NCBI GenBank assembly: GCA_025934105.1
Contig: JAICYS010000002.1
Span: 2,239 to 66,238 of the forward strand
Direction of reading: 5' to 3'
DNA length: 64,000 bases
Source of the DNA: Myxococcota bacterium
GTDB lineage: Bacteria; Myxococcota_A; Polyangia; Fen-1088
Shown here: positions 1 through 64,000 of the stretch, piece by piece
Layout of the letters: each line of letters opens with the position of its first letter
How positions within the stretch are numbered: the first letter of the stretch is position 1
Position numbers and translations under genes: made by a program
Notes under the pieces: model-generated
Told to the model about the DNA's origin: nothing
The model's database searches: none
Seen by the model: the letters and a program-made list of their open reading frames with translations, nothing else

Positions 1-901
1 CCGCAAGGTACAGGCGGTCGCCGATCGCCAGGCGCGCGCCCGCGCTTGCCGCCAGCAAGAACGACCAGGTGTCGGCCGAATGCGCCTGGAGCGGCGCGCT
101 CGCGTCCCCGTCGGCCACCGTGTGCAGCGCGCCGGCCGCCAGCGCCAGCGTCGGGCGCAGGCGGCCGCCCGGACCGCCGCAGGCGCACGCGCCGACCAGG
201 GCATATTGCTGGGAGACGCGGGCGCTGCCCCCGGCGGCGCCGACGGCCGGCCGGGTGCCGAAGCCGGCCAGTTCGGCCTGGACGCCCAGCCGCGAGAACG
301 CGGCCCAGCGCAGCCGCACGATCGGCAGGACCGCCGGGCCGACGCCGTCCAGGCTGGTCAGCAGGCCCGCCCCCACCTCGATGGCCAGCCGTCCGGGCCG
401 GGCGACCGCCGTCACCCCCGGCACCGCCGGCCCGGCGGCCGGCGGCACGTCCGGCCGGGCCTCGACCAGGTGATTCTCGATGAGGATCGAGCGCAGCACG
501 TCGATCGACCGGATGGACAGTCGCTGGCTGGCGTTCTCGGCGCGCGGGTCGACCGCCACCCGCGCCACCGACGGCCGGTTCGACTGCCGATCGAACACCC
601 AGATGTCGACCGCCCAGGGCGGGTCGCCGACGACGTCCAGGATGACGTCCATCGCCTGCCGGCGCGCGAGCTGTTCCAGCCCGGCCCGCGCGCTGGCGCC
701 GTCCGGCTCTCGAACCGCGCCGGGCGCCGCGAACGCCACCTCCAGCCCGACCGACAGCAGCTCGCCCTGCAAGCGCGACACGATCTCCGTCGACGCCGGC
801 GACGCCCCTGGCGGCCGCACGATGCCCACCCGGGCGGCTCTGGCCTGTGCGGTCCCCAGCGCCATCACGGCCACCAGCACCAGCGCGCGTCGCCGACCCA
901 C
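1..901 (-). CDS. Hypothetical exported protein (start inside window, 3' end runs off the window start)
   Basis: Not in the ORF track because there is no stop inside the window. My reverse-complement translation from GTG at 901..899 gives (V)GRRRALVLVAVMALGTAQA, which looks like a signal peptide. It is followed by a non-repetitive, GC3-rich frame open to position 1 (...EIVSRLQGELLSVGLEVAFAAPG...SIRSIDVLRSILIENHLVEA...). The gene starts 10 nt after the stop of the FecR-like gene. Confidence 0.5.
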   Translation of the reverse strand, partial: MGRRRALVLVAVMALGTAQARAARVGIVRPPGASPASTEIVSRLQGELLSVGLEVAFAAPGAVREPDGASARAGLEQLARRQAMDVILDVVGDPPWAVDIWVFDRQSNRPSVARVAVDPRAENASQRLSIRSIDVLRSILIENHLVEARPDVPPAAGPAVPGVTAVARPGRLAIEVGAGLLTSLDGVGPAVLPIVRLRWAAFSRLGVQAELAGFGTRPAVGAAGGSARVSQQYALVGACACGGPGGRLRPTLALAAGALHTVADGDASAPLQAHSADTWSFLLAASAGARLAIGDRLYLA

Positions 902-910
902 GCCCGCAGC

Positions 911-2185
911 CTACGGCAGGTGCGCCAGCGCGCGCGCCGTTCCGGCGTAGCTGCCGTCGGGGAATTGCCGCAGGTACTGCTCGGCGATGGGCCGCGCCGC
1001 CGCGGCGCCGCCGCTCTGGCTGGCCAGCACCATCTTGCGCCCCAGGGCTTCCGCCGCGTACGCGCCGCGCGGCGCGGCGGCCAGGTAGTCGTCGTAAAGC
1101 GCGACGGCCCGCGCGGTGCCCCCGCTGCGCAGCTCCTCGACCCGGCCCAGCAGGAACAGCGCGTCCTGCGAGCGCGACGAGCCGGGAAACCGCCGCCGCT
1201 GCGCCAGCAGCGCGGCCCGCGCCACGTCCACGCGCCGCCGGTAGCGGGCCGCGTCGGCCAGCGCGAACAGGTCCTCGCTGGGGACCGCCTCGACGGTCTC
1301 GTCCAGGCCCCGGCGGTCGGCCTCCGCCAGGATCCGGTCCCATTGCCCTTCCGCCAGCAGGGCCGGCCAGCGGCGCGCGCCCGAGGGCAGGGGGGCGCCC
1401 GCCGGTGCGCGGCGCGTCTCCCGCCGCGCCGGCGGTGGGGCGGCCGAGGCGGGCGGGGGCTCGCCCGGCTGCGCTTGGCTCTCCTCGGTGATGACGCTCT
1501 CGGCCCGCGGCAACCGGACCACCAGGTGCTGCCCGGCGTGCAGCGACAGCTCCGCGCCGACGATCGGTCCGCTCACCGTGACGTGCCCGCGGCGCAACAC
1601 CAGGTCGAAGCGCTCCTCGTGCGGATCCCAGGTCACGTCGAAGATCGTCCCCCTCACCGTCACCAGAAACGGCCCCGCCTCGACCGACCAGTGGCGGGCC
1701 GGGTTCTGCGTGACCCGGAACGAGGCGGCGCCGCTCTCGATGTCCAGATGCGCGCCGTTGCGGCCCACCTCGCGCAACCGCCCGCGCGTCTGAGGCTGCA
1801 GCAGGAACTCCGTCCCTTCGTTGAACAGCAGCCGGATCGCCGCGTGCCGCGACGCCGACAGGTAGCCGCCGTCCAGCAGGACTCCGCCCTCGACGCGGGC
1901 CACGGCCACCGGCGCCAGGTCCGCCTGGGTCCGGGTCCAGATCGCCGGCAGGAAGCGCCAGCCGGCGATCACCAGCAGCCCCGCCGCCGCGCCCGCCCAG
2001 AGCCAGCGGCCCGCCCGACGCGCACCTCGCCGGCCGTCGATCCGCGACCGCAGCGCCGCCAGCCCCCCCGCCAGGTCGGCCGGGGTGGGCGGCGCGGCCG
2101 CGTCGCGCGCCATCTCGGCCAGCGCCGCGACGGCCGGATGCGGCGCCGGCTGGCCCGAGGAGGAGGACCCCTTCACCTTCGCCAT
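911..2185 (-). CDS. FecR-family anti-sigma factor with C-terminal TPR-like region
   Basis: Same frame as tracked ORF 911..2683, with the start moved to ATG 2185 (MAKVKGSS...). That start overlaps the stop of the upstream ECF sigma gene by 13 nt. The tracked N-terminal extension is Arg/Pro/Ala junk. There is one TM-like segment (WLWAGAAAGLLVIAGW), then a FecR-like beta-rich part (FRVTQNPARHWSVEAGPFLVTVRGTIFDV). Confidence 0.7.
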   Translation of the reverse strand: MAKVKGSSSSGQPAPHPAVAALAEMARDAAAPPTPADLAGGLAALRSRIDGRRGARRAGRWLWAGAAAGLLVIAGWRFLPAIWTRTQADLAPVAVARVEGGVLLDGGYLSASRHAAIRLLFNEGTEFLLQPQTRGRLREVGRNGAHLDIESGAASFRVTQNPARHWSVEAGPFLVTVRGTIFDVTWDPHEERFDLVLRRGHVTVSGPIVGAELSLHAGQHLVVRLPRAESVITEESQAQPGEPPPASAAPPPARRETRRAPAGAPLPSGARRWPALLAEGQWDRILAEADRRGLDETVEAVPSEDLFALADAARYRRRVDVARAALLAQRRRFPGSSRSQDALFLLGRVEELRSGGTARAVALYDDYLAAAPRGAYAAEALGRKMVLASQSGGAAAARPIAEQYLRQFPDGSYAGTARALAHLP

Positions 2186-2805
2186 GACGACCCCCTCAGG
2201 ATGCTCAGCAAGCCGGGATCGGCCTCGACCCAGCGCGACAGGCGGTCGCAGGCGTGCGCCATCGATCGCTTGACCGTCGAGGTCGAGATCCCGACCGTCG
2301 CCGCGATCTCTTCGACCGTCATGGCCTCCATCTGGCGCAGGACGAAGACGATCCGGTCGCGCGGCTTCAGCCGGTCGAGCAGGGCGTTGAACCGCCGCAG
2401 CAGCTCGCGCGATTCGAGGTCGGCGGATTGCCCGTCCGCGGCGGATTCGGCCGCCGACGGGCCCAGGTGCAGCCAGCGACGCCGCTTGCGGCGGCGCAGC
2501 TCCGATCGCAGCAGGCGCACGGCGAACGAATACACGAACGCGCGCAGCCGCTCGGGCTCGCGCAGCGTCGGCGCCTTGCGGAAGACCTGATAGAAGACCT
2601 CCTGGGCCAGGTCCTCGGCTTCGGTTTTCGAGCCGAGGGCGCGCTCGCCGAGGCCGAGGACCATGGGCGCGAACCGGTGCCACGCCTCGCCCACCGCCCA
2701 GTCGTGGCCGGCCGCCAGCCCGCGCGCCAGGTCGTGGTCGTCGAGGACCCGGCGGGGGCCGTCGACCACCAGCGAGAGCGGCGCGCGGGAGCGGTGCGTC
2801 GTCAT
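2173..2805 (-). CDS. ECF-type RNA polymerase sigma-70 family factor
   Basis: ORF 2173..2805 (210 aa). It has a region-2-like EDLAQEVFYQVFRK and a region-4 HTH (MTVEEIAATVGISTSTVKRSMAHA). It is directly followed by an overlapping FecR-like gene, the classic sigma/anti-sigma pair. Confidence 0.85.
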   Translation of the reverse strand: MTTHRSRAPLSLVVDGPRRVLDDHDLARGLAAGHDWAVGEAWHRFAPMVLGLGERALGSKTEAEDLAQEVFYQVFRKAPTLREPERLRAFVYSFAVRLLRSELRRRKRRRWLHLGPSAAESAADGQSADLESRELLRRFNALLDRLKPRDRIVFVLRQMEAMTVEEIAATVGISTSTVKRSMAHACDRLSRWVEADPGLLSILRGSSWRR

Positions 2806-2824
2806 GGCACGAAGCGGCCAGAGC

Positions 2825-4060
2825 CTACTGGATGTTCATCGATTTGACTTCCCAGGCGCTGTTCGAGCAGTACGAGCAGCCGGCGCCCACCAGGAGGCCC
2901 TTGCCGGTGGCCGTGGTGTCCCCTTTGAGCTGCCAGTTGAGCCAGGCGAGGTCGATCTTGGTGAAGTCGCCGCCGTGGCTGCTGAAGAGATCGCCTCCGT
3001 GGCCCAGGTCCTTGCTGAACAGCATGATGGGGATGCCGTTCGCCGAGATGGTCTGATAGTCGCGCTCGCCGTTCTGGTAGGCGATGTCGCTGGAGCCGCC
3101 GAGGACGATCAGCACGGGGGTGTGCACCTTCTTCAGGTAGGCGTCGTTCGCGCTCAGCAGGCCGCTGCTGTTCAGACCCCAGGTCGTGATCCGCGAGTCC
3201 GGCGCCGTCCCCTCGGCCATGAGGCCGCCGCAGGAGAAGCCGTTGGTGGCGACCTTGGTCGTGTCCAGCGCCTGGTAGTAGGCGCTGCACGGCTTGTCGT
3301 TCTCGGCGATCGCCCAGGCGATGTACGCGAGCAGCGGCGCGCCCATCGAGCCCGGGTCGGAGCTGTTCATCGATCGCGAGCTGGCGCCGTTGGGCGTTCC
3401 GTCGGCGATGACGAAGTACCCGTGCGACGCGATCTCGGCCATCGCCGCCGAGTTGGAGAGGCCGTTCTCCGAGCATCCACCCTCGCCCCAGGCGAAGATC
3501 GGATATTTCTCGCTGCCGCCGAGGTCGCTGGGACGGAAGATCGTCCCCTGGTTGATGCCCGAGCCCGAATTGGTCTCGACCGTCACCTTGTGCGGGCCGG
3601 TCCCGGAGACGTTGCTGTTCGCATTCTTCGAGGCGGTGCAGGTTCCGGTCCCGCCGCCCTGGCCGGTGCTGCTGCCGCCCGTGCCGGGGTTACCGCCCGA
3701 GGCTTGGCCGCCGCTGCCGAGCGCGCCGTGCCCGGCCATGCCGCCGAGACCGCTTCGGCCGGCCTCGCCCGACGCGCCGACCGCGCCGCCGCTGCCGCCC
3801 GTGGACGTCGAGCCGCCGGCGCCGGTGGTGGGCGAGCCGCCCGACCCGCCGGTGGTGGCGCCCCCGGAGCCGGTCGTGCCGCCCGAGCCGCCGGAGTGCC
3901 CGCCCGAGGCGCTGGTTCCGCCGGTGTTCGTGAAGCCGCCCGTCCCCGAGCCGCCGGTCCCCGAGCCCCCGGTTCCGCCCCCGCCCGAGTCTGAAGAGCC
4001 ACAGCCGGAACCTAGCGACACGCAGCAAAGCAGAATCAAAGTCGACCAAACCGTCTTCAT
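2825..4060 (-). CDS. Lipoprotein with long Gly/Ser/Thr linker and alpha/beta-hydrolase-like (esterase-like) domain
   Basis: Tracked ORF 2825..4093, with the start moved to ATG 4060 (MKTVWSTLILLCCVSLGSGC, signal peptide plus lipobox Cys). A ~120 aa low-complexity G/S/T linker is followed by a globular domain with a GxSxG-type elbow (NGFSCGG) and a later HGG. The subfamily is not resolved. Confidence 0.7.
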   Translation of the reverse strand: MKTVWSTLILLCCVSLGSGCGSSDSGGGGTGGSGTGGSGTGGFTNTGGTSASGGHSGGSGGTTGSGGATTGGSGGSPTTGAGGSTSTGGSGGAVGASGEAGRSGLGGMAGHGALGSGGQASGGNPGTGGSSTGQGGGTGTCTASKNANSNVSGTGPHKVTVETNSGSGINQGTIFRPSDLGGSEKYPIFAWGEGGCSENGLSNSAAMAEIASHGYFVIADGTPNGASSRSMNSSDPGSMGAPLLAYIAWAIAENDKPCSAYYQALDTTKVATNGFSCGGLMAEGTAPDSRITTWGLNSSGLLSANDAYLKKVHTPVLIVLGGSSDIAYQNGERDYQTISANGIPIMLFSKDLGHGGDLFSSHGGDFTKIDLAWLNWQLKGDTTATGKGLLVGAGCSYCSNSAWEVKSMNIQ

Positions 4061-4195
4061 GGGGCCACTCCTGGGTTGGGCTGGGGATGCCATCGTTCGT
4101 TGTCGGGGCGCAGTGGCCGCCCCTGCCGGAAATGGTCCAAAAAAGTGCGCCGACCCCCGGCGCCGCCGGGCGAAGACGCGCTAGATTGCGCCGCG

Positions 4196-5329
4196 ATGTT
4201 CCGTTTCTTCGTCACCTGCGCGCGCGGCACCGAGGGGGCGCTTCGGCGCGAGCTGGCCGCCATGCGGATCGCGGGCGCGAAGGGGGATCGCGGCGGGGTC
4301 TGGTTCGACGGGCCGCTGGAGATGGGGATGGACGTCTGCCTGCGGGCGCGTACCGCCGTCCGCGTGCTGATGCAGCTTGCCGAGATCGAGGCCGGCGACG
4401 GGGACAGCCTCTACGCCGCCGCGCGGCGCATCCCGTGGCGCGACTGGATCACGGTGCAGAGCACCTTCGCCGTTTTTGCGAACGTCAAGGACACGCCCGG
4501 GCTGACACACTCGGGGTTCGCGGCGTTGAAGGTGAAGGACGCGGTGGCCGACGCGCTGCGGGACGCCCTGGGCGCCCGGCCCGACGTCGACGCGAAGTCG
4601 CCCGAGGTCTCGATCGCGTTGCACCTGGCCGGCGGCCGCGGCGGTCTGTTCCTGGACCTGGCCGGCGAGGCCCTGCACCGGCGCGGAACGCGCGTGGCGA
4701 TGGTCGAGGCGCCCCTCAAAGAGACGCTGGCGGCGGCGGTGCTGATGCTGGGCGGCGCGCAGCCCGAGCTGCCGTTCATCGACCCGATGTGCGGCTCGGG
4801 GACGCTGGCCATCGAGCACGCGCTGGCGACCCGGGGGATCGCCTCGGGCATCCGGCGCCGCTTCGGGTTCGAACGATGGCCGACGCTGTCGGCCGAGGCG
4901 CGCGCCGCCTGGGGCCGCCTGCGCGAGCGCGAGGACGAAGCCGCCGCGCGCGCCATGACCGGCGACTGGCCGCCGGTGGTCTGCGCGGACGTGGACACCG
5001 GTGCGTTGACGGCCGCCCGCCAGAACGCGGCCGCGGCGGGGATGGACGACGCGATCACGTTCGAGCGCGCCGACGTGACGGCGCTCGAGCGCCGCTGGCC
5101 GGCCGCCACGCTGGCCACCAACCCGCCGTACGGCGAACGGCTGAACCCGGCGGCGCTGGACGCGATCTACCGCGGCATCGGGCGCACCTTCGAGCGGCTG
5201 ACCGGATGGCGCGCCATCGTCCTGTCCGGCAACCCGGCGCTGGCCCAGGCCATCCGCCGCAAGCCGGCCGTGTCGCACCGACTGTGGAACGGCCCGCTCG
5301 AGGCGCGGCTGCTCCGCTACGACCTGTGA
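4196..5329 (+). CDS. THUMP-domain class I SAM-dependent RNA methyltransferase (RlmL/RlmK-N-like)
   Basis: Tracked ORF 4076..5329, with the start moved to ATG 4196 (MFRFFVTCARGTEG). It has a SAM-binding DPMCGSGT and a catalytic NPPYG motif. The THUMP-like N-terminal half includes VFANVKDTPGLTHSGFAALKVKDAV. Confidence 0.8.
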   Translation: MFRFFVTCARGTEGALRRELAAMRIAGAKGDRGGVWFDGPLEMGMDVCLRARTAVRVLMQLAEIEAGDGDSLYAAARRIPWRDWITVQSTFAVFANVKDTPGLTHSGFAALKVKDAVADALRDALGARPDVDAKSPEVSIALHLAGGRGGLFLDLAGEALHRRGTRVAMVEAPLKETLAAAVLMLGGAQPELPFIDPMCGSGTLAIEHALATRGIASGIRRRFGFERWPTLSAEARAAWGRLREREDEAAARAMTGDWPPVVCADVDTGALTAARQNAAAAGMDDAITFERADVTALERRWPAATLATNPPYGERLNPAALDAIYRGIGRTFERLTGWRAIVLSGNPALAQAIRRKPAVSHRLWNGPLEARLLRYDL

Positions 5330-5366
5330 CCGCTCGAGGCGCGGCTGCTCCGCTACGACCTGTGAC
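5295..5366. repeat. Perfect 36-bp tandem duplication (2 copies) spanning the stop codon of the methyltransferase gene
   Basis: cgctcgaggcgcggctgctccgctacgacctgtgac occurs at 5295..5330 and again, identical, at 5331..5366. Copy 1 holds the last 11 codons plus the TGA of the 4196..5329 gene. Confidence 0.95.
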
Positions 5367-5386
5367 CCCGTGGTAAGAGAGCGGGG

Positions 5387-5815
5387 ATGACCCGCGCCGA
5401 TCTGGTGCCCCTCTTGCGCGAGTACCGGCTGGCGGTGGTGTCGACCGTCGGCCCCGACGGGGCGCCGCAGTCGGCGGTGGTCGGGTGCGCGATCACCGAC
5501 GGGCTGGAGATCGTGTTCGACACGCTGGAGGAGACGCGCAAGGCGCGCAACCTGCGGCGCGATCCGCGGGCGTCGGTGGTGGTCGGCTGGGACCGCCAGA
5601 TGACGGCCCAGATCGACGGCGTCGCCGATTTCCCGACGGGGGCCGAGCTGCAGCGCATCCGCGAGGCCTACTTTCAGGCCTACCCCGACGGACGCGACCG
5701 GCTGGCCTGGCCGGGCCTCACGCACGCCCGCGTCCGGCCGCGCTGGATCCGCTGGAGCGACTTCACGCGCCAGCCGCCGTTCGTCTTCGAGTGCGAGGCA
5801 GACGAGCCGAGATGA
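5387..5815 (+). CDS. Pyridoxamine 5'-phosphate oxidase-like FMN-binding split-barrel protein
   Basis: ORF 5387..5815 (142 aa). LAVVSTVGPDGAPQSAVV...ARNLRRDPRASVVV resembles the PNPOx-like family. The stop overlaps the lnt start (ATGA). Confidence 0.7.
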   Translation: MTRADLVPLLREYRLAVVSTVGPDGAPQSAVVGCAITDGLEIVFDTLEETRKARNLRRDPRASVVVGWDRQMTAQIDGVADFPTGAELQRIREAYFQAYPDGRDRLAWPGLTHARVRPRWIRWSDFTRQPPFVFECEADEPR

Positions 5816-7392
5816 GCGCGCGCCGGGCCATCGCCCTTCGGCTGGGGCTTTCGGTCCTGTCCGGGGTCCTGCTGTTCCTGTCGGTGCCCGGGTTCGGGCT
5901 CTGGCCGCTGATGTTCGGGGCGATGGTTCCGCAGCTCTGGGTGGCGCGCCGGGCGGCCACGCCCCGCCGCGCCTTCTGGCACGGCTGGCTGACCGGCACC
6001 ATCGCGAACGCCGGCGGCTTTTACTGGATGGACGGCCTCCTCGAACGCTTCGGGCACATGCCCGCCGTCGAGGCGCTGCCCATCATGCTGCTGCTGGTCG
6101 CGTACCAGGGCTTGGCGTTCGGCGCGTTTTCGTGGCTGGTCCGGCGCCTCGTCGATCGAACCGCGCGGCCGCTGGTGCTGCTGGCGCCCCTGGTCATGGT
6201 CGCCGTCGAGCTGCTGCTCCCCCAGATCTTTCCCTATTACCTGGCCATCGCGGTGGCGTTCGTGCCGCGTCTCATCCAGGTGGCCGATCTGACCGGACCG
6301 CTGGGCGTGACGGCGCTGCTGCTGGTCTGCAACGGCGCGCTGGCCGATCTGGCCGAGGATCGCGGCGCCTGGCGTGGGCTGGCCGTCGCCGCGGTCCTGC
6401 TGGTCGTCGATCTCGGCTACGGCACCGCCCGCCTGCACCAGGCCGACGCGCGCCGGGCGGCCGCGGTCAAGGTCCGCACCGGGCTGGTCCAGGCCAACGT
6501 CGGCATTCTCGAGAAGTGGGATCCGGCCGAGTTCGCGCGGCTCCTGCAGCTTCATCAAGATGCCTCCGCCGACCTGGCGCGCCAGGGCGCCCAGCTGGTG
6601 GTGTGGCCCGAGTCGTCCTACCCGTACGCGCTGCCGCGCGACTTCGCGCGGGATTTTCCCGTCGACGACGGGCGCCGGATCCGGCGCGGCTTCGACACGC
6701 CGCTGCTGTTCGGTGCGGTCACGGTCGGCCCGCGCGGCGCCCGCCGCGGCCCCGACAAGTACCCGTACAACACGGCGCTGATGATGGACGCCGCCGGGAA
6801 CATCACCGGAAAGTTCGACAAAGTGTTCCTGATGCTGTTCGGGGAATACATCCCGTTTTACGACAGCATCCCCTGGTTCACGGAGATCTTCCCCGAGGCG
6901 TCCAACTTCAACCGCGGCACCGACCCGGCGTCGTTCCCGCTTCACACGGCCGGCGGCGACTTCAAGCTGGGCCCGCTCATCTGCTACGAGGACATCCTGC
7001 CCGGCTGGGCGCGGAAGGTGGCGCGCCTCGGCCCCAATGCGTTCGTGAACATCACCAACGACGCCTGGTTCGGGCGCACCGCCGAGCCCCACCAGCACCT
7101 GGCCCTGGCGGTGTTCCGCGCGGTCGAGCACCGGCTGGAGATGGTCCGCGCCGTCAACACCGGCGTCAGCGCGCACATCGACTCGGCGGGCCGGGTGCTG
7201 GCCGAAACCCAGTCGGTCGATCCCGCCGAGGAGCCGCAGGCACCGCCCAAGACGCTGCTGGTCGATCTGGCGATGCTGCCCGGGGGCGGCGCCTACCGGG
7301 CCGTCGGCGATCTGTTCGGGTTTCTCTGCGTGGCGGCGCTGGCGGTGCTGTGGCTGCGCGCGCCTCAGGGGCGGCGCAAGAAGAACAGGTAA
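5812..7392 (+). CDS. lnt: Apolipoprotein N-acyltransferase
   Basis: Same frame as tracked ORF 5485..7392, with the start at ATG 5812 (MSARRAIALRLGLSVLSGVLLFLSVPGFGLWPL). It has a polytopic N-terminal half and a C-terminal CN-hydrolase domain with WPESS (Glu), KVFLMLFGEYIP (Lys) and LICYEDI (Cys). Confidence 0.9.
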   Translation: MSARRAIALRLGLSVLSGVLLFLSVPGFGLWPLMFGAMVPQLWVARRAATPRRAFWHGWLTGTIANAGGFYWMDGLLERFGHMPAVEALPIMLLLVAYQGLAFGAFSWLVRRLVDRTARPLVLLAPLVMVAVELLLPQIFPYYLAIAVAFVPRLIQVADLTGPLGVTALLLVCNGALADLAEDRGAWRGLAVAAVLLVVDLGYGTARLHQADARRAAAVKVRTGLVQANVGILEKWDPAEFARLLQLHQDASADLARQGAQLVVWPESSYPYALPRDFARDFPVDDGRRIRRGFDTPLLFGAVTVGPRGARRGPDKYPYNTALMMDAAGNITGKFDKVFLMLFGEYIPFYDSIPWFTEIFPEASNFNRGTDPASFPLHTAGGDFKLGPLICYEDILPGWARKVARLGPNAFVNITNDAWFGRTAEPHQHLALAVFRAVEHRLEMVRAVNTGVSAHIDSAGRVLAETQSVDPAEEPQAPPKTLLVDLAMLPGGGAYRAVGDLFGFLCVAALAVLWLRAPQGRRKKNR

Positions 7393-8414
7393 TTGAACTG
7401 CTGGCGCTCGCGCTTGAAGGCCGGGAACTTGGCCTCCTTGGCGATCTCCAGCGCGCAGGCCCCGGTGGGGGTGCCGGCGAACGTGGCGCCGACCTGCACC
7501 GATTGGACGGTGCCGTTGCCGCCCACCACGTAGTTCAGCACCAGCGCGCCCGGCACGTGGAACTTTTGGAAGCAGGCGTAGAGCCGCGGCCGGATCGACT
7601 CCATCACCTGGTTGATGCCCGCCTTCGAGAGCTGCTCGGGGCGCACGTCGTCGCGCGGCGGCTCGTCGGCCAGCGCCGCCTTGGCGCCGGCCACGCAGGC
7701 GGCGTCCAGCTTGCCGGGGGTCGGCCGGTCCGCGAACCCCGTCGACGGCGGCTTCGAGATCAGGATCTCGCCGTTGCAGCGGTTGTAAATGCGCGCGCCC
7801 ACCAGCTTGAGCGCGATGCCAGGCGCCATCCCGACGGTGTAGTCGGCGCCGGTCGGCTGCGGCTGAAACAGGAACTCGGCCTTGAGAAACGGGCGCTCGG
7901 TCTCGGCCCACTTCTTGGCGGCCTCGAAATCGTCGAAGGCCACCGTGCTCTTCGAGACGGTCACGCCGGCGGCCAGGCTGGGCGCGCCTTTGTCGGGCGC
8001 GTTCAGCGTCACGAAGCGCGGCTCGTGCTGGGGGCCGATCGGCAGCGGATCCGTGCAGGCGATGCAACCGGCCAGCACGACGTGATAGCCCTTCACCGAC
8101 GCGTCGTAGCCCGAGACCTCGATGGCGGCGGGATCGCTGCTGGTCACGACGAAGGTTTGCTGGGGGAGCTGCCGGCGCAAAAACGCGGTCGTCGCGCGGC
8201 AGCGCGCGCGGTCCAGCTCGCGCATGTCGCCGCCGCAGGACTCGACGAAGGGCGCCAGCAGCGTGGCCACGTCGGGCGCCGGGACCGCGCCCCGCGCCCG
8301 CGTCTCGAAGCTGTCGGCGGTGGCCGAGGCCGGGCTGGGTTGGGCGGCGCGCGCCGCCGCCCCGGGCGCCAGCACGGTCAGCAGCAAAGTCCCGATCGCC
8401 CCAAGCTTGCGCAT
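7365..8414 (-). CDS. Secreted protein with AgmX/PglI-type (TonB-C-like) C-terminal domain
   Basis: Same frame as tracked ORF 7365..9560, with the start at ATG 8414 (MRKLGAIGTLLLTVLAPGAAARA, signal peptide). The C-terminus (GINQVMESIRPRLYACFQKF...VVGGNGTVQSVQV...CALEIAKEAKFPAF) resembles the AgmX/PglI C-terminal domain typical of myxobacteria. The rest of the tracked ORF is junk. Confidence 0.7.
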   Translation of the reverse strand: MRKLGAIGTLLLTVLAPGAAARAAQPSPASATADSFETRARGAVPAPDVATLLAPFVESCGGDMRELDRARCRATTAFLRRQLPQQTFVVTSSDPAAIEVSGYDASVKGYHVVLAGCIACTDPLPIGPQHEPRFVTLNAPDKGAPSLAAGVTVSKSTVAFDDFEAAKKWAETERPFLKAEFLFQPQPTGADYTVGMAPGIALKLVGARIYNRCNGEILISKPPSTGFADRPTPGKLDAACVAGAKAALADEPPRDDVRPEQLSKAGINQVMESIRPRLYACFQKFHVPGALVLNYVVGGNGTVQSVQVGATFAGTPTGACALEIAKEAKFPAFKRERQQFNYLFFLRRP

Positions 8415-8422
8415 CGGCCGGA

Positions 8423-9589
8423 CTATAGATGAGGGCCGAGGCGCTGCACCAGCCCCGAAACCCGCGGCTCGCCGGGGATGCCGTCGTCGAGCGGGATGAT
8501 CCGGTTTTCGAACCAGCTGCCGGTCACGGCCCGCGGGAGGCGGTTCAGCGCGGCGGTCTCGCGGGCGATGGCGGTTTGCAGCTGGACCCGCCGCTGGCGG
8601 TAGTAGTCCTCCAGCGCCGCCGGGTCCATGCCGCCCAGCGACCGGTCGTATTCGCCGAGCTGGCGGCGGTGGTCGGCCAGGATGGCCTCCAGCTCCGCGC
8701 GTTCGCCGGCGTCGGCGAAGGCGAGGCTGCCGCCCACCACGTGCAGGTCCAGCCGGCCGAGGTGCTTGCCCTCGGCGAACGCGTCCAAAAGGCGCGCGCC
8801 GCCGGCCTTCTCCGGGATCTCGAGGTTGAGCGCGCTGTGACCCAGGACCGCCCAGTCGAGGCCGGCCAGCCCCGCCACCAGGCGGCGCGCCTCGGCGGGC
8901 GGCCCGACGTGGAACAGCCCCACCACCACCTCGGCCCCCTGGCGCCGCAGCGAGGCGATCGCCTGGCGGGCGGCCAGGTCCGCCGGGCCGGCCTCGATCC
9001 CGGCTGCCCGCCAGCTGGCCGCGTCGGCGGGCGCCGGTGGGCTGGTCACCCCGAACACGCCGACCGCGACGCCCGCCAGGCGGAAGATCCGCTCGCTCCC
9101 GAACAGGCGGGCGCCGGTTCGATCGGTGAGGTTGCTGGACAGCACCGGGAGCCGGCGGAGCGCCCGGAGACCCAGCGCCAGATCGCGCTCGCCGGGCGTG
9201 AAGGCGTCCAGGCCGCCGGCCGTGACCGCCGCGGCCAGACGCCGGGCCTGTTCGGCCGATTCTTTGCCGTCGAAGAGGTCGCCGGCGTCGACGACCAGCG
9301 CGGCGTCGGCCTGGGCGCGCGCCCGCGCGACGACCGTGGCGCGCCGGGCCAGGCCGCCCAGCGGGCGGACGCAGTCGCAGGGCGTCGCATGCCCCTCGAT
9401 GTTCGAGCTGTAAAGCAGCGCCAGATCGCGGCCCCGGGGCGGCGGGGGCGGGGGCGGCAGCGCGGCCTGCCCCGCGTCCCTCGGGGGCGGCGCGGACCTC
9501 GCGCTCGGGGGCGGCGCCTGACGGCAGCTCGCCATGGCCGCTGCCAGCAGAGCCAGGCATCCCGTTCCGACTATCCTCGCGAAAGCCAA
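8423..9589 (-). CDS. Lipoprotein, metallophosphoesterase/5'-nucleotidase-like (degenerate motifs)
   Basis: ORF 8423..9589 (388 aa, TTG start). The signal peptide has a lipobox-like AAMASC. LLYSSNIEGH...VVDAGDLF...AVLGHS follows the layout of calcineurin-like/5'-nucleotidase proteins, but the first metal motif is not canonical. The function call is weak. Confidence 0.6.
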   Translation of the reverse strand: MAFARIVGTGCLALLAAAMASCRQAPPPSARSAPPPRDAGQAALPPPPPPPRGRDLALLYSSNIEGHATPCDCVRPLGGLARRATVVARARAQADAALVVDAGDLFDGKESAEQARRLAAAVTAGGLDAFTPGERDLALGLRALRRLPVLSSNLTDRTGARLFGSERIFRLAGVAVGVFGVTSPPAPADAASWRAAGIEAGPADLAARQAIASLRRQGAEVVVGLFHVGPPAEARRLVAGLAGLDWAVLGHSALNLEIPEKAGGARLLDAFAEGKHLGRLDLHVVGGSLAFADAGERAELEAILADHRRQLGEYDRSLGGMDPAALEDYYRQRRVQLQTAIARETAALNRLPRAVTGSWFENRIIPLDDGIPGEPRVSGLVQRLGPHL

Positions 9590-9659
9590 GTCGTCCTTCA
9601 GTCGTGCCGCCAGGCGGCGGCGATCATACTATCTGCCCGAACCCGTCGGACACGACGCC

Positions 9660-10745
9660 ATGGCCGCCCCAAAATCAAAACCGAATCGCGGACGCCACAC
9701 CAATCCGGCCAGAGGGCCGGCGACCTCCGCCGACCACGCCCGTGGGGCAGGCGCAGCTTCGTCCCCGCAGGCTGAGTCCGACGAGCCCGACGAGGAGCTG
9801 CCCGAGGCGGCCGAGGCGGCGCCGGCCGAGCCGATCGACGTCGACGAGGTCGTCCCGCCGCCCCGGCCGGGCGCGCTGGCGCCGCTGCGCGACCCGGTCC
9901 AGCGCTTCTTGGCCGAGGCGCGGCGCTACCAGCGCCTGTCCGACGAAGAAGAGCGGGTGCTGGGGCGCGCCGTCCGCGAGCAGGGCGACATGGGCGCGGC
10001 GCGCAAGCTGGTGGTGCACAACCTGCGGCTGGTCATCAGCATCGCGTACCACTACCGCCGCGCCTGGGCGAACATCCTCGACCTGTTCCAGGAGGGAAGC
10101 GTCGGCTTGATGGAGGCGGTCAAGCGCTGGGAGCCGTCGCTGGGGCCCCGGTTTGGAACCTACGCGGCCTACTGGATTCGCGCCTACGTGCTGCGCTTCC
10201 TCATGACCAACTCGCGGCTGATCCACGTCGGCAACACCCGCGCCGGCCGCAAGCTGTTCTTCCGTCTGGAGAAGGAACGCCAGAAGCTGCTGGCCGCCGG
10301 TTTCGAGCCGACCCCCAAGCTGCTGGCGGCCAAGCTGGAGGTCGACGAGCACGAGCTGGACGAAGTCCGCCAGCACCTGGAGTCGCGCGAGGTCTCCATC
10401 GATCCGCGCGGCACGACCGACGCCGGCGACGAGACCTATGCGCTGTCCGAGCGGATCGCGTCGGGCGGCGATTCGCCGGAGGTCGAGGCCGAGCACGCCG
10501 AGATGGCCGATGCGCTGCACGGCTTCGTCGAGAAGTTCCGGGGCCAGCTCAAAGACGACCGCGAGCGGGCCGTCTGGCAAGAGCACCTGGCCACCGACGA
10601 GCCGGTGGCCCTGGGCGAGCTGGGCGCGCGCTTCGGCGTCTCCAAGCAGCGCATGGGACAGATCGCCGACCAGCTGAAGAAACGGTTCCGCAACGAGATC
10701 GTCGCCAAGTTCGGGCCCGACGTGCGGACCGACTGGCTGGGCTGA
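9660..10745 (+). CDS. rpoH: RpoH-like (group 3) sigma-70 family factor with ~85 aa acidic/Pro-rich N-terminal extension
   Basis: Tracked ORF 9534..10745, with the start moved to ATG 9660. KLVVHNLRLVISIAYHYRR, DLFQEGSVGLMEAVKRWEP, YAAYWIRAYVLRFL and the RpoH-box-like SRLIHVGNTRAGRKLFFRL are present, plus a C-terminal region 4 (LGARFGVSKQRMGQIADQ). Confidence 0.8.
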   Translation: MAAPKSKPNRGRHTNPARGPATSADHARGAGAASSPQAESDEPDEELPEAAEAAPAEPIDVDEVVPPPRPGALAPLRDPVQRFLAEARRYQRLSDEEERVLGRAVREQGDMGAARKLVVHNLRLVISIAYHYRRAWANILDLFQEGSVGLMEAVKRWEPSLGPRFGTYAAYWIRAYVLRFLMTNSRLIHVGNTRAGRKLFFRLEKERQKLLAAGFEPTPKLLAAKLEVDEHELDEVRQHLESREVSIDPRGTTDAGDETYALSERIASGGDSPEVEAEHAEMADALHGFVEKFRGQLKDDRERAVWQEHLATDEPVALGELGARFGVSKQRMGQIADQLKKRFRNEIVAKFGPDVRTDWLG

Positions 10746-11510
10746 TCAGCGCCGGACGCCCCGGACGTAGGCGCGCCAGCAGGTGATGGCGATGGCGCCG
10801 CCGGGCTGTTCCGCCGCCGTGAAGCCGCGGGCGCGCGCCGCCAGGACCTGCCGGCGAACCGCGTCCTTCGCGGCGGCGGGCGTGCCGCGGTCGAACCATT
10901 CGTCGAAATCCAGCGTGAACGGCTCTTCCCGCAGCTCGAGATCCGTGAGGCCGGCCGCCGCGAACAGGTCCAGCAAGGCGCCCGGCGTGAGGTTGCGCGT
11001 GTGCGTGCGGTCGCGGGCCTGCTCGATGGCCTGGTGTGCCGCGGCCGCCGCGCCATCGGGGTCGGTGGTGTGGTCGCACGCGACCAGGACCCCGCCGGGG
11101 TCGAGGTGCGCGACCTGCCGTCGGACGAACGCGGCGGGGTCTTCCAGGTGGTGGATCACGTAACGGGAGATGGCGCCGCCGAACCGCTCGCCGGCCGGCA
11201 GGTCGAACACCGAGGCCCGGCGAAAGCTGGCGCGAGCGGCGAACCGGGCGCAGCGCGCCTCGGCGCGGCGGATCATCTCGGGCGACAAGTCGACGCCCAC
11301 CAGCGTGAACCCGGCGGCGGCGAAGGCCTCCGACACCAGGCCCGGGCCGCATCCCGCGTCCAGCAGGCGGGCCCCGGCGGGGAAAGCCGCGAACGCCACC
11401 AGCCGCGCCAGCATGGCCGGGTCGCTCTGCACGGGCGCTGCCTCGAATCGTCCCGCCTGCCCGTCGAAGGCCGCGGCCAGGTCCCGATCGTGGGTGTCCA
11501 CGGCCGCCAT
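10746..11510 (-). CDS. Class I SAM-dependent methyltransferase
   Basis: Tracked ORF 10746..11567, with the start moved to ATG 11510 (MAAVDTHDRD). It has the SAM motif I LLDAGCGPGLVSE, plus DLSPEMI and ISRYVIHHL. Confidence 0.8.
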   Translation of the reverse strand: MAAVDTHDRDLAAAFDGQAGRFEAAPVQSDPAMLARLVAFAAFPAGARLLDAGCGPGLVSEAFAAAGFTLVGVDLSPEMIRRAEARCARFAARASFRRASVFDLPAGERFGGAISRYVIHHLEDPAAFVRRQVAHLDPGGVLVACDHTTDPDGAAAAAHQAIEQARDRTHTRNLTPGALLDLFAAAGLTDLELREEPFTLDFDEWFDRGTPAAAKDAVRRQVLAARARGFTAAEQPGGAIAITCWRAYVRGVRR

Positions 11511-11557
11511 TATGGCGCGTGGTGAATCGACGCGCCCGACCTGATAGAAACGTGCCG

Positions 11558-12682
11558 ATGGCTGCACGCGGTCGGCCGGCCGGCGCCGAGCTGCAAAGAG
11601 CCGCGGCGCTGCGTCTGGCCGCGCAGCGCCTGGCGCGGCGCGAGCATCGCGATCCCGGCGCGCTGGTGGCGTGGATGGGCGCCATGCAGGCGCAGGATCC
11701 GGCGGCCGCGCGCTGGGCGGTGGGCATGCGGCTTTCCGGAAGCTCCACGACCGAGGCGTCCGTCCAGCGCGCCCTCGACGACGGGCTGGTCATCCGCACG
11801 CATGCGATGCGCTGGACCTGGCAGTTGGTGGCCGCCGCCGACCTGCACTGGATTGTTCCCCTGGTGGCCCCCGAGACCATCCGGCGGGCGGCGCGGCGGT
11901 TCCGCGAGCTGGGCCTCGACGAGGCGGCGGTCCGGCGCAGCCGGGCCGTCTTCGAGCGGGCGCTGCGCGACGGGGCGCACCTGACCCGCGACGAGCTGCG
12001 CGCGGCGCTGGAGGCCGCCGGGATCTCGACCGCCGACACCCGCTTGTCGCATCTGCTGGGCCGAGCCGAGCTGGAAGGCCTGATCTGCAGCGGGGCCATC
12101 CGCGGCAAGGCGCCCACCTTCGCGCTGTGGGACGCGCGCGTGCGTCGGGCCGACAGCCCCTGGCCGCGCGAGCGCGCGTTGGCCGAACTGGCCCGCCGGT
12201 ATTTCCGCAGCCGCGGCCCGGCGACCCTGGCCGACTTCACCTGGTGGTCGGGCCTTCCGCCGGCGCAGGCGCGGGTCGCCCTGGACAGCGTCCGGTCCGA
12301 GCTGGCGAGGGAGGCGTTCGACGGACGAGACACCTGGCGCGACCCCGACCAGCCCGCCGCCACCCCCGCCGCGCTGGCCGGCGCGTACCTGGCGCCACCG
12401 TTCGACGAGCTCTTGATCGCCTACAAGGATCGCGGCGCGGTGCTGGACCCCCGGCACGCGCCCCGGCTGAACGCGGGCGGCGGGATGATCGCGGGCATCG
12501 TCGTGCTGGGCGGCCGGGTGGTCGCCGCCTGGCGCCGCACGCTGGGCCGCGGGCAGGTCTCGTTGGCCGTCGACCCGTTCAGCGCGACGACGAAATCGGA
12601 CCGCGCCCTGATTGCCGCGGCCGCGCAGCGCTACGCACGTTTCCTGCAGCTCGACTTGTCCCTGGCCGTCCGCGAGCGCTGA
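11558..12682 (+). CDS. Winged-helix DNA-binding protein, YcaQ/AlkZ-like (DUF1006) family
   Basis: Tracked ORF 11519..12682. The start is either GTG 11519 or ATG 11558. LVAWMGAMQAQD, LVIRTHAMRWTWQLV, LAELARRYFRSRGPATLADFTWWSGL and PPFDELLIAYKDR match my memory of the crosslink-repair glycosylase-like family. Confidence 0.7.
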   Translation: MAARGRPAGAELQRAAALRLAAQRLARREHRDPGALVAWMGAMQAQDPAAARWAVGMRLSGSSTTEASVQRALDDGLVIRTHAMRWTWQLVAAADLHWIVPLVAPETIRRAARRFRELGLDEAAVRRSRAVFERALRDGAHLTRDELRAALEAAGISTADTRLSHLLGRAELEGLICSGAIRGKAPTFALWDARVRRADSPWPRERALAELARRYFRSRGPATLADFTWWSGLPPAQARVALDSVRSELAREAFDGRDTWRDPDQPAATPAALAGAYLAPPFDELLIAYKDRGAVLDPRHAPRLNAGGGMIAGIVVLGGRVVAAWRRTLGRGQVSLAVDPFSATTKSDRALIAAAAQRYARFLQLDLSLAVRER

Positions 12683-12913
12683 CCCGGCTGCGCGCCGAAC
12701 AGCTCGCTCCGCCGAAGCCAAGGCGGAGGTCTACGCGCACGAGCCGCCAGCACCTGGACCCGCGCGCCCGATGGATTGGACCCAACTGGCGCGCCCGCAG
12801 CCGCAGCCGCACCCGAAAGCAAATGCCATCTTGGAAATTCGCCCGCGGCGAGGAGCGGCGAAATGGAGTGGTGTCGAGCATGCGGAGAGAGCTTAGACCC
12901 TGAGCTAGTAAGC

Positions 12914-12949
12914 TCCGGTCCGGTTCTCGGCCCGGCTTCGCCATCGGGC
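12914..12949. repeat. 36-nt intergenic repeat element, copy A
   Basis: tccggtccggttctcggcccggcttcgccatcgggc matches 37437..37472 at 34 of 36 positions. Both copies are intergenic, with weaker similarity continuing ~15 nt downstream. Confidence 0.85.
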
Positions 12950-13062
12950 GCCGGTTTGTCGGGCGCTGTCCGCTTAAACCGAACTGCATTTGTCCGTTAC
13001 AGTCGACCTGATGCGGATGGGGAGGCCCGCTGGATTTGCCGGCGGTCCCATGCTGTTTCAGG

Positions 13063-13177
13063 GAAATCAGACCGCGCCCTGATTGCCGCGGGCGCGCAGC
13101 GATACGCACGTTTCCTGCTGCCCGATTTGTCCTGGGCGTTCGCGAGCGCTGGCCCGGATGCGAGCCGAAGAGCTTGC
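13063..13177 (+). repeat. Degenerate second copy of the 3' end of the YcaQ/AlkZ-like gene (gene-tail relic)
   Basis: 13063..13177 aligns without gaps to 12592..12706, the last ~30 codons, the stop and ~24 nt beyond of gene 11558..12682. The offset is 471 bp, with roughly one mismatch per 7 nt. Encoded KSDRALIAAAAQRYARFLQLDLSLAVRER compares with KSDRALIAAGAQRYARFLLPDLSWAFASAG, and TGA has become TGG in the copy. Confidence 0.85.
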
Positions 13178-13304
13178 CATCCTCGTCGCTGGGCGAGTGG
13201 CCAGCGGTTGTGGCGGGCGCGGCCAATGAAAGACTCGACAGCTTGCCCGTTGTTGATGCGCGGCCGCGTGCCGACGGGACGGACGGCGGGGAGGGGGAGC
13301 GAAC

Positions 13305-13799
13305 GTGAAAAGGGTGAGTGATTGGACGATGGAGGGCGGCGGAGGCAGAACGTCTCGGGTCGACCGCGCCACCGCGCATCGCTGGAATCGAGCGCTGCTC
13401 AGCATCTATTACTACGGGCGCCGGCACCAGGCGCCCCTGTCCCGGCACCCGCCGCCCGCGCAGGTCCTGCCACTCGAGGCCGCCATCCAGGTGGTCGTCG
13501 GCTCACGCGCGCTCGGCGTCTTGCGCCTGGCTCTGGCGGACCTTTGCCGGACCCGCGCCGCGCAGCCATCCACGCGGATCGAGGTCCTCATGCGCGAGCT
13601 CGTCGCGGCCTACGGCCGGCTCGTGGGTGCCCCGGGTTGGGCCGCCCCCGACATCGTCGAGACGTTCGAGAGGATTTTTCGCGACGACGCCACGCCGGAT
13701 CCCGAAGAAGCCTACCAGCAGGCCATCCGGCGCATGAAAGAGCTCGAGAGTGGGACGGTATTGCAACTCATCAGCTTTACCGTGCAGACGGCGTCATGA
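13305..13799 (+). CDS. Hypothetical protein (cluster ORF P1)
   Basis: ORF 13305..13799 (GTG start; ATG 13329 is also possible). GGAGG-like ggggaggggga lies upstream. The frame is GC3-rich with a balanced composition (LMRELVAAYGRLVGAPGWAAPDIVETFERIFRDDATPDPEEAYQQAIRRMKELE), while the two alternative frames are Arg/Pro junk. The stop overlaps the next start (ATGA at 13796). Confidence 0.55.
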   Translation: MKRVSDWTMEGGGGRTSRVDRATAHRWNRALLSIYYYGRRHQAPLSRHPPPAQVLPLEAAIQVVVGSRALGVLRLALADLCRTRAAQPSTRIEVLMRELVAAYGRLVGAPGWAAPDIVETFERIFRDDATPDPEEAYQQAIRRMKELESGTVLQLISFTVQTAS

Positions 13800-14404
13800 G
13801 GCCGGCCAGCTACAGAGGAACGGCGAGCTTCGCGGGCTCGGTCGCGTCGTTGAGCCGAGCCCTCAACCCGCTCCACTGGCACGAGGATGCGCCGTATTTG
13901 TGGTTTGAGACGTACCTGATGGCTCCGGCCGGGTCACGCGGAGCCGCCGAAACGGGAGCGCCGCCTCACGGGACGAGCCCGGACACGGGCTTGCCCTGGT
14001 TCCGAGCGGAAGCGCCGGCGCAGGCGCCTGCGCGGGACTGTTGGACGCCGACGCAGCTCTTCGAAGCTGTCGTCTTCGACCACTACCTGTATCGGAACGT
14101 TCTGCTGACGGATCGGGTCAACCAACCGGACAAGATTTCGCTGCATTACAGCCAGGTCGAGTGTCTGGAGACCGTCGCCCGGCGCCCGTGCGACGGCGGA
14201 ATCGACCTGGATGTCGGCGAAGGGACAGCCACGCGGGAGCCGGACGGGACCGTCCGGTTGGTCGTCACGAAGACGATCCGGTTCACGCAACCCCAGGCCG
14301 CAACGGCCGAAGTGAATTTACTGGCGCACGTGATGGTTCCTCTCTGCTTCGACTTTTGGTTGCACGCGGGACTGTTCGGAACTGGAGGTTCGACCCATGG
14401 TTGA
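13796..14404 (+). CDS. Hypothetical protein, SRPBCC/START-like paralogue A (cluster ORF P2)
   Basis: Same frame as tracked ORF 13322..14404, with the start at ATG 13796. It is homologous to the C-terminal half of ORF 16204..17184: LNPLHWHEDAPYLWF / ADPRNWKHAAPDFFT, NVLL..ISLHYSQVECLET..DGGIDLDVGEG...RLVVTKTIRFTQP / NVLR..ISYTYRLHTCLQS..SGGLDVDEGHY...RIEASKSVRFTAP. The fold assignment is by eye only. Confidence 0.65.
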   Translation: MRPASYRGTASFAGSVASLSRALNPLHWHEDAPYLWFETYLMAPAGSRGAAETGAPPHGTSPDTGLPWFRAEAPAQAPARDCWTPTQLFEAVVFDHYLYRNVLLTDRVNQPDKISLHYSQVECLETVARRPCDGGIDLDVGEGTATREPDGTVRLVVTKTIRFTQPQAATAEVNLLAHVMVPLCFDFWLHAGLFGTGGSTHG

Positions 14405-14669
14405 CGACAGCAGCACCTCCATGATCGATGCGCGGCGCACACTGCAGGACTGCCAGGAGCGGTGGGACAGGTTCAGGCAGGAAGCCGGGCAGAACGTCGG
14501 TGACTACGTGAACGACAATTTCGACTACCTGCAGAGCCTCCTCGACGACAAGTCGGGCCCGCGCCAATGGGTCAAGGATGGTTTCGCCGTCTGGATTCAC
14601 GGGTACACCACCGCGCGCAATTTGTGGCGGTCTGCGTACCGGGCCGTCTTTCCCGGCGACGAACGGTGA
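14397..14669 (+). CDS. Hypothetical small helical Trp-containing protein (cluster ORF P3, helical module only)
   Basis: ORF 14397..14669 (90 aa) overlaps the previous stop by 8 nt and is GC3-rich. QWVKDGFAVWIHGYTTARNLWRSAY resembles the helical N-terminal modules of ORFs 15581..16207 and 14675..15262. Confidence 0.6.
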   Translation: MVDDSSTSMIDARRTLQDCQERWDRFRQEAGQNVGDYVNDNFDYLQSLLDDKSGPRQWVKDGFAVWIHGYTTARNLWRSAYRAVFPGDER

Positions 14670-14674
14670 CCCGG

Positions 14675-15262
14675 ATGGCGGCGCGGGGAACTCGGAATGT
14701 GCGAGACACGGCCTCCGACGAGCTCGAACGCGTTCGAACGAAGGTGATGACGTTGGTGTTCGCCTGTGCGGACGCCGTCCAGGTCCAGACACGATCGGCG
14801 CGCGCGCTGGCCGAGCGCCTTCTCGACCCGGCCACGCCGGCGACAGCGTCGGGACCGGCGTTCGTGGCGCTCTGGATCCAGTCGCTGCGAAGCACGTTCG
14901 ACCTCTGCCGGCAGATCGGCCGGGTGGTGACCGACTCGCCCGACAGACCGGGTCCCCATGGCGACGTCGGGGCGGGCCAGATCCGATTCTTCGTGCCGGT
15001 CGGCGCCGAAGCCACCGATCCCTTGCCCCTGGGCGTGCCGGTCGGCCAGGTCGGCGCCATCCACGTCGCCGGTCCCGTCGGCGGCGCCGTTCTTCCGGCC
15101 GCCAACGTCTACGTCAGCGTGTCATCGACGGGCGGGCAGGTGCAGGTGGCCCTCATCGGCCTGGATTCGATCCGAGAATTTCAGGAACTGGGAAGCCGGT
15201 GCGGCGCTCGTCTCCACCTTCCGGACGGCCGGACATTGGCCATCGTCGCCGCCCGAACTTGA
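14675..15262 (+). CDS. Hypothetical protein, helical module + beta-rich module (cluster ORF P4)
   Basis: Same frame as tracked ORF 14567..15262, with the start at ATG 14675, 5 nt after the previous stop. The N-terminal helical part is FVALWIQSLRSTFDLCRQIGRVV. The C-terminal beta-rich part is IRFFVPVGAEA...VYVSVSSTGGQVQVALIGL...GARLHLPDGRTLAIVA. Confidence 0.6.
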   Translation: MAARGTRNVRDTASDELERVRTKVMTLVFACADAVQVQTRSARALAERLLDPATPATASGPAFVALWIQSLRSTFDLCRQIGRVVTDSPDRPGPHGDVGAGQIRFFVPVGAEATDPLPLGVPVGQVGAIHVAGPVGGAVLPAANVYVSVSSTGGQVQVALIGLDSIREFQELGSRCGARLHLPDGRTLAIVAART

Positions 15263-15615
15263 CAGGGGGCGAAACAACCGTTGCCTCGGCCGTTCGATCC
15301 GAAGTGGAAATCGTTATTCGAAGCCTCGACCACCTCGGCATCGAGCAGCTGTTCGTCCGGGCCCACACCGGCCCATTCCCCGGGACGACGGCGCGAAAGC
15401 TGCAGACAGCCCTGGCCAACCTGACTGCGCTGGCGGTCGGCAGCGCGCGTCCGGTGCCGCCGGCCAGCGGCCGCTACGAGCTGGAGATTCGCGAACGCCG
15501 GGGCGGCCGGCCCCTGTCGCTGACGGTCGTCCACGGCGACCTCACCGGCCCCTCCGTGGCGGTGCGCGAAATCATCCGTCTCATTGCGCTGGGGGCCGCC
15601 CCGACCGGCGATTAG
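15259..15615 (+). CDS. Hypothetical small protein, beta-rich module only (cluster ORF P5); start uncertain
   Basis: This is the tail of tracked ORF 14578..15615. There is no ATG. Candidate starts are TTG 15259 (TTGA overlap with the previous stop) or GTG 15304. VEIVIRSLDHLGIEQLFVRAH...PPASGRYELEIRERRGGRPLSLTVVHGD carries the same G-x-Y-x-strand ending seen in P6 and P11. Confidence 0.45.
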   Translation: MTGGETTVASAVRSEVEIVIRSLDHLGIEQLFVRAHTGPFPGTTARKLQTALANLTALAVGSARPVPPASGRYELEIRERRGGRPLSLTVVHGDLTGPSVAVREIIRLIALGAAPTGD

Positions 15616-16207
15616 GCCCTACGCGTTCCGGCTTTTGTCGGACCTGGACCAGAACGATTGCCAGGGGGGCTGTCAGCGCAGGAATCGTGACCAGGCCGAT
15701 GTAGTCGCCCTCGGCGGGGGGCGGGGCGTCCAGCGTCAGACGAACCCGCAGGGTTCGCCCGCGGTTGACCAGCTTGGCGACGTAGCTGCCCTCGGTGATG
15801 ACGTCGTTTCCGCCCACCCGCTGAATGGTGCTTTTGTGAATGGGGGTGCTCTGGGAGTCGTAGGCGCGCGACAGTTGGACGTCGTACGGCGCAGGCGACG
15901 TTTGGCCAGGCGAGACCGAGAAGATGGCCCAGCCCGGGCGCGCGTCCTCGGCCAACGGAGCTCGCCAGACATCCATCGCCAGGACGTAGTAGGACTGCCA
16001 CAGGCTGGCCGCGGCGGCCGCGACGTCCGTGAACCGCGCAGTGCCCCCGATGGCCCGTCCCCAGAGATCGTTCAGCGTGTCGACCGCGGCCAGAACCGCC
16101 TGAGACGAAGAGGCGACCAGGTTCCGCGCGCTCTCGAGACCGGGGAAGTTCGAGCTGGTCTGACCGTCTGGCTCGGGGACGTGGACCTCTTTGTCGTTCT
16201 CGTTCAT
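15581..16207 (-). CDS. Hypothetical protein, helical module + beta-sandwich-like module (cluster ORF P6)
   Basis: Same frame as tracked ORF 15581..16618, with the start at ATG 16207 (MNENDKEVHV). That start overlaps the stop of ORF 16204..17184 (ATGA). The helical part is DTLNDLWGRAIGG...ASLWQSYYVLAMDVWRAPL. The beta part is WAIFSVSPGQTS...TLRVRLTLDAPPPAEGDYIGLVTIPALTAPLAIVLVQV. Confidence 0.65.
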   Translation of the reverse strand: MNENDKEVHVPEPDGQTSSNFPGLESARNLVASSSQAVLAAVDTLNDLWGRAIGGTARFTDVAAAAASLWQSYYVLAMDVWRAPLAEDARPGWAIFSVSPGQTSPAPYDVQLSRAYDSQSTPIHKSTIQRVGGNDVITEGSYVAKLVNRGRTLRVRLTLDAPPPAEGDYIGLVTIPALTAPLAIVLVQVRQKPERVGPNRRSGRPPAQ

Positions 16208-17184
16208 GCGGCTCCTTCTGGGCTGGTTGAGGGCCCCAATTGCCGAACGTCCACCAATTTGTCCAGAAGCATCGACACCGTGGCGGGCCCCATCAGGTTC
16301 AGGGACAGGGCCAGCTCGAACGGACCATTCGACGGCGCCGTGAAGCGGACGCTCTTGCTGGCCTCGATCCGCAGCGTTTCGCTGGTCGCGTCGTAGACGG
16401 CTTGATAATGACCTTCGTCGACGTCCAGACCGCCGCTGTCCCAGACCACCAGGAAGCGACTCTGAAGGCAGGTGTGGAGGCGATAAGTGTAGGAAATGCG
16501 GGCGGAAGAGGACTGGAAATCCTCGATGCGCAGGACATTGTCGACGGCGACGGTGTCTTCCGCGTTCCAGTTCCAGCGGACGGTCTCGCGCAGGAGGCCG
16601 CCGGTGTCGCCGGGCCATGGCTGGGTGGTCCAGCGGCCCTCCCGGTACGTGCCGGGATCCGACGCCGTGAAAAAATCGGGGGCGGCGTGCTTCCAGTTGC
16701 GGGGATCGGCGTCCGCGAGCACGCGCCCGGCCTGTTCAGGCGTAACTTTCGCGGTCACGCGCGTTGTGACCTCGGTGATCATCTGCTCCGAATCGAACGC
16801 GATAGTGGGCGGACCATGCTCGAGGACCTCTGGCGAATCAACGCCGAACAAGTGGTCGTGAACCGCGACCGCCGCGCACCCCTGGCACGAGCAGCCGCGC
16901 GGCGTCCGGCCGCGAAGGGCGGACGTGCGTTCGAATTCGCGGGCGTGCGGCCGCCCGAGCACCGCGGCCGGACGGCCGTCGACGCGCGCGAGAACCCGCA
17001 TGGCGGCTCCCCGCGTCAGGACGTCTTCCGCGCTGCGGGTGTGAGCCGCGAACAGGCCGGCGGCCGAATGCCGATCCAGCGGGCGCATGCGGGCCGGGAG
17101 CGAAACGGGGGGTTGATTGGTCTGCGCTCGCCAGGCGGCGAAGTGGCAGCCGAAAAGCGCCGCCCGCCGATTGTTCGCGTTCAT
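16204..17184 (-). CDS. Hypothetical protein, N-terminal extension + SRPBCC/START-like paralogue B (cluster ORF P7)
   Basis: ORF 16204..17184 (326 aa). The C-terminal ~180 aa starts like SRPBCC proteins (VTAKVTPEQAGRVLADADPRNWKHAAPDFF) and is paralogous to ORF 13796..14404. The N-terminal ~140 aa has no recognisable family and contains CSCQGC. Confidence 0.65.
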   Translation of the reverse strand: MNANNRRAALFGCHFAAWRAQTNQPPVSLPARMRPLDRHSAAGLFAAHTRSAEDVLTRGAAMRVLARVDGRPAAVLGRPHAREFERTSALRGRTPRGCSCQGCAAVAVHDHLFGVDSPEVLEHGPPTIAFDSEQMITEVTTRVTAKVTPEQAGRVLADADPRNWKHAAPDFFTASDPGTYREGRWTTQPWPGDTGGLLRETVRWNWNAEDTVAVDNVLRIEDFQSSSARISYTYRLHTCLQSRFLVVWDSGGLDVDEGHYQAVYDATSETLRIEASKSVRFTAPSNGPFELALSLNLMGPATVSMLLDKLVDVRQLGPSTSPEGAA

Positions 17185-17332
17185 GTGATGGCGCGCCCCG
17201 CTGTTCCGGCGCTCCGATGCTCGAACCCGCGCGGCATGTCTGACTGTAGAACGATCGATGCGGCGAACATTTTGAGACTATTTTTGGCGGCCGCGGGCAG
17301 CAACTGAGAACACTGAGGGCGGCTGGCGTTCT
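17185..17332. promoter_or_regulatory. Divergent intergenic control region between the two main units of the cluster
   Basis: A 148-bp gap separates the divergent starts 17184 (-) and 17333 (+). It is visibly more AT-rich than its surroundings (ttttgagactatttttggcgg). No promoter could be assigned with confidence. Confidence 0.4.
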
Positions 17333-18391
17333 GTGGGCGATGCGGTTCTCATCTACGGCGCGACCGGGTACACCGGCCGACTGATTGCGGAACGAGCGGT
17401 GGCGGAGGGGCTGCGGCCGGTGCTCTCCGGGCGGAACGGCCACAAACTCGCGGCCCTGGCCGATCGGTTCGGCCTGACGTTCCGTTGCGCGGCTCTGGAC
17501 GACGCCCCCGGGTTGCGGGCGGCGCTTCGCGGAGCGCGGCTGGTTCTGAACGCGGCCGGTCCGTTCACGGCCACGCTGGAACCGCTGGCCGACGCCTGCT
17601 TGCAGGCCGGCGTTCATTACCTGGACGTGACCGGCGAGATCGCGGCGATCGAACGGGCCGCGGCCCGCGACGACCGGGCCCGCCGGCTGCGCACGATGAT
17701 CATGCCCGCGGTCGGCTTCGACGTGGTCCCCTCCGATTGCCTGGCGGCGGGCGTCGTGGCCCGCTGCCCGGGCGCCACCCGCCTCCGGATCGGGATCGCC
17801 GGCCTCGACCTGGTCTCGCGCGGTTCGCTCAAGACCATCTTCGAACGAATCGGACAGGGGGTGACGGTCCGGCGGCAGGGGCGGCTGACCGCGTTGCCGC
17901 ATGGGGATCCGGAGGCGTCGCGGCTGTTCGACTTCGGCCGCGGGCCCCGCCCCTGCCTGGCCGTGAGCTGGGGTGACGTGTCGTCCGCTCACTTCACGAC
18001 CGGCGTTCCCGACATCGTCGTCTACTTCGAGGCCACGGTGGCGCTCCGCGCCGCCGTCGGATTCGACCAGGCCGCCGGTGGGTTGCTCCGCCAGCCGCCC
18101 TGGCCGGCGCTGCTCGAGCGCGTCGCCGAAGCCTTCCCGGAAGGGCCTTCGGCCGCTCAACGCGCCACCCGCTCGGCGACCATCGTCGCCGAGGCCAGCG
18201 ACGGCCAGGGCCTCACCGTGGGTGCCCGATTGCGGACCCCCGAGGTGTACGGGTTCACGGCGGCCAGCGCCGTCGCGGTCGCGCGGCGGGTGCTGGCCGG
18301 CGACCTCGAAATCGGCTTTCAGACACCGGCGCGCGTGTACGGCCCCGACTTTGTGCTTTCGCTGCCCGGTGTGACGCGGGAGGAGCTGTGA
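17333..18391 (+). CDS. Saccharopine dehydrogenase-like NAD(P)-binding oxidoreductase (trans-acting enoyl-reductase-like)
   Basis: ORF 17333..18391 (GTG start). The N-terminal Rossmann motif VLIYGATGYTGRLIAERAV and the overall ~350 aa length match the saccharopine dehydrogenase NADP-binding family. Confidence 0.75.
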   Translation: MGDAVLIYGATGYTGRLIAERAVAEGLRPVLSGRNGHKLAALADRFGLTFRCAALDDAPGLRAALRGARLVLNAAGPFTATLEPLADACLQAGVHYLDVTGEIAAIERAAARDDRARRLRTMIMPAVGFDVVPSDCLAAGVVARCPGATRLRIGIAGLDLVSRGSLKTIFERIGQGVTVRRQGRLTALPHGDPEASRLFDFGRGPRPCLAVSWGDVSSAHFTTGVPDIVVYFEATVALRAAVGFDQAAGGLLRQPPWPALLERVAEAFPEGPSAAQRATRSATIVAEASDGQGLTVGARLRTPEVYGFTAASAVAVARRVLAGDLEIGFQTPARVYGPDFVLSLPGVTREEL

Positions 18392-19452
18392 GTGGGCCGG
18401 GGCAGGCGGGCGAGCCGGCGCCGCCCCGCCACAGCACCGCCTGGATCGACGCCGTCGTTTGCCCTCTTCGGGTGCCGCGCGACGAGCTCGCTGCGGTCCT
18501 TCCGGCCGGCGGCGACTTGACGCTGGCGCCCGGCCGGCCAGGCCGCTTGCACCCGGTCACTGTCGAGGTCTGGCGCGTGCGCGACGGCAAGCTGGAAGCG
18601 GCCGGTGCTGACGCGCACCGCTGGTCGGAGCTGGCGGGCCGCGCCGCCGGTTTCGCTGCCGGGGGCGCGGTGGGGGCCGCGCTCGGCGGGGCGCTGGGCA
18701 GCTTGACCGGAGCGTTCGGGGGCGGACTGGCCGGCCTTCCGGGGGGCCCGGCCGGCATCGGGCTCGGATCGATGGCCGGCGGGCTGGCCGGCTGGTCGGC
18801 CGGGGCGGCCTTCGGGGCAGCCAGCGCCGCCGCCACGGGCGCCGGCGTGCTGGGCGGCGCCGGCCGCCTGATGAGCGAACGGGGATCTCGTCTGCTGGGC
18901 ACCTACGGCGAAGTTCTGATCACCACCCCGTGCGTCCTGCAGACGGCCCGCGGCCCGCGGCCGGTCGCCTACGTGCTGCGCATGTACACGGACAGCCCGC
19001 TCTCTCGGTGGGGCGAGGTTCTTTTCGGATTCGGGTTCGGCAAGAAACCGGCGCAGCTGGTCTTCGAACGCGCGTCGATCGACGTCCGGACCCGGGGCGG
19101 CCGCCCGTTGCTGGCCATCCGCCTCGGATCGCGCGCGGCCCGCGGTGGGCCGGCGGGCCAACTGGCGTTCCAGGACGATTTGACGGCGCCGCTGCTTGGC
19201 TGCCAGCGTGGCCGCCGCGTCCTGTCGCGGCTGGAACGCCGGTTCGATTTGCCCAGTGTGCGTTGCTGGCCGATGACCGCGCAGGTCCACCTCGGCGAGG
19301 GCGGCGTTCCGGGCGTTGGACCCGGCCGCCATCGCGTGCCCGCCGCCGGTCCGCGCGCCGGTGCCGGCGCGTTCGTCGCGACCGGCCTCAGAGTTCACCT
19401 CAGTCATCCGCAGCCCGTTCGATCGACAGCCGATCGTGGAACGCTGGTATAA
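18388..19452 (+). CDS. Hypothetical protein with central Gly/Ala-rich glycine-zipper-like segment; flanks weakly acetoacetate-decarboxylase-family-like
   Basis: ORF 18388..19452 (GTG start, GTGA overlap with the previous stop, gggaggag RBS upstream). Residues ~82-159 are G/A/L/S repeats (GGAVGAALGGALGSLTGAFGGGLAGLPGG...). Removing them leaves ~276 aa. GTYGEVLITTPCV...VAYVLRMYTDSPLSRWGEVLFGFGFGKKPA recalls the ADC-family core. The ADC call is low confidence. Confidence 0.6.
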   Translation: MSGPGQAGEPAPPRHSTAWIDAVVCPLRVPRDELAAVLPAGGDLTLAPGRPGRLHPVTVEVWRVRDGKLEAAGADAHRWSELAGRAAGFAAGGAVGAALGGALGSLTGAFGGGLAGLPGGPAGIGLGSMAGGLAGWSAGAAFGAASAAATGAGVLGGAGRLMSERGSRLLGTYGEVLITTPCVLQTARGPRPVAYVLRMYTDSPLSRWGEVLFGFGFGKKPAQLVFERASIDVRTRGGRPLLAIRLGSRAARGGPAGQLAFQDDLTAPLLGCQRGRRVLSRLERRFDLPSVRCWPMTAQVHLGEGGVPGVGPGRHRVPAAGPRAGAGAFVATGLRVHLSHPQPVRSTADRGTLV

Positions 19453-21615
19453 ATGGCCCGGCAATCGATGGATGGGCGGCCAATCAGGGTGGCGGTTCTG
19501 GGGGGCGGGTGCGCGGCCATTGCGGCGGCGTTCGAGCTCAGTCGCCCCCAGCATCGGGGCCGGTTCGAGATCACCGTTTACCAGATGGGCTGGCGGCTCG
19601 GGGGCAAGGGTGCCTCCGGGCGTGGTCCCCACGATCGGATCGAAGAGCACGGCCTGCACCTCTGGATGGGATTTTACGAGAATGCGTTTCGCCTGATGCG
19701 CGAATGTTACGCGGAGCTGGGACGCGATCGCGCGCGCTGCCGGATTGCCGATTGGCGCGACGCTTTCGTCCCCGCCGAGATGAACGTCGTCGCCGATCTG
19801 TCGGCGCGTGCTGGCTGGATGCCTTGGAAAGTGCTGTTTCCACCGACGCCGGGCAATCCAGGCGATCCGCCGGCCGAAAGCCGCCCCTGGACGGTTGGCG
19901 CCTACCTGGCCCGTTGCGTGTCGTTGTTGCGCACGTTGGTCGAATCGCTGCCCGAGCCGAGCCGCCGTGGCGCGGGCGGCGCCGAGGATGACGGAGGCGC
20001 TCCCGGCGCCGCTTCGCTTCCTCTGCTGGAACGGATTGCGCAATTGATGTGCTACGGGGAGCTCGCGACGGTGACGGCGCTGCTGGAAGCGTTGCGGCTG
20101 CTGGAGGGCGGGCTGGCCATCGCCCCCGTGCAAGCCCCCGGCGCGCTGCCGGCTCTGGTGGCGGCCGTTTCCGGCGCGGCGCACCGACACCTGGAAGCGC
20201 TGCTGGAAAAGGACGAAGGAACGCGGCGTCTGTGGGAGATCGCCGACCTCGTCCTGGCCGTTCTGCGCGGCGCCGTCCGCTTCGGGTTGCTGACGGACGC
20301 GCGCGGGTTCGACGCCATCAACGAATATGACTGCCGCGAGTGGCTGTTGCTCAACGGGGCCTCGCAACGTTCCGTCAACAGCGCCTTCGTGCGCGCGCTT
20401 TACGACCTGGCGTTCGCGTACGAAGACGGGGATGTCGGCCGCCCCCGAATCGCCGCCGGGCAGGCGTTGCGGGGAGCGGTGCGAGCCTTCTTCACGTACC
20501 GGGGCTCCTTCTTCTGGAAGATGACGTCCGGGATGGGCGACGTCGTGTTCGCGCCACTTTACGAGGTCCTGAAGAAGCGGGGCGTCCGGTTCGAGTTCTT
20601 CCATCGCCTGGAAAACTTGCGCCTGGCCCCGGCGCAGGCCGGGCAGACACCGCACGTCGCCGCCATCGAGTTCGACGTGCAGGCGGTCCCGCTCGAGGGC
20701 GAGTATCGGCCGCTGGTCGACGTGCGCGGATTGCCCTGCTGGCCGTCCCACCCCCTGTTTTCGCAGCTGGCCAACGGGAAGACTCCCGAGCGCGAACGTT
20801 GGGACTTCGAATGCCCCTGGGATCGCCGGCGGATCGGGACCAAGACGCTCGAGGTCGAACGCGACTTCGACTTCGCCGTCCTGGGGGTAGGGATTGGCGC
20901 CGTCCCCCTGGTGGCCCGCGAGCTGGTCGATCGTGAGGCGCGCTGGCAGGCGATGGTCCGGCACGTGAAGTCGGTCCCCACGCAGGCCTTCCAGGTGTGG
21001 CTGTCGGCGGACACGGGCGAGCTGGGCTGGCCGCACGGGACCGCCAACCTCTCGGGCTTCGTCGAGCCGTTCGACACCTGGGCAGACATGAGCCACCTCG
21101 TCGCCGAAGAGAGCTTCCCGCGTCCACCCAGGTCGATCGCCTACTTTTGCAGCGTGCTGCCCGACCAGCCGCAAACCGGGGACCTCGACCAGGCCCGCGC
21201 GCGCCAACGGGAGGTGAGGCGCAACGCCGTCACGTTCCTCGACCACCACGTGGGCGAGATCTGGCCGGGCGCCGAACGGGCGGGCGGCGGCTTCCGCTGG
21301 GAGCTGCTGGTCGCCGAACCCAGCGCCGGCGCGAGCGGGCGGCCGGTGCGCGGCCATCGGCAGTTCGATCAGCAATACTGGCGGGCCAACGTCAATCCGT
21401 CGGATCGATATTCGCTGGCCCTTCCGGGAACGCTCCGGTATCGGATCTCGCCGTTGGATCGGACCTTCGACAACCTGACCATCGCCGGCGACTGGACAGA
21501 CTGCGGATTCAACGAAGGGTGCGTCGAAGCCGCCGTGATGTCGGGCCGCCTGGCCGCCCATGCCTTGTCCCAATCACCTCCGCTGGCCGACATCGTCGGT
21601 TACGACCACCCATGA
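19453..21615 (+). CDS. FAD/NAD(P)-binding oxidoreductase, amine-oxidase/phytoene-desaturase superfamily (720 aa)
   Basis: ORF 19453..21615, with the ATG immediately after the previous TAA. It has the N-terminal dinucleotide fold RVAVLGGGCAAIAAAFELS and the C-terminal signature LTIAGDWTDCGFNEGCVEAAVMSGRLAAHAL, which is typical of amine-oxidase/desaturase-type flavoproteins. Confidence 0.8.
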   Translation: MARQSMDGRPIRVAVLGGGCAAIAAAFELSRPQHRGRFEITVYQMGWRLGGKGASGRGPHDRIEEHGLHLWMGFYENAFRLMRECYAELGRDRARCRIADWRDAFVPAEMNVVADLSARAGWMPWKVLFPPTPGNPGDPPAESRPWTVGAYLARCVSLLRTLVESLPEPSRRGAGGAEDDGGAPGAASLPLLERIAQLMCYGELATVTALLEALRLLEGGLAIAPVQAPGALPALVAAVSGAAHRHLEALLEKDEGTRRLWEIADLVLAVLRGAVRFGLLTDARGFDAINEYDCREWLLLNGASQRSVNSAFVRALYDLAFAYEDGDVGRPRIAAGQALRGAVRAFFTYRGSFFWKMTSGMGDVVFAPLYEVLKKRGVRFEFFHRLENLRLAPAQAGQTPHVAAIEFDVQAVPLEGEYRPLVDVRGLPCWPSHPLFSQLANGKTPERERWDFECPWDRRRIGTKTLEVERDFDFAVLGVGIGAVPLVARELVDREARWQAMVRHVKSVPTQAFQVWLSADTGELGWPHGTANLSGFVEPFDTWADMSHLVAEESFPRPPRSIAYFCSVLPDQPQTGDLDQARARQREVRRNAVTFLDHHVGEIWPGAERAGGGFRWELLVAEPSAGASGRPVRGHRQFDQQYWRANVNPSDRYSLALPGTLRYRISPLDRTFDNLTIAGDWTDCGFNEGCVEAAVMSGRLAAHALSQSPPLADIVGYDHP

Positions 21616-22400
21616 CGCGCGCCCGCCGTCCCAAGCTCCCGCGCAGCGAGCCGCATCGCTCGTTCGCGGGCGTCTTTTCGCCCGCATCGCCCCCGAACGG
21701 AAGCGGGGCGGGCCGGGGCAAGCCGGGCGGGTCGCCGCGGCCGTCCGCGCGCAAGACGCCGGGCGTGTCGGGTGGCGTGGCGGTCGGTTACCAGGTCATC
21801 GAGGACTACATCCGGCAAGGGCAGCAGTTCGCCCGGAAGTTCTGGTCCGCCGCCCCCGGCGCGCCGGCCAACGCGCGCGACAACATCGCCGACCGGATGG
21901 TCCGGAGCGCGTCGGATCTGGCCTCGCTCTTCTCTGAGTTCCTGCAGACCGTGACGGTGCCCGCCGACCGGCGTCCGCCCGGAAGCGCGCCGATCCCGGA
22001 CTTCGGCCTGCCCAAGCCCGGCCAACCCCGGGCCGCTCGCCCGGAGCGGCCGGCGAATCCCGCACCGAACGGGGGCGCCTCCGCCGTTGCCGCGGCCGCT
22101 CCGGCCATCTGGATCGACGTTCGGAGCCGCCGGCCCGTCGAGGTCTCCGTCGATTTGCGGCCCGGTCCCCCGGCGCTTCGTCTGATTGCGCACGATCTTC
22201 GCGCCGCCGGGGTCACCAGCGCGCGCGTCAAAGCCCCGCGAATCGAGGTTCGCCCCAATGAACACCGGGTGATCGTGCGGCTTCAGATCCGAGATGGGCA
22301 GCCGGCCGGTGTCTACAGCGGCACGATCCTGGACGGAGGGACGAACCTCCCCCGCGGGACCGTCGCCGTTCGGATCGACGGCAAGGGCCGGCCCGCATGA
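21612..22400 (+). CDS. Hypothetical protein, disordered N-terminus + helical module + Pro-rich linker + beta-sandwich-like module (cluster ORF P11)
   Basis: Same frame as tracked ORF 20997..22400, with the start at ATG 21612 (ATGA overlap with the previous stop). The helical part is YQVIEDYIRQGQQFARKFW...ASDLASLFSEFLQTV. The beta part is AIWIDVRSRRPVEVSVDL...RVIVRLQIRDGQPAGVYSGTILDGGTNLPRGTVAVRI. The layout matches P6. Confidence 0.65.
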   Translation: MTRARRPKLPRSEPHRSFAGVFSPASPPNGSGAGRGKPGGSPRPSARKTPGVSGGVAVGYQVIEDYIRQGQQFARKFWSAAPGAPANARDNIADRMVRSASDLASLFSEFLQTVTVPADRRPPGSAPIPDFGLPKPGQPRAARPERPANPAPNGGASAVAAAAPAIWIDVRSRRPVEVSVDLRPGPPALRLIAHDLRAAGVTSARVKAPRIEVRPNEHRVIVRLQIRDGQPAGVYSGTILDGGTNLPRGTVAVRIDGKGRPA

Positions 22401-23437
22401 GGCCCGCGCCCGAATCGGCCGCCCTGGTGCGTGACGTGCTGGCGGACTACGGGATGGCCACCCGGAACGCGCTGGCCCGCTACGTCGCCGCGGGCGAGCC
22501 GCGGCGTCACCTCTACGACCTGGCGGCCGACTACCCGTTGCGCGGTGGCCGCTCGCTGCGCGCCAGCCTGTGCATCGCCATGGCCCGCCTGTTTGGCGCG
22601 ACCCTGGACAACGCGATCAATTCCGCGGTGTCGCTCGAGCTCCTGCACAACGCCTTCCTCGTTCACGACGACATCGAGGACGAAAGCGACGAACGCCGCG
22701 GACGGCCCACGCTGCACCAGCTTCACGGCGTCCCACTGGCCATCAACGCCGGCGACGCGCTGGCGGTCATGAGCCTGCGTCCCCTCATGGAAAACCGCCG
22801 CACGCTGGGTCCGGCGCTGGCGCTTCGCATCCTGGAAGAAGCCGAACGGATGGCCCGCGAATCCGTCGAAGGGCAGGCCATCGAGTTGGGCTGGCGCCGC
22901 GACAACGTGGTCGATCTGACCGACCGGCACTACCTGCACATGATCCTCAAGAAGACCTGCTGGTACACGACGATCTACCCGTGTCGCGTCGGCGCCCTCA
23001 TCGGCAGCCTCGATCGCGCCGATCTGGACTGCTATCTCCGGTTCGCGTTCTTCCTGGGGGCGGCCTTTCAGATCGAGGACGACCTCTTGAACCTGACCGG
23101 CGATTCCGTCCGTTACGGCAAGGAGATCAACGGCGACATCTTGGAGGGGAAGCGGACGCTGATGATGATCCAGCTGTTCCAGCGGGCGCGCCCGCCGGAG
23201 ACCAGGAAATTGAAAGAGCTGCTGGCCCGCCACCGCAGCACGCGCACGCCGCAGGATGTCGCGTGGGTGCGCGGTCGAATGGAAGCGTACGGGTGTATCC
23301 AGCACGCCACCCGGGTCGCGCACGGCCTGGCCGGTGCCGCGCAGCACGAGTTCGAGCAATGCCTGGGCGCGCGCCCCGAGTCGCGCGATCTGGCCTTCGT
23401 CCGAGCGCTGCCGACCTGGGTCATCGCGCGCGCCTGA
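22397..23437 (+). CDS. trans-Polyprenyl diphosphate synthase (polyprenyl synthetase family)
   Basis: ORF 22397..23437 (ATGA overlap with the previous stop). The first Asp-rich motif is LHNAFLVHDDIEDESDERRGRPTLH. The second is FQIEDDLLNLTGDSVRYGKEINGDILEGKRTL, which reads DDxxN rather than DDxxD. Confidence 0.85.
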   Translation: MRPAPESAALVRDVLADYGMATRNALARYVAAGEPRRHLYDLAADYPLRGGRSLRASLCIAMARLFGATLDNAINSAVSLELLHNAFLVHDDIEDESDERRGRPTLHQLHGVPLAINAGDALAVMSLRPLMENRRTLGPALALRILEEAERMARESVEGQAIELGWRRDNVVDLTDRHYLHMILKKTCWYTTIYPCRVGALIGSLDRADLDCYLRFAFFLGAAFQIEDDLLNLTGDSVRYGKEINGDILEGKRTLMMIQLFQRARPPETRKLKELLARHRSTRTPQDVAWVRGRMEAYGCIQHATRVAHGLAGAAQHEFEQCLGARPESRDLAFVRALPTWVIARA

Positions 23438-23443
23438 CGCGCC

Positions 23444-26400
23444 TCAACCCCCGGCTTCGAGGCGGGCGATGCTGGCCGCCGTCCGGGCTTCCAGAACCCG
23501 CGCGCCGTCGGAGCGCGCGATGCGCAGCGCCCGCCGAAGCGCCTTGGCCGCGCCGGCGCGGTCGCCGCTGCGGGCCAAGAGCTCGCCCTCGAGCCGCAAG
23601 AGCTCAGGGACCTGGTGACGGCCCAGGTTGTCGCGCGTGATGGCCAGCGCCTCGCGCACGGTCAGCAACCCGGACGGCAAGTCGCCGTTCTGCAACTGAA
23701 TCTCGCCCAAATACGACAGGTAATAGGGCAGGATCACCGAGGCGCCGATCGCCCGCAAGATGTCCAGCCCCTGATTGAGCATGGCCACCGCGCGGCGGTC
23801 GCCGGCGAAGGCATTGGCCCACCCGGAGATGCACAATCCGACTGCGAGCCAGAAAGGAAAGCCGTGCTCCGTGCAGCTGGCGATGACGCCTGAGGCCCGC
23901 TGGGCAGCCAAAGCGGGCTGCCCGAGATCGTGCGCGAAGGCTGCGCCATAGGCGGCCGCCATCGCGCGCACGTAAGGCCGGTCGATCCTTTCGGCCAGAC
24001 CGGTCGCCTCCGCCCAGGTCTCCTCGCAGGCCGCGCCGCGATCGCGGTAGGCGTCGCTCCAGGCCTCCAGGAGGTGCGGGTACAGGATCCCCTCGTACGC
24101 GTAGTCGCGGACCAGCCGATCGTATTGCTCGCGCGGGCGCTCGAGATCGCAGTGCGCGCGGCCGGCGCGCGCGTCGTCCGCCGCGCGCCCGAAATCGCCG
24201 TAACAGAACGCGCGGTTCGAGAGGCAGGCGTGCGCGATCAAAAGGCTGTCGCGATCTCCGGAGGTCCCGGTCATGCGGGTGAAGACGGCTCCCAGTCGCG
24301 CGGTGCCTTCGACGTTTCCGCGCACCAGGTCGACCGCCCACAGCCCAAACAGCACCCGCATCGGCACGTCTCCGTAGCGCTCGCACAGCGCGCCGGCGCG
24401 CGCGTACGTCTGCTCGACCTCCTGGGACGAAAAGCCGCGCGTCGAGATCAGCGCCAGGCCCAACCCACTCAGGAGATCGATCTCTCGGCGATCGCGCGCC
24501 TCCGACTCGGGCAGGGTGGCCAGCAATTCGAGCGCCCGGGTGAACGAGCTGATGGCTTCGGCGAACGCCGACCGCGCGACGGCGCGCTGTCCGGCCACCG
24601 CCCATTGCGTGACGGCTTCCAGAAACAGGCCCGCTGCCGTGTAGTGCTGGGCCAAGGTTTCGGGCTGGCTGGCTGCCAGGTCGGGAAACCGCTCGTTCAG
24701 CGTCTCGACGATCCGCAGATGAACCTGCTGCCGCGTGGTACGCAACAAAAGGTCGTAGGCAGCATCTCGAACCAGAGCGTGTTTGAAGATGTACGTCTCC
24801 TGTCCGCCGCTCACGCGCCGGAACAGCAGCTCGGCGGCGATCAGTTGATTCAACCGCCGGCGCAAATCCGGCTCCGGCATTCCGGCCACCGCCAACAGAA
24901 GCTCGAACGGGAAGGCCCGGCCCAGCGCCGCCGCCATCTGGGCCACGGCCTTGCTCGATCCCATGCGGTCGAGGCGCGAGGTCAACGAGTCTTGAACGGT
25001 CGCCGGGATGGCGATGGGACGCAACTGGAGGCCCGCGTCGGTGAGGGCGGCAGGTTCGGCCTCCAGCACGGCCCGCGTGATCTCCTCGCCGAAGAGCGGG
25101 ATGCCGTCCGCCTTGTCCAGGATCTCGTTCACGACGCCGGGGTCGAGCCCGGCCGGCGCCAGGTGGTCGATGATGCTGCGCATCTCGGCCGGCCCCAGCC
25201 TTTCGATGAGGAGCTGGCGGACACCGTCGTGCATCCGCGGAAGCGTGAACTCCGGCCGATGCGTCATGGCGATCATGGCCTGATGGCCGGGCACCCGTTC
25301 GGCCATCAATTTCATCAGCTCGAGGGTGGACGGGTCGGCCCATTGGACATCCTCGACCACGAACAGCACCGGCCGCTCGCGGGCGGTCGCCAGCAACCAG
25401 GTCACCAGCATCTCGAAGGTAGCTTGCCGCTGTTTCTGAGAGGTGGTGAGGGGATTGCCCGCGGGCTCGACGTCCAGCGAGAAGAGTGATTTCAGCAGCG
25501 GACGCACTTTGTCGAACGACATGCCCGCACGCTGCACCTCGGACTCGAGCCGGCGGAGTTTTTCGTCGGCGGACATGTCGCTCGAAAAGTTCAGGCGCCG
25601 CTCGAGCATGGCGACGATCGGGTGCAAAGACGTGCGCTGCAGGTGCTGCGAACAGAAACAGGTGATGGTGACGGCCCGGTCGGCCTCCAATTGATCGCGC
25701 AGGTTGCGAAGCTGGCGCGACTTCCCGATGCCCGGTTCTCCGCGAATGGCGACCACCGTTCCCCGCCCGGCCTCGGCCTCCTTCCAGAGCTCGCTCAGGA
25801 AGGCCGACTCCCGGTCGCGCCCCACCAGCGGCGCACCGGACCGGCTGGCCGAGCGTTCGGCCAGCACGTGGTCGTGCCCGCGCTGCTGATCGTCGGCGCG
25901 GTAGAGGTGGATCGGCGAGGACAGCCCTTTGAGATTTTGGGCGCCCAGGTCCTGAAACCGAAAGCTCGTGCCGGCCAGCTGGCGCGTGGCCTCGCTGACC
26001 ACGACCTCGTTCGGAGCGGCGGCCGACATGACCCGCGCCGCCAGGTTCGGGGTTTCGCCGACGGCGCGATATTCGTTTCGGGCCGGGTCTCCGACGTAGC
26101 CCATGACGACCGGACCGGTGTGAACGCCGATGCGAACCTGAAGGGGAGCCCGGAGCAGCCAATCCACTGAAGGCGTCTTCAGCGCCTTCACGATCTCCAG
26201 CCCGGCGAGGATCGCCATCTCCGGCATCCACTCATGGCCGAAGGGATACCCGAAGTAGGCCAAGAGTCCGTCGCCGAGGTATTGCGCAACGTGTCCGTCG
26301 TGCTTGCGAATGACCTCGGAACAGACGGTCTGGTAGTCACGCAGGAGCTCGCGGAAGTCTTCTGGGTCGAGCCGCTCGGACAGCGCGGTCGCGCCCACCA

Positions 26401-26644
26401 CGTCACAGAAGAGGACGGTGAGCCGCCGGCGCTCGCCGCGCGTGGGTGGCGTCGTCTCGTCGCGCAGCGAATGCCCGCAGTGGCTGCAGAAGCGCGCCTC
26501 GACGCTGTTCCCGGAACCGCACCGCGCGCAGACTGCCTTCAGCTCAGTGTCGCACGCGATGCACGACAGTGCGTCGTCATCGTTCTCTGTCGTACAACTC
26601 TTGCAATGCAGAGTGACCGCCTCCCCGTACCGCCAGCGAGGCAT
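23444..26644 (-). CDS. Zinc-ribbon + class III adenylate/guanylate cyclase + AAA/STAND ATPase + TPR regulator (1066 aa)
   Basis: ORF 23444..26644. There are N-terminal CxxC pairs (CKSC...CIAC...CARC...CSHC). The cyclase domain has LFCDVVGAT, YLGDGLLAYFG, RIGVHTGPVVMG and GETPNLAARV. A Walker A motif (GEPGIGKS) follows, and the long C-terminal half is helical and TPR-like. Confidence 0.85.
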   Translation of the reverse strand: MPRWRYGEAVTLHCKSCTTENDDDALSCIACDTELKAVCARCGSGNSVEARFCSHCGHSLRDETTPPTRGERRRLTVLFCDVVGATALSERLDPEDFRELLRDYQTVCSEVIRKHDGHVAQYLGDGLLAYFGYPFGHEWMPEMAILAGLEIVKALKTPSVDWLLRAPLQVRIGVHTGPVVMGYVGDPARNEYRAVGETPNLAARVMSAAAPNEVVVSEATRQLAGTSFRFQDLGAQNLKGLSSPIHLYRADDQQRGHDHVLAERSASRSGAPLVGRDRESAFLSELWKEAEAGRGTVVAIRGEPGIGKSRQLRNLRDQLEADRAVTITCFCSQHLQRTSLHPIVAMLERRLNFSSDMSADEKLRRLESEVQRAGMSFDKVRPLLKSLFSLDVEPAGNPLTTSQKQRQATFEMLVTWLLATARERPVLFVVEDVQWADPSTLELMKLMAERVPGHQAMIAMTHRPEFTLPRMHDGVRQLLIERLGPAEMRSIIDHLAPAGLDPGVVNEILDKADGIPLFGEEITRAVLEAEPAALTDAGLQLRPIAIPATVQDSLTSRLDRMGSSKAVAQMAAALGRAFPFELLLAVAGMPEPDLRRRLNQLIAAELLFRRVSGGQETYIFKHALVRDAAYDLLLRTTRQQVHLRIVETLNERFPDLAASQPETLAQHYTAAGLFLEAVTQWAVAGQRAVARSAFAEAISSFTRALELLATLPESEARDRREIDLLSGLGLALISTRGFSSQEVEQTYARAGALCERYGDVPMRVLFGLWAVDLVRGNVEGTARLGAVFTRMTGTSGDRDSLLIAHACLSNRAFCYGDFGRAADDARAGRAHCDLERPREQYDRLVRDYAYEGILYPHLLEAWSDAYRDRGAACEETWAEATGLAERIDRPYVRAMAAAYGAAFAHDLGQPALAAQRASGVIASCTEHGFPFWLAVGLCISGWANAFAGDRRAVAMLNQGLDILRAIGASVILPYYLSYLGEIQLQNGDLPSGLLTVREALAITRDNLGRHQVPELLRLEGELLARSGDRAGAAKALRRALRIARSDGARVLEARTAASIARLEAGG

Positions 26645-26717
26645 CGTAGAGCAATCGGCGCGACGGCGCCAGCCGCCCGCGAGGTTGCATAAGTGTCGCC
26701 CAGCGGTCTGGCCGCGC

Positions 26718-28442
26718 TCAGCGCGGCGTCTTCTGGGCCAGGACGAAGCGGGCCAGGTTTTCGATCTGCGGCGACGTGAGCTTGTCGGCGAAGCGCGGCA
26801 TCTTGTTGCGGTCGCCGAACAGGCGGGGCTGGCCGGCGTCGGCGATCACCGCCTCCACCCAGGCCAGCCTGCCGCGCCCCTTCAGGTTCGGGCCGGCGTT
26901 CTCGCCTTCGCCGTCGAACTCGTGGCAGCTGTCGCAGTCCTTGGCCGACAGCAGGGCCCGTCCAGCCGCGGCGCGCGCGGTGACCGCGTCCGGGGCGCCA
27001 GTCTCGGCGTAGATCATCTCGGTCAGCGCGTCCAGCTCGTCGGGGGTGCCGAGGACCGGCTTCATGCCGCGCTCGATCTTGGCCGGCCCCATGTACAACG
27101 GGCCGTCCGGCTCGGTCAGGAAGCCGCGGATCCAGGCGCGGCTGTCGTACCCCTTGAGGTCCGGCGCCTTGTCGCCCCCGGAGCCGGTCAAGCCGTGGCA
27201 GCCGCCGCAGCGCTGCTCCCACAGCTCGCGCGCCTGGTTGAGCGGGTCGTTGCGGAAGACGGCCACCCCGCCTTCGGGCGGAACGCCTTTCAGGGCCAGC
27301 CGCCGCGCCTCCCGGGCCCGCGCCTCTTCCGCCGCGCGCGCCCTGGCAAAGCCGGGATCCCGCGCGTCGCGGGCGATGGCGAGGGCCGACAGGGCCGCCA
27401 GCGACGCCAGGCCGAAGGTGGCCGCGCCCAGCACGCGCCGCCGGTCGGCGGGCCGCCGCGAGGGCCCGCGGTCGAGGAAGGGCAGGGCGGCCAGCAACCC
27501 GGCCGCGATGCCCGGGATGATCAACGTGGCCACCATCTCCAGGCGCGCTGGGAACAACAGGCGCAGCTCAAACAGCGGCAGCGCGTACCAATCGGGGCGT
27601 GCCAGGTAGCTCGAGGCGGGATCGGCGGGTGCTTCCAGCGCCGGCCCGTGCCGTACCAGGGCCGCCAGCGCGACGACGGCCAGCGCCAGCCCGCCGGCCG
27701 CCACGTCGCGCGAGGTCTGCTCCGGCCAGGTGGGCACGGCCCGCTCGGCCAACTCGCCCGCGGCCAGCCACCAGCGCGGCGTCGGCCCATGCTGGCGGAA
27801 CAGGAACAGGTGCAGCGCCAGCAGCGCCACGAAGCCCGCCGGCAGGGCCAGCGCATGCACCGCGAACGCGTGGGTGACCGTGAGATTGCCCAGCGCTTCC
27901 CCGCCCTGGATCACCTGCTGAGCGGCGCGGCCCACCAGCGGCACGCCCCCGACGATGGTCGCCTCGACCTGCTTGGCCCAGAACCCCTTCTGGTCGTAGG
28001 GCAGCAGATATCCGGACAGCGCGAACAGCAGCGTCAACCCGAACAGCGCCAGGCCCACGATCCAGTTCGCCTCGCGCGGGCGCTGGTAGGCGCCGAACAG
28101 AAGCACCTGCAGCAGGTGAAGGCCCGCGACCACGATCAGCGCCGACGAGCCGAAGCTGTGCAGGCCGCGCACGAACCACCCGAAGGGGAGCTGGTCGTGA
28201 ATGTACGCGACCGACGCCCAGGCCGTTTGCGCCGAGGGCGCGTAGAACAGCGACAGAAACAGCCCGGTGGCCGCCTCCAGGGCGAAGAGGCCGGCGGCCG
28301 CCGCCCCCAGCGCGTGCCAGAAGCTGGCGCCGCCCGGCATCTGGCCGCCCAGGATCGCCGCCCGCAGCCGCGACAGCCCCAAACGTTCGTCCAACCAATG
28401 CGCGCGCCCGCGCGCCCCTTTGGCCGGCGGCGTTCCGGTCAT
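26718..28442 (-). CDS. Cytochrome b (bc-complex type) fused to a C-terminal dihaem cytochrome c domain
   Basis: Tracked ORF 26718..28601, with the start moved to ATG 28442 (ATGA overlap with the Rieske gene stop). The haem-ligand spacings are LHSFGSSALIVVAGLH (H-x13-H) and HALALPAGFVALLALH (H-x14-H). YLLPYDQKGFWA is present, and two CxxCH motifs (CGGCH, CDSCH) lie in the C-terminal third. Confidence 0.85.
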   Translation of the reverse strand: MTGTPPAKGARGRAHWLDERLGLSRLRAAILGGQMPGGASFWHALGAAAAGLFALEAATGLFLSLFYAPSAQTAWASVAYIHDQLPFGWFVRGLHSFGSSALIVVAGLHLLQVLLFGAYQRPREANWIVGLALFGLTLLFALSGYLLPYDQKGFWAKQVEATIVGGVPLVGRAAQQVIQGGEALGNLTVTHAFAVHALALPAGFVALLALHLFLFRQHGPTPRWWLAAGELAERAVPTWPEQTSRDVAAGGLALAVVALAALVRHGPALEAPADPASSYLARPDWYALPLFELRLLFPARLEMVATLIIPGIAAGLLAALPFLDRGPSRRPADRRRVLGAATFGLASLAALSALAIARDARDPGFARARAAEEARAREARRLALKGVPPEGGVAVFRNDPLNQARELWEQRCGGCHGLTGSGGDKAPDLKGYDSRAWIRGFLTEPDGPLYMGPAKIERGMKPVLGTPDELDALTEMIYAETGAPDAVTARAAAGRALLSAKDCDSCHEFDGEGENAGPNLKGRGRLAWVEAVIADAGQPRLFGDRNKMPRFADKLTSPQIENLARFVLAQKTPR

Positions 28443-28975
28443 CCGATCGGCTCTTTCGCCGCCGTGCCGGTCCGGAAACGTTGCGGGCGCACCAGCAGGT
28501 CGTCGCCGTCCGTGGTGACCTCCAGCTCGTCGAGCCCGCGCGGCGCGGGGCCCGACAGGCAGCGCCCCGCCAGATCGAAGGACGAGCCGTGGCAGGGGCA
28601 TTCGAACCGCCGCGTCCCTTCGTCATAGTCGACGCCGCAGCCGAGGTGCGGGCAGACCGTCGAGAAGGCACGAACCGGCGCCGACGGCCCCGGCCGGACC
28701 AGCCAGCAGGACCCCAGTGTGACGCGATCCAGCCGCAGCCAGGCGTCCTGGAGCTGGCCCACCACCGTCACGCGCACCGGCTTGCCGGGGGGCACGTCTG
28801 CCCGGCTGGCCACGCGCACCGGCCGGCCCGGGCCCTTGATTGTCGCCTTGCGCAGAGGCGCCAGCAGCAGCCCCAGCCCGGGAACCACCGCCACCGCGCC
28901 CGCCAGCGCGCCGAGCGCGGCGGTCACGCGCGCCACAAAGGTGCGGCGCGTGTCGTCGAACGCCTTGCCTCGCAT
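28439..28975 (-). CDS. Rieske [2Fe-2S] protein of the bc-type complex
   Basis: Tracked ORF 28439..29245, with the start moved to ATG 28975 (MRGKAFDDTRRTF, twin-arginine-like, then a TM segment). The cluster ligands are CPHLGC and CPCHGS. Confidence 0.85.
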   Translation of the reverse strand: MRGKAFDDTRRTFVARVTAALGALAGAVAVVPGLGLLLAPLRKATIKGPGRPVRVASRADVPPGKPVRVTVVGQLQDAWLRLDRVTLGSCWLVRPGPSAPVRAFSTVCPHLGCGVDYDEGTRRFECPCHGSSFDLAGRCLSGPAPRGLDELEVTTDGDDLLVRPQRFRTGTAAKEPIG

Positions 28976-29056
28976 CGGAGAGGAGGCCAGTTTGCCCGGC
29001 CGTCGCAGAGGGGCAAGGCGGGATAACCGCCGCGGCGCCGTGCTAATTATCGAACG

Positions 29057-29308
29057 ATGGCCGCCAATCCGTACGTCGAGCAACGAGACTTCACGCTGCG
29101 AATCGAGCTTCGCCGCGCCTTTCCCGAAAGTTACGACGGCGACGCCGACGGCTACGCCTGGGTCGAGGATCTCCAGCCGGCGATGGCGGAGATCGTGCGC
29201 GCCGCGGCCGCCATCCTGGCCCAACGGGGCGGCTTCCGCGTGCACCCCGCCAACCGCGGCCGCCCCGCCGACGAGGAGGTCACGCTGGTGGCCGAGCGGA
29301 CCGGCTAG
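29057..29308 (+). CDS. Hypothetical small protein
   Basis: ORF 29057..29308 (83 aa). The composition is balanced (MAANPYVEQRDFTLRIELRRAFPESYDGDADGYAWVEDLQPAMAEIVR). No family was recognised. Confidence 0.45.
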   Translation: MAANPYVEQRDFTLRIELRRAFPESYDGDADGYAWVEDLQPAMAEIVRAAAAILAQRGGFRVHPANRGRPADEEVTLVAERTG

Positions 29309-29393
29309 GCCAGGCCGCGTCCGGGCGGCACGCCGTCGGGCATCGTTCGCTGCCGCTCACCGTTGCCTTATGGCAACGCCCTCGTGGCCGGCA

Positions 29394-29429
29394 AAAAAAA
29401 ACGGCCGACGCCGGAGAGGCGACGGCCGT
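29394..29429 (-). terminator. Rho-independent terminator downstream of cspA
   Basis: On the minus strand the sequence is ACGGCCGTCGCC-tctcc-GGCGTCGGCCGT, a 12-bp stem with one mismatch, followed by a run of 8 T. It lies 27 nt after the cspA stop. Confidence 0.8.
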
Positions 29430-29455
29430 TCGTGGGCTCGAGACCGAGCGAAAAT

Positions 29456-29659
29456 TTATGCTTGCTTGCGAACGTTCGCGGCTTGCAGTCCCTTGGGACC
29501 TTCCGTGATGTCGAACTCGACCTCCTGGCCTTCGCTCAACGAACGGAAACCCTCCGACATGATCGCCGTGTGGTGGACGAATACGTCCGGTCCATCCTCA
29601 CGCGCAATGAAACCGTACCCCTTGGCGTCGTTGAACCATTTCACCTTACCGGTTGCCAT
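29456..29659 (-). CDS. cspA: Cold-shock protein (CspA family)
   Basis: ORF 29456..29659 (67 aa). [18 protein letters not shown]...DVFVHHTAI carries the RNP1/RNP2 motifs. AGGAGGG lies upstream. Confidence 0.95.
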
Positions 29660-29725
29660 TTACTGCCCTCCTACGAACGTTGACGATGTCTCTTCCCCCG
29701 GCTCGGCCGTGGAAATTGGGGGACG

Positions 29726-29753
29726 AGAGTACGGGGGTTACAAATAGTGTCAA
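29726..29753 (-). promoter_or_regulatory. Putative sigma-70-type promoter of cspA
   Basis: On the minus strand, TTGACA (29753..29748) is followed by a 16-nt spacer and TACTCT (29731..29726). This leaves a ~60 nt leader before the AGGAGGG RBS. It overlaps the 3' end of thiE. Confidence 0.45.
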
Positions 29754-30433
29754 GTCCGATGCGGCCCGGTGACGCCCCGTCTGACGGGCGTTTCCGCGAG
29801 GGCCCGCCCGAGGAGCCAGGCGGCGCGTTCGGGGTCTTCGGCGCTCATCACCGGTCGGATGCAAGCCATCCCGCGGGCGCCCGCCCGGGTGATCGCCGGA
29901 GCGTCCTCGACGGTGAGCCCCCCGATCGCCACCAGCGGCACCCTGCGCCGGGCCGCGGCGGCCAGCGCATCCAGCCCCACCGGCGGCCCGTAGGCGCGCT
30001 TGGACGGCGTGTCGTGGACGGGGCCGAACACCGCGAAGTCGACCGCCCCGTCCAGTCCGTCCAGCTCGGCCGGCGCGTGCGTCGAGACGGCCAGGCGCAG
30101 GCCGGGCGCGGCCCCGCGCGCGTCCTCGGGCGACAGCGAGCGGCCGCCCAGATGGACGCCGTCGGCGCCCACGGCCAGCGCCACGTCGATCCGGTCGTTG
30201 ACGATCAGCGCGGCCCCGGCCGCACCGGTGATCTCACGCAGCTCCCCGGCCAGGTCGCGCAGGGCCCGGCCGCCCAGGTCCTTCTCGCGAAGCTGCACGG
30301 CGATCTCGGCGGCGAGGAGCCCGCCGCGCACCGCGCCCGCCAGCGCCGCCCGCACCACCGCCACCAGCGGGCGCCCGCCGGTCGCCCGGCGATCGGTGAC
30401 GATGTAGAGGCGCGGGACGAAAGCGCGATCCAA
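29750..30433 (-). CDS. thiE: Thiamine-phosphate synthase
   Basis: ORF 29750..30433 (227 aa). LYIVTDRR, VQLREKD, LIVNDRIDVALAVGADGVHLG and VAIGGL match ThiE. Confidence 0.85.
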   Translation of the reverse strand: MDRAFVPRLYIVTDRRATGGRPLVAVVRAALAGAVRGGLLAAEIAVQLREKDLGGRALRDLAGELREITGAAGAALIVNDRIDVALAVGADGVHLGGRSLSPEDARGAAPGLRLAVSTHAPAELDGLDGAVDFAVFGPVHDTPSKRAYGPPVGLDALAAAARRRVPLVAIGGLTVEDAPAITRAGARGMACIRPVMSAEDPERAAWLLGRALAETPVRRGVTGPHRT

Positions 30434-30441
30434 TCAGGCCG

Positions 30442-31437
30442 TCATTCGATGAGGCCTTCCACCGGCGACGACGCGGTGGCGTAGAGCTTGCGCGGGATGC
30501 GGCCGGCCCGAAACGCCTTGCGTCCGGCGATGACCGCGTCCCGCATGGCTTCGGCCATGAGCAGCGGGTCGCGCGCGCCGGCGATGGCGGTGTTCATGAG
30601 GACGCCCGCGCAGCCCAGCTCCATCGCGACCGCGGCGTCGGAGGCGGTGCCCACGCCGGCGTCGACCAGTACCGGCACCTTCGCCTGCTCGAGGATGATC
30701 CGCAGGTTGTACGGGTTGCGGATCCCCAGGCCCGAGCCGATGGGCGCCGCCAGCGGCATCACCGCCGCGCACCCGACGTCCTCCAGCTTGCGCGCCAGGA
30801 TCGGGTCGTCCATGCAGTAGGGGAGCACTGTGAACCCGTCCTTGACCAGCACCCGCGCCGCCTCCAGGGTGGCCGCCCCGTCGGGGAACAGCGTGCGCTG
30901 GTCGCCGATCACCTCCAGCTTGACCAGGTCGGCGAGGCCCAGCTCGCGCGCCAGGCGGCAGGTCCGGATCGCGTCCTCGGCCGTGTAGCAGCCGGCCGTG
31001 TTGGGTAGGATGGTCTGTCGGCTGCGGTCGATGGTGTCGAGGACGTTGGGCTTGCCGGGCGTGAGGTCGACCCGCCGCAGCGCCACGGTGACGATCTCGG
31101 CGCCGGAGCGGCGGATGGCCTCGCGCCCCTCTTCCAGCGTGCGGTACTTGCCGGTCCCGACCAGCAGGCGCGACTGGAAGGTCCGGCCGCCGATGACCAG
31201 CGGGTCGTCGCCGGCAGGGGCGCCCGCGGAGCCGCCGCCGATGAACGCGACCACCTCGATCTTGTCGCCGTCCGCCAGGTGGGCTTCGGACCAGGTGCGG
31301 CGCGGCACCACGTCCTGGTTGCGTTCGACCGCCACCCGGGCCGGATCGACCCCCATGGCGTCCAGAAGCCCCGCCACCGTGGTGCCCGGCGTGGCGGTGC
31401 GCGTCTCCCCGTTGACCATCAGGCGCAGCTCGTTCAT
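30442..31437 (-). CDS. thiG: ThiS-ThiG fusion (sulfur-carrier protein fused to thiazole synthase)
   Basis: ORF 30442..31437 (331 aa). The N-terminal ~66 aa are ThiS-like (LMVNGETR...[13 protein letters not shown]). A short linker leads into ThiG ([19 protein letters not shown]...VTVALRRV...VLPYC...[14 protein letters not shown]). Confidence 0.85.
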
Positions 31438-31469
31438 CTGTGGTAGCGAAGCATAACCCGAAGCCGCCC

Positions 31470-31931
31470 ATGCGTTGCCCCTTCTGCGGAAACATCGAGG
31501 ACAAGGTCGTCGACACCCGTCCGTCCGACGGCGATCAGGTGATCCGCCGCCGCCGTGAATGCATCGGCTGCGGGCGGCGGTTCACGACCTACGAGCGCGT
31601 GGACGAGGTGCTGCCGCTGGTCATCAAGAAGGACGGCCGGCGGGAGCCGTTCGATCGGGCCAAGGTCCTGGCCGGCTTCAAGAAGGCCTGCTCGAAGCGG
31701 CCCGTCCCCGTCGAGGTGATGGAGCAGGCCGCCGACAGGATCGAACGCTCGCTGGAAGCCGGCGACAAGGAGATCCCGTCGTCGCGCATCGGCGACGCGG
31801 TGATGGACGCGCTGCGCGAGATCGACGAGGTGGCGTACGTCCGGTTCGCGTCGGTCTATCGCTCGTTCCGCGACGTCAACGAGCTGATGGACACGTTGAA
31901 GACGTTGGTGGACCACCGGGGCCGGAAGTGA
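31470..31931 (+). CDS. nrdR: Transcriptional repressor NrdR
   Basis: Tracked ORF 31440..31931, with the start moved to ATG 31470 ([17 protein letters not shown]...[17 protein letters not shown], zinc ribbon plus ATP-cone). Confidence 0.9.
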
Positions 31932-32971
31932 CGCCGTTTTCGGCGGCCGATCAGCGCTTCATGCGCCGCGCGCTGGAGCTGGCCGAGCGGGGGCGGGGGA
32001 CCACCCGCCCCAACCCGACCGTCGGGGCGGTCATCGTGCGGAACGGCCGCGTCGCCGGCCAGGGGTTTCATGAACGGGCGGGCGGCCCGCACGCGGAGGT
32101 GGCGGCGCTGGCCGATTTGCGCGGCGATGCGCGCGGTACGACCCTCTACGTGACCCTCGAGCCCTGCTGCCACACCGGCCGCACCGGGCCGTGCACCGAG
32201 GCGATCTTGCAGGCGCGCCCCGCCCGCGTGGTGGTGGGGTGCTCCGATCCCAATCCGGCCGTCGACGGCCGCGGCATCCGGAGGCTGCGGCGCGCCGGAA
32301 TCCAGGTCGACGTGGGCTGTCTGGAAGACGACGCGCGCGCCGCCATCCGGGCCTACGCCGTCTGGATCGCGCAGAGCCGCCCGCTGGTGACGCTGAAGGC
32401 CGCCGCCACGCTGGACGGCTACATCGCCGACGGCCATCCGCGCTCGCGCCGTGCGCCCGCGTTCCTGACCGGGCGGGAGGCGCGCCGGGTCGCCCACGAG
32501 CTGCGCGCCGCCCCCCACGCGGTCCTGGTCGGCGCCGGCACCGCGCGGGCCGACGACCCGCGGCTGACGGTCCGGCTGCCCGGACGCGACCCGCGGACCG
32601 GGCCTTTGCGCGTGCTGCTGGCCGGCCGCGGCCGCCTGCCCGCCCGGTTGAAGATGTTGCGCGGCGCGCCCCCGTCGCTGGTCCTGCGCGGCCGCCGGCA
32701 GGACCTGCGGCGCGCGCTGGAGGCGCTGGCCCGCGAGCACGAGGTTCAATCCCTGCTGGTCGAAGGGGGGGCCACGGTCCACGGCGCGTTCATCGCCGCG
32801 GGCCTGGTCGATCGCGTCGCCCTGTTCCTGGCGCCCCGGCTCATCGGCGGCGGCGTCCCGGTGGCGCGGGGCGCCGACCTGCCGCTGGCCCAGGCGCTGC
32901 GCCTGGGGCCGTTGTCGACGCGTACCGTCGGCCCGGACCTGCTGATCACCGCGGATGTGGTCGCGGTGTAG
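31928..32971 (+). CDS. ribD: Bifunctional riboflavin biosynthesis deaminase/reductase RibD
   Basis: This is the tail of tracked ORF 31559..32971, with the start at GTG 31928 (GTGA overlap with the nrdR stop). It has the deaminase HAEVAAL...[14 protein letters not shown] followed by the reductase part [12 protein letters not shown]. Confidence 0.9.
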
Positions 32972-32996
32972 GTGCTATGCTGGCCCAGCGTCCCAG

Positions 32997-33701
32997 ATGT
33001 TCACCGGAATCGTCGAAGCGACAGGCACCATTCAATCGATCGGCCGGGCCGCCCCCGAGGCTGCGACGGCGCGGCTGACCGTGTCGACCGCGCTGGATCT
33101 GTCCGGCGCCGCGCTGGGGGCCAGCATCGCCGTCGACGGCGTCTGCCTGACCATCGTCGATCGGGACGCCGGCCGCGGGCTGTTCGCGGCCGACCTGGGC
33201 CCGGAGACGCTGGCGCTCACCACCCTCGGCGGGCTGGAGCCCGGGGCGCGCGTCCACCTCGAGCGGCCGCTGCGCCTCGGCGACGAGCTGGGCGGCCACC
33301 TGGTCAGCGGTCACGTGGACGGCGTGGGCACCGTCGTCGCTCGGCGCGAGAACGGCGCCGCGCTGGACCTGGAGATCTCGGCCCCGTCCACCGTGGCGCC
33401 CAGCTTGGCCGTCAAGGGGTCCGTCACCGTCGACGGCGTCAGCCTGACCGTGAACACCCTGTCCGACCTCGCCGCGGGCGCGATTTTCGGCGTCACCCTG
33501 ATTCCGCACACCGTCGCCGTGACCAAGCTGGCCGACAAGCGCGAGGGATCGACGGTGAACCTGGAGGGCGACCTCATCGCCAAGCACGTCCAGCGGTTGC
33601 TCTTGGCCCATCTGGCGGGGGGGCGCGACGGCACCGACGGGCGCACGCCGGCCCGCCCCCTGTCGGCCGATCCCCTGCGGAGGTCCGGCATTGTCGGCTG
33701 A
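32997..33701 (+). CDS. ribE: Riboflavin synthase
   Basis: Tracked ORF 32955..33701, with the start moved to ATG 32997 ([12 protein letters not shown]...[12 protein letters not shown]...[10 protein letters not shown]...[12 protein letters not shown]). Confidence 0.9.
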
Positions 33702-34908
33702 GGGGGGCGCCGAGGATCGCGACGCGGCGGTCACCCGCGCGCTGGAGGCGGTCCGTGCCGGGCGCATGGTGATCCTGGTCGACGACGAGGACCGTGAAAA
33801 TGAAGGCGACCTGACCATGGCCGCCGACCTGGTCACGCCCGAGGCGATCAACTTCATGGCCCGGGAGGGGCGCGGCCTCATCTGCCTCTCCATGACCGAA
33901 GAGCGGGTCGCGCAGCTCGGCCTGCCGATGATGACGGCCGACAACCAGGCGCGGCACCACACCGCGTTCACGGTCAGCATCGACGCGCGCCACGGGACCA
34001 CCACCGGCATCTCCGCGCGCGAGCGGGCGGAGACCATCCGGGTCGCGGTGTCGCGGGACGCCCGGCCCGACGACCTGGTGATTCCCGGGCACGTGTTCCC
34101 GTTGCGGGCGCGGCGGGGCGGCGTCCTCGTGCGCTCGGGGCAGACCGAAGGCTCCGTCGATCTGGCCCGGCTGGCGGGACGCGAGCCGGCCGGGATCATC
34201 TGCGAGATCATGCGCGAGGACGGCGAGATGGCGCGCATGCCGGACCTGGTCGAGTTTTCGCGGCGGCACGATCTGCCGATCGTGAAGATCGCCGATCTCA
34301 TTCAATACCGGCTGTCGCGCGAGATGCTGGTGCGGCCGGTCGCCGAATCGAAGGTCCGCCCCCGGCTGGGCGGCGTCGGCAGCGAGTTTCGGGGCGTGGT
34401 GTACGCCACCGACGTGGAAGAGACGGAGTACATGGCCCTGGTGCTGGGTGAAGTGGCCGCCGATCGGCCGGTGCTGGTGCGCGTGCAGACCGCCGCCACC
34501 TTGCGCGACGTGTTCGGCGCCACCGCCAGCGACGACGACCAGGCCGCGACGGTCTCGCTGCGGATGATCGAGGAGGCGGGGGCGGGGATTCTGCTCTACG
34601 TCCTTCCGCGCGGGCGCGTGAGCATGGCCGCCGAGCTGCGCGCCTTCGCGGGCGCCGTCTCGCCCGGTGCTGGCGACGCGGCCCGCCCGGCGCGCGCGCC
34701 GGCGCTGACCGACATCGGCCTGGGGGCGCAGGTGCTGGCCCATCTGGGCGCGCGCCGGGTTCGCCTGCTCACCAACCACCCGCGGCGCATCGTCGGTCTG
34801 GCCGGCTACGGCATCGAAGTGGTCGAGTGCCTCCCGATCCAGTCGCCGGCCCGCCTGGTTTCGCTGCGCGACGCGCAGGACGCCGGCGGCGGCAAGAGGT
34901 CGGCGTGA
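33691..34908 (+). CDS. ribBA: RibBA-type protein: DHBP synthase domain + GTP cyclohydrolase II-like domain lacking the zinc cysteines (RibBX-like)
   Basis: ORF 33691..34908 (TTG start). The DHBP synthase part is canonical ([11 protein letters not shown]...[10 protein letters not shown]...GHVFPL...[11 protein letters not shown]). In the C-terminal domain the segment aligned to E. coli RibA HSECLTGD..SLRCDCG reads [20 protein letters not shown], with no Cys. Confidence 0.85.
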
Positions 34909-35420
34909 GCGAGCTCGCCAGCAAGACGTCGTCCTACGGGACCGGCGCGCGCGCGCACGAAGGCGCGCTGCAGGCCGGGGGTCGCCGGTTCGCCGTCTGC
35001 GCCGCGCGCTTCAACGACAACGTCGTGGGCCGGCTGGTCGCCGGGGCGCGCCTGGCGCTGCGCGAGGCCGGGGCGGCCGAGGGAGACGTCGAGCTGTTTC
35101 GCTGCCCGGGCGCCATGGAGCTGGGCGGTCTGGCCCGCCGCCTCGTCGACAGCGGCCGTTTCGCCGGCGTCATCTGCCTGGGCGCCGTGATCCGCGGCGG
35201 GACGCCGCACTTCGACCTGGTGGCGGGCGAAGCCGCGCGGGCCATCGGCGCGCTGGCGGCCGAGGGGCGCGCTCCGGTGTCGTTCGGCGTGCTCGCCTGT
35301 GACACGCTCGAACAGGCTTTGGCGCGCTCGGGAGAGAAAAAGGAAGACAACCGCGGGTACGATGCCGCGATGGTGGCCGTCGAGATGGCCGATCTGTACG
35401 CGCAATTGCAGTTGAGGTAA
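34905..35420 (+). CDS. ribH: 6,7-dimethyl-8-ribityllumazine synthase
   Basis: Tracked ORF 34827..35420, with the start at GTG 34905 (GTGA overlap with the previous stop). FAVCAARFNDNVVGRLVAGA...CPGAMELG...VICLGAVIRGGTPHFD matches RibH. Confidence 0.9.
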   Translation: MSELASKTSSYGTGARAHEGALQAGGRRFAVCAARFNDNVVGRLVAGARLALREAGAAEGDVELFRCPGAMELGGLARRLVDSGRFAGVICLGAVIRGGTPHFDLVAGEAARAIGALAAEGRAPVSFGVLACDTLEQALARSGEKKEDNRGYDAAMVAVEMADLYAQLQLR

Positions 35421-35422
35421 CG

Positions 35423-35890
35423 ATGGTCGGTCCCCGTCGCAGATCGCGCGAGATCGCGCTGCAGATTCTTCATCAGCTCGACCTGGGCGGTGGCCCGGTC
35501 GGGGACGCCAAGCAGATGATCGCGCGCTACTTCGCGCACCTCGCCGCCGACAGCGCGCCCGTGACCGACGAAGAGGAGCCGTCGGTGGGCACCCCGCGCG
35601 TCGACCACGAGCTGGTTGAAGAGCTGGTGCGGGGAGTGACCGAGCACCGCGCCGAGATCGACGGCCTGCTGACCGGGCTGTCGCGCAACTGGCGCCTCGA
35701 GCGGATGGCGGTGGTCGAGCGCAACATCATCCGGATCGCGCTTTACGAGCTGCGGTACGCGCCCAACGTTCCGGTGGCCGTGGTCTTGAACGAGGCCGTC
35801 GAGCTGGCCAAGCGCTACGGCACCGCCGAGGGCGTTGCGTTCGTGAACGGGCTCCTCGACCGCGCCGCCGGCGAGCTCCAGCGCGGTTAG
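35423..35890 (+). CDS. nusB: Transcription antitermination factor NusB
   Basis: ORF 35423..35890 (155 aa). RRRSREIALQILHQLDL...ERNIIRIALYEL...VVLNEAVELAKRYG matches NusB. Confidence 0.9.
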   Translation: MVGPRRRSREIALQILHQLDLGGGPVGDAKQMIARYFAHLAADSAPVTDEEEPSVGTPRVDHELVEELVRGVTEHRAEIDGLLTGLSRNWRLERMAVVERNIIRIALYELRYAPNVPVAVVLNEAVELAKRYGTAEGVAFVNGLLDRAAGELQRG

Positions 35891-36022
35891 CGCCCCAGCG
35901 CAGTTCGGTCAAACGGACAGCGGCTGACAAACCGGCCCCATGGCGAAGCGCCGTGCCGACAAGCGCGGCCGAGACGGTCGCCGCCGGGGGCAACCTTTTC
36001 AGCGAGAGCCCGAAACCTGGCC

Positions 36023-36376
36023 ATGGACCCCCCTTTCGCCCCCACGCGCCGCCGCGATCTCCGCCGCGAGGTCACCGGCTCGGAAGCCCTTCTCTGGTCC
36101 CACCTGCGCGGGCGCCGCCTGGGTGGGTTCAAGTTCCGCCGCCAGCACCCCTGCGGCCCGTTCATTCTCGACTTCTTCTGCCCGGATCGCCGCCTCGCCA
36201 TCCAGATCGATCACGGGCCGCCTGTTCAGACGGATGCGCAGCGCCGGGATCGCCGCCGCTCGGAGTTCCTGGCCGCCCGAGGCATCGCCCTGTTCCGGTT
36301 CGGCGCCGGTCAGGTGCTGGCCAACACCGACGCCGTCCTGACCACCATCGCCTTCGCGCTGGGGACGGAGGTCTGA
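36023..36376 (+). CDS. DUF559 endonuclease-domain protein (Vsr-like fold)
   Basis: ORF 36023..36376 (117 aa). SEALLWSHLRGRRLGGFKFRRQHPCGPFILDFFCPDRRLAIQID...RSEFLAARGIALFRF follows the DUF559 pattern. Confidence 0.75.
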   Translation: MDPPFAPTRRRDLRREVTGSEALLWSHLRGRRLGGFKFRRQHPCGPFILDFFCPDRRLAIQIDHGPPVQTDAQRRDRRRSEFLAARGIALFRFGAGQVLANTDAVLTTIAFALGTEV

Positions 36377-36429
36377 AGGGATGCCGGCGAAAATTTGCAC
36401 CGCGGCTCTTCCGGTCCGAGCATGGGGAG

Positions 36430-37329
36430 GTGGCGCCGACCCTGGACGTGGGGATCCAGCAGTTTCTCGATCACCTGCGGGTCGAGCGCGAGCTGACCCC
36501 CGCCACCGTCGAGGCCTATGGCCGGGACCTGGCGGGCTTCGCCCAGTTCGCCGCCGGACGGACCGTCTCGCGCGCGGACAAGGTCGGCGCCATGGACGTG
36601 CTCGATTTCCTGGTGCACCTCAACGAACGCAAGCTCTCGGCGCGCTCGCAGGCCCGGCGCCTGGTCGCTCTCCGACAGCTCTTCCGCTTTCTCAAGAGCG
36701 AGCGCCTCATCACCGTCGATCCGACCGAGGACATCGACCTGCCGCGCTTCGGCCGCAAGCTGCCGGACTATCTGACCATCGACGAAGTGGATCGCCTGCT
36801 GGTGGCTCCCGATCGCCGGACGGTGCGAGGTCTGCGCGACGCCTCGATGATCGAGCTCCTCTACGCCACCGGCTTGCGGGTCTCCGAACTGGTCAAGCTG
36901 CGCGTACGCGACCTGAACTTCGACGCCGGTTATCTGATGGCGACCGGCAAGGGACGCAAGGAACGGTTGGTCCCGGTGGGGGAGGCGGCTCTGCAGGCCG
37001 TGCGGGCCTACGTCGACGGGGCCCGCGCCGGTTTCGCCGGAACGCGCGCCGTCGACGTGCTGTTCCTGACCCACCACGGGCGGGCCATGACCCGGCAGGG
37101 ATTTTGGAAGCTGCTGGGCAGGTACGCGCGTGCGGCGGGAATCCGCAAACCGATCTCACCGCACAAGCTGCGGCACTCGTTCGCCACCCACCTGGTCGAG
37201 CGGGGCGCCGATCTGCGCGCCGTCCAGGCGATGCTGGGCCACGCCGACATCGGCACGACCGAGATCTACACGCACGTCTCGCGCGCGCACCTGCGCGCGG
37301 TCTACGACCGCTTCCACCCGCGCGCCTGA
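36430..37329 (+). CDS. xerD: Site-specific tyrosine recombinase XerD
   Basis: This is the tail of tracked ORF 35953..37329. There is no ATG, so the start is at GTG 36430, giving 299 aa. IQQFLDHLRVERELTPATVEAYGRDL, ATGLRVSELV, HKLRHSFATHLVERGADLRAVQAMLGHADIGTTEIYTHV match XerD. Confidence 0.85.
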   Translation: MAPTLDVGIQQFLDHLRVERELTPATVEAYGRDLAGFAQFAAGRTVSRADKVGAMDVLDFLVHLNERKLSARSQARRLVALRQLFRFLKSERLITVDPTEDIDLPRFGRKLPDYLTIDEVDRLLVAPDRRTVRGLRDASMIELLYATGLRVSELVKLRVRDLNFDAGYLMATGKGRKERLVPVGEAALQAVRAYVDGARAGFAGTRAVDVLFLTHHGRAMTRQGFWKLLGRYARAAGIRKPISPHKLRHSFATHLVERGADLRAVQAMLGHADIGTTEIYTHVSRAHLRAVYDRFHPRA

Positions 37330-37436
37330 CCTATGCACGAACGGCAATGCCGTTCACGTCGGCGGTCGAATGACCGCCGGCCCGCGAACTGGGAAGGGGC
37401 CGGCGCTTCCGATCTCCGCGGATCCCGACACTCGAG

Positions 37437-37472
37437 TCCGGTCCCGTTCTCGGCCCGGCTTCGCCATCCGGC
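37437..37472. repeat. 36-nt intergenic repeat element, copy B
   Basis: tccggtcccgttctcggcccggcttcgccatccggc matches 12914..12949 at 34 of 36 positions. It lies between the xerD stop and the convergent gene 37506..38600. Confidence 0.85.
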
Positions 37473-37505
37473 CGGCTCGCCGGCCGCGACCGAACGGCGT
37501 GGGGA

Positions 37506-38600
37506 TTAGGGGTAGGCCGGCGTCGTGGTGCTGGCCGCCGGACAGCTGGTGGTCAGCACGTCGTCGGTCGCCCCGTAGGCGAAGTTCGCGGTCCCTCCTT
37601 GCGCGGTTTGTGCCGCCCAGACCGCCGCGGCGGGTGCAGCCGAGTAGTAATGGTTGTTGCCGTCGGCCGGCAGATCGGTCACGTACGCGTAGGCGCTGTT
37701 CCACGCCTGCCGGGCCGCGTTCAGCAGCGCTTGCGTGTCGCCGGCGTCCGAGGAGGCGTGGTGAACGATGCTGATGAAGTGCCCCGGATTGTACTGATAG
37801 CGCGCCCAGGCCGGGAGCTGCCCGTTGTTGCCCATGAAGCTGGAGGCCGCGTCTTCCTGGACCACCACGTAATTCCAGCCGTCCACGCCACCGGCGCCCA
37901 GGCGCAGCACGCAATCCAGGTATCCGCGCATGTACGTGTCCGCGGTGGTTCCCCAGTTGAAGATCGCCCGCCCGGGCGCGGTCGGTCCGATCTCTCCGAC
38001 CGCGGGTCCAGACCAGGTCGCGTACTGCCCCGCCTGCAGCGCGATGTACTCCGCCTGTGGGACGCCGTCGGCGGTCTGGCGATAGGCAGAGTCGAAGAAG
38101 AAGCCATTCAGTTCCGTCAGCGGGTTTCCGTCGTCGACGTAGTTTTCCGCCCAGGCGCGCATGTCGGCGACGATGTCGCTGGTGGGCCGGTAGGCGGTGG
38201 TGCTGCCGTTGGTGACGCGACCGATCCAGACGTAGCCGAACACCTTGATTCCCTGCGCGCGCAGGTAGGCGATCTTGTCGTGCACGTAGGTGCTGCGCGT
38301 CGGCCCGGGGCCGCCGCCGATCGCGCACCCGCCGTCCTGTTGATTCTTCCGGCCGGTCGAATCGCACCCGGCGTTCACGATCGCGATCTCCGGCAACAGC
38401 GAGCGATGCCCGGCGCTGATCTCGGCGAACGAGGCGTCGCCCTGCGCGTCGGCCGAGAAGTAGGCCGGGACCATCAAGCCGCCGGCCGCCGCGCTCATGA
38501 AGGCCGACTGACTGGACTGCAGCTCGGTCTGGATGTCGCCTCCGGCGCACCCAAGGCAGGCCGTCACCAGCACCAGCACCACCGACGCTACACGACGCAT
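37506..38600 (-). CDS. Lipoprotein, spherulation-specific family 4 (spherulin-4)-like
   Basis: ORF 37506..38600 (364 aa). The signal peptide plus lipobox is VLVLVTACLGC. IAIVNAGCD...KIAYLRAQGIKVFGYVWIG...NGFFFDSAY...IFNWGTTAD recalls the spherulin-4 family layout. This is recognised by eye, at moderate confidence. Confidence 0.6.
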   Translation of the reverse strand: MRRVASVVLVLVTACLGCAGGDIQTELQSSQSAFMSAAAGGLMVPAYFSADAQGDASFAEISAGHRSLLPEIAIVNAGCDSTGRKNQQDGGCAIGGGPGPTRSTYVHDKIAYLRAQGIKVFGYVWIGRVTNGSTTAYRPTSDIVADMRAWAENYVDDGNPLTELNGFFFDSAYRQTADGVPQAEYIALQAGQYATWSGPAVGEIGPTAPGRAIFNWGTTADTYMRGYLDCVLRLGAGGVDGWNYVVVQEDAASSFMGNNGQLPAWARYQYNPGHFISIVHHASSDAGDTQALLNAARQAWNSAYAYVTDLPADGNNHYYSAAPAAAVWAAQTAQGGTANFAYGATDDVLTTSCPAASTTTPAYP

Positions 38601-38921
38601 CGCCGTTTTTGTTTAACCACTGTCACCGTCGAGAACCAGAACGCTCCAAATCCGCGATCATCGCGTCACCGAAAAGGAGCCAAGGATCCTCGATCGACCA
38701 AGCTGCGGAAATTACGGCTGCGACCCGATTCAGTGCCCACAGCCAGTTGCTGCATAAAGCTCCCGGACTTCGGCGGGCGGGAGAGGGGCGCGCCGGGTCG
38801 TGCGGCGCAAGATCCGCCGGCGGCCCGGCGCGGGATGGGGTGTTCAGTTCACAGTTGTGGCGGCCGGCATCGGGGCCGGGCCGGTTTGACACGTGCCCGA
38901 GCGCTGCTCAGACTGCGCCCG

Positions 38922-39947
38922 ATGTCTCCGGCGGTCCTCTCGGCCGACGCGGTGAAGGCCGCGGCGCGCGGCTGCCGGTTCACGCTGGTGGGGTTGGCGC
39001 CAGCCGAGGCCCTGGATCCCACTCCCTTGCGTGCCTGGCTGGACGCCGGGTACGCCGCCGACATGGACTGGATGCGGCGGCGCCTCCCCGAGCGGCTGGA
39101 TCCCGGCGCGGTGCTGCCCGGCGCCCGCACGGTCATCGCGCTGGCCATCGCCTATCATCGGCCACCGCAGGAACAGGGGCCGATCGCCCGCTATGCGCGC
39201 GGGCGCGACTACCATTACGCCCACCGCGACCGGATGCAGGCGCTGCGCAAGCGGCTGCTCGAGCTGGATCCCACCGTCGAGACCTACGCGGCCGTCGACA
39301 CCGGGGTGGCGATGGAAAAGGTCTGGGCCGAGCGCGCGGGACTGGGCTGGATCGGCAAGAACGGTTGCCTCATCAACCCCAAGCTGGGGTCCTGGCTGAC
39401 GCTGTCCGTGATGTTCCTCGATCGCGCCGTCGATGCGTACGACCGCCCTCACGATCGGCGGTGCGGCGCCTGCTCGGTGTGCCTGACGGCCTGCCCCACC
39501 GGGGCGTTTCCGTTGCCGGGCGTGGTCGACGCCCGGCGCTGTCTTTCGTACCAGTCGATCGAGAATCGCGGGGCGGTCCCCGAGGGGTTGCGGCCCGAGT
39601 TTCAAAACCGGATGTTCGGGTGCGACGTCTGCCAGGAGGTCTGCCCCTGGAACCACCGCCCCCAGCCCGAAGGCGACCCGCGGTTTTCGCCGCGCCCGCT
39701 CTCGGCGCTGAGCGCCGCGGAGGTGGCGGCCCTCAGCGCCGAAGACTTCGCCAGGCTGGCCGCCGGGATGGCCCTTGCCCGGTCCCGCCACGACGGGTTG
39801 AGACGCAACGCGCTCTACGCGATCGGTGGCGCCCGCGACCGCTCGGCGCGGGCGGTGGTGGACCGCTTGGTCGACGATCCGTCGGAGGTCGTTCGCGACG
39901 CCGCCCGCTGGGCGCAAGGCCAGATCGACCGGCCAGAGGGCGAGTGA
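38922..39947 (+). CDS. queG: Epoxyqueuosine reductase
   Basis: This is the tail of tracked ORF 37599..39947, with the start at ATG 38922. IARYARGRDYHY, GLGWIGKNGCLINPKLGSWL, CGACSVCLTACPTGAF and FGCDVCQEVCPWN (two 4Fe-4S motifs) are present. Confidence 0.9.
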   Translation: MSPAVLSADAVKAAARGCRFTLVGLAPAEALDPTPLRAWLDAGYAADMDWMRRRLPERLDPGAVLPGARTVIALAIAYHRPPQEQGPIARYARGRDYHYAHRDRMQALRKRLLELDPTVETYAAVDTGVAMEKVWAERAGLGWIGKNGCLINPKLGSWLTLSVMFLDRAVDAYDRPHDRRCGACSVCLTACPTGAFPLPGVVDARRCLSYQSIENRGAVPEGLRPEFQNRMFGCDVCQEVCPWNHRPQPEGDPRFSPRPLSALSAAEVAALSAEDFARLAAGMALARSRHDGLRRNALYAIGGARDRSARAVVDRLVDDPSEVVRDAARWAQGQIDRPEGE

Positions 39948-39948
39948 G

Positions 39949-40524
<576 letters not shown>

Positions 40525-40607
40525 GGGCTGCGGAGCATACTCGCGGGCCGCCGACTTGTGGCCCATGGCAAGTTGGCTACGATCCGCTACGATCGGGGGC
40601 CGGGACG

Positions 40608-40960
40608 ATGCCGAAGCGGCGGGACGACAAGGAAGACGACCTCGGGACCCTGACGAAGCCGCCAGAGCTCGAGCGCGACACCGCGACCAAGAAAAAGGTC
40701 GAACGACCACCCCTTTACGAAGTTCTGCTGCACAACGACGACTACACGACGCAAGAGTTCGTCGTCTACGTCCTCATGAAGTACTTCCAGCACGACGCCG
40801 CCACGGCCCGCAAGATCATGCTGCACGTCCACACGCGGGGCATCGGCGTGGCGGGCGTCTACCCGTTCGAAATCGCGGAGACGAAGGTGCACCAGGTCCT
40901 GCAGTTCGCCCGTGAAAACGAAATGCCTCTTCAGGCATCTCTAAGAAAGAGTCCAGAAAC

Positions 40961-40964
<4 letters not shown>
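40608..40964 (+). CDS. clpS: ATP-dependent Clp protease adaptor ClpS
   Basis: ORF 40608..40964 (118 aa). PPLYEVLLHNDDYTTQEFVVYVLMKYF...ARKIMLHVHTRGIGVAGVYPFEIAETK matches ClpS. Confidence 0.9.
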
Positions 40965-43342
<2,378 letters not shown>

Positions 43343-43403
43343 TCGGCGGTATGCCGGCCGCCCACCTGCCAAGGTGACGCGGCCGCGCATACCGAGCAGG
43401 CTG

Positions 43404-43438
43404 GAAGGGGCCGGGCGCACCACGCGCCCGGCCCCTTC
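43404..43438 (+). terminator. Stem-loop terminator after the clpC-like 3' end
   Basis: gaaggggccgggcgc-accac-gcgcccggccccttc forms a perfect 15-bp stem with a 5-nt loop, 62 nt after the stop at 43342. There is no T-tract, which is common in high-GC actinobacteria. Confidence 0.6.
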
Positions 43439-43507
43439 GTCTGCCGGCAGACCCCGGCGGCGCCGTGGCGAGGCGCCGTGTGCCACATCACGCCACGTCC
43501 CACGGGG

Positions 43508-43560
43508 GAATCATCGCGAGGTTTCGGACGTCCTACGGGCATGCAACCTCGCAATGATCC
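43508..43560. repeat. Imperfect 16-bp inverted repeat with 21-nt spacer upstream of the PAP2 gene
   Basis: gaatcatcgcgaggtt (43508..43523) pairs with aacctcgcaatgatcc (43545..43560) at 14 of 16 positions. Confidence 0.6.
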
Positions 43561-43612
43561 CTCGCAGGGTGTGGCGACCCGCCCGGGGCCGCGCGTCGGG
43601 GAGACTGTCAGC

Positions 43613-44500
43613 ATGGATCCCGCCGGCGAGCCGCCTCGCACCCTTCGTGGGGAGGCGCCCCAGCCGCTCCGGCCGGCCCAGGGTGGGCGACGCCAGGGAC
43701 GGGGACGGCTGGTCGGGGAGGCGGCGCTGGCAGGTCTGGTCGCCCTGGCCCTCTTCGTCGTGACGGCGTATGTCGCGCTGCGCACCTACGAGGGTCAGCG
43801 GGTCGACCGCGAGGCGATGTTCGCCGTCAGCGGTCCCCAGGACACGGTGCAGAACGCGCACGAGGTGCTCAACACCGTCTCGGTCGGGACGGTGGCGCTG
43901 GTCGTGCTCGGTTGCATGGTGCTGGCGCTCGCGCGCCGGCGTTGGGCGCTGTCCATTGCCGCGCTGGTGCTGGTGGCCGGCGCCAACCTCAGCACGCAGC
44001 TGCTCAAGCACGAGCTGCTGTCGCGGACGGACTTCGGGCTCGGCACCCTCAACGGCCTGCCGAGCGGGCACACGACCGTGGTGGTCTCCCTCGCCCTGGC
44101 CGCCCTGCTGGTGTCACCGACCTGGCTGCGAACCCCCGTCACGCTGGTCGGCGCGTGCGCCGCCACGCTGATCGGCGTGGGCACGGTCGTCGCACGCTGG
44201 CACCGCCCGAGCGACGTGATCGCGGCAGTCGCGGTGTGTGTCGTGTGGGCCGCCGTCGCGCTGCTGATCGCGGCCGCCGCGGGCCACGGCTACCGCCGCA
44301 GGCCGGCGCGGCGCGGCCAGGGTCACTGGGTGGCTCTCCTCGGTGCCCTGACGGTGGGGGTGCTGGTGGTTTTCGCCGGCATCCGGCCGAGCGGGTCGCC
44401 CGGCTCACTCGACCTGGTCGTGGGTGCGCTGTCCCTCATCGGCCTGGCCTGCGCCCTCGCGGTGGGCTGGATGTCGCACGTCGCACGCCACCTGGACTGA
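43613..44500 (+). CDS. PAP2-superfamily phosphatase, membrane protein
   Basis: Tracked ORF 43478..44500, with the start moved to ATG 43613. The motifs are KHELLSR, PSGHT and ARWHRPSDV (the PAP2 KxxxxxxRP/PSGH/SRxxxxxHxxxD pattern). There are several TM segments. Confidence 0.75.
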   Translation: MDPAGEPPRTLRGEAPQPLRPAQGGRRQGRGRLVGEAALAGLVALALFVVTAYVALRTYEGQRVDREAMFAVSGPQDTVQNAHEVLNTVSVGTVALVVLGCMVLALARRRWALSIAALVLVAGANLSTQLLKHELLSRTDFGLGTLNGLPSGHTTVVVSLALAALLVSPTWLRTPVTLVGACAATLIGVGTVVARWHRPSDVIAAVAVCVVWAAVALLIAAAAGHGYRRRPARRGQGHWVALLGALTVGVLVVFAGIRPSGSPGSLDLVVGALSLIGLACALAVGWMSHVARHLD

Positions 44501-44648
44501 CCGTGCTCGCTCCAGACTGCTTCGCGGGGGTCGGGAACCGGCCCGGGGTGAGCACAGGGGCGCGTGGGGACGGCCCGTGCTCGTTCCAGACCGCTTCGCG
44601 GCGGTCGGCAACCGGCCCGGGGTGAGCAAAGCCGCCCGGGGTGAGCAC
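44501..44648. repeat. Imperfect tandem direct repeat, ~74-bp period, two units plus a partial third
   Basis: Unit 1 at 44501..44555 is ccgtgctcgctccagactgcttcgcgggggtcgggaaccggcccggggtgagcac. Unit 2 at 44575..44628 is ccgtgctcgttccagaccgcttcgcggcggtcggcaaccggcccggggtgagca. An extra gccgcccggggtgagcac ends at 44648. The region is intergenic. Confidence 0.85.
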
Positions 44649-44781
44649 GGGCGCCACGGGCGAGGTGGAAGTGCGGCGGCCCGTCGTGCTATCTGTGGGC
44701 GAGGTGGCCCGAGTCCGCGGCGCCGCCCCGGACGAGAGCACGCCGTACCCGGACCCGACGACGGCCTGCAGGAGGAGATCC

Positions 44782-45039
44782 ATGTCCGACCCCTCGCAGA
44801 TCGTGCAGGTCCTGGGTGCCCTGCTCATCCTTGCCGCCTTCGCCGGCGTGCAGCTCGGGCGGCTGCGCCCCGACACCTGGTCCTACCTGTGGCTCAACCT
44901 CGGGGGCTCGGCCGTCCTCGCCGTGCTTGCCTGGCAGGGCCGTGACTGGGGGTTCCTGCTGCTGGAGGGCGTCTGGGCCCTGGTCTCGGTGTGGTCCCTC
45001 GTGCGCAAGGCCCAGGGAGTGGAGACCGTCGCCCACTGA
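44782..45039 (+). CDS. Small membrane protein (two or three TM segments)
   Basis: Tracked ORF 44641..45039, with the start moved to ATG 44782, which is preceded by ggaggag. The product is MSDPSQIVQVLGALLILAAFAGVQLG...WLNLGGSAVLAVLAW...LLLEGVWALVSVWSL. Confidence 0.6.
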   Translation: MSDPSQIVQVLGALLILAAFAGVQLGRLRPDTWSYLWLNLGGSAVLAVLAWQGRDWGFLLLEGVWALVSVWSLVRKAQGVETVAH

Positions 45040-45144
45040 GGGCGGCGGACACCGGCCGCTCACCGAGCACGCCGCCCGCTCACAAGGTGGGACCGACCGC
45101 GCGCCACGTCGCACCGACGCCGCCGGTCTGCCTAGGGTGTCCCG

Positions 45145-46374
45145 GTGACACAGCGCTCAGCCCGTCCTTCCTGGTCCACCCGCACCCGCACCCGGGCACT
45201 CGCGGTCGGCGGCGTGTGTCTCTGCCTCGCGGCCGCGGGCTGCTCCGGCGATTCCTCGTCGGAGGCTGACAGCCCCAGCCCGAGCACCACCACCAGCGAC
45301 GCCCCCGCGCCGAGCCCCGCCGCGCCCACGGCGTCTCGCGAGACGCCGAGGCCACCGGGGGCCGGCCTGCCAGACGGCCTCGCAGCCGTCATCGACCCCC
45401 TGTATGGCGGGGGCCGGGTCCCCGCGAGCAGCGCCGCCACCGCGGCGCTCAAGCATCGCCAGGTCTCCGACCGGCAGGTCCGGGTGAAGGGCGCCGTCGG
45501 CCGCTTCAAGGACGCCCGGGTCGCGGTGGTCACCGCGGGCAAGGACGTCACGCTGGCCGTGGAGCAGGGCAAGAGCTGGCGGGTCGTCGGCGGCTGGTGG
45601 CCCTCGCTGCGGGTCAAGCCGGTCCTCGGCGGCGACCGCCGGGTGCTGCTCATCGGTTCGGACGCCCGCGTGAGCCACGGGCAGAGGGTCGACCGTTCCC
45701 GCGCCGACAGCCTGCACATCGTCGGAGTTGACGGGAAGGGCGGTGGTGGCGTGCTCGGCATACCCCGTGACTCCTACGTGTCGCTCTCCACCGGGGGCAA
45801 GAACAAGATCAACGCCGCCATGGTGTTCGGTGGGCCGAAGGCACAGCTCGAGACCGTGCGCCGTGCCACCCGGTTGCCGATCGAGGGCTACGTGCTGACC
45901 GGGTTCGGGGGCTTCAAGAAGGCGATCGACGCGGTCGGTGGCCTGCGCATCGACGTGCCCAAGGCGGTCAAGGGGGAGGCGTCCGGAGCGGATGTGGAGA
46001 AGGGCAGGCAGAAGCTCTCGGGCAAGGAGGCGCTGGCCTACGCGCGGGAGCGCAAGACGCTGCCGGACGGCGACTTCGGCCGCAGCCGCAACCAGGGCCT
46101 GGTCCTGCTCGCCGGGGCCGGCATGGTGCGGCTGTCCGGACCGCGCTCGCTGCCGACCTACCTGCAGAAGGTCGGGCCGCACGTCGAGACGGACCTGTCA
46201 CCGGCACAGGTGCTGACCCTGACCGCCACGATCTTCCGGATGAACCCGGCCAAGGTGCGCAATGAGGTGGCCGTCGGCGGGTTCGGCACGTCTGCGGCCG
46301 GCGCGTCCATCGTGGTGCTCGGCGACACCGCGCGCCGGCTCTTCGCCGACCTGCGGGACGGCAACCTGTCCTAG
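45145..46374 (+). CDS. LCP (LytR-CpsA-Psr) family cell-envelope phosphotransferase, lipoprotein-type signal
   Basis: ORF 45145..46374 (GTG start). The signal is LCLAAAGC. The LCP core is VLLIGSDAR...RADSLHIV...IPRDSYV...INAAMVFGG...GYVLTGFGGFKKAIDAVGGL...ALAYARERK...GDFGRSRNQG. Confidence 0.85.
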   Translation: MTQRSARPSWSTRTRTRALAVGGVCLCLAAAGCSGDSSSEADSPSPSTTTSDAPAPSPAAPTASRETPRPPGAGLPDGLAAVIDPLYGGGRVPASSAATAALKHRQVSDRQVRVKGAVGRFKDARVAVVTAGKDVTLAVEQGKSWRVVGGWWPSLRVKPVLGGDRRVLLIGSDARVSHGQRVDRSRADSLHIVGVDGKGGGGVLGIPRDSYVSLSTGGKNKINAAMVFGGPKAQLETVRRATRLPIEGYVLTGFGGFKKAIDAVGGLRIDVPKAVKGEASGADVEKGRQKLSGKEALAYARERKTLPDGDFGRSRNQGLVLLAGAGMVRLSGPRSLPTYLQKVGPHVETDLSPAQVLTLTATIFRMNPAKVRNEVAVGGFGTSAAGASIVVLGDTARRLFADLRDGNLS

Positions 46375-46448
46375 GGTTCTGGTCCTCCGGTCGGCCATGC
46401 TCTCCGCGCGCCAGCCGGGTCGGCCGGCCCGCGGCACGCCGTTGCCGG

Positions 46449-47417
46449 TCAGGCGGTCACAGGCAGCCCGAAGCTCGTGAACGCGTCGACCCCGATGAAC
46501 GAGGTCACGTCGCCGATGGCGTCGTCGTGCACCGTCAGCACGTTCAGCGACCAGGCCCGGTAGGCGTCGTCGCCGGGGGCACGCAGATAGAGCGCGACCA
46601 TGGGCTGTGCGTTCGCGGTGAGGGTTCGCGCGCGCCACTCGCCACACGAGCCGAGCGGCACGGCTCGCACGAACGGGCCGACGTGCTCGAGGCCCTGGTA
46701 CCAGTGTGGGAGCGGTGGCATCGACCAGGTGACCCCCGCGCTGAGCAGCTCGATCAGCTCGTCGGCGTCGCCCCGCTCCAGGGCGGCGGCGAACCCGGTG
46801 ACCAGCTTGCGCAGCCTCGTGTCGCCGAGCCGCCGCAGCGCCTGCTGCTGGCTGCCGGACGGCATACGCTCCCTGAGCGCCGCGCGGGCCCGTTGCAAGG
46901 CACTGTTCACGGCCGGCGTCGAGGTCTGCATCATCTCGGCGATCTCCTGCGCGGAGAAGCCCAGCACCTCGAACAGCAACAACGCCGCACGCTGGTTGCC
47001 GGGGAGGTGCTGCAGGGCTGCGACGAACGCGAGCTCGACCGCCTCGCGCTCCTCGAAGCGCGACTCCATCCCGCCGTCAGGATAGGGACCGAGCCACGCG
47101 ACATCGGTGCGTGGCACGTCGTCGACGACCGGCTCCTGACTGGACGGGCCGAGATCGATCGGCAGGGCCCGGCGGCGACGCTCCGCGATCAGGTCCAGGC
47201 TGCACCGGGTGGCGATCGTGTACATCCACCGCCGCAGCGAGCTGCGGCCCTCGAAGCCGCCGAACCCACGCCAAGCCTGCACCAGCGCGTTCTGCAGGGC
47301 ATCGTCGGCGTCGTGGACCGAACCCAGCATCCGGTAGCAGTGGACGTGCAGCTCCCGTCGCAGTGGCGCGACGAGGTCGGTGAACGCGTCGTCGCTCGTG
47401 ACAGAAACCTCACCCAC
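46449..47417 (-). CDS. ECF sigma factor with C-terminal SnoaL/NTF2-like extension (SigJ/ECF41-like)
   Basis: ORF 46449..47417 (322 aa). Region 2 is HVHCYRMLGSVHDADDALQNALVQAW. Region 4 is FSAQEIAEMMQTSTPAVNSALQRAR. A ~130 aa extra C-terminal domain follows. Confidence 0.8.
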   Translation of the reverse strand: MGEVSVTSDDAFTDLVAPLRRELHVHCYRMLGSVHDADDALQNALVQAWRGFGGFEGRSSLRRWMYTIATRCSLDLIAERRRRALPIDLGPSSQEPVVDDVPRTDVAWLGPYPDGGMESRFEEREAVELAFVAALQHLPGNQRAALLLFEVLGFSAQEIAEMMQTSTPAVNSALQRARAALRERMPSGSQQQALRRLGDTRLRKLVTGFAAALERGDADELIELLSAGVTWSMPPLPHWYQGLEHVGPFVRAVPLGSCGEWRARTLTANAQPMVALYLRAPGDDAYRAWSLNVLTVHDDAIGDVTSFIGVDAFTSFGLPVTA

Positions 47418-47456
47418 AACCGATGATTATGCTCCGCCTGCTCCGTCACGACTTCC

Positions 47457-47951
47457 GTGACAGACAACGACGAGACGATGACCCTGCTGCACTACCTGGA
47501 CGCCCAGCGCGACAGCGTCGTGGCGATCCTGGACGGGCTGGACGACAACCAGCTCAACACACCGGCAGTCGCGTCCGGGTGGACTCCGCTCGGGCTGGTG
47601 GCTCACCTGTGCGGCGCCGAGCACCTGTGGCTGCACCATGTGCTGGCCGGCTCGGCCGGCAACCTGCCGCCGTGGCCGCTGGACGGTCCCTACAGCCCGT
47701 TCACGGTGCGCGCGCAGACGGCCGACGTGGTCGACTTCTACCGGAAGCAGGCCGCGATCTCGGACCAGAACGTCGTCGTCGCCGACCTGGCGGCGCCACC
47801 CCGGGTCGCGCCACCGCCCGAGCTGGCCGAGTACGCACCGGACGGCCGCTCCGTGGTCCTGCACATGATCGAGGAGACCGCGCGGCACGCGGGCCACCTG
47901 GACATCGTCCGCGAGCTGATCGACGGCCGCACCGGGCTCGGGCCGCGATGA
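47457..47951 (+). CDS. DinB/DUF664 family protein (mycothiol-transferase-like fold)
   Basis: ORF 47457..47951 (164 aa). LLHYLDAQRDSVVAILDGL...GWTPLGLVAHL...HMIEETARHAGHLDIVRELIDG matches the family. Confidence 0.75.
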   Translation: MTDNDETMTLLHYLDAQRDSVVAILDGLDDNQLNTPAVASGWTPLGLVAHLCGAEHLWLHHVLAGSAGNLPPWPLDGPYSPFTVRAQTADVVDFYRKQAAISDQNVVVADLAAPPRVAPPPELAEYAPDGRSVVLHMIEETARHAGHLDIVRELIDGRTGLGPR

Positions 47952-47990
47952 CCCCTGCCCGGCGGTGCCCTCACGCATGTGGGGGCAGCG

Positions 47991-48743
47991 TCACCGGAGG
48001 CTGACCATCACGCCGCCGGAGAACATCGAGTCGTGCAGCTCGATGCTGGCGGGCTCGGCGTCCTTCGGCATGTCATAGACGAGCACGCCCTTGACGGTGT
48101 TGCCGGGGTTGATCTCGTTGAGGAAGACGTCGTTGCCCTCGATGGACATGGCCGCCACGGAGTCCGCGTCGAACTCACGGCCAGTGGCATCGCGGACGAC
48201 CTGCGAGGTGTCGTCGAGCAGCTGGGACTCGTCGCCGATGTTCTTGACCGTGACGTGGACGAGCGCGAACCGGCCCTGGGCCTTCTCGCCCAGCAGGTCG
48301 CCGCCCACCTGCTTGATCCCGCGGTCCACCTTCGTCACGGTGAACTCGAACTTGCCGTCGCGCACGGCGGTGCCGATGCGCGGGAGACCGGCCCCGCTCG
48401 CATCCGGTCTCTCTGCCGCGTCTGCCGCCCCCGCAGCGTCTGCCGGCTTCGGGTCGTCGGCCTCCGGCCGGTCGGCGGCGCTCGGACCGGCGGCAGGCTG
48501 CTGGGCGGTGGGTTGGCTCGTGGCGACGGCTCGAGCTGCCTGCTCGGTCGCCGAGTCCGAGGAACCGCCACTCAGCTGGACCACTCCCGCCAGCACCGCT
48601 AGGGCGGCGAACGCGGTCAGCAGGCGGTGCCGCCGGAACCACCCCCTGGGCTTCTCGGGCCGTGGCGGAGCGCCGACCGGTTGCCATCCCTCGAAGTGCG
48701 TCAAGCGCTGCTGTCGACGGTCGTGGTCGTCGTGCGGGGACAT
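47991..48743 (-). CDS. DUF4352-domain membrane-anchored protein
   Basis: Tracked ORF 47991..48782, with the start moved to ATG 48743, which is preceded by aaggag. There is one TM segment (LLTAFAALAVLAGVV). A low-complexity linker leads into the beta domain DGKFEFTVTKVD...GRFALVHVTVKNIGDES...GNTVKGVLVYDMP. Confidence 0.75.
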   Translation of the reverse strand: MSPHDDHDRRQQRLTHFEGWQPVGAPPRPEKPRGWFRRHRLLTAFAALAVLAGVVQLSGGSSDSATEQAARAVATSQPTAQQPAAGPSAADRPEADDPKPADAAGAADAAERPDASGAGLPRIGTAVRDGKFEFTVTKVDRGIKQVGGDLLGEKAQGRFALVHVTVKNIGDESQLLDDTSQVVRDATGREFDADSVAAMSIEGNDVFLNEINPGNTVKGVLVYDMPKDAEPASIELHDSMFSGGVMVSLR

Positions 48744-48909
48744 GGGTTCTCCTTCGTCGGTGGTGAAGTGCGCACAGTCCACCTCGGGACAACCGCCGGG
48801 GTCTTCACTCGATCGGCTGGATCACCTTGGCTCATCGGATGATCCGGCGGACCACACCGCAGCCGGATGACGGAGGACCACTGTCGGACCCCGGAGCTAG
48901 CCTCGTCGC

Positions 48910-50295
48910 ATGTCCACGAGCCAGGCCCTTTCGGCGCCGATCCGGCTGCCTGGTGCGCTCGCTGCGCTCGGCCGGCTGCTCCGCGGCGTGAGGTCCCGTC
49001 GACGTGGGTGCACGGTCTTCGTGGTGGTCACCTGCCTGCTGAGCTCGTCGCTCGCGGTGTCCCTGGCCGACAGCCGCCGGCTGGCCGCGGCCGGCCTCCC
49101 GCCCGATACCCCGCTGTCCGACAGACTGGCGCTCGCGTTCCTGGCCGGTGCCGCCGTGGCTGTCTCCATGACCTGGCGGCGCCGGTGGCCGTTATGGGTG
49201 ACGATGGGTGCGGCGGCCGCCGCGCTGCTCTTTCCGCTGGATGTGCTCGGCCTGTTGATCGGCCTCACCCACGTCGTGGCTCGCCTTCGCGGCAGGGCCG
49301 TGTGGGCCGGAGGGCTCGCGGCCGGCCTGGGCACCACGGCGTCCGTATGGCGTGATGCCCACGGCCACGCGCCGGGCACCTCGTTCTGGGGTGACGTTTT
49401 CGTCGGGTCCTCGGCTTCCGGCGCCACGTCCACGGCCCTCAGCTGGTGGGCGCAGGGCCTCATCGTAGTCGTGCTGGTCGCTCTGTCGGTCGGCGCAGGC
49501 CTCTTCTTACGCACGCGACGCGACCTGCAGGCGACCCGTGCCGAGCAGCGCACCGATCGCGATGCGGTCGGGCGGCTCAGCGAGGAGATGGGCCGCCAGG
49601 CGGAGCGCGAGCGGATCGCCCGCGAGGTGCACGATGTCCTCGGGCACCGGCTGTCGCTGCTCTCGCTGCACGCCGGAGCCCTGGAGGTGGCCGCCGGCGA
49701 GGACCCACGCGTGCGCCACAGCGCCTCGCTCGTCCGCGAGGGCGCCCAACAGTCCATGGACGACCTGCGCTCCCTGCTGTCAGTCCTACGCGACCCCAGC
49801 CAGAGCGAGAGTGTGCATCCCACGCCCTCCCTCGCCGAGCTGCCCCGAGTGATCGAGGAGAGCATGAGCGGAGGCATGCAGGTCCAGTCGACGGTCTACC
49901 TCGACGGCGCAGCGCGAGCGAGCCACCAGTTGGCCCGGGCGGTCTACCGGATCGTGCAGGAGATGTTGACCAACGCCCGCAAACATGCGCCGGGCGCTCC
50001 GGTCCGACTGCGTGTCGAGGGTGACGACCGGCACGGCATACGGATCGAGGCCGCCAACTACCTGGTGGCACAGTCTGGCTCGGTGCGCCCGGGTCAGGAG
50101 CGCCACGGGACGGACGCACCGCCCCACGGTCGAGGTGCCGGGCTCGCGGGCATCGCGGAGCGGGCCGCCCAGCTCGACGGAGAGTCGCGGCACGGCGTGG
50201 ACGCACTGGGGGTCTTCCGGGTAGAGGTGTGGCTGCCCTGGACCGGCGGCGTGCAGAGCCTTGGTGAGGACAAGGAGGTGACCCGTGCAGGGTGA
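48910..50295 (+). CDS. Sensor histidine kinase (HisKA_3/NarX-LiaS type)
   Basis: ORF 48910..50295 (461 aa). It has a multi-TM N-terminus, the H-box ERERIAREVHDVLGHRLS and a HATPase region (EMLTNARKHAPGAP...GRGAGLAGIAERA). Confidence 0.85.
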   Translation: MSTSQALSAPIRLPGALAALGRLLRGVRSRRRGCTVFVVVTCLLSSSLAVSLADSRRLAAAGLPPDTPLSDRLALAFLAGAAVAVSMTWRRRWPLWVTMGAAAAALLFPLDVLGLLIGLTHVVARLRGRAVWAGGLAAGLGTTASVWRDAHGHAPGTSFWGDVFVGSSASGATSTALSWWAQGLIVVVLVALSVGAGLFLRTRRDLQATRAEQRTDRDAVGRLSEEMGRQAERERIAREVHDVLGHRLSLLSLHAGALEVAAGEDPRVRHSASLVREGAQQSMDDLRSLLSVLRDPSQSESVHPTPSLAELPRVIEESMSGGMQVQSTVYLDGAARASHQLARAVYRIVQEMLTNARKHAPGAPVRLRVEGDDRHGIRIEAANYLVAQSGSVRPGQERHGTDAPPHGRGAGLAGIAERAAQLDGESRHGVDALGVFRVEVWLPWTGGVQSLGEDKEVTRAG

Positions 50296-50968
50296 TGAGC
50301 GGCCGCTCCGTGTGCTCCTGGTCGATGACGATGCCCTGGTCTGCCAAGGCCTCGAGCTGATGCTGTCCACCGCTGACGACCTCGAGGTGGTCGGGGCGGT
50401 CCACGACGGCGACGGGGTGGTCGAGGCGGTCCACCGGCATGCCCCCGACGTGGTGCTGCTCGATGTGCGGATGCGACGGCAGGACGGGATCACCGCCACA
50501 CGATCGCTGCGTCGGCTGGCGGATCCCCCGAAGATCATCGTGCTGACCACCTTCGACCACGACGAGGTCATGCTGCGCGCCGTGGAGGCGGGCGCCGACG
50601 GCTTCCTGTTGAAGACGGCTTCGCCGGCCGAGATCCTCGCTGCCGTCCGGAATGTCGCGGCCGGAGGCGGAGCGGTTTCCCCGGGCAGCGCCCGACAGCT
50701 CTTCCACCACGTGCGCCACGACCCCTCCGCGCTTGCCCGCCGGTCCGCTCAGGCCGCGATGGTCACGCTGACGGCCAGGGAGCGTGAGGTGGTCCGCGCC
50801 GTCGCCCGCGGGCTGTCCAACGCGCAGATCGCGGCCGAACTTTTCGCGAGCGAGGCGACGGTCAAGACGCACCTGGCTCACGCGCAGGCCAAGCTCGGCT
50901 GTTCCGGCCGAGTCGAGGTGGCCGTCCTGGTCGAGCGCTCGGGGCTGCTCGCCGGTGTGGGCAGCTGA
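50285..50968 (+). CDS. Response regulator, NarL/LuxR family
   Basis: ORF 50285..50968 (GTG start, 11-nt overlap with the kinase gene). The receiver is RVLLVDDDALV...PDVVLLDVRM. The LuxR HTH is REREVVRAVARGLSNAQIAAELFASEATVKTHL. Confidence 0.9.
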   Translation: MQGDERPLRVLLVDDDALVCQGLELMLSTADDLEVVGAVHDGDGVVEAVHRHAPDVVLLDVRMRRQDGITATRSLRRLADPPKIIVLTTFDHDEVMLRAVEAGADGFLLKTASPAEILAAVRNVAAGGGAVSPGSARQLFHHVRHDPSALARRSAQAAMVTLTAREREVVRAVARGLSNAQIAAELFASEATVKTHLAHAQAKLGCSGRVEVAVLVERSGLLAGVGS

Positions 50969-51034
50969 CGGCATCGCAGTCGGCCGTAGGACGGTCGCCG
51001 CACCGCCGGTTGGCCGGTCTCGGCGAGTGGACCG

Positions 51035-51571
51035 ATGCGTGCGCGTGTAGGCGCCGCGTCTACTGTGCTTTGGGTGAACGAGATCCGCAGGGCACGCACG
51101 AACGATGTGCGGGCCATCCGTGCACTGGTCCAGCCGTTGGCCGAGACGAGGGTGCTCGTCGCGAAGGACGCGGTCACCTACTACGAGGCGCTGCAGGAGT
51201 TTCGGGTCGTCGAGGACGACCGCGGGAAGCTGATCGGGTGTGGCGCGCTGCACGTGATGTGGGAGGACGTGGCCGAGGTGCGCACCCTTGCGGTGGATCC
51301 GTCGGTCACCGGGCGGGGCATCGGCGGAAAGCTGCTCGAGACGCTGCTCGAAGACGCACGCGAGCTCGGGGTCGACCGGGTGTTCTGTCTGACCTTCGAG
51401 GTCGACTTCTTCACCAGGCACGGATTCACGACGATCGACGGGCAGGCCGTCGACCCGGAGGTCTACGGGCAGCTGCTGCGCTCGTATGACGAGGGCGTGG
51501 CCGAGTTCCTCGACCTGGACCGGGTGAAGCCCAACACCCTCGGGAACACCCGGATGCTGCGCATCCTCTGA
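51035..51571 (+). CDS. GNAT-family N-acetyltransferase (short ArgA-like amino-acid N-acetyltransferase)
   Basis: ORF 51035..51571. The start is uncertain, and GTG near 51074 (VNEIRRART) is also possible. EVRTLAVDPSVTGRGIGGKLLE is the acetyl-CoA motif. The layout resembles mycobacterial short NAGS. Confidence 0.7.
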   Translation: MRARVGAASTVLWVNEIRRARTNDVRAIRALVQPLAETRVLVAKDAVTYYEALQEFRVVEDDRGKLIGCGALHVMWEDVAEVRTLAVDPSVTGRGIGGKLLETLLEDARELGVDRVFCLTFEVDFFTRHGFTTIDGQAVDPEVYGQLLRSYDEGVAEFLDLDRVKPNTLGNTRMLRIL

Positions 51572-51699
51572 GGCTTCCTCGTTCGGGCATGCCTCGGTGC
51601 CCGCCCGTGCTGGCAGCGACCCCGACTGCGGGCAGCGCGCCGCCGTTTCGCCGCCGTCGAGCCAGTGGGTGACCGGGTGCCGGGCGGCCGAGTGGTCGG

Positions 51700-52746
51700 T
51701 CAGCGGCGACGCGACTGGTAGATGCGTCGGACGACGTCCTCGATGTCAGGTTCTTCGACTGACAGGTCGCGCACCTCACAGACATCCGACACGCCGGCCA
51801 AAACGGCTGCGGCTGTGGTTGATTCGGGGTCGAAGGCTAGTCGCTGCCGCAGCCCGTCCCCCTCGCTGCCCAGGTGCACGGCACCCGGTATGTCAGTCAG
51901 GTCACCCGTCGGCTCGGCCAGGTCGACGACGAGGACCCGCTGGGCGCCGACGGTTGCGCCCAGACCGGCGAGCGTGCCGTCATAGGCCAGGGCACCGCGG
52001 TCGACGACGAGCACCCGGTCGCAGAGCCGCTCGATGTCGCCCATGTCGTGCGTCGTGAGCAACAGGGTGGTGCCGCGGGTGGCGCGCTCGTGGATGAGGA
52101 ACTCGCGCAGTCGTTGCTTGGACAGGACGTCCAGCCCGATCGTCGGTTCGTCGAGGATCAGCAGCTCGGGGGAGTGCAACAGGGCGGCGGCGATCTCGGC
52201 GCGCATCCGCTGCCCGAGCGAGAGCTGGCGGACCGGGGTGTCCAGGGTCTCGGCCATCTCCAGTTGCTCGACGAGTTCGGCTGTGCGGCCGCGGGCCTCG
52301 TCCGGCCCGAGTCGGTGGATCGCTGCGAGGATGGCGAACGACTCGCGCAGCGGCAGGTCCCACCACAGCTGCGAACGTTGACCGAAGACCACGCCGATCC
52401 GGCGTGCCAGCTCCCGACGGCTCGTCAACGGGTCCAGCCCGCAGGTGCGCACGCTTCCGGCTGTGGGCACCAGGATGCCGGTGAGCATCTTGATCGTCGT
52501 CGACTTGCCGGCGCCGTTGGCCCCGATGTAGCCGACCGCCTCCCCGGGCCGCACCGTGAACGTCATCGCGTCGACAGCGGTCACGGTGGAGCGTTCGCGC
52601 AGCAGCCGCCGGCGCGAGGCCACAGGTCGGCCGGATGCACGCATCCTCGCTGACTTCCGCCGCACCACAAACTCCCTGGTGAGGTCGTGCACCTCGACGA
52701 TCGGACCGATCGCTCCGTCTCGCAACGCAGTCGCGTGCTGACTCAT
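51700..52746 (-). CDS. ABC transporter ATP-binding protein
   Basis: Tracked ORF 51700..53415, with the start moved to ATG 52746 (ATGA overlap with the upstream permease stop). It has Walker A GANGAGKST, signature LSLGQRMR and Walker B LLILDEPT. Confidence 0.9.
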   Translation of the reverse strand: MSQHATALRDGAIGPIVEVHDLTREFVVRRKSARMRASGRPVASRRRLLRERSTVTAVDAMTFTVRPGEAVGYIGANGAGKSTTIKMLTGILVPTAGSVRTCGLDPLTSRRELARRIGVVFGQRSQLWWDLPLRESFAILAAIHRLGPDEARGRTAELVEQLEMAETLDTPVRQLSLGQRMRAEIAAALLHSPELLILDEPTIGLDVLSKQRLREFLIHERATRGTTLLLTTHDMGDIERLCDRVLVVDRGALAYDGTLAGLGATVGAQRVLVVDLAEPTGDLTDIPGAVHLGSEGDGLRQRLAFDPESTTAAAVLAGVSDVCEVRDLSVEEPDIEDVVRRIYQSRRR

Positions 52747-53582
52747 CCGCCGCCTCCCTGGTAGTGCCGGGTGCCCCATCGCCAGAGGGTCAGGGCGAGT
52801 GCCCACACCCAGGCCGCGGCGAGCGGGAGCAGCCAGGCCAGCCAGGTCGGCAGTCCGGCAGGCCCCGGCAGGTCGAGGATCGCGAGCGTGGGCAGGTATG
52901 CCGTGAAAGCGACCGGGACGAGATAGCCGAAGATCATCTTCAGCGGCGTCGGGAAGATCGAGGCCGGCTGGCTGGAGGCGTAGGACCCGCCGTAGGTGAA
53001 CGAGTTCGTCAGCTCCGCCCCGTTGATGAGGAAGAACTGCAGGCTCGCCGCGCACACGAACAGCCCTGCGAAGATGGCGGTCCCGAAGACGATGGCCATC
53101 GGCAGCATCGCCCTGGTGGCCAGGGACCAGTCCACGTCGCACCGCACCAGGCCGGCGACCAGGGCGGTCGCCGCCACGCCGATCCGGGACAACCGGCGCA
53201 GCGAGAACTCGCACGTCATCAGTTGCGCCAGCACTGGTTGCGGCCGCAGGTAGAAGGCGTCGAGGGTGCCCATGCGCACGAAGGTCGGCAGCCCGTCGAT
53301 GTGCCCGACCAGCAGGTCGGCGAGGGAGAAGGCGAGGTTGGACAGCCCGAACACCAGCAGTATGGCGTTGAAGTCGAGCCCGCCGAGCACCTGGACGTTG
53401 TGGAAGATGACCCACACCTCGGCGAACTCGGTCAGGCCGACGAGCAGGGAGCCGAACAGGTCGAGCAGGAAGGACGCGCGGTAGGAACGTTGCGCTCGGA
53501 TCCGCGAGCCGATGACAGCGGCGTATGGCGTGTGCCAGGTCCCGTGCAGTGGTCGCCTGGTGCGCGGCGCGAGGTCAGCCAC
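52743..53582 (-). CDS. ABC-2 family transporter permease
   Basis: Tracked ORF 52743..53636, with the start moved to GTG 53582 (8-nt overlap with the upstream gene). It has six TM-like segments. Confidence 0.75.
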   Translation of the reverse strand: MADLAPRTRRPLHGTWHTPYAAVIGSRIRAQRSYRASFLLDLFGSLLVGLTEFAEVWVIFHNVQVLGGLDFNAILLVFGLSNLAFSLADLLVGHIDGLPTFVRMGTLDAFYLRPQPVLAQLMTCEFSLRRLSRIGVAATALVAGLVRCDVDWSLATRAMLPMAIVFGTAIFAGLFVCAASLQFFLINGAELTNSFTYGGSYASSQPASIFPTPLKMIFGYLVPVAFTAYLPTLAILDLPGPAGLPTWLAWLLPLAAAWVWALALTLWRWGTRHYQGGGG

Positions 53583-54384
53583 CCTGTACCTCCAGCTTGC
53601 GACGACCGGCCGTCGTGAGGACCCGGCCCAGGGCACCGATCACGAGGACCCAGAAGGCCTGGATCACGAGGAGCTGCACCGAGTCCCAGCCGGTCACCCG
53701 TCCCGACAACACATCGATGGGGCTCTGCAGGATGGACGGAAAGGGGGTGGCGTGCGCCAGCGCGGACAACCATCCGGGGAAGATGTGCACCGGCACGTAG
53801 AGCCCCGCGAGGAAGGTGGCGGTCACGCCATACAGGGAGCGCACCCCGCGCGTCTCGACGAGCCAGAAGCCGAGGACGTTGACGGCATACCGGCACAGGA
53901 AGGACACCGTCACGGCGAGCACGATGCTGACCACACCCAGCAGGTAGGGCAACGCGGTCCCCGGCATCGTGAGCCCCACGGTCAGCGCGCCGACGAGGAC
54001 GCTTGGGAGCCCTCGCGGGATGAAGGTGTATGCCGCCCGGCCCAGGTCGGCCGCGAGGTAGGTCGCCTGCACGTCCACCGGGCGGGTGAAGTCGATCGCG
54101 ATGTCGCCGTTCTTGATGCGGTCGCCGATCTCCGACGGGGCGAAGCCCAGCTCCACGGCGCCGAGCAGGCCCTGCGAGAGCCAGACGTAGGCGCTGATGC
54201 CGTCCTGGTCGTAGCCAGACAGCTCGCCCCCCGCGGCAGCCACGGCGGCGAACAGGATCGCGGCCCGGATGAACCCGAAGACGACGTTGGTGGTGAGCCC
54301 GGCCAGCATGGCGAGCCGGTAGTTGGCCTGCTTGCGGAACCCCGCCCTGGTCAGCTGCCAGTAGGCGGAGAGGTCCGGGCGCAC
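53575..54384 (-). CDS. ABC-2 family transporter permease
   Basis: ORF 53575..54384 (269 aa), polytopic (MRPDLSAYWQLTRAGFRKQANYRLAMLAGLTTNVVFGFI). It is the first gene of the three-gene ABC unit. Confidence 0.75.
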   Translation of the reverse strand: MRPDLSAYWQLTRAGFRKQANYRLAMLAGLTTNVVFGFIRAAILFAAVAAAGGELSGYDQDGISAYVWLSQGLLGAVELGFAPSEIGDRIKNGDIAIDFTRPVDVQATYLAADLGRAAYTFIPRGLPSVLVGALTVGLTMPGTALPYLLGVVSIVLAVTVSFLCRYAVNVLGFWLVETRGVRSLYGVTATFLAGLYVPVHIFPGWLSALAHATPFPSILQSPIDVLSGRVTGWDSVQLLVIQAFWVLVIGALGRVLTTAGRRKLEVQGG

Positions 54385-54496
54385 AACCGCAAGAACCTAG
54401 TCGGGCTCGGAGGCTGGCGCAAGCGGATGTGCCGGGCAGGCGGACCCAGGGCGCGCATCCGGGCAGGATGCCCCGGTGGGGCGTAGCCTCCCGGGC

Positions 54497-55024
54497 ATGG
54501 ATGGAGCCGATTACATCATCGTCATGGGGGTGTCCGGGTCGGGGAAGACCACGGTCGCCAAGGGGATCGCCGAGCGCATGCATTGGGATTTCGCCGAGGG
54601 TGACGACTTCCACTCCGAGGCCAACGTCGCCAAGATGCACTCGGGCCACCCCCTCACCGATGAGGATCGGTGGCCGTGGCTGCGGTCGATCGGAGACTGG
54701 ATCAATGAGCGCGAGAAGCAGGGCACCAGCGCAGTGCTGACCTGCTCGGCCCTCAAGCGGGTCTACCGCGATCTCCTGCGGGAGGGGCGTCCGGGCGTGC
54801 GGTTCTGCCACGTAGAGGTCGACGCCGAGCTCATCGCCAAGCGGCTCGCGGCGCGTCAGGGCCACTACATGCCTCCGTCATTGCTGCCGAGCCAGCTGGC
54901 CGCGCTGGAACCGCTGGAGCCGGACGAACCCGGAGCCACCGTGTCCGCGGCGCCCACACCGGAGGAGGTTGTGGACAACGCTATGAAGGCTCTGGGTCTT
55001 CACGAGGGAGGGAACCAACGATGA
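54497..55024 (+). CDS. gntK: Gluconokinase
   Basis: Tracked ORF 54476..55024, with the start moved to ATG 54497. IIVMGVSGSGKTTVAKGIAERMHWDFAEGDDFH...NVAKMHSGHPLTDEDRWPWL matches GntK. Confidence 0.85.
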   Translation: MDGADYIIVMGVSGSGKTTVAKGIAERMHWDFAEGDDFHSEANVAKMHSGHPLTDEDRWPWLRSIGDWINEREKQGTSAVLTCSALKRVYRDLLREGRPGVRFCHVEVDAELIAKRLAARQGHYMPPSLLPSQLAALEPLEPDEPGATVSAAPTPEEVVDNAMKALGLHEGGNQR

Positions 55025-56511
55025 CGACCACCTACGCCCTGCACCTACTGGCTGCGGACGACAAACCGCTCAGCAGCGCCGGCAACGGTCAGCTGATCGC
55101 GGCGGCGCTGCTCGGCATCGCGACCGTCGTGGTGCTCATCGTGTGGGCGAAGTTCCATCCCTTCATCGGGCTGATCCTCGGCACGGCCGTTCTCGGCGCG
55201 GTGGCCGCGGTCGCGCCCGGCGACATCGTGACGAGCTTCGTCGACGGTCTCGGCTCGACCTTTGGCGCGGTCGGCCTGTTGATCGCGTTGGGCGCCATGC
55301 TCGGCAAGCTGCTCGCCGACTCGGGCGGCGCCAACCAGATCGTCGACAGCATCATCGCCCGGGTGGGGCCGAAGACCCTGCCGTGGGCCATGGCGCTGAT
55401 CGCGGCGATCATCGGGCTGCCGATGTTCTTTGAGATCGGTGTCGTCATCCTGGTGCCGATCATCCTCCTGGTCGCCCGCGAGACCGGAGTCTCGTTGATG
55501 AAGGTGGGGATACCGGCCCTGGCCGGCCTGTCCATCCTGCACGGCCTGGTCCCGCCGCACCCCGGCCCGGAGACGGCGATCAGCCTGCTGCACGCGCCGC
55601 TCAGCTACACCCTGATCTTCGGGCTGATCATCGCGGTGCCGACGCTGATCCTCGCCGGGCCGCTGCTCGCGCCGCTGATGGACCGGCTCGTGCCCGTGCA
55701 CGTCGGCGCCGACGGCAACGCGCGCTCCGGCGTCGCGGCCGACCAGCAGCCGGACGCCGACTCGAGCGCCACCGCCGACATCTCCGGCGACGAGCCGGGC
55801 GGGACCGAGGCAGGGGACGGGCAGGTAGCCGCGGGCGCGACCCGCCGGCCCAGCTTCTGGGGCGCGATCATCAGCGTGGCGCTGCCCGTCCTGCTGATGC
55901 TGGTCAAGGCGGTCGGGGACCTCACCCTTGACGAGGGCACAGGCGGCCGGGACTTCGTGGACTTCATCGGTGAGCCGTCGGTCGCGCTGCTCGCCGGCGT
56001 GCTGGTGGCGATGCTGGCCGTGGGCCGGGCGTCCGGGATGCCCCGGGCCAAGATCCACCAGTCGCTCGGATCCGGGCTGCCGGGTGTCGCCTCGATCATG
56101 CTGATCGTGGCCGCGGGCGGCGGGTTCAAGACGGTGCTGTCCGACTCGGGCGTGTCCGAGGTCATCGCGGGCTACGCCAAGGACTCCCACATGTCGGTGC
56201 TGCTGCTCGGGTGGCTGGTAGCCGTAGCGATCCGGCTGGCAACCGGCTCGGCGACCGTGGCGACGGTCACAGCCGCGGGCATCGTGGAGCCACTGGGGCA
56301 GACGCTCGACCAGCCGCACCTTGCGCTGCTCGTGCTCGCCGTCGGGGCGGGTTCGCTCTTCTTCAGCCACGTCAACGATGCCGGGTTCTGGCTGGTGAAG
56401 GAGTACTTCGGACTCACCGTGTGGCAGACCATCAAGTCCTGGTCGGTCATGGAGACGGTGATCTCGGTGGTCGCGCTGATCTGCGTCCTGATCATCGGCA
56501 CGATCATCTAG
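55021..56511 (+). CDS. gntP: Gluconate:H+ symporter (GntP family)
   Basis: ORF 55021..56511 (496 aa, ATGA overlap with the gntK stop). It is polytopic (GLPMFFEIGVVILVPIILLVA, ...FFSHVNDAGFWLVKEYFG). Confidence 0.85.
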   Translation: MTTTYALHLLAADDKPLSSAGNGQLIAAALLGIATVVVLIVWAKFHPFIGLILGTAVLGAVAAVAPGDIVTSFVDGLGSTFGAVGLLIALGAMLGKLLADSGGANQIVDSIIARVGPKTLPWAMALIAAIIGLPMFFEIGVVILVPIILLVARETGVSLMKVGIPALAGLSILHGLVPPHPGPETAISLLHAPLSYTLIFGLIIAVPTLILAGPLLAPLMDRLVPVHVGADGNARSGVAADQQPDADSSATADISGDEPGGTEAGDGQVAAGATRRPSFWGAIISVALPVLLMLVKAVGDLTLDEGTGGRDFVDFIGEPSVALLAGVLVAMLAVGRASGMPRAKIHQSLGSGLPGVASIMLIVAAGGGFKTVLSDSGVSEVIAGYAKDSHMSVLLLGWLVAVAIRLATGSATVATVTAAGIVEPLGQTLDQPHLALLVLAVGAGSLFFSHVNDAGFWLVKEYFGLTVWQTIKSWSVMETVISVVALICVLIIGTII

Positions 56512-58960
56512 CCCCACCCGACGTCGAGGTGGCCGGGACGGCACTCCGCAGGAGCGCGGTCGTCACGTGTGACCCGAGAGCGCGGTAGGCCTCGAACTCA
56601 TCGGCGTCGTAGAGTTGCTGCACGGTGCTGTCGATCGGGAACGTGGGGTGCGCCTGGCGGTAGGCCTGCACGTCCCACGGCGCGTCGTCCGGGACGGCGA
56701 GCTTGCCGTAGACGAGGTGGTGGGGGTTCCCCGGATCATCCGGATAGCAGAACGTGCCGAGCACCGTTGCGGTTTGGCTCAGTCCGTCCGGCGACGGGGA
56801 GATCGCACGCGGGTCGATGTCGACCTGCACACCGCAGTCGGTGCGCGCCAGGGCCACCGCCTGACCGAGGGTGTCGTAGCGTCCGGCCCCGTCGGCCGAG
56901 GCGTCGAGCACGATGACCAGGTCGGGGCGCCGGCGCAGGGCCTCCACCAGACCGAGGTTCTCGTAGTGTCCGCCGTCGGTGACGTAGAGCCAGCGACCGT
57001 TCAGGTGCATGCGACCGAATGCCTCGGCGAACAGCCGGGTGAGGTCCGGCTGCCGGAGCCGGCGCACGGCCTCGTCGCGCAGCCTCCCGGGCAGCGAATC
57101 GCTGGCGCGGTCGTCGGCAGCGTCCCCGGCGTGAGCGTGCAGCCACCACGGCGGACGGACCCAGAGGCCGAGGCGCACGTTGGCCAGCGTGAACAGCAGC
57201 CGGTGGGACAGTCGGGTCATCTTGCCCATCACGGGGGAGACCGCCGCACCGCTGACCGCGACCGCATCGAAGAGCGTGAACAGGTCGCGGTCGCGGACCG
57301 AGCCGTGGTGCTCTCTGCGCTCGAACATCCGCGTGTCGATCCGGTGGCGGCTGACCGCGTCGGAGGCACAGGACGCCGCGGTGCTCAGACCGACGTCGGC
57401 GGGGGTGAAGGTGAACGACACGGCCCTGCGGCCCGGGGGCAGGCTGCCGGTCTCGGTGCAGTTGGCCGCCGCGCAGACCACCAGCTCGGGGCCCGTGTCC
57501 TTCAGGCTGGACAACGGGGTCGCGGCGGCGGCGCGGACTCCTGCCGGGCCGCCCCGCACGACCGCGTAGGCGGCCGCCAGCCGGTCGCGGTAGAACCCGT
57601 GCAGGGAGGTCTCGTTGACGTCCACGAACAGCTTGATCGCGAGGAGCAGCAGCAGCGCGTAGCCGGTCATGGCCGGTGGCGAGCTCCACAGCGGGTCGGA
57701 GAGCAGCGGGGCGGCGTTGGCGGCGCCGACCCACCGCAGGAAGAGCAGGCCGAACACGGTGACCACCAGGGCGGCCCCGACCCAGGGCAGCAGCTGATGC
57801 CTCAGCCAGTCGGCGGCCCTGCCGACGGTCGCGCCGATCAGGCTGCTACGACGCAGATCTCGCTCGACCACCTGCACCCGGCCGAACACGGTCCGCGCAA
57901 TCAGCGCGAGCGCCGACACGAAGGCCGCCAGGCCGCCGAACCGCTGTCCGTTGCCCCGACCGCTCGCGCCGTTCGCCGACGCCATCGCGGCGTCGCCGGC
58001 CCCCGCACCGCAGGCCGGCTCCGGTGCAGCGCCGTTCTGCCCGGTGACGATCGCTCGGCATCCGGCACCGGAGGAGAAGCCGAGGGTGCGGGCGACCGTG
58101 CCGACCGCGGTGTCCTGGCGACCCACGCCGTAAAGGCCCTGCACGGCATACGGCGTGCCGATGACCAGCAGCGCCGACAGGACCGCCGACAGGGCGAGGA
58201 CGCCGGCGACCCGCCCCCGCGGCGGTGGGGCGTCGGTGCCGCCGGGGGATTCCTTGGCGGTGCCACCACGGGTCAGGCGGGAAACCAGGACCGTTGCGAC
58301 AGCGAGGGCCACCGGAGCCCACACCCAGGCCCCCAGACTGACCACCGGGTGCTCCGCGCCGGTGCCGTGCAGGACCCCTGTCGCGCGCAGCAGCCAGCCG
58401 ACCACGTGGGCCACGGCGTAGAGCAGGGCGCTGACGAGCAGGACGTTGACGAGCACGCCACGCAGCAGGTGGCCGAGACCGCCGAGCGCGACCCGCCAGT
58501 CCTCCATCAGGTAGCGCGTGTGGTCGCGCAGGTGCGACTCCTCGGGAGAGCCCAGGGCGTAGGCCTTGGGCGTGGCCGGTCTCGACCCCTCCCGTTGCCC
58601 AGCCCCGCTCTGCTCTCCGTCCGCGCGCTGTTGCACGGCGTCGTCGACCTGCTCGGCGAGGGCATGTTCGGCAAGGGCGTGTGCCGCTGCGATGTAGGAG
58701 CCCCCGGAGACCGCGGTGATCGTGCGGACCCGTCGGTAGACGTCGTCGTGCTCCTGCAGGGTCTGCAGCGCGCCCAGGTTGAACGCGGCGGACCGGATGC
58801 CGCCACCCGAACAGCACACCGCGATGCGGGCGCCGCTCGGCAGCGCGTCGAACACGGTGCGAGGCGGGGCTGGCGCCTGCGGTCGGGTCGGGACGGGGAT
58901 CCGCACGGCCGGAGTGTGCTTCCGGGCGCGCCGGGGTGCGAGGAGAGAGGGGCTCGCCAT
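56504..58960 (-). CDS. Patatin-like phospholipase-domain protein interrupted by a polytopic membrane region
   Basis: ORF 56504..58960 (818 aa). It has the oxyanion motif CSGGGIRSAAF, the nucleophile region ITAVSGGSY and the distal catalytic-Asp motif YVTDGGHYENLG. About six hydrophobic TM-like segments lie between the two lobes. Confidence 0.75.
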   Translation of the reverse strand: MASPSLLAPRRARKHTPAVRIPVPTRPQAPAPPRTVFDALPSGARIAVCCSGGGIRSAAFNLGALQTLQEHDDVYRRVRTITAVSGGSYIAAAHALAEHALAEQVDDAVQQRADGEQSGAGQREGSRPATPKAYALGSPEESHLRDHTRYLMEDWRVALGGLGHLLRGVLVNVLLVSALLYAVAHVVGWLLRATGVLHGTGAEHPVVSLGAWVWAPVALAVATVLVSRLTRGGTAKESPGGTDAPPPRGRVAGVLALSAVLSALLVIGTPYAVQGLYGVGRQDTAVGTVARTLGFSSGAGCRAIVTGQNGAAPEPACGAGAGDAAMASANGASGRGNGQRFGGLAAFVSALALIARTVFGRVQVVERDLRRSSLIGATVGRAADWLRHQLLPWVGAALVVTVFGLLFLRWVGAANAAPLLSDPLWSSPPAMTGYALLLLLAIKLFVDVNETSLHGFYRDRLAAAYAVVRGGPAGVRAAAATPLSSLKDTGPELVVCAAANCTETGSLPPGRRAVSFTFTPADVGLSTAASCASDAVSRHRIDTRMFERREHHGSVRDRDLFTLFDAVAVSGAAVSPVMGKMTRLSHRLLFTLANVRLGLWVRPPWWLHAHAGDAADDRASDSLPGRLRDEAVRRLRQPDLTRLFAEAFGRMHLNGRWLYVTDGGHYENLGLVEALRRRPDLVIVLDASADGAGRYDTLGQAVALARTDCGVQVDIDPRAISPSPDGLSQTATVLGTFCYPDDPGNPHHLVYGKLAVPDDAPWDVQAYRQAHPTFPIDSTVQQLYDADEFEAYRALGSHVTTALLRSAVPATSTSGGAR

Positions 58961-59056
58961 GGTGGGACCTGCTTCCGGGGACCGGCGGCCGGAGGCCGTC
59001 GCGATCGCTGATGCCGGTGAGGAGGCGGCTCGGCGGTCGCTGATACCTGCGGCCGG

Positions 59057-59947
59057 CTAGGTCGGCAACCGGAAGCGGCCACCGGCCAGAGGCTCCACCA
59101 GCCCGTCGGCGACCAGCCCGTCCAGGCACCGAGCCCGCTGCCGCCCGTCATCGGGCCAGGCGGCGGCGAGCGCCTTCGCGCCCACCGGTCGGTCCGACTC
59201 GCGCAGCACCGCCAGCAGTGCCCCTCGCACCTGACGATCCGTGCCGTGCCACTTCTGCGTGCGTCGCGCGGGGCCGTCGTATGCCGGGTGGCCGGCCAGG
59301 CGCCAGGCGCACAGCTGCGCGACGGGGCAGTCGCCGCAGCGCGGCGCGCGTGCCGAGCAGACCAGGGCGCCGAGCTCCATCACCGCGACGTTCCACCGGG
59401 CCGCCTGCCCGTCGTCGTCCGGCAGGAGGGAGGTGGCCAGGTCGGTCTCGGCGCGGCTGAGGGAGGGCGCGGGGGCGGCCGCACCCTGGACGACCCGGAC
59501 CAGGACCCGGCGGACATTGGTGTCGACGACGGTCGCGCGCTGCCCGTGGGCGAAGCTGGCGACCGCGGCGGCCGTGTAGGTGCCGACGCCCGGCAGGGCC
59601 CGCAGGTCGGCCTCGTCCAGGGGCACCTCGCCCTGGTGCCGTCCCACGATCGCGGCAGCGGCCTGGTGCAGGCGGAGCGCCCGGCGTGGGTAGCCCAGGC
59701 GACCCCACGCGCGCACTGCCTCCCCGGCTGGTGCGGCCGCCAACGCTGCGGGGCTCGGCCAGCGCGCCATCCACTCCCGCCAGACCGGTTCGACCCGGGC
59801 GACCGGGGTCTGCTGCAACATCACCTCGGACACCAGGACCGCCCAGGGTGAGGCGTCGTCGCGGCGCCAGGGCAGGTCTCGCGCGGACACGGCATACCAG
59901 CGCAGGAGGGCGTCGTGCAGTGCTGCGGCAGAGGCGGATCGGGCCAC
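59057..59947 (-). CDS. mutY: A/G-specific adenine DNA glycosylase
   Basis: ORF 59057..59947 (296 aa). PWAVLVSEVMLQQT, LPGVGTYTAAAVASFA and the 4Fe-4S loop CSARAPRCGDCPVAQLC are present. Confidence 0.85.
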   Translation of the reverse strand: MARSASAAALHDALLRWYAVSARDLPWRRDDASPWAVLVSEVMLQQTPVARVEPVWREWMARWPSPAALAAAPAGEAVRAWGRLGYPRRALRLHQAAAAIVGRHQGEVPLDEADLRALPGVGTYTAAAVASFAHGQRATVVDTNVRRVLVRVVQGAAAPAPSLSRAETDLATSLLPDDDGQAARWNVAVMELGALVCSARAPRCGDCPVAQLCAWRLAGHPAYDGPARRTQKWHGTDRQVRGALLAVLRESDRPVGAKALAAAWPDDGRQRARCLDGLVADGLVEPLAGGRFRLPT

Positions 59948-59963
59948 GGAGCGGTGCGGCCGA

Positions 59964-61040
59964 TCAGACGTAGCGCTCGAGGATGCTCGACTCGGCGAGC
60001 CGGGACAGCCCCTCGCGCACGGCGCGGGCCCGGCCCTCGCCGACCCCCTCGACGGCCATCAGGTCCTCGATGTTGGCAGCCAGCAGCTTCTGCAGGTTGT
60101 CGAAGTGCTCGACCAGCCGGTCGACGATCGCCCCGGGCAGGCGGGGGACCTTGGACAGCAGTCGGTAGCCCCGGGGACTCACCGAGGAGTCGAGGGAGTC
60201 GCCGACGATCGCGAAGCCGAGGGCCTTGGCGCCGGCAGCGAGGTCGAGCAGCTCGGTGGACGACAGCTCCTGCATGTTGTGCAGGACCTGGTCGACGGAG
60301 TTCAGCTGGCGCGCGGCGCCCAGGTAGTCGCGGATGACCAGCTCGCGGTCGTTGCCGAGCCCACCGATCAACTCCTCGAGCTGCAGGCTGAGCAGCCGTC
60401 CGTCGCTGCCGAGCTCGAGCACGTAGTCGGCGATCTCATCGCTGATCCGACGAACCATCTCGAGTCGCTGCAGGACGCTGGAGACGTCGCGGACGGTCAC
60501 CAGGTCCTCGATCTCCAGAGCGGACAGGGTGCCGGTCACCTCGTCGAGCCTGGCCTTGTAGCGCTCGAGGGTCTGCAGGGCCTGGTTGGCGCGGGAGAGG
60601 ATCGCGCTGGACCCCTCGAGCACGTGTCGGCGGTTGCCGACATACAGCGCGACGATCTGCATGGACTGGCTCACGGACACGACCGGCAGGCCGGTCTGCT
60701 TGGCGACCCGCTCGGCGGTGCGGTGCCGGGTGCCCGACTCGGTGGTCTCGATGGTCGGGTCTGGCAACAGCTGGGTTGCGGCCCGCAGGATCCGGGTCCC
60801 CTCGCGGTCGAGCACGATGGCACCGTCCATCTTCGCGAGCTCCCGCAGCCTGGTGCTGGAGAACTCGATGTCGAGCGGGAAGCCTCCGGTGGACATCGAC
60901 TCGACCACCTTGTCGTGGCCGAGCACGATGAGGGCGCCGGTCCGGCCGCGCAGGATGCGTTCGAGGCCGTCGCGCAGCGCGGTGCCGGGCGCCACAGCGG
61001 CCAGCGTCGCGCGCAACAGCTGGTCGTCGCTCAGTTCCAC
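59964..61040 (-). CDS. disA: DNA integrity scanning protein DisA (diadenylate cyclase)
   Basis: ORF 59964..61040 (GTG start, gagggg upstream). It has the DAC domain GALIVLG...DGAIVLD...GTRHRTAER and a C-terminal HhH (LQKLLAANIEDLMAVEGVGEGRA). Confidence 0.9.
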   Translation of the reverse strand: MELSDDQLLRATLAAVAPGTALRDGLERILRGRTGALIVLGHDKVVESMSTGGFPLDIEFSSTRLRELAKMDGAIVLDREGTRILRAATQLLPDPTIETTESGTRHRTAERVAKQTGLPVVSVSQSMQIVALYVGNRRHVLEGSSAILSRANQALQTLERYKARLDEVTGTLSALEIEDLVTVRDVSSVLQRLEMVRRISDEIADYVLELGSDGRLLSLQLEELIGGLGNDRELVIRDYLGAARQLNSVDQVLHNMQELSSTELLDLAAGAKALGFAIVGDSLDSSVSPRGYRLLSKVPRLPGAIVDRLVEHFDNLQKLLAANIEDLMAVEGVGEGRARAVREGLSRLAESSILERYV

Positions 61041-61164
61041 GGTGAGACCCCTCGAGTTCGGTGTGCCAGGGGACGAATGCCCTGACCGGAGTCTAACCGC
61101 GCACCCTTTCTGTGTCGGTCACCACGCGGGCACCCCGGCTCCGCTGCGAAGCCAACAGACCGCG

Positions 61165-61200
61165 GGACGGGCCCGGCGGCACGAAGCGCCGGGCCCGTCC
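61165..61200 (-). terminator. Stem-loop terminator after the S53 peptidase gene
   Basis: A perfect 14-bp stem (ggacgggcccggcg / cgccgggcccgtcc) with an 8-nt loop lies 16 nt after the stop at 61216, ahead of the disA promoter region. Confidence 0.6.
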
Positions 61201-61215
61201 GGTGGAGCGGGTTGG

Positions 61216-63174
61216 TCAGTCTCCGGCCACGGCGTCCAGCCACGCCTCGCCGTCGGGCACGCCGATGCCGGTGACGTCGTCGTAGCCGGGGCGGACGTGG
61301 ATCGTCAGCGACTCGTCCCGGTCGAACCAGCGGGCGGAGTAGACGTAGCCGTCGCTGGCGTCGACGCCGTTGACGAAGTCGGAGCGGACGTCACCGGGGT
61401 AGGCGTCGCGTTCCGCCTTGGTGATGTCGATGCTCTGGGCTCCCGCCGTCGCGTACAGCGTGGGGTTGGCGAGGCCGAAGTTGTGCCCGGCCTTCTGGAC
61501 CGCGAGGGCGAACATGCCGGCGTAGAGCGGTGAGGCCAGCGAGGTGCCGCCGATGCGGTACTCCGAGTAGGCGTCGTGACCGTCGGGGAAGCGCTGCGTC
61601 TCACCGACGAGCATGCCCGTGTTCGGGTCGCCCAGCGCTGCGACGTCCGGGACCGCCCGCATCGCCGGACCACCGTAGGTGTTCGCGATCGACGCCGGGA
61701 CGACTCCCGCCTGGTAGGACGGCTGGGCGAACAGGCGGGACGTTCCGCCGCCGCTGCCGTACAGGTAGGCCGGGTCGCTCCACGTCGGCGGGGTGGTGCT
61801 GTTGAGCGTGCTCTTGGTGGTCTCCCAGCCGAGCTCGAAGACCCGGCTGTTGGTCTTCGACACGCCTGCCGAGGTGCCGCCGACGGCGGTCACCCACGGG
61901 CTCGAAGCGGGCCAGTCGGGCGTCGGGGTCGCGCCGGCCACACCGAAGGTCTCGTCTCCGGAGTCACCCGAGGAGAAGAACAGCGAGATGCCCTCGGCCG
62001 CGGCCTGGATCTGGGTGTCGACCTGCGGCTTGATGTAACCGGGCGGCAGCGACTCGCCGGCGTATCCGTAGGAGTTGCTCACGATGTCGGCCAGGTGCTT
62101 GCTGACCACCTTGTTCATGATCGCGTCCATGTCGCGGTAGTTGTTGGGCGCCCCGATGTAGGCGATGTTGGCGCCGGGGGCCATGGTGTGCACCGCCTCC
62201 ACGTCCAGCGTCTCCTCACCGGCCCAGCCCTCTGGATCGTGGGCCGGGTTCTCCGGGTGCTGAGAGGTGCCGGGGGCGGCGTACTGGCGGAACTGCCCCT
62301 TCGTGAAGGTCGGTATGCCGTGCCTGCTGAAGTAGGTGTTGGCGTCCGACTCGATGGTCGGCGAGGCGTAGGCGTCGATGATGCCCACCGTGACACCGCT
62401 GCCGTCGTTGCCTGCCGCGATGGCGTCGGTCATGCCGTAGAGGCCCTGCAGCTGCGCGCCCGAGTACCCGCAGGGGGCGAAGGCGCTGGGGCTGTTTGGC
62501 AGCTCGGTGCCGTCGGGCGTGGCGGTGTTGTCGACCGTCTTCTGGCCCCAGTAGGTGGAGCAGGGTCCGGCGTTGCGGAACACCGGCGGTGGAGGCGTCG
62601 GCTTGTTGGGGCGGACGAGGGTCTGGGACTCGTCGAGCCCCACCACAGCCTGGACCTGGGTCAGCTTCGAGGGGACCTGCAGCGGCGAGGTGTTCGAGCG
62701 CACCGTCCGTCCCTGCGTCGAGTACTCGGCGAACGATGTGGCGAAGGTCTTGCTCGCCTGGGCCAGGGTGCCGGTGGCCTCAACATACTTGCGGTTGCTC
62801 GGCACGCCCGTGACGCGGAAGCCCTGGCTCTGCAGCCAGGAGGAGACGGTGTTGACGTCTGACTGGCTCGGGGAGAAGCGCGCGCGGTACTGCGCGGTCG
62901 TGAGGAACTTGCCGTAGAGGGCGTTGCCCGGCGTGGAGACGGCCCGGGCGTAGGCGGCCGCGGCCGCTCCGCCGCGGTTGTTCAGGTAGACGCGGAAGGT
63001 GACCGACTGGGACGCGGACACCGAGCCGACCCGGTGCGTCGCAGTGGCCCACGAGGGGACGCTGCCGGGCAGCGAGTGGGACGACGAGGGCGCCGAGACG
63101 GCGACGCCGGCGGTGGCGGCAACCAACGCGGCTGCGCCGGCGACGGCACACACAGTGCGGGGAAGACGGGACAC
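61216..63174 (-). CDS. Secreted S53 (sedolisin/kumamolisin-like) serine peptidase with pro-domain
   Basis: Tracked ORF 61216..63345, with the start moved to GTG 63174, which is preceded by GGAGG. The signal peptide is VSRLPRTVCAVAGAAALVAATAGVAVSA. The pro-domain region is FRVYLNNRG...YLTTAQY-like. The catalytic motifs are SSGDSGD and IGGTSLASPLYAGMFAL. Confidence 0.8.
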   Translation of the reverse strand: MSRLPRTVCAVAGAAALVAATAGVAVSAPSSSHSLPGSVPSWATATHRVGSVSASQSVTFRVYLNNRGGAAAAAYARAVSTPGNALYGKFLTTAQYRARFSPSQSDVNTVSSWLQSQGFRVTGVPSNRKYVEATGTLAQASKTFATSFAEYSTQGRTVRSNTSPLQVPSKLTQVQAVVGLDESQTLVRPNKPTPPPPVFRNAGPCSTYWGQKTVDNTATPDGTELPNSPSAFAPCGYSGAQLQGLYGMTDAIAAGNDGSGVTVGIIDAYASPTIESDANTYFSRHGIPTFTKGQFRQYAAPGTSQHPENPAHDPEGWAGEETLDVEAVHTMAPGANIAYIGAPNNYRDMDAIMNKVVSKHLADIVSNSYGYAGESLPPGYIKPQVDTQIQAAAEGISLFFSSGDSGDETFGVAGATPTPDWPASSPWVTAVGGTSAGVSKTNSRVFELGWETTKSTLNSTTPPTWSDPAYLYGSGGGTSRLFAQPSYQAGVVPASIANTYGGPAMRAVPDVAALGDPNTGMLVGETQRFPDGHDAYSEYRIGGTSLASPLYAGMFALAVQKAGHNFGLANPTLYATAGAQSIDITKAERDAYPGDVRSDFVNGVDASDGYVYSARWFDRDESLTIHVRPGYDDVTGIGVPDGEAWLDAVAGD

Positions 63175-63358
63175 GGGACCTCCAGGGTAGGGACAAGAAC
63201 TGCCGGCCCGGCCCCCGGGTTTTCCAGGCTCAGTCAGTTGACACCCGTGCGAGTCCGGACTGCCAGTGACAAATGTCATGGATATGTCACCGGTGCGCGA
63301 AGAGCCGACCGACCTGACCACCAGCCCGCAGGCCGCGCCCGCCAAGGGTGCGTGCGGG

Positions 63359-64000
63359 CTAACCGGTCAGCAGCGAGACCGCCTGCCGGATGTCGGAGAC
63401 CTCCCGCACGTCCATGCCCTCCGGGGTGGGGCCGGTGCCGAGCGACCCCCGGGGCACGACCGCCCGGCGAAAGCCGATGCGCGCCGCCTCGGACAGCCTC
63501 CGGGGTATGCCGGTGACCGCACGGATCTCGCCTGCCAAGCCGACCTCGCCCATCGCGATCGTGCCCTGGGGCAGTGGCGTGTCGGTGATCGATCCGACCA
63601 TCGCCAGGGCGACGGCCAGGTCTGCGGCCGGTTCGGCCAGGCGGACGCCGCCGACCGTCGAGACGTAGCAGTCGGACTGCCGCACGCGCTGATTCGCCCG
63701 ACGGTCGAGGACCGCGAGGATCATGGCGATCCTCGTGCCGTCCAGCCCGCTCGTGGTGCGGCGAGGCGAGGGGGCGTTGGTCTCGACGAGCAGCGCCTGG
63801 ACCTCCGTGACCAGGGGGCGGCGGCCCTCGAGGGTGACCGTGACGCAGGTGCCGGGTACGACGAGGTCGCGGCTGGTGAGGAAGAGCCCGCTCGGATCGG
63901 GCAGCCCCACGATGCCCACGTCGGACAGGTCGAAGCAGCCGACCTCGTCGGTCGGGCCGTAGCGGTTCTTGACCGCGCGCACGAGCCGCAGCCGGGAGTG
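63359..64000 (-). CDS. radA: DNA repair protein RadA (C-terminal part; gene continues beyond the window end)
   Basis: The frame of tracked ORF 63359..63982 stays open to 64000 (HSRLRLVRAVKNRYGPTDEVG). It has the KNRFG-type motif and a Lon-protease-like C-terminal domain (GVRLAEPAADLAVALAMVGS...GEVGLAGEIR). Confidence 0.9.
   Translation of the reverse strand, partial: HSRLRLVRAVKNRYGPTDEVGCFDLSDVGIVGLPDPSGLFLTSRDLVVPGTCVTVTLEGRRPLVTEVQALLVETNAPSPRRTTSGLDGTRIAMILAVLDRRANQRVRQSDCYVSTVGGVRLAEPAADLAVALAMVGSITDTPLPQGTIAMGEVGLAGEIRAVTGIPRRLSEAARIGFRRAVVPRGSLGTGPTPEGMDVREVSDIRQAVSLLTG

Follow-up and report, generated by a model that had tools for sequence, protein, structure and literature searches.

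RhoGDI carries a beta-sandwich that binds and shields an isoprenoid (prenyl) group. Heteromeric prenyl diphosphate synthases contain non-catalytic small subunits, HepS and HexA, whose gene lies directly upstream of the synthase gene. The orange carotenoid protein is an isoprenoid-associated protein of two modules that occurs alongside stand-alone HCP and CTDH paralogues. In RhoGDI, a flexible N-terminal arm of ∼70 residues, which forms a helix-loop-helix, precedes the Ig-like beta-sandwich (PMC2906322).

Here we analysed a window of 64,000 nucleotides from a Myxococcota bacterium (contig JAICYS010000002.1), in which a preliminary description had recognized five proteins, P3, P4, P5, P6 and P11, as built from two recurring modules, one helical and one beta-rich. 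This proposal is largely right: P3, P4, P6 and P11 are distant relatives in one unannotated superfamily, referred to below as the hairpin-Ig family, of which P3 is a hairpin-only copy.

Gene content of the locus

All five ORFs of the preliminary description are present at the positions given there, and their composition is coding-like, with GC3 of 0.81–0.85 and GC2 of 0.44–0.62, as is typical for coding sequence in a genome of 70% GC. The motifs quoted for the two modules also occur in the sequences. Independent gene calls in orthologous loci gave matching sizes (164, 203, 90, 194, 103, 208 and 327 aa); the P2 orthologue in locus L086 has 203 aa, and the P4 orthologues are P0013 and P0014. P5 is a real ORF as well, with orthologues of 103 aa, but its start is more probably the GTG listed in Table 1 than position 15259, as had been proposed. 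Gene overlaps in the window span 4–8 nt: the P1b stop and the P2 start share the sequence ATGA, P2 and P3 overlap by 8 nt, the P7 stop overlaps the P6 start by 4 nt, and P11 has a 4-nt overlap with P10 and again with P12.

Table 1. Genes and predicted domains of the locus, numbered from the first nucleotide of the window.
Feature	Position	Strand	Description
P1b	13305..13799	+	164 aa; homologue of the P7 N-terminal region
P2	13796..14404	+	202 aa; paralogue of P7 over its C-terminal two-thirds; start ATG at 13796
P3	14397..14669	+	90 aa; helical-hairpin module only; paralogue of the P4 N-terminal domain
P4	14675..15262	+	195 aa; hairpin and beta domain; full-length paralogue of P6
P4 hairpin	residues ∼11–88, nt 14705–14938	+	
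P4 beta domain	residues ∼99–193, nt 14969–15253	+	
P5	15304..15615	+	103 aa from GTG 15304; conserved small protein, outside the hairpin-Ig family
P6	15581..16207	-	208 aa; helical hairpin and Ig-like beta-sandwich
P6 hairpin	residues 22–81, nt 15965–16144	-	
P6 Ig-like beta-sandwich	residues 92–189, nt 15641–15934	-	
P7	16204..17184	-	326 aa; partner gene upstream of P6; fused P1b-like and P2-like parts
P8	17333..18391	+	saccharopine-dehydrogenase-like NAD(P)-binding protein; Pfam Sacchrp_dh_NADP, E 2.4e-11
P9	18388..19452	+	354 aa; central Gly/Ala-rich stretch of ∼80 residues
P10	19453..21615	+	720 aa; FAD/NAD(P)-binding flavoprotein, amine-oxidase-like C-terminus; partner upstream of P11
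P11	21612..22400	+	262 aa; N-terminal peptide, hairpin, Pro-rich linker, beta-sandwich
P11 hairpin	residues 52–114, nt 21765–21953	+	
P11 beta-sandwich	residues 165–255, nt 22104–22376	+	
P12	22397..23437	+	short/medium-chain polyprenyl diphosphate synthase
Adenylate-cyclase/AAA_16/TPR regulator	23444..26644	-	convergent with P12

Homology among P3, P4, P6 and P11

Pairwise BLASTP of the five proteins returned nothing significant (best E 0.33–5), and hhalign of a narrow 11-sequence alignment of P6 against P11 reached only P = 0.03; because both comparisons are this weak, the resemblance seen from the window alone is indistinguishable from chance. Profile–profile comparison (hhalign) was judged on family alignments built with orthologues from related loci, which were gathered with P10 as anchor. 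These revealed significant similarity for four of the five proteins, P5 being the exception. P3, the helical module alone, matched residues 8–86 of P4 (79 columns; 95%, E 3.7e-8), and P4 matched P6 at full length (152–154 collinear columns; 90–95%, E 1.6e-6 to 6.5e-8), the alignment staying collinear through the hairpin. The C-terminal domains of P4 and P6 aligned at 93.7% (P 2e-7), and those of P6 and P11, with broader families, at 91–95% (E 4e-8 to 1e-6); the match between P4 and P11 was weaker (52–70%, E 4e-5 to 1.5e-4). The homology of the beta module proposed for P4, P6 and P11 thus has statistical support from hhalign and its controls.

The helical module had been assigned to all four proteins. 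Its relation is solid between P3 and P4 and collinear between P4 and P6, P3 and P6 matching each other weakly (E 0.0014). For P11, the hairpin gave E 0.28 against P3 alone and P 1.2e-4 against a merged profile of P3 and the N-terminal domain of P4, values that are at most suggestive of homology to the hairpin of the other three. Iterated profile–sequence searches (jackhmmer) yielded cross-matches between P3 and P4 (E 1e-10 to 1e-14), and the P4 profile picked up P6-type ORFs at ∼1e-5.

Compositional bias at 70% GC, which favours proteins rich in Ala, Arg, Gly and Pro, might together with the generic strand pattern of beta-sandwiches create such likeness in place of common ancestry. The BLASTP result, the P of ∼0.03 with the narrow alignment and the thinness of the P3, P4 and P5 family alignments (4–6 sequences, Neff 1.4–2.7) speak in favour of this explanation, as does the occurrence of G-x-Y-x-G-like ‘tyrosine corner’ strands in many unrelated Ig-like domains. 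We nevertheless find it scarcely credible. Reversed alignments of the same composition reached a best P of 0.0045, compared with 1e-6 to 8e-9 in the real pairs; ∼45 unrelated family pairs from the same loci gave P of at least 0.065, and helical modules crossed with beta modules P of at least 0.47. In addition, the alignments are collinear over both domains, a bridging sequence in locus L054 makes the relation of P3-type and P4-type N-termini apparent by eye, and the independent structure predictions for P6 and P11 agree on the architecture.

P5 had been described as a stand-alone copy of the beta module. This view found no backing: the P5 family showed no similarity by hhalign to the P4, P6 and P11 families or their C-domains (P 0.12–0.44), to any member at all (P 0.12–0.7), or to any family compared (P of at least 0.065), and since no member was matched (P > 0.1) we dropped P5 from the hairpin-Ig family.

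Predicted folds of the hairpin-Ig proteins

Neither Pfam nor NCBIfam gave an informative match for P3, P4, P6 or P11, whether as single proteins or as family profiles (Pfam, none at E ≤ 1), PDB sequence searches in both forms returned no relatives, and those database homologues that bear a name are all called ‘hypothetical protein’. None of the four looks enzymatic, in agreement with the preliminary description. Judged by their N-terminal sequences, which carry no signal peptide, the hairpin-Ig proteins are cytoplasmic.

Helical hairpins followed by an Ig-like sandwich had been anticipated, and AlphaFold2 predicts this layout for both P6 and P11. The P6 model has helices at 22–53 and 59–81, a hairpin of low confidence (pLDDT ∼50), followed by seven strands at 92–189 (strand pLDDT ∼80). 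In the P11 model, helices at 52–79 and 86–114 precede eight strands at 165–255 (pLDDT ∼90 or more); a conserved peptide, R-x-x-R-P-x-L-x-R-x-x-P-x-R-x-F, stands at the start of the protein, and a long disordered Pro-rich linker separates hairpin and sandwich. Each sandwich comprises ∼95 residues. Foldseek comparison with the PDB supports the assignment for P6, whose top 50 matches are all Ig-like domains (E 3e-4 to 4e-3), with probabilities up to 1.0 but low TM-scores (0.2–0.5) and no one family singled out. The P11 model had no significant neighbour in the PDB (best E 0.26); we assign its C-domain to the Ig-like fold because it is homologous to that of P6. The full-length form of the family would hence be a two-helix hairpin and an Ig-like beta-sandwich of ∼95 residues, with the conserved G-x-Y-x-G strand predicted to come last. 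In the P6 family alignment (A5), P91 and Y169 are invariant, and G167, G171 and P181 nearly so.

Two cassettes beside the core operon

P7, the gene upstream of P6, has a counterpart on the other strand. P7 matched P1b by hhalign (97.7%, P 1.4e-12), and jackhmmer with P1b found the N-termini of P7-type ORFs in loci L047, L048, L034 and L080 (1e-19 to 1e-31); P2 matched P7 both by BLASTP (E 0.003) and by hhalign (100%, P 3.5e-54). By these alignments, P1b and P2 together are a split paralogue of P7. Since the pair equals P7, the locus holds two diverged copies of one cassette, P7–P6 and P1b–P2–P3–P4, and both copies, each a P7-like protein with hairpin-Ig proteins, stand beside the widespread P10–P11–P12 core. 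In 23 of 24 loci, the P6-type gene comes after the P7-type gene. The placement of such pairs with respect to the core operon takes two forms, of which one occurs in Myxococcota and the other in Binatia, and L047 has a P4-type gene immediately after a fused P7-type gene.

The preliminary description had read the locus as a set of fission and fusion variants of the two modules. The single-module copy P3 fits this picture and P5 does not, the clear fission being that of P1b and P2 relative to P7. That split had not been part of the preliminary description. The paralogue set, in which one copy is fused, another split and a third truncated, offers a small-scale natural experiment on how domains separate.

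For P7, neither Pfam nor the PDB offered relatives, and hhalign ruled out P10, P8 and P12 as relatives of P7 and P2. The sequence pattern of P7 and P2, which gave no family matches, raised a suspicion of START/SRPBCC-like lipid binders that we do not put forward as a claim.

A conserved P10–P11–P12 core

P11 is the widespread member of the family: it forms 1,522 clusters at 50% identity, for which neither Pfam nor NCBIfam has a model, and most genomes carry it as their single hairpin-Ig protein. Its loci come from Myxococcota, Binatia, Acidobacteriota, Nitrospirota, Gammaproteobacteria, Gemmatimonadota and others, and cultivated strains with the three-gene core include Archangium, Minicystis, Nannocystis and Methylotetracoccus. 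Of 80 loci, 76 place P11 between P10 and P12, and the gap to its two neighbours is within 150 nt (71 of 78 and 68 of 72 cases). Thus, for P11, the modules do occur together with genes for a polyprenyl synthase and a flavoprotein outside this genome, a possibility raised in the preliminary description. Searching collections of genome and metagenome contigs by pattern scan with the narrow alignment of P6 brought up no relatives.

P10 matches Pfam NAD_binding_8 and Amino_oxidase, with a weak N-terminal match to HpnE, and has 429 relatives among species-representative genomes. The NCBIfam matches of P12 (IdsA, GGPP synthase and an encapsulin-cargo-type prenyl transferase) are all below cut-off, and Pfam polyprenyl_synt was found in its orthologues. 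P12 was rejected as a Family 2 encapsulin cargo polyprenyl transferase because it misses the cut-off of NF041169 (174 of 450 bits), scoring about the same there as for IdsA and GGPP synthase. Among the genes upstream, P8 often neighbours the core operon (39 related loci), and P9, with no Pfam match and 25 matches by jackhmmer, occurs in only a subset of loci. Our search of the literature for this gene combination found no description of a P10–P11–P12 operon. A conserved core of flavoprotein, hairpin-Ig protein and polyprenyl synthase over many phyla appears not to have been characterized before, and a sizeable family that lacked a Pfam or NCBIfam model (∼1,500 clusters for P11 alone) is now defined and given a domain architecture.

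Proposed role and its alternatives

Every hairpin-Ig gene comes directly after a partner gene specific to it, in most cases with stop/start overlap, in the orders P10–P11–P12, P7–P6 and P2–P3–P4. Building on the observed homology, predicted folds and conserved gene order, we infer complex formation and lipid binding, and it is the gene neighbourhood that points to a hand-over of isoprenoid. Each hairpin-Ig protein would join the product of the gene upstream as a stoichiometric subunit without catalytic activity; it may dock to its partner via the conserved hairpin and, in P11, also via the conserved N-terminal peptide, while the beta-sandwich would hold or hand on the hydrophobic isoprenoid that P12 would make and P10 process. 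We lean towards this reading of the superfamily, giving it a somewhat better than even chance. If P11 does handle lipid or act as a tether, it would represent a new bacterial coupling of isoprenoid chain synthesis to downstream oxidation, and a handle for finding the product of the pathway.

The preliminary description had instead suggested a multi-subunit assembly such as a coat, scaffold or adaptor; as a coat or scaffold, these proteins might be building blocks of a compartment or an isoprenoid lipid body. Several paralogues of a non-enzymatic two-domain protein do share the locus, assemblies are often built from Ig-like domains and helical hairpins, and P12 scores best in NCBIfam against the encapsulin-cargo prenyl transferase, albeit far below cut-off. 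We strongly doubt this alternative, as the proteins scanned have no shell-protein relative, and no encapsulin or microcompartment family, among their Pfam, NCBIfam and PDB matches, P11 stands in most genomes as the sole member between two enzymes, and the paralogues follow a pattern of one partner and one adaptor, unlike a shell-gene cluster. The gene pairs fit pairwise partner or adaptor subunits better than a coat or scaffold.

Regulatory genes in the neighbourhood raise a further possibility, namely that hairpin-Ig proteins are signalling or regulatory adaptors that link cAMP, ECF-sigma or Ser/Thr-kinase genes to the enzymes, and are not lipid-handling subunits. The protein encoded next to P12, with cyclase, AAA and TPR parts, gave a partial match to NCBIfam TOMM_kin_cyc (E 1.9e-148), and 62 related loci contain its cluster, L051 having the same architecture. 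(The all-against-all clustering of stop-to-stop ORFs was used only to flag this neighbour; it is noisy because shadow ORFs abound in high-GC DNA.) Regulators recur elsewhere: a Nitrospirales locus holds Crp and a class-II cAMP phosphodiesterase, in relatives, genes for an ECF sigma and a Crp separate P6 from P5, and the P1b–P5 genes have a gene for a cNMP-binding kinase next to them, which adjoins P5 directly where those are absent. The short conserved N-terminal peptide and long disordered linker of P11 are also typical of adaptors. On the other side, P11 is translationally coupled to two enzymes and to no regulator, the regulators differ by lineage whereas P10–P11–P12 is constant, and Pfam and NCBIfam scans gave no DNA-binding, anti-sigma or nucleotide-binding signature. 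We consider this regulatory role unlikely.

A bolder version of the lipid-handling proposal, which we put forward tentatively and regard as improbable, would make the hairpin-Ig superfamily a new class of bacterial isoprenoid-escort subunits, functionally analogous to RhoGDI and PDE-delta. P11 would then be an indispensable third subunit in a widespread cAMP-regulated flavoprotein/polyprenyl-synthase pathway (> 400 species, at least seven phyla), and P7–P6 and P2–P3–P4 would be lineage-specific extra carrier pairs.

Comparison with known systems

The C-domain model of P6 matches only Ig-like domains in the PDB, and the conserved G-x-Y-x-G strand is reminiscent of the tyrosine corner found in Ig-like folds. 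Generic Ig-like domains of the V-set/I-set type differ from the hairpin-Ig proteins, which are cytoplasmic by prediction and have the sandwich fused to a helical hairpin. ML domains (MD-1/MD-2, Npc2) and NEAT domains are likewise small ligand-binding beta-sandwiches and appear among the weak Foldseek matches of P11, but these matches are not significant (E 0.57–1.6, probability ≤ 0.14) and there is no sequence similarity.

Like HepS and HexA, P11 appears non-catalytic, and its gene immediately precedes, and is coupled to, one for a trans-prenyl diphosphate synthase. Those subunits, however, are all-helical relatives of the synthase fold. P11 had no Pfam or NCBIfam HepS/HexA match and no similarity to P12 by hhalign (P 0.35), and it was therefore rejected as a small subunit of this type. 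The orange carotenoid protein shows the same pattern of two-module and single-module paralogues as the hairpin-Ig set; its folds are unrelated, and no carotenoid genes were identified at the hairpin-Ig locus.

RhoGDI, to which the prenyl- and acyl-binding proteins PDE-delta and UNC119 are related, is eukaryotic and binds prenylated GTPases; to our knowledge, no such GTPases are known in the context of hairpin-Ig genes. P3, P4, P6 and P11 had no match to Pfam Rho_GDI or GMP_PDE_delta at E ≤ 1, and RhoGDI and PDE-delta were not among the top 50 Foldseek PDB matches of the P6 or P11 model. The likeness is instead one of domain order and sizes, which match those of the hairpin-Ig family, and of a genetic tie to a polyprenyl synthase. 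We take this resemblance as a lead, by analogy: as in RhoGDI, a helix-loop-helix arm and an Ig-like domain would grip the partner and shield the prenyl group.

Gene organization of the locus

The five ORFs of the preliminary description (P3–P6 and P11) were all recovered in place, and their codon-position GC (GC3 0.81–0.85, GC2 0.44–0.62) is coding-like, being usual for true genes at the GC content of the window (~70%). Independent gene calls in L086, a contig from a close relative, gave proteins of 164, 203, 90, 194, 103, 208 and 327 aa that match P1b, P2, P3, P4, P5, P6 and P7 in that order. Within each gene run, neighbours overlap by 4–8 nt or are separated by a gap of ≤ 5 nt. None of P1b–P7, P9 or P11 matched a Pfam or NCBIfam model.

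Features of the locus and its flanks (window positions)
Feature	Position	Strand	Remarks
Upstream genes	9534–12682		RpoH-like sigma factor (403 aa, long N-terminal extension); class I SAM methyltransferase (minus strand); 387-aa protein without NCBIfam match
Gene ending in repeat	11519–12682
Repeat, first copy	12592–12707
Repeat, second copy	13063–13177
P1b	13305–13799	plus
P2	13796–14404	plus	ATG overlaps P1b stop
P3	14397–14669	plus
P4	14675–15262	plus
P5	15304–15615 (probably)	plus	GTG start
P6	15581–16207	minus
P7	16204–17184	minus
P8	17333–18391	plus	saccharopine-dehydrogenase-like
P9	18388–19452	plus
P10	19453–21615	plus	720 aa, FAD/NAD-binding, amine-oxidase-like flavoprotein
P11	21612–22400	plus
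P11 residues 1–23	21612–21680	plus	conserved N-terminal motif
P12	22397–23437	plus	polyprenyl synthase
Regulator	23444–26644	minus	cyclase-AAA-TPR type

The direct repeat 5′ of the locus is ~115 nt long with 85–89% identity. Its second copy reproduces the 3′ end of the upstream gene ~470 nt downstream, shortly before the P1b–P5 operon, and may be the scar of a rearrangement or insertion. P9 has a Gly/Ala-rich centre of ~80 residues (GFAAGGAVGAALGGALGSLTGAFGGGLAGL...) with a conserved flank on each side, and P9-type genes occur in about 20–25 related loci; a Nitrospirales locus carries in its place, after P12, an 833-aa protein with an acetoacetate-decarboxylase-like segment. Against NCBIfam, P12 scores best with the 'family 2 encapsulin cargo polyprenyl transferase' model (174 bits versus a cut-off of 450); the IdsA and GGPP synthase models score about equally. 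The genes examined included no encapsulin shell gene.

P3, P4, P6 and P11 are related in sequence

BLASTP among the window proteins gave best E-values of 0.3–5 for P3, P4, P5, P6 and P11, P2–P7 being the sole notable pair (E = 0.003), and recurrence of the modules cannot be shown from the window alone. Among 5.8 billion proteins, a word-based search returned only 11 relatives of P6 and three of P4, and every one that bears a name is 'hypothetical'. When the narrow 11-sequence P6 alignment was compared with P11 by hhalign, only the last 35–47 residues aligned (P ∼0.03). We collected related DNA from two sources, namely contigs encoding P6 homologues and, with the flavoprotein P10 as anchor, 80 loci from species-representative genomes (which hold 429 P10 relatives), and widened the families by iterating profile searches across every ORF that these loci contain. 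The searches yielded ∼20 further loci with P6-type proteins, each adjoining a P7-type gene, and mutual matches between the P3 and P4 profiles (E = 1e-10 to 1e-14). The P4 profile matched P6-type ORFs directly (E ∼1e-5), and in one Polyangia locus (L054) the N-termini of the P3-type and P4-type genes are visibly similar (SRPSDWVRDGFALWIRCYG versus SSPENWIRNGVASWIRCYD).

Profile-profile comparisons of the widened families (P4N, N-terminal hairpin part of P4)
Comparison	Probability (%)	Significance	Columns
P3 vs P4 residues 8–86	95	E 3.7e-8	79
P4 vs P6, both domains collinear	90–95	E 1.6e-6 to 6.5e-8	152–154
P6 vs P11, C-domains	91–95	E 4e-8 to 1e-6	71–85
P4 vs P11	52–70	E 4e-5 to 1.5e-4	88–151
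Merged P3+P4N vs P6 hairpin	45	P 2.2e-4	56
Merged P3+P4N vs P11 hairpin	55	P 1.2e-4	57
P3 alone vs P11	0.2	E 0.28	29

In hhalign, the motifs that had been picked out by eye fall into register, GSRCGARL...TLAIVA of P4 aligning with GDYIGLV...PLAIVLV of P6 and GVYSGTI...RGTVAVRI of P11. The controls make a chance origin of such similarity unlikely: the same alignments with columns reversed gave a best P of 0.0045, helical versus beta cross comparisons gave P of at least 0.47, and ∼45 comparisons with unrelated families of the same loci (P1b, P2, P5, P7, P8, P10 and P12) gave P of at least 0.065. At the level of sequence profiles, the homology of P3, P4, P6 and P11 is solid, that of the P11 hairpin being suggestive only, and it is through homology that P3 and P4 are assigned to this hairpin-Ig family. 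P5, in contrast, matched no family in hhalign (P 0.12–0.7); thus, four of the five proteins originally grouped as sharing modules are related, and P5 falls outside.

Predicted structures combine a helical hairpin with an Ig-like sandwich

Helical hairpins and an Ig-like sandwich, as anticipated in the preliminary description, appeared in both proteins modelled with AlphaFold2. On the P6 alignment, P6 was predicted to form two long helices with low confidence (residues 22–53 and 59–81) and then a seven-strand beta domain (residues 92–189, pLDDT ∼80); all top 50 Foldseek matches of this model in the PDB were Ig-like domains (E = 3e-4 to 4e-3). The P11 model, built on a 25-sequence alignment, has a disordered N-terminus, helices at 52–79 and 86–114, a disordered Pro-rich linker and an eight-strand sandwich (residues 165–255, pLDDT ∼90 or more). 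Foldseek found no significant PDB neighbour of this sandwich (best E 0.26), the weak matches including PD-1, MD-1/MD-2 and NEAT domains.

Three parts of P11 hold most of its best conserved positions: an N-terminal peptide (R-x-x-R-P-x-L-x-R-x-x-P-x-R-x-F), helix 1 (G-Y-R-V-I-E-E-Y-x-R-Q-G-Q) and the last strands (G-x-Y-x-G ... P-x-G). The first of these lies in predicted disorder, extends to R-x-x-R-P-x-L-x-R-x-x-P-x-R-x-(F/W)-x-x-x-F, is among the best conserved motifs of the family and looks like a short docking peptide. Conserved residues of P11 include R11 and P14 in this peptide and Y60, G70 and A74 in the hairpin.

The locus contains one cassette twice

The preliminary description had overlooked that P7 is matched by P2 over its C-terminal two-thirds (hhalign 100%, P = 3.5e-54) and by P1b over its N-terminal region (97.7%, P = 1.4e-12). 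Judged by these matches, P1b and P2 are jointly a split paralogue of P7, and Binatia and some Polyangia loci have one fused ORF for the P1b-like and P2-like parts. The partner family of P7 and P1b+P2 has no Pfam or PDB relatives. The locus thus contains the cassette twice, in diverged form, as [P7][P6] on the minus strand and as [P1b][P2][P3][P4] on the plus strand, the latter with its first gene split and an extra, hairpin-only P3. The equivalence of both cassettes is backed by L047, a related locus in which a P4-type gene lies directly 3′ of a fused P7-type gene.

P11 is the widespread family member

When 1.84 billion cluster representatives were scanned in full with HMMER, 1,522 P11-type clusters emerged at E ≤ 1e-3, 1,199 of them at E ≤ 1e-10. 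The best 150 of the 1,522 are mostly 230–300 aa long and share the same architecture end to end. P10 and P12 flank a P11-type ORF in 76 of the 80 P10-anchored loci. The remaining four have no P11-type match; in three of these P12 is likewise without a match, and two end just beyond P10. The P11 start follows the P10 stop within 150 nt in 71 of 78 cases, and P12 follows P11 equally closely in 68 of 72. Hosts include Myxococcota, Binatia, Acidobacteriota, Nitrospirota, Gammaproteobacteria (including Methylococcaceae), Gemmatimonadota and Alphaproteobacteria. Orthologues of P10, P11 and P12 are carried by, for example, Archangium, Minicystis rosea and Methylotetracoccus oryzae.

P8 is often nearby (39 loci). 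The P7–P6 pair occurs in ∼24 loci, with the P7-type gene preceding the P6-type gene in 23 of 24, and is placed either divergently from P8 (Myxococcota) or convergently after P12 (Binatia). Its occurrence at two positions relative to the P10–P11–P12 core argues for a functional linkage rather than chance adjacency.

Regulatory genes in the neighbourhood

Cyclase-AAA-TPR regulators of the type encoded next to P12 are common neighbours in the related loci. Genes of cAMP signalling accompany the operon in the window, in L051 (3511–5505 and 19084–22188) and in L001, L004 and L054, which suggests that its pathway is under cAMP control. Among their products are the adenylate-cyclase/AAA_16/TPR protein, regulators of the Crp type, a class-II cAMP phosphodiesterase and Ser/Thr kinases that have a cNMP-binding domain. 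Besides Crp and a class-II cAMP phosphodiesterase, the Nitrospirales locus encodes a FadL-type porin, a further flavoprotein and an acetoacetate-decarboxylase-like protein.

Close relatives of the window (L001, 3279–4764; L004, 10569–12092; the JGI contig of P0007) have an ECF sigma factor gene and a Crp gene between P6 and P5. The gene of a cNMP-binding Ser/Thr kinase adjoins the P1b–P5 genes, or P5 itself where P1b–P4 are absent. The window lacks the sigma/Crp insert, and the tails of P5 and P6 overlap there by 35 nt. Because L001 has P5 without P1b–P4, P5 seems to belong with the regulators rather than with the hairpin-Ig genes. In a rival reading, the hairpin-Ig proteins would themselves be regulatory adaptors within the cAMP/sigma circuitry.

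A proposed function for the hairpin-Ig proteins

P3, P4, P6 and P11 share their ancestry and a two-domain architecture, and none carries an enzymatic signature. Their genes keep a strict order, with one partner gene upstream of each and start/stop overlaps. A coat or scaffold, as first proposed for the locus, is a further rival reading. Our hypothesis is instead that each hairpin-Ig protein would associate stoichiometrically, as a non-catalytic subunit, with the product of its upstream gene, with the hairpin and the peptide as docking element, and that the sandwich would bind the hydrophobic isoprenoid made by P12, presumably oxidised by P10.

The Ig-like sandwich is an ordinary fold class. 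Pfam, NCBIfam, the PDB and the literature yielded neither a family model nor a solved structure nor a paper on these proteins or on the P10–P11–P12 core. We likewise found no description of the family as such, of its fusion to a hairpin, of the paralogues that are split or truncated, or of its constant position within a widespread operon related to isoprenoids.

Among known systems, RhoGDI combines a flexible N-terminal arm, which forms a helix-loop-helix, with an Ig-like domain (PMC2906322). Sequence models gave no match between the two, and RhoGDI was absent from the top 50 Foldseek matches of the P6 and P11 models. The Ig-like domain of RhoGDI shields a prenyl group, and RhoGDI is, as an analogy only, the closest known counterpart of the hairpin-Ig proteins.
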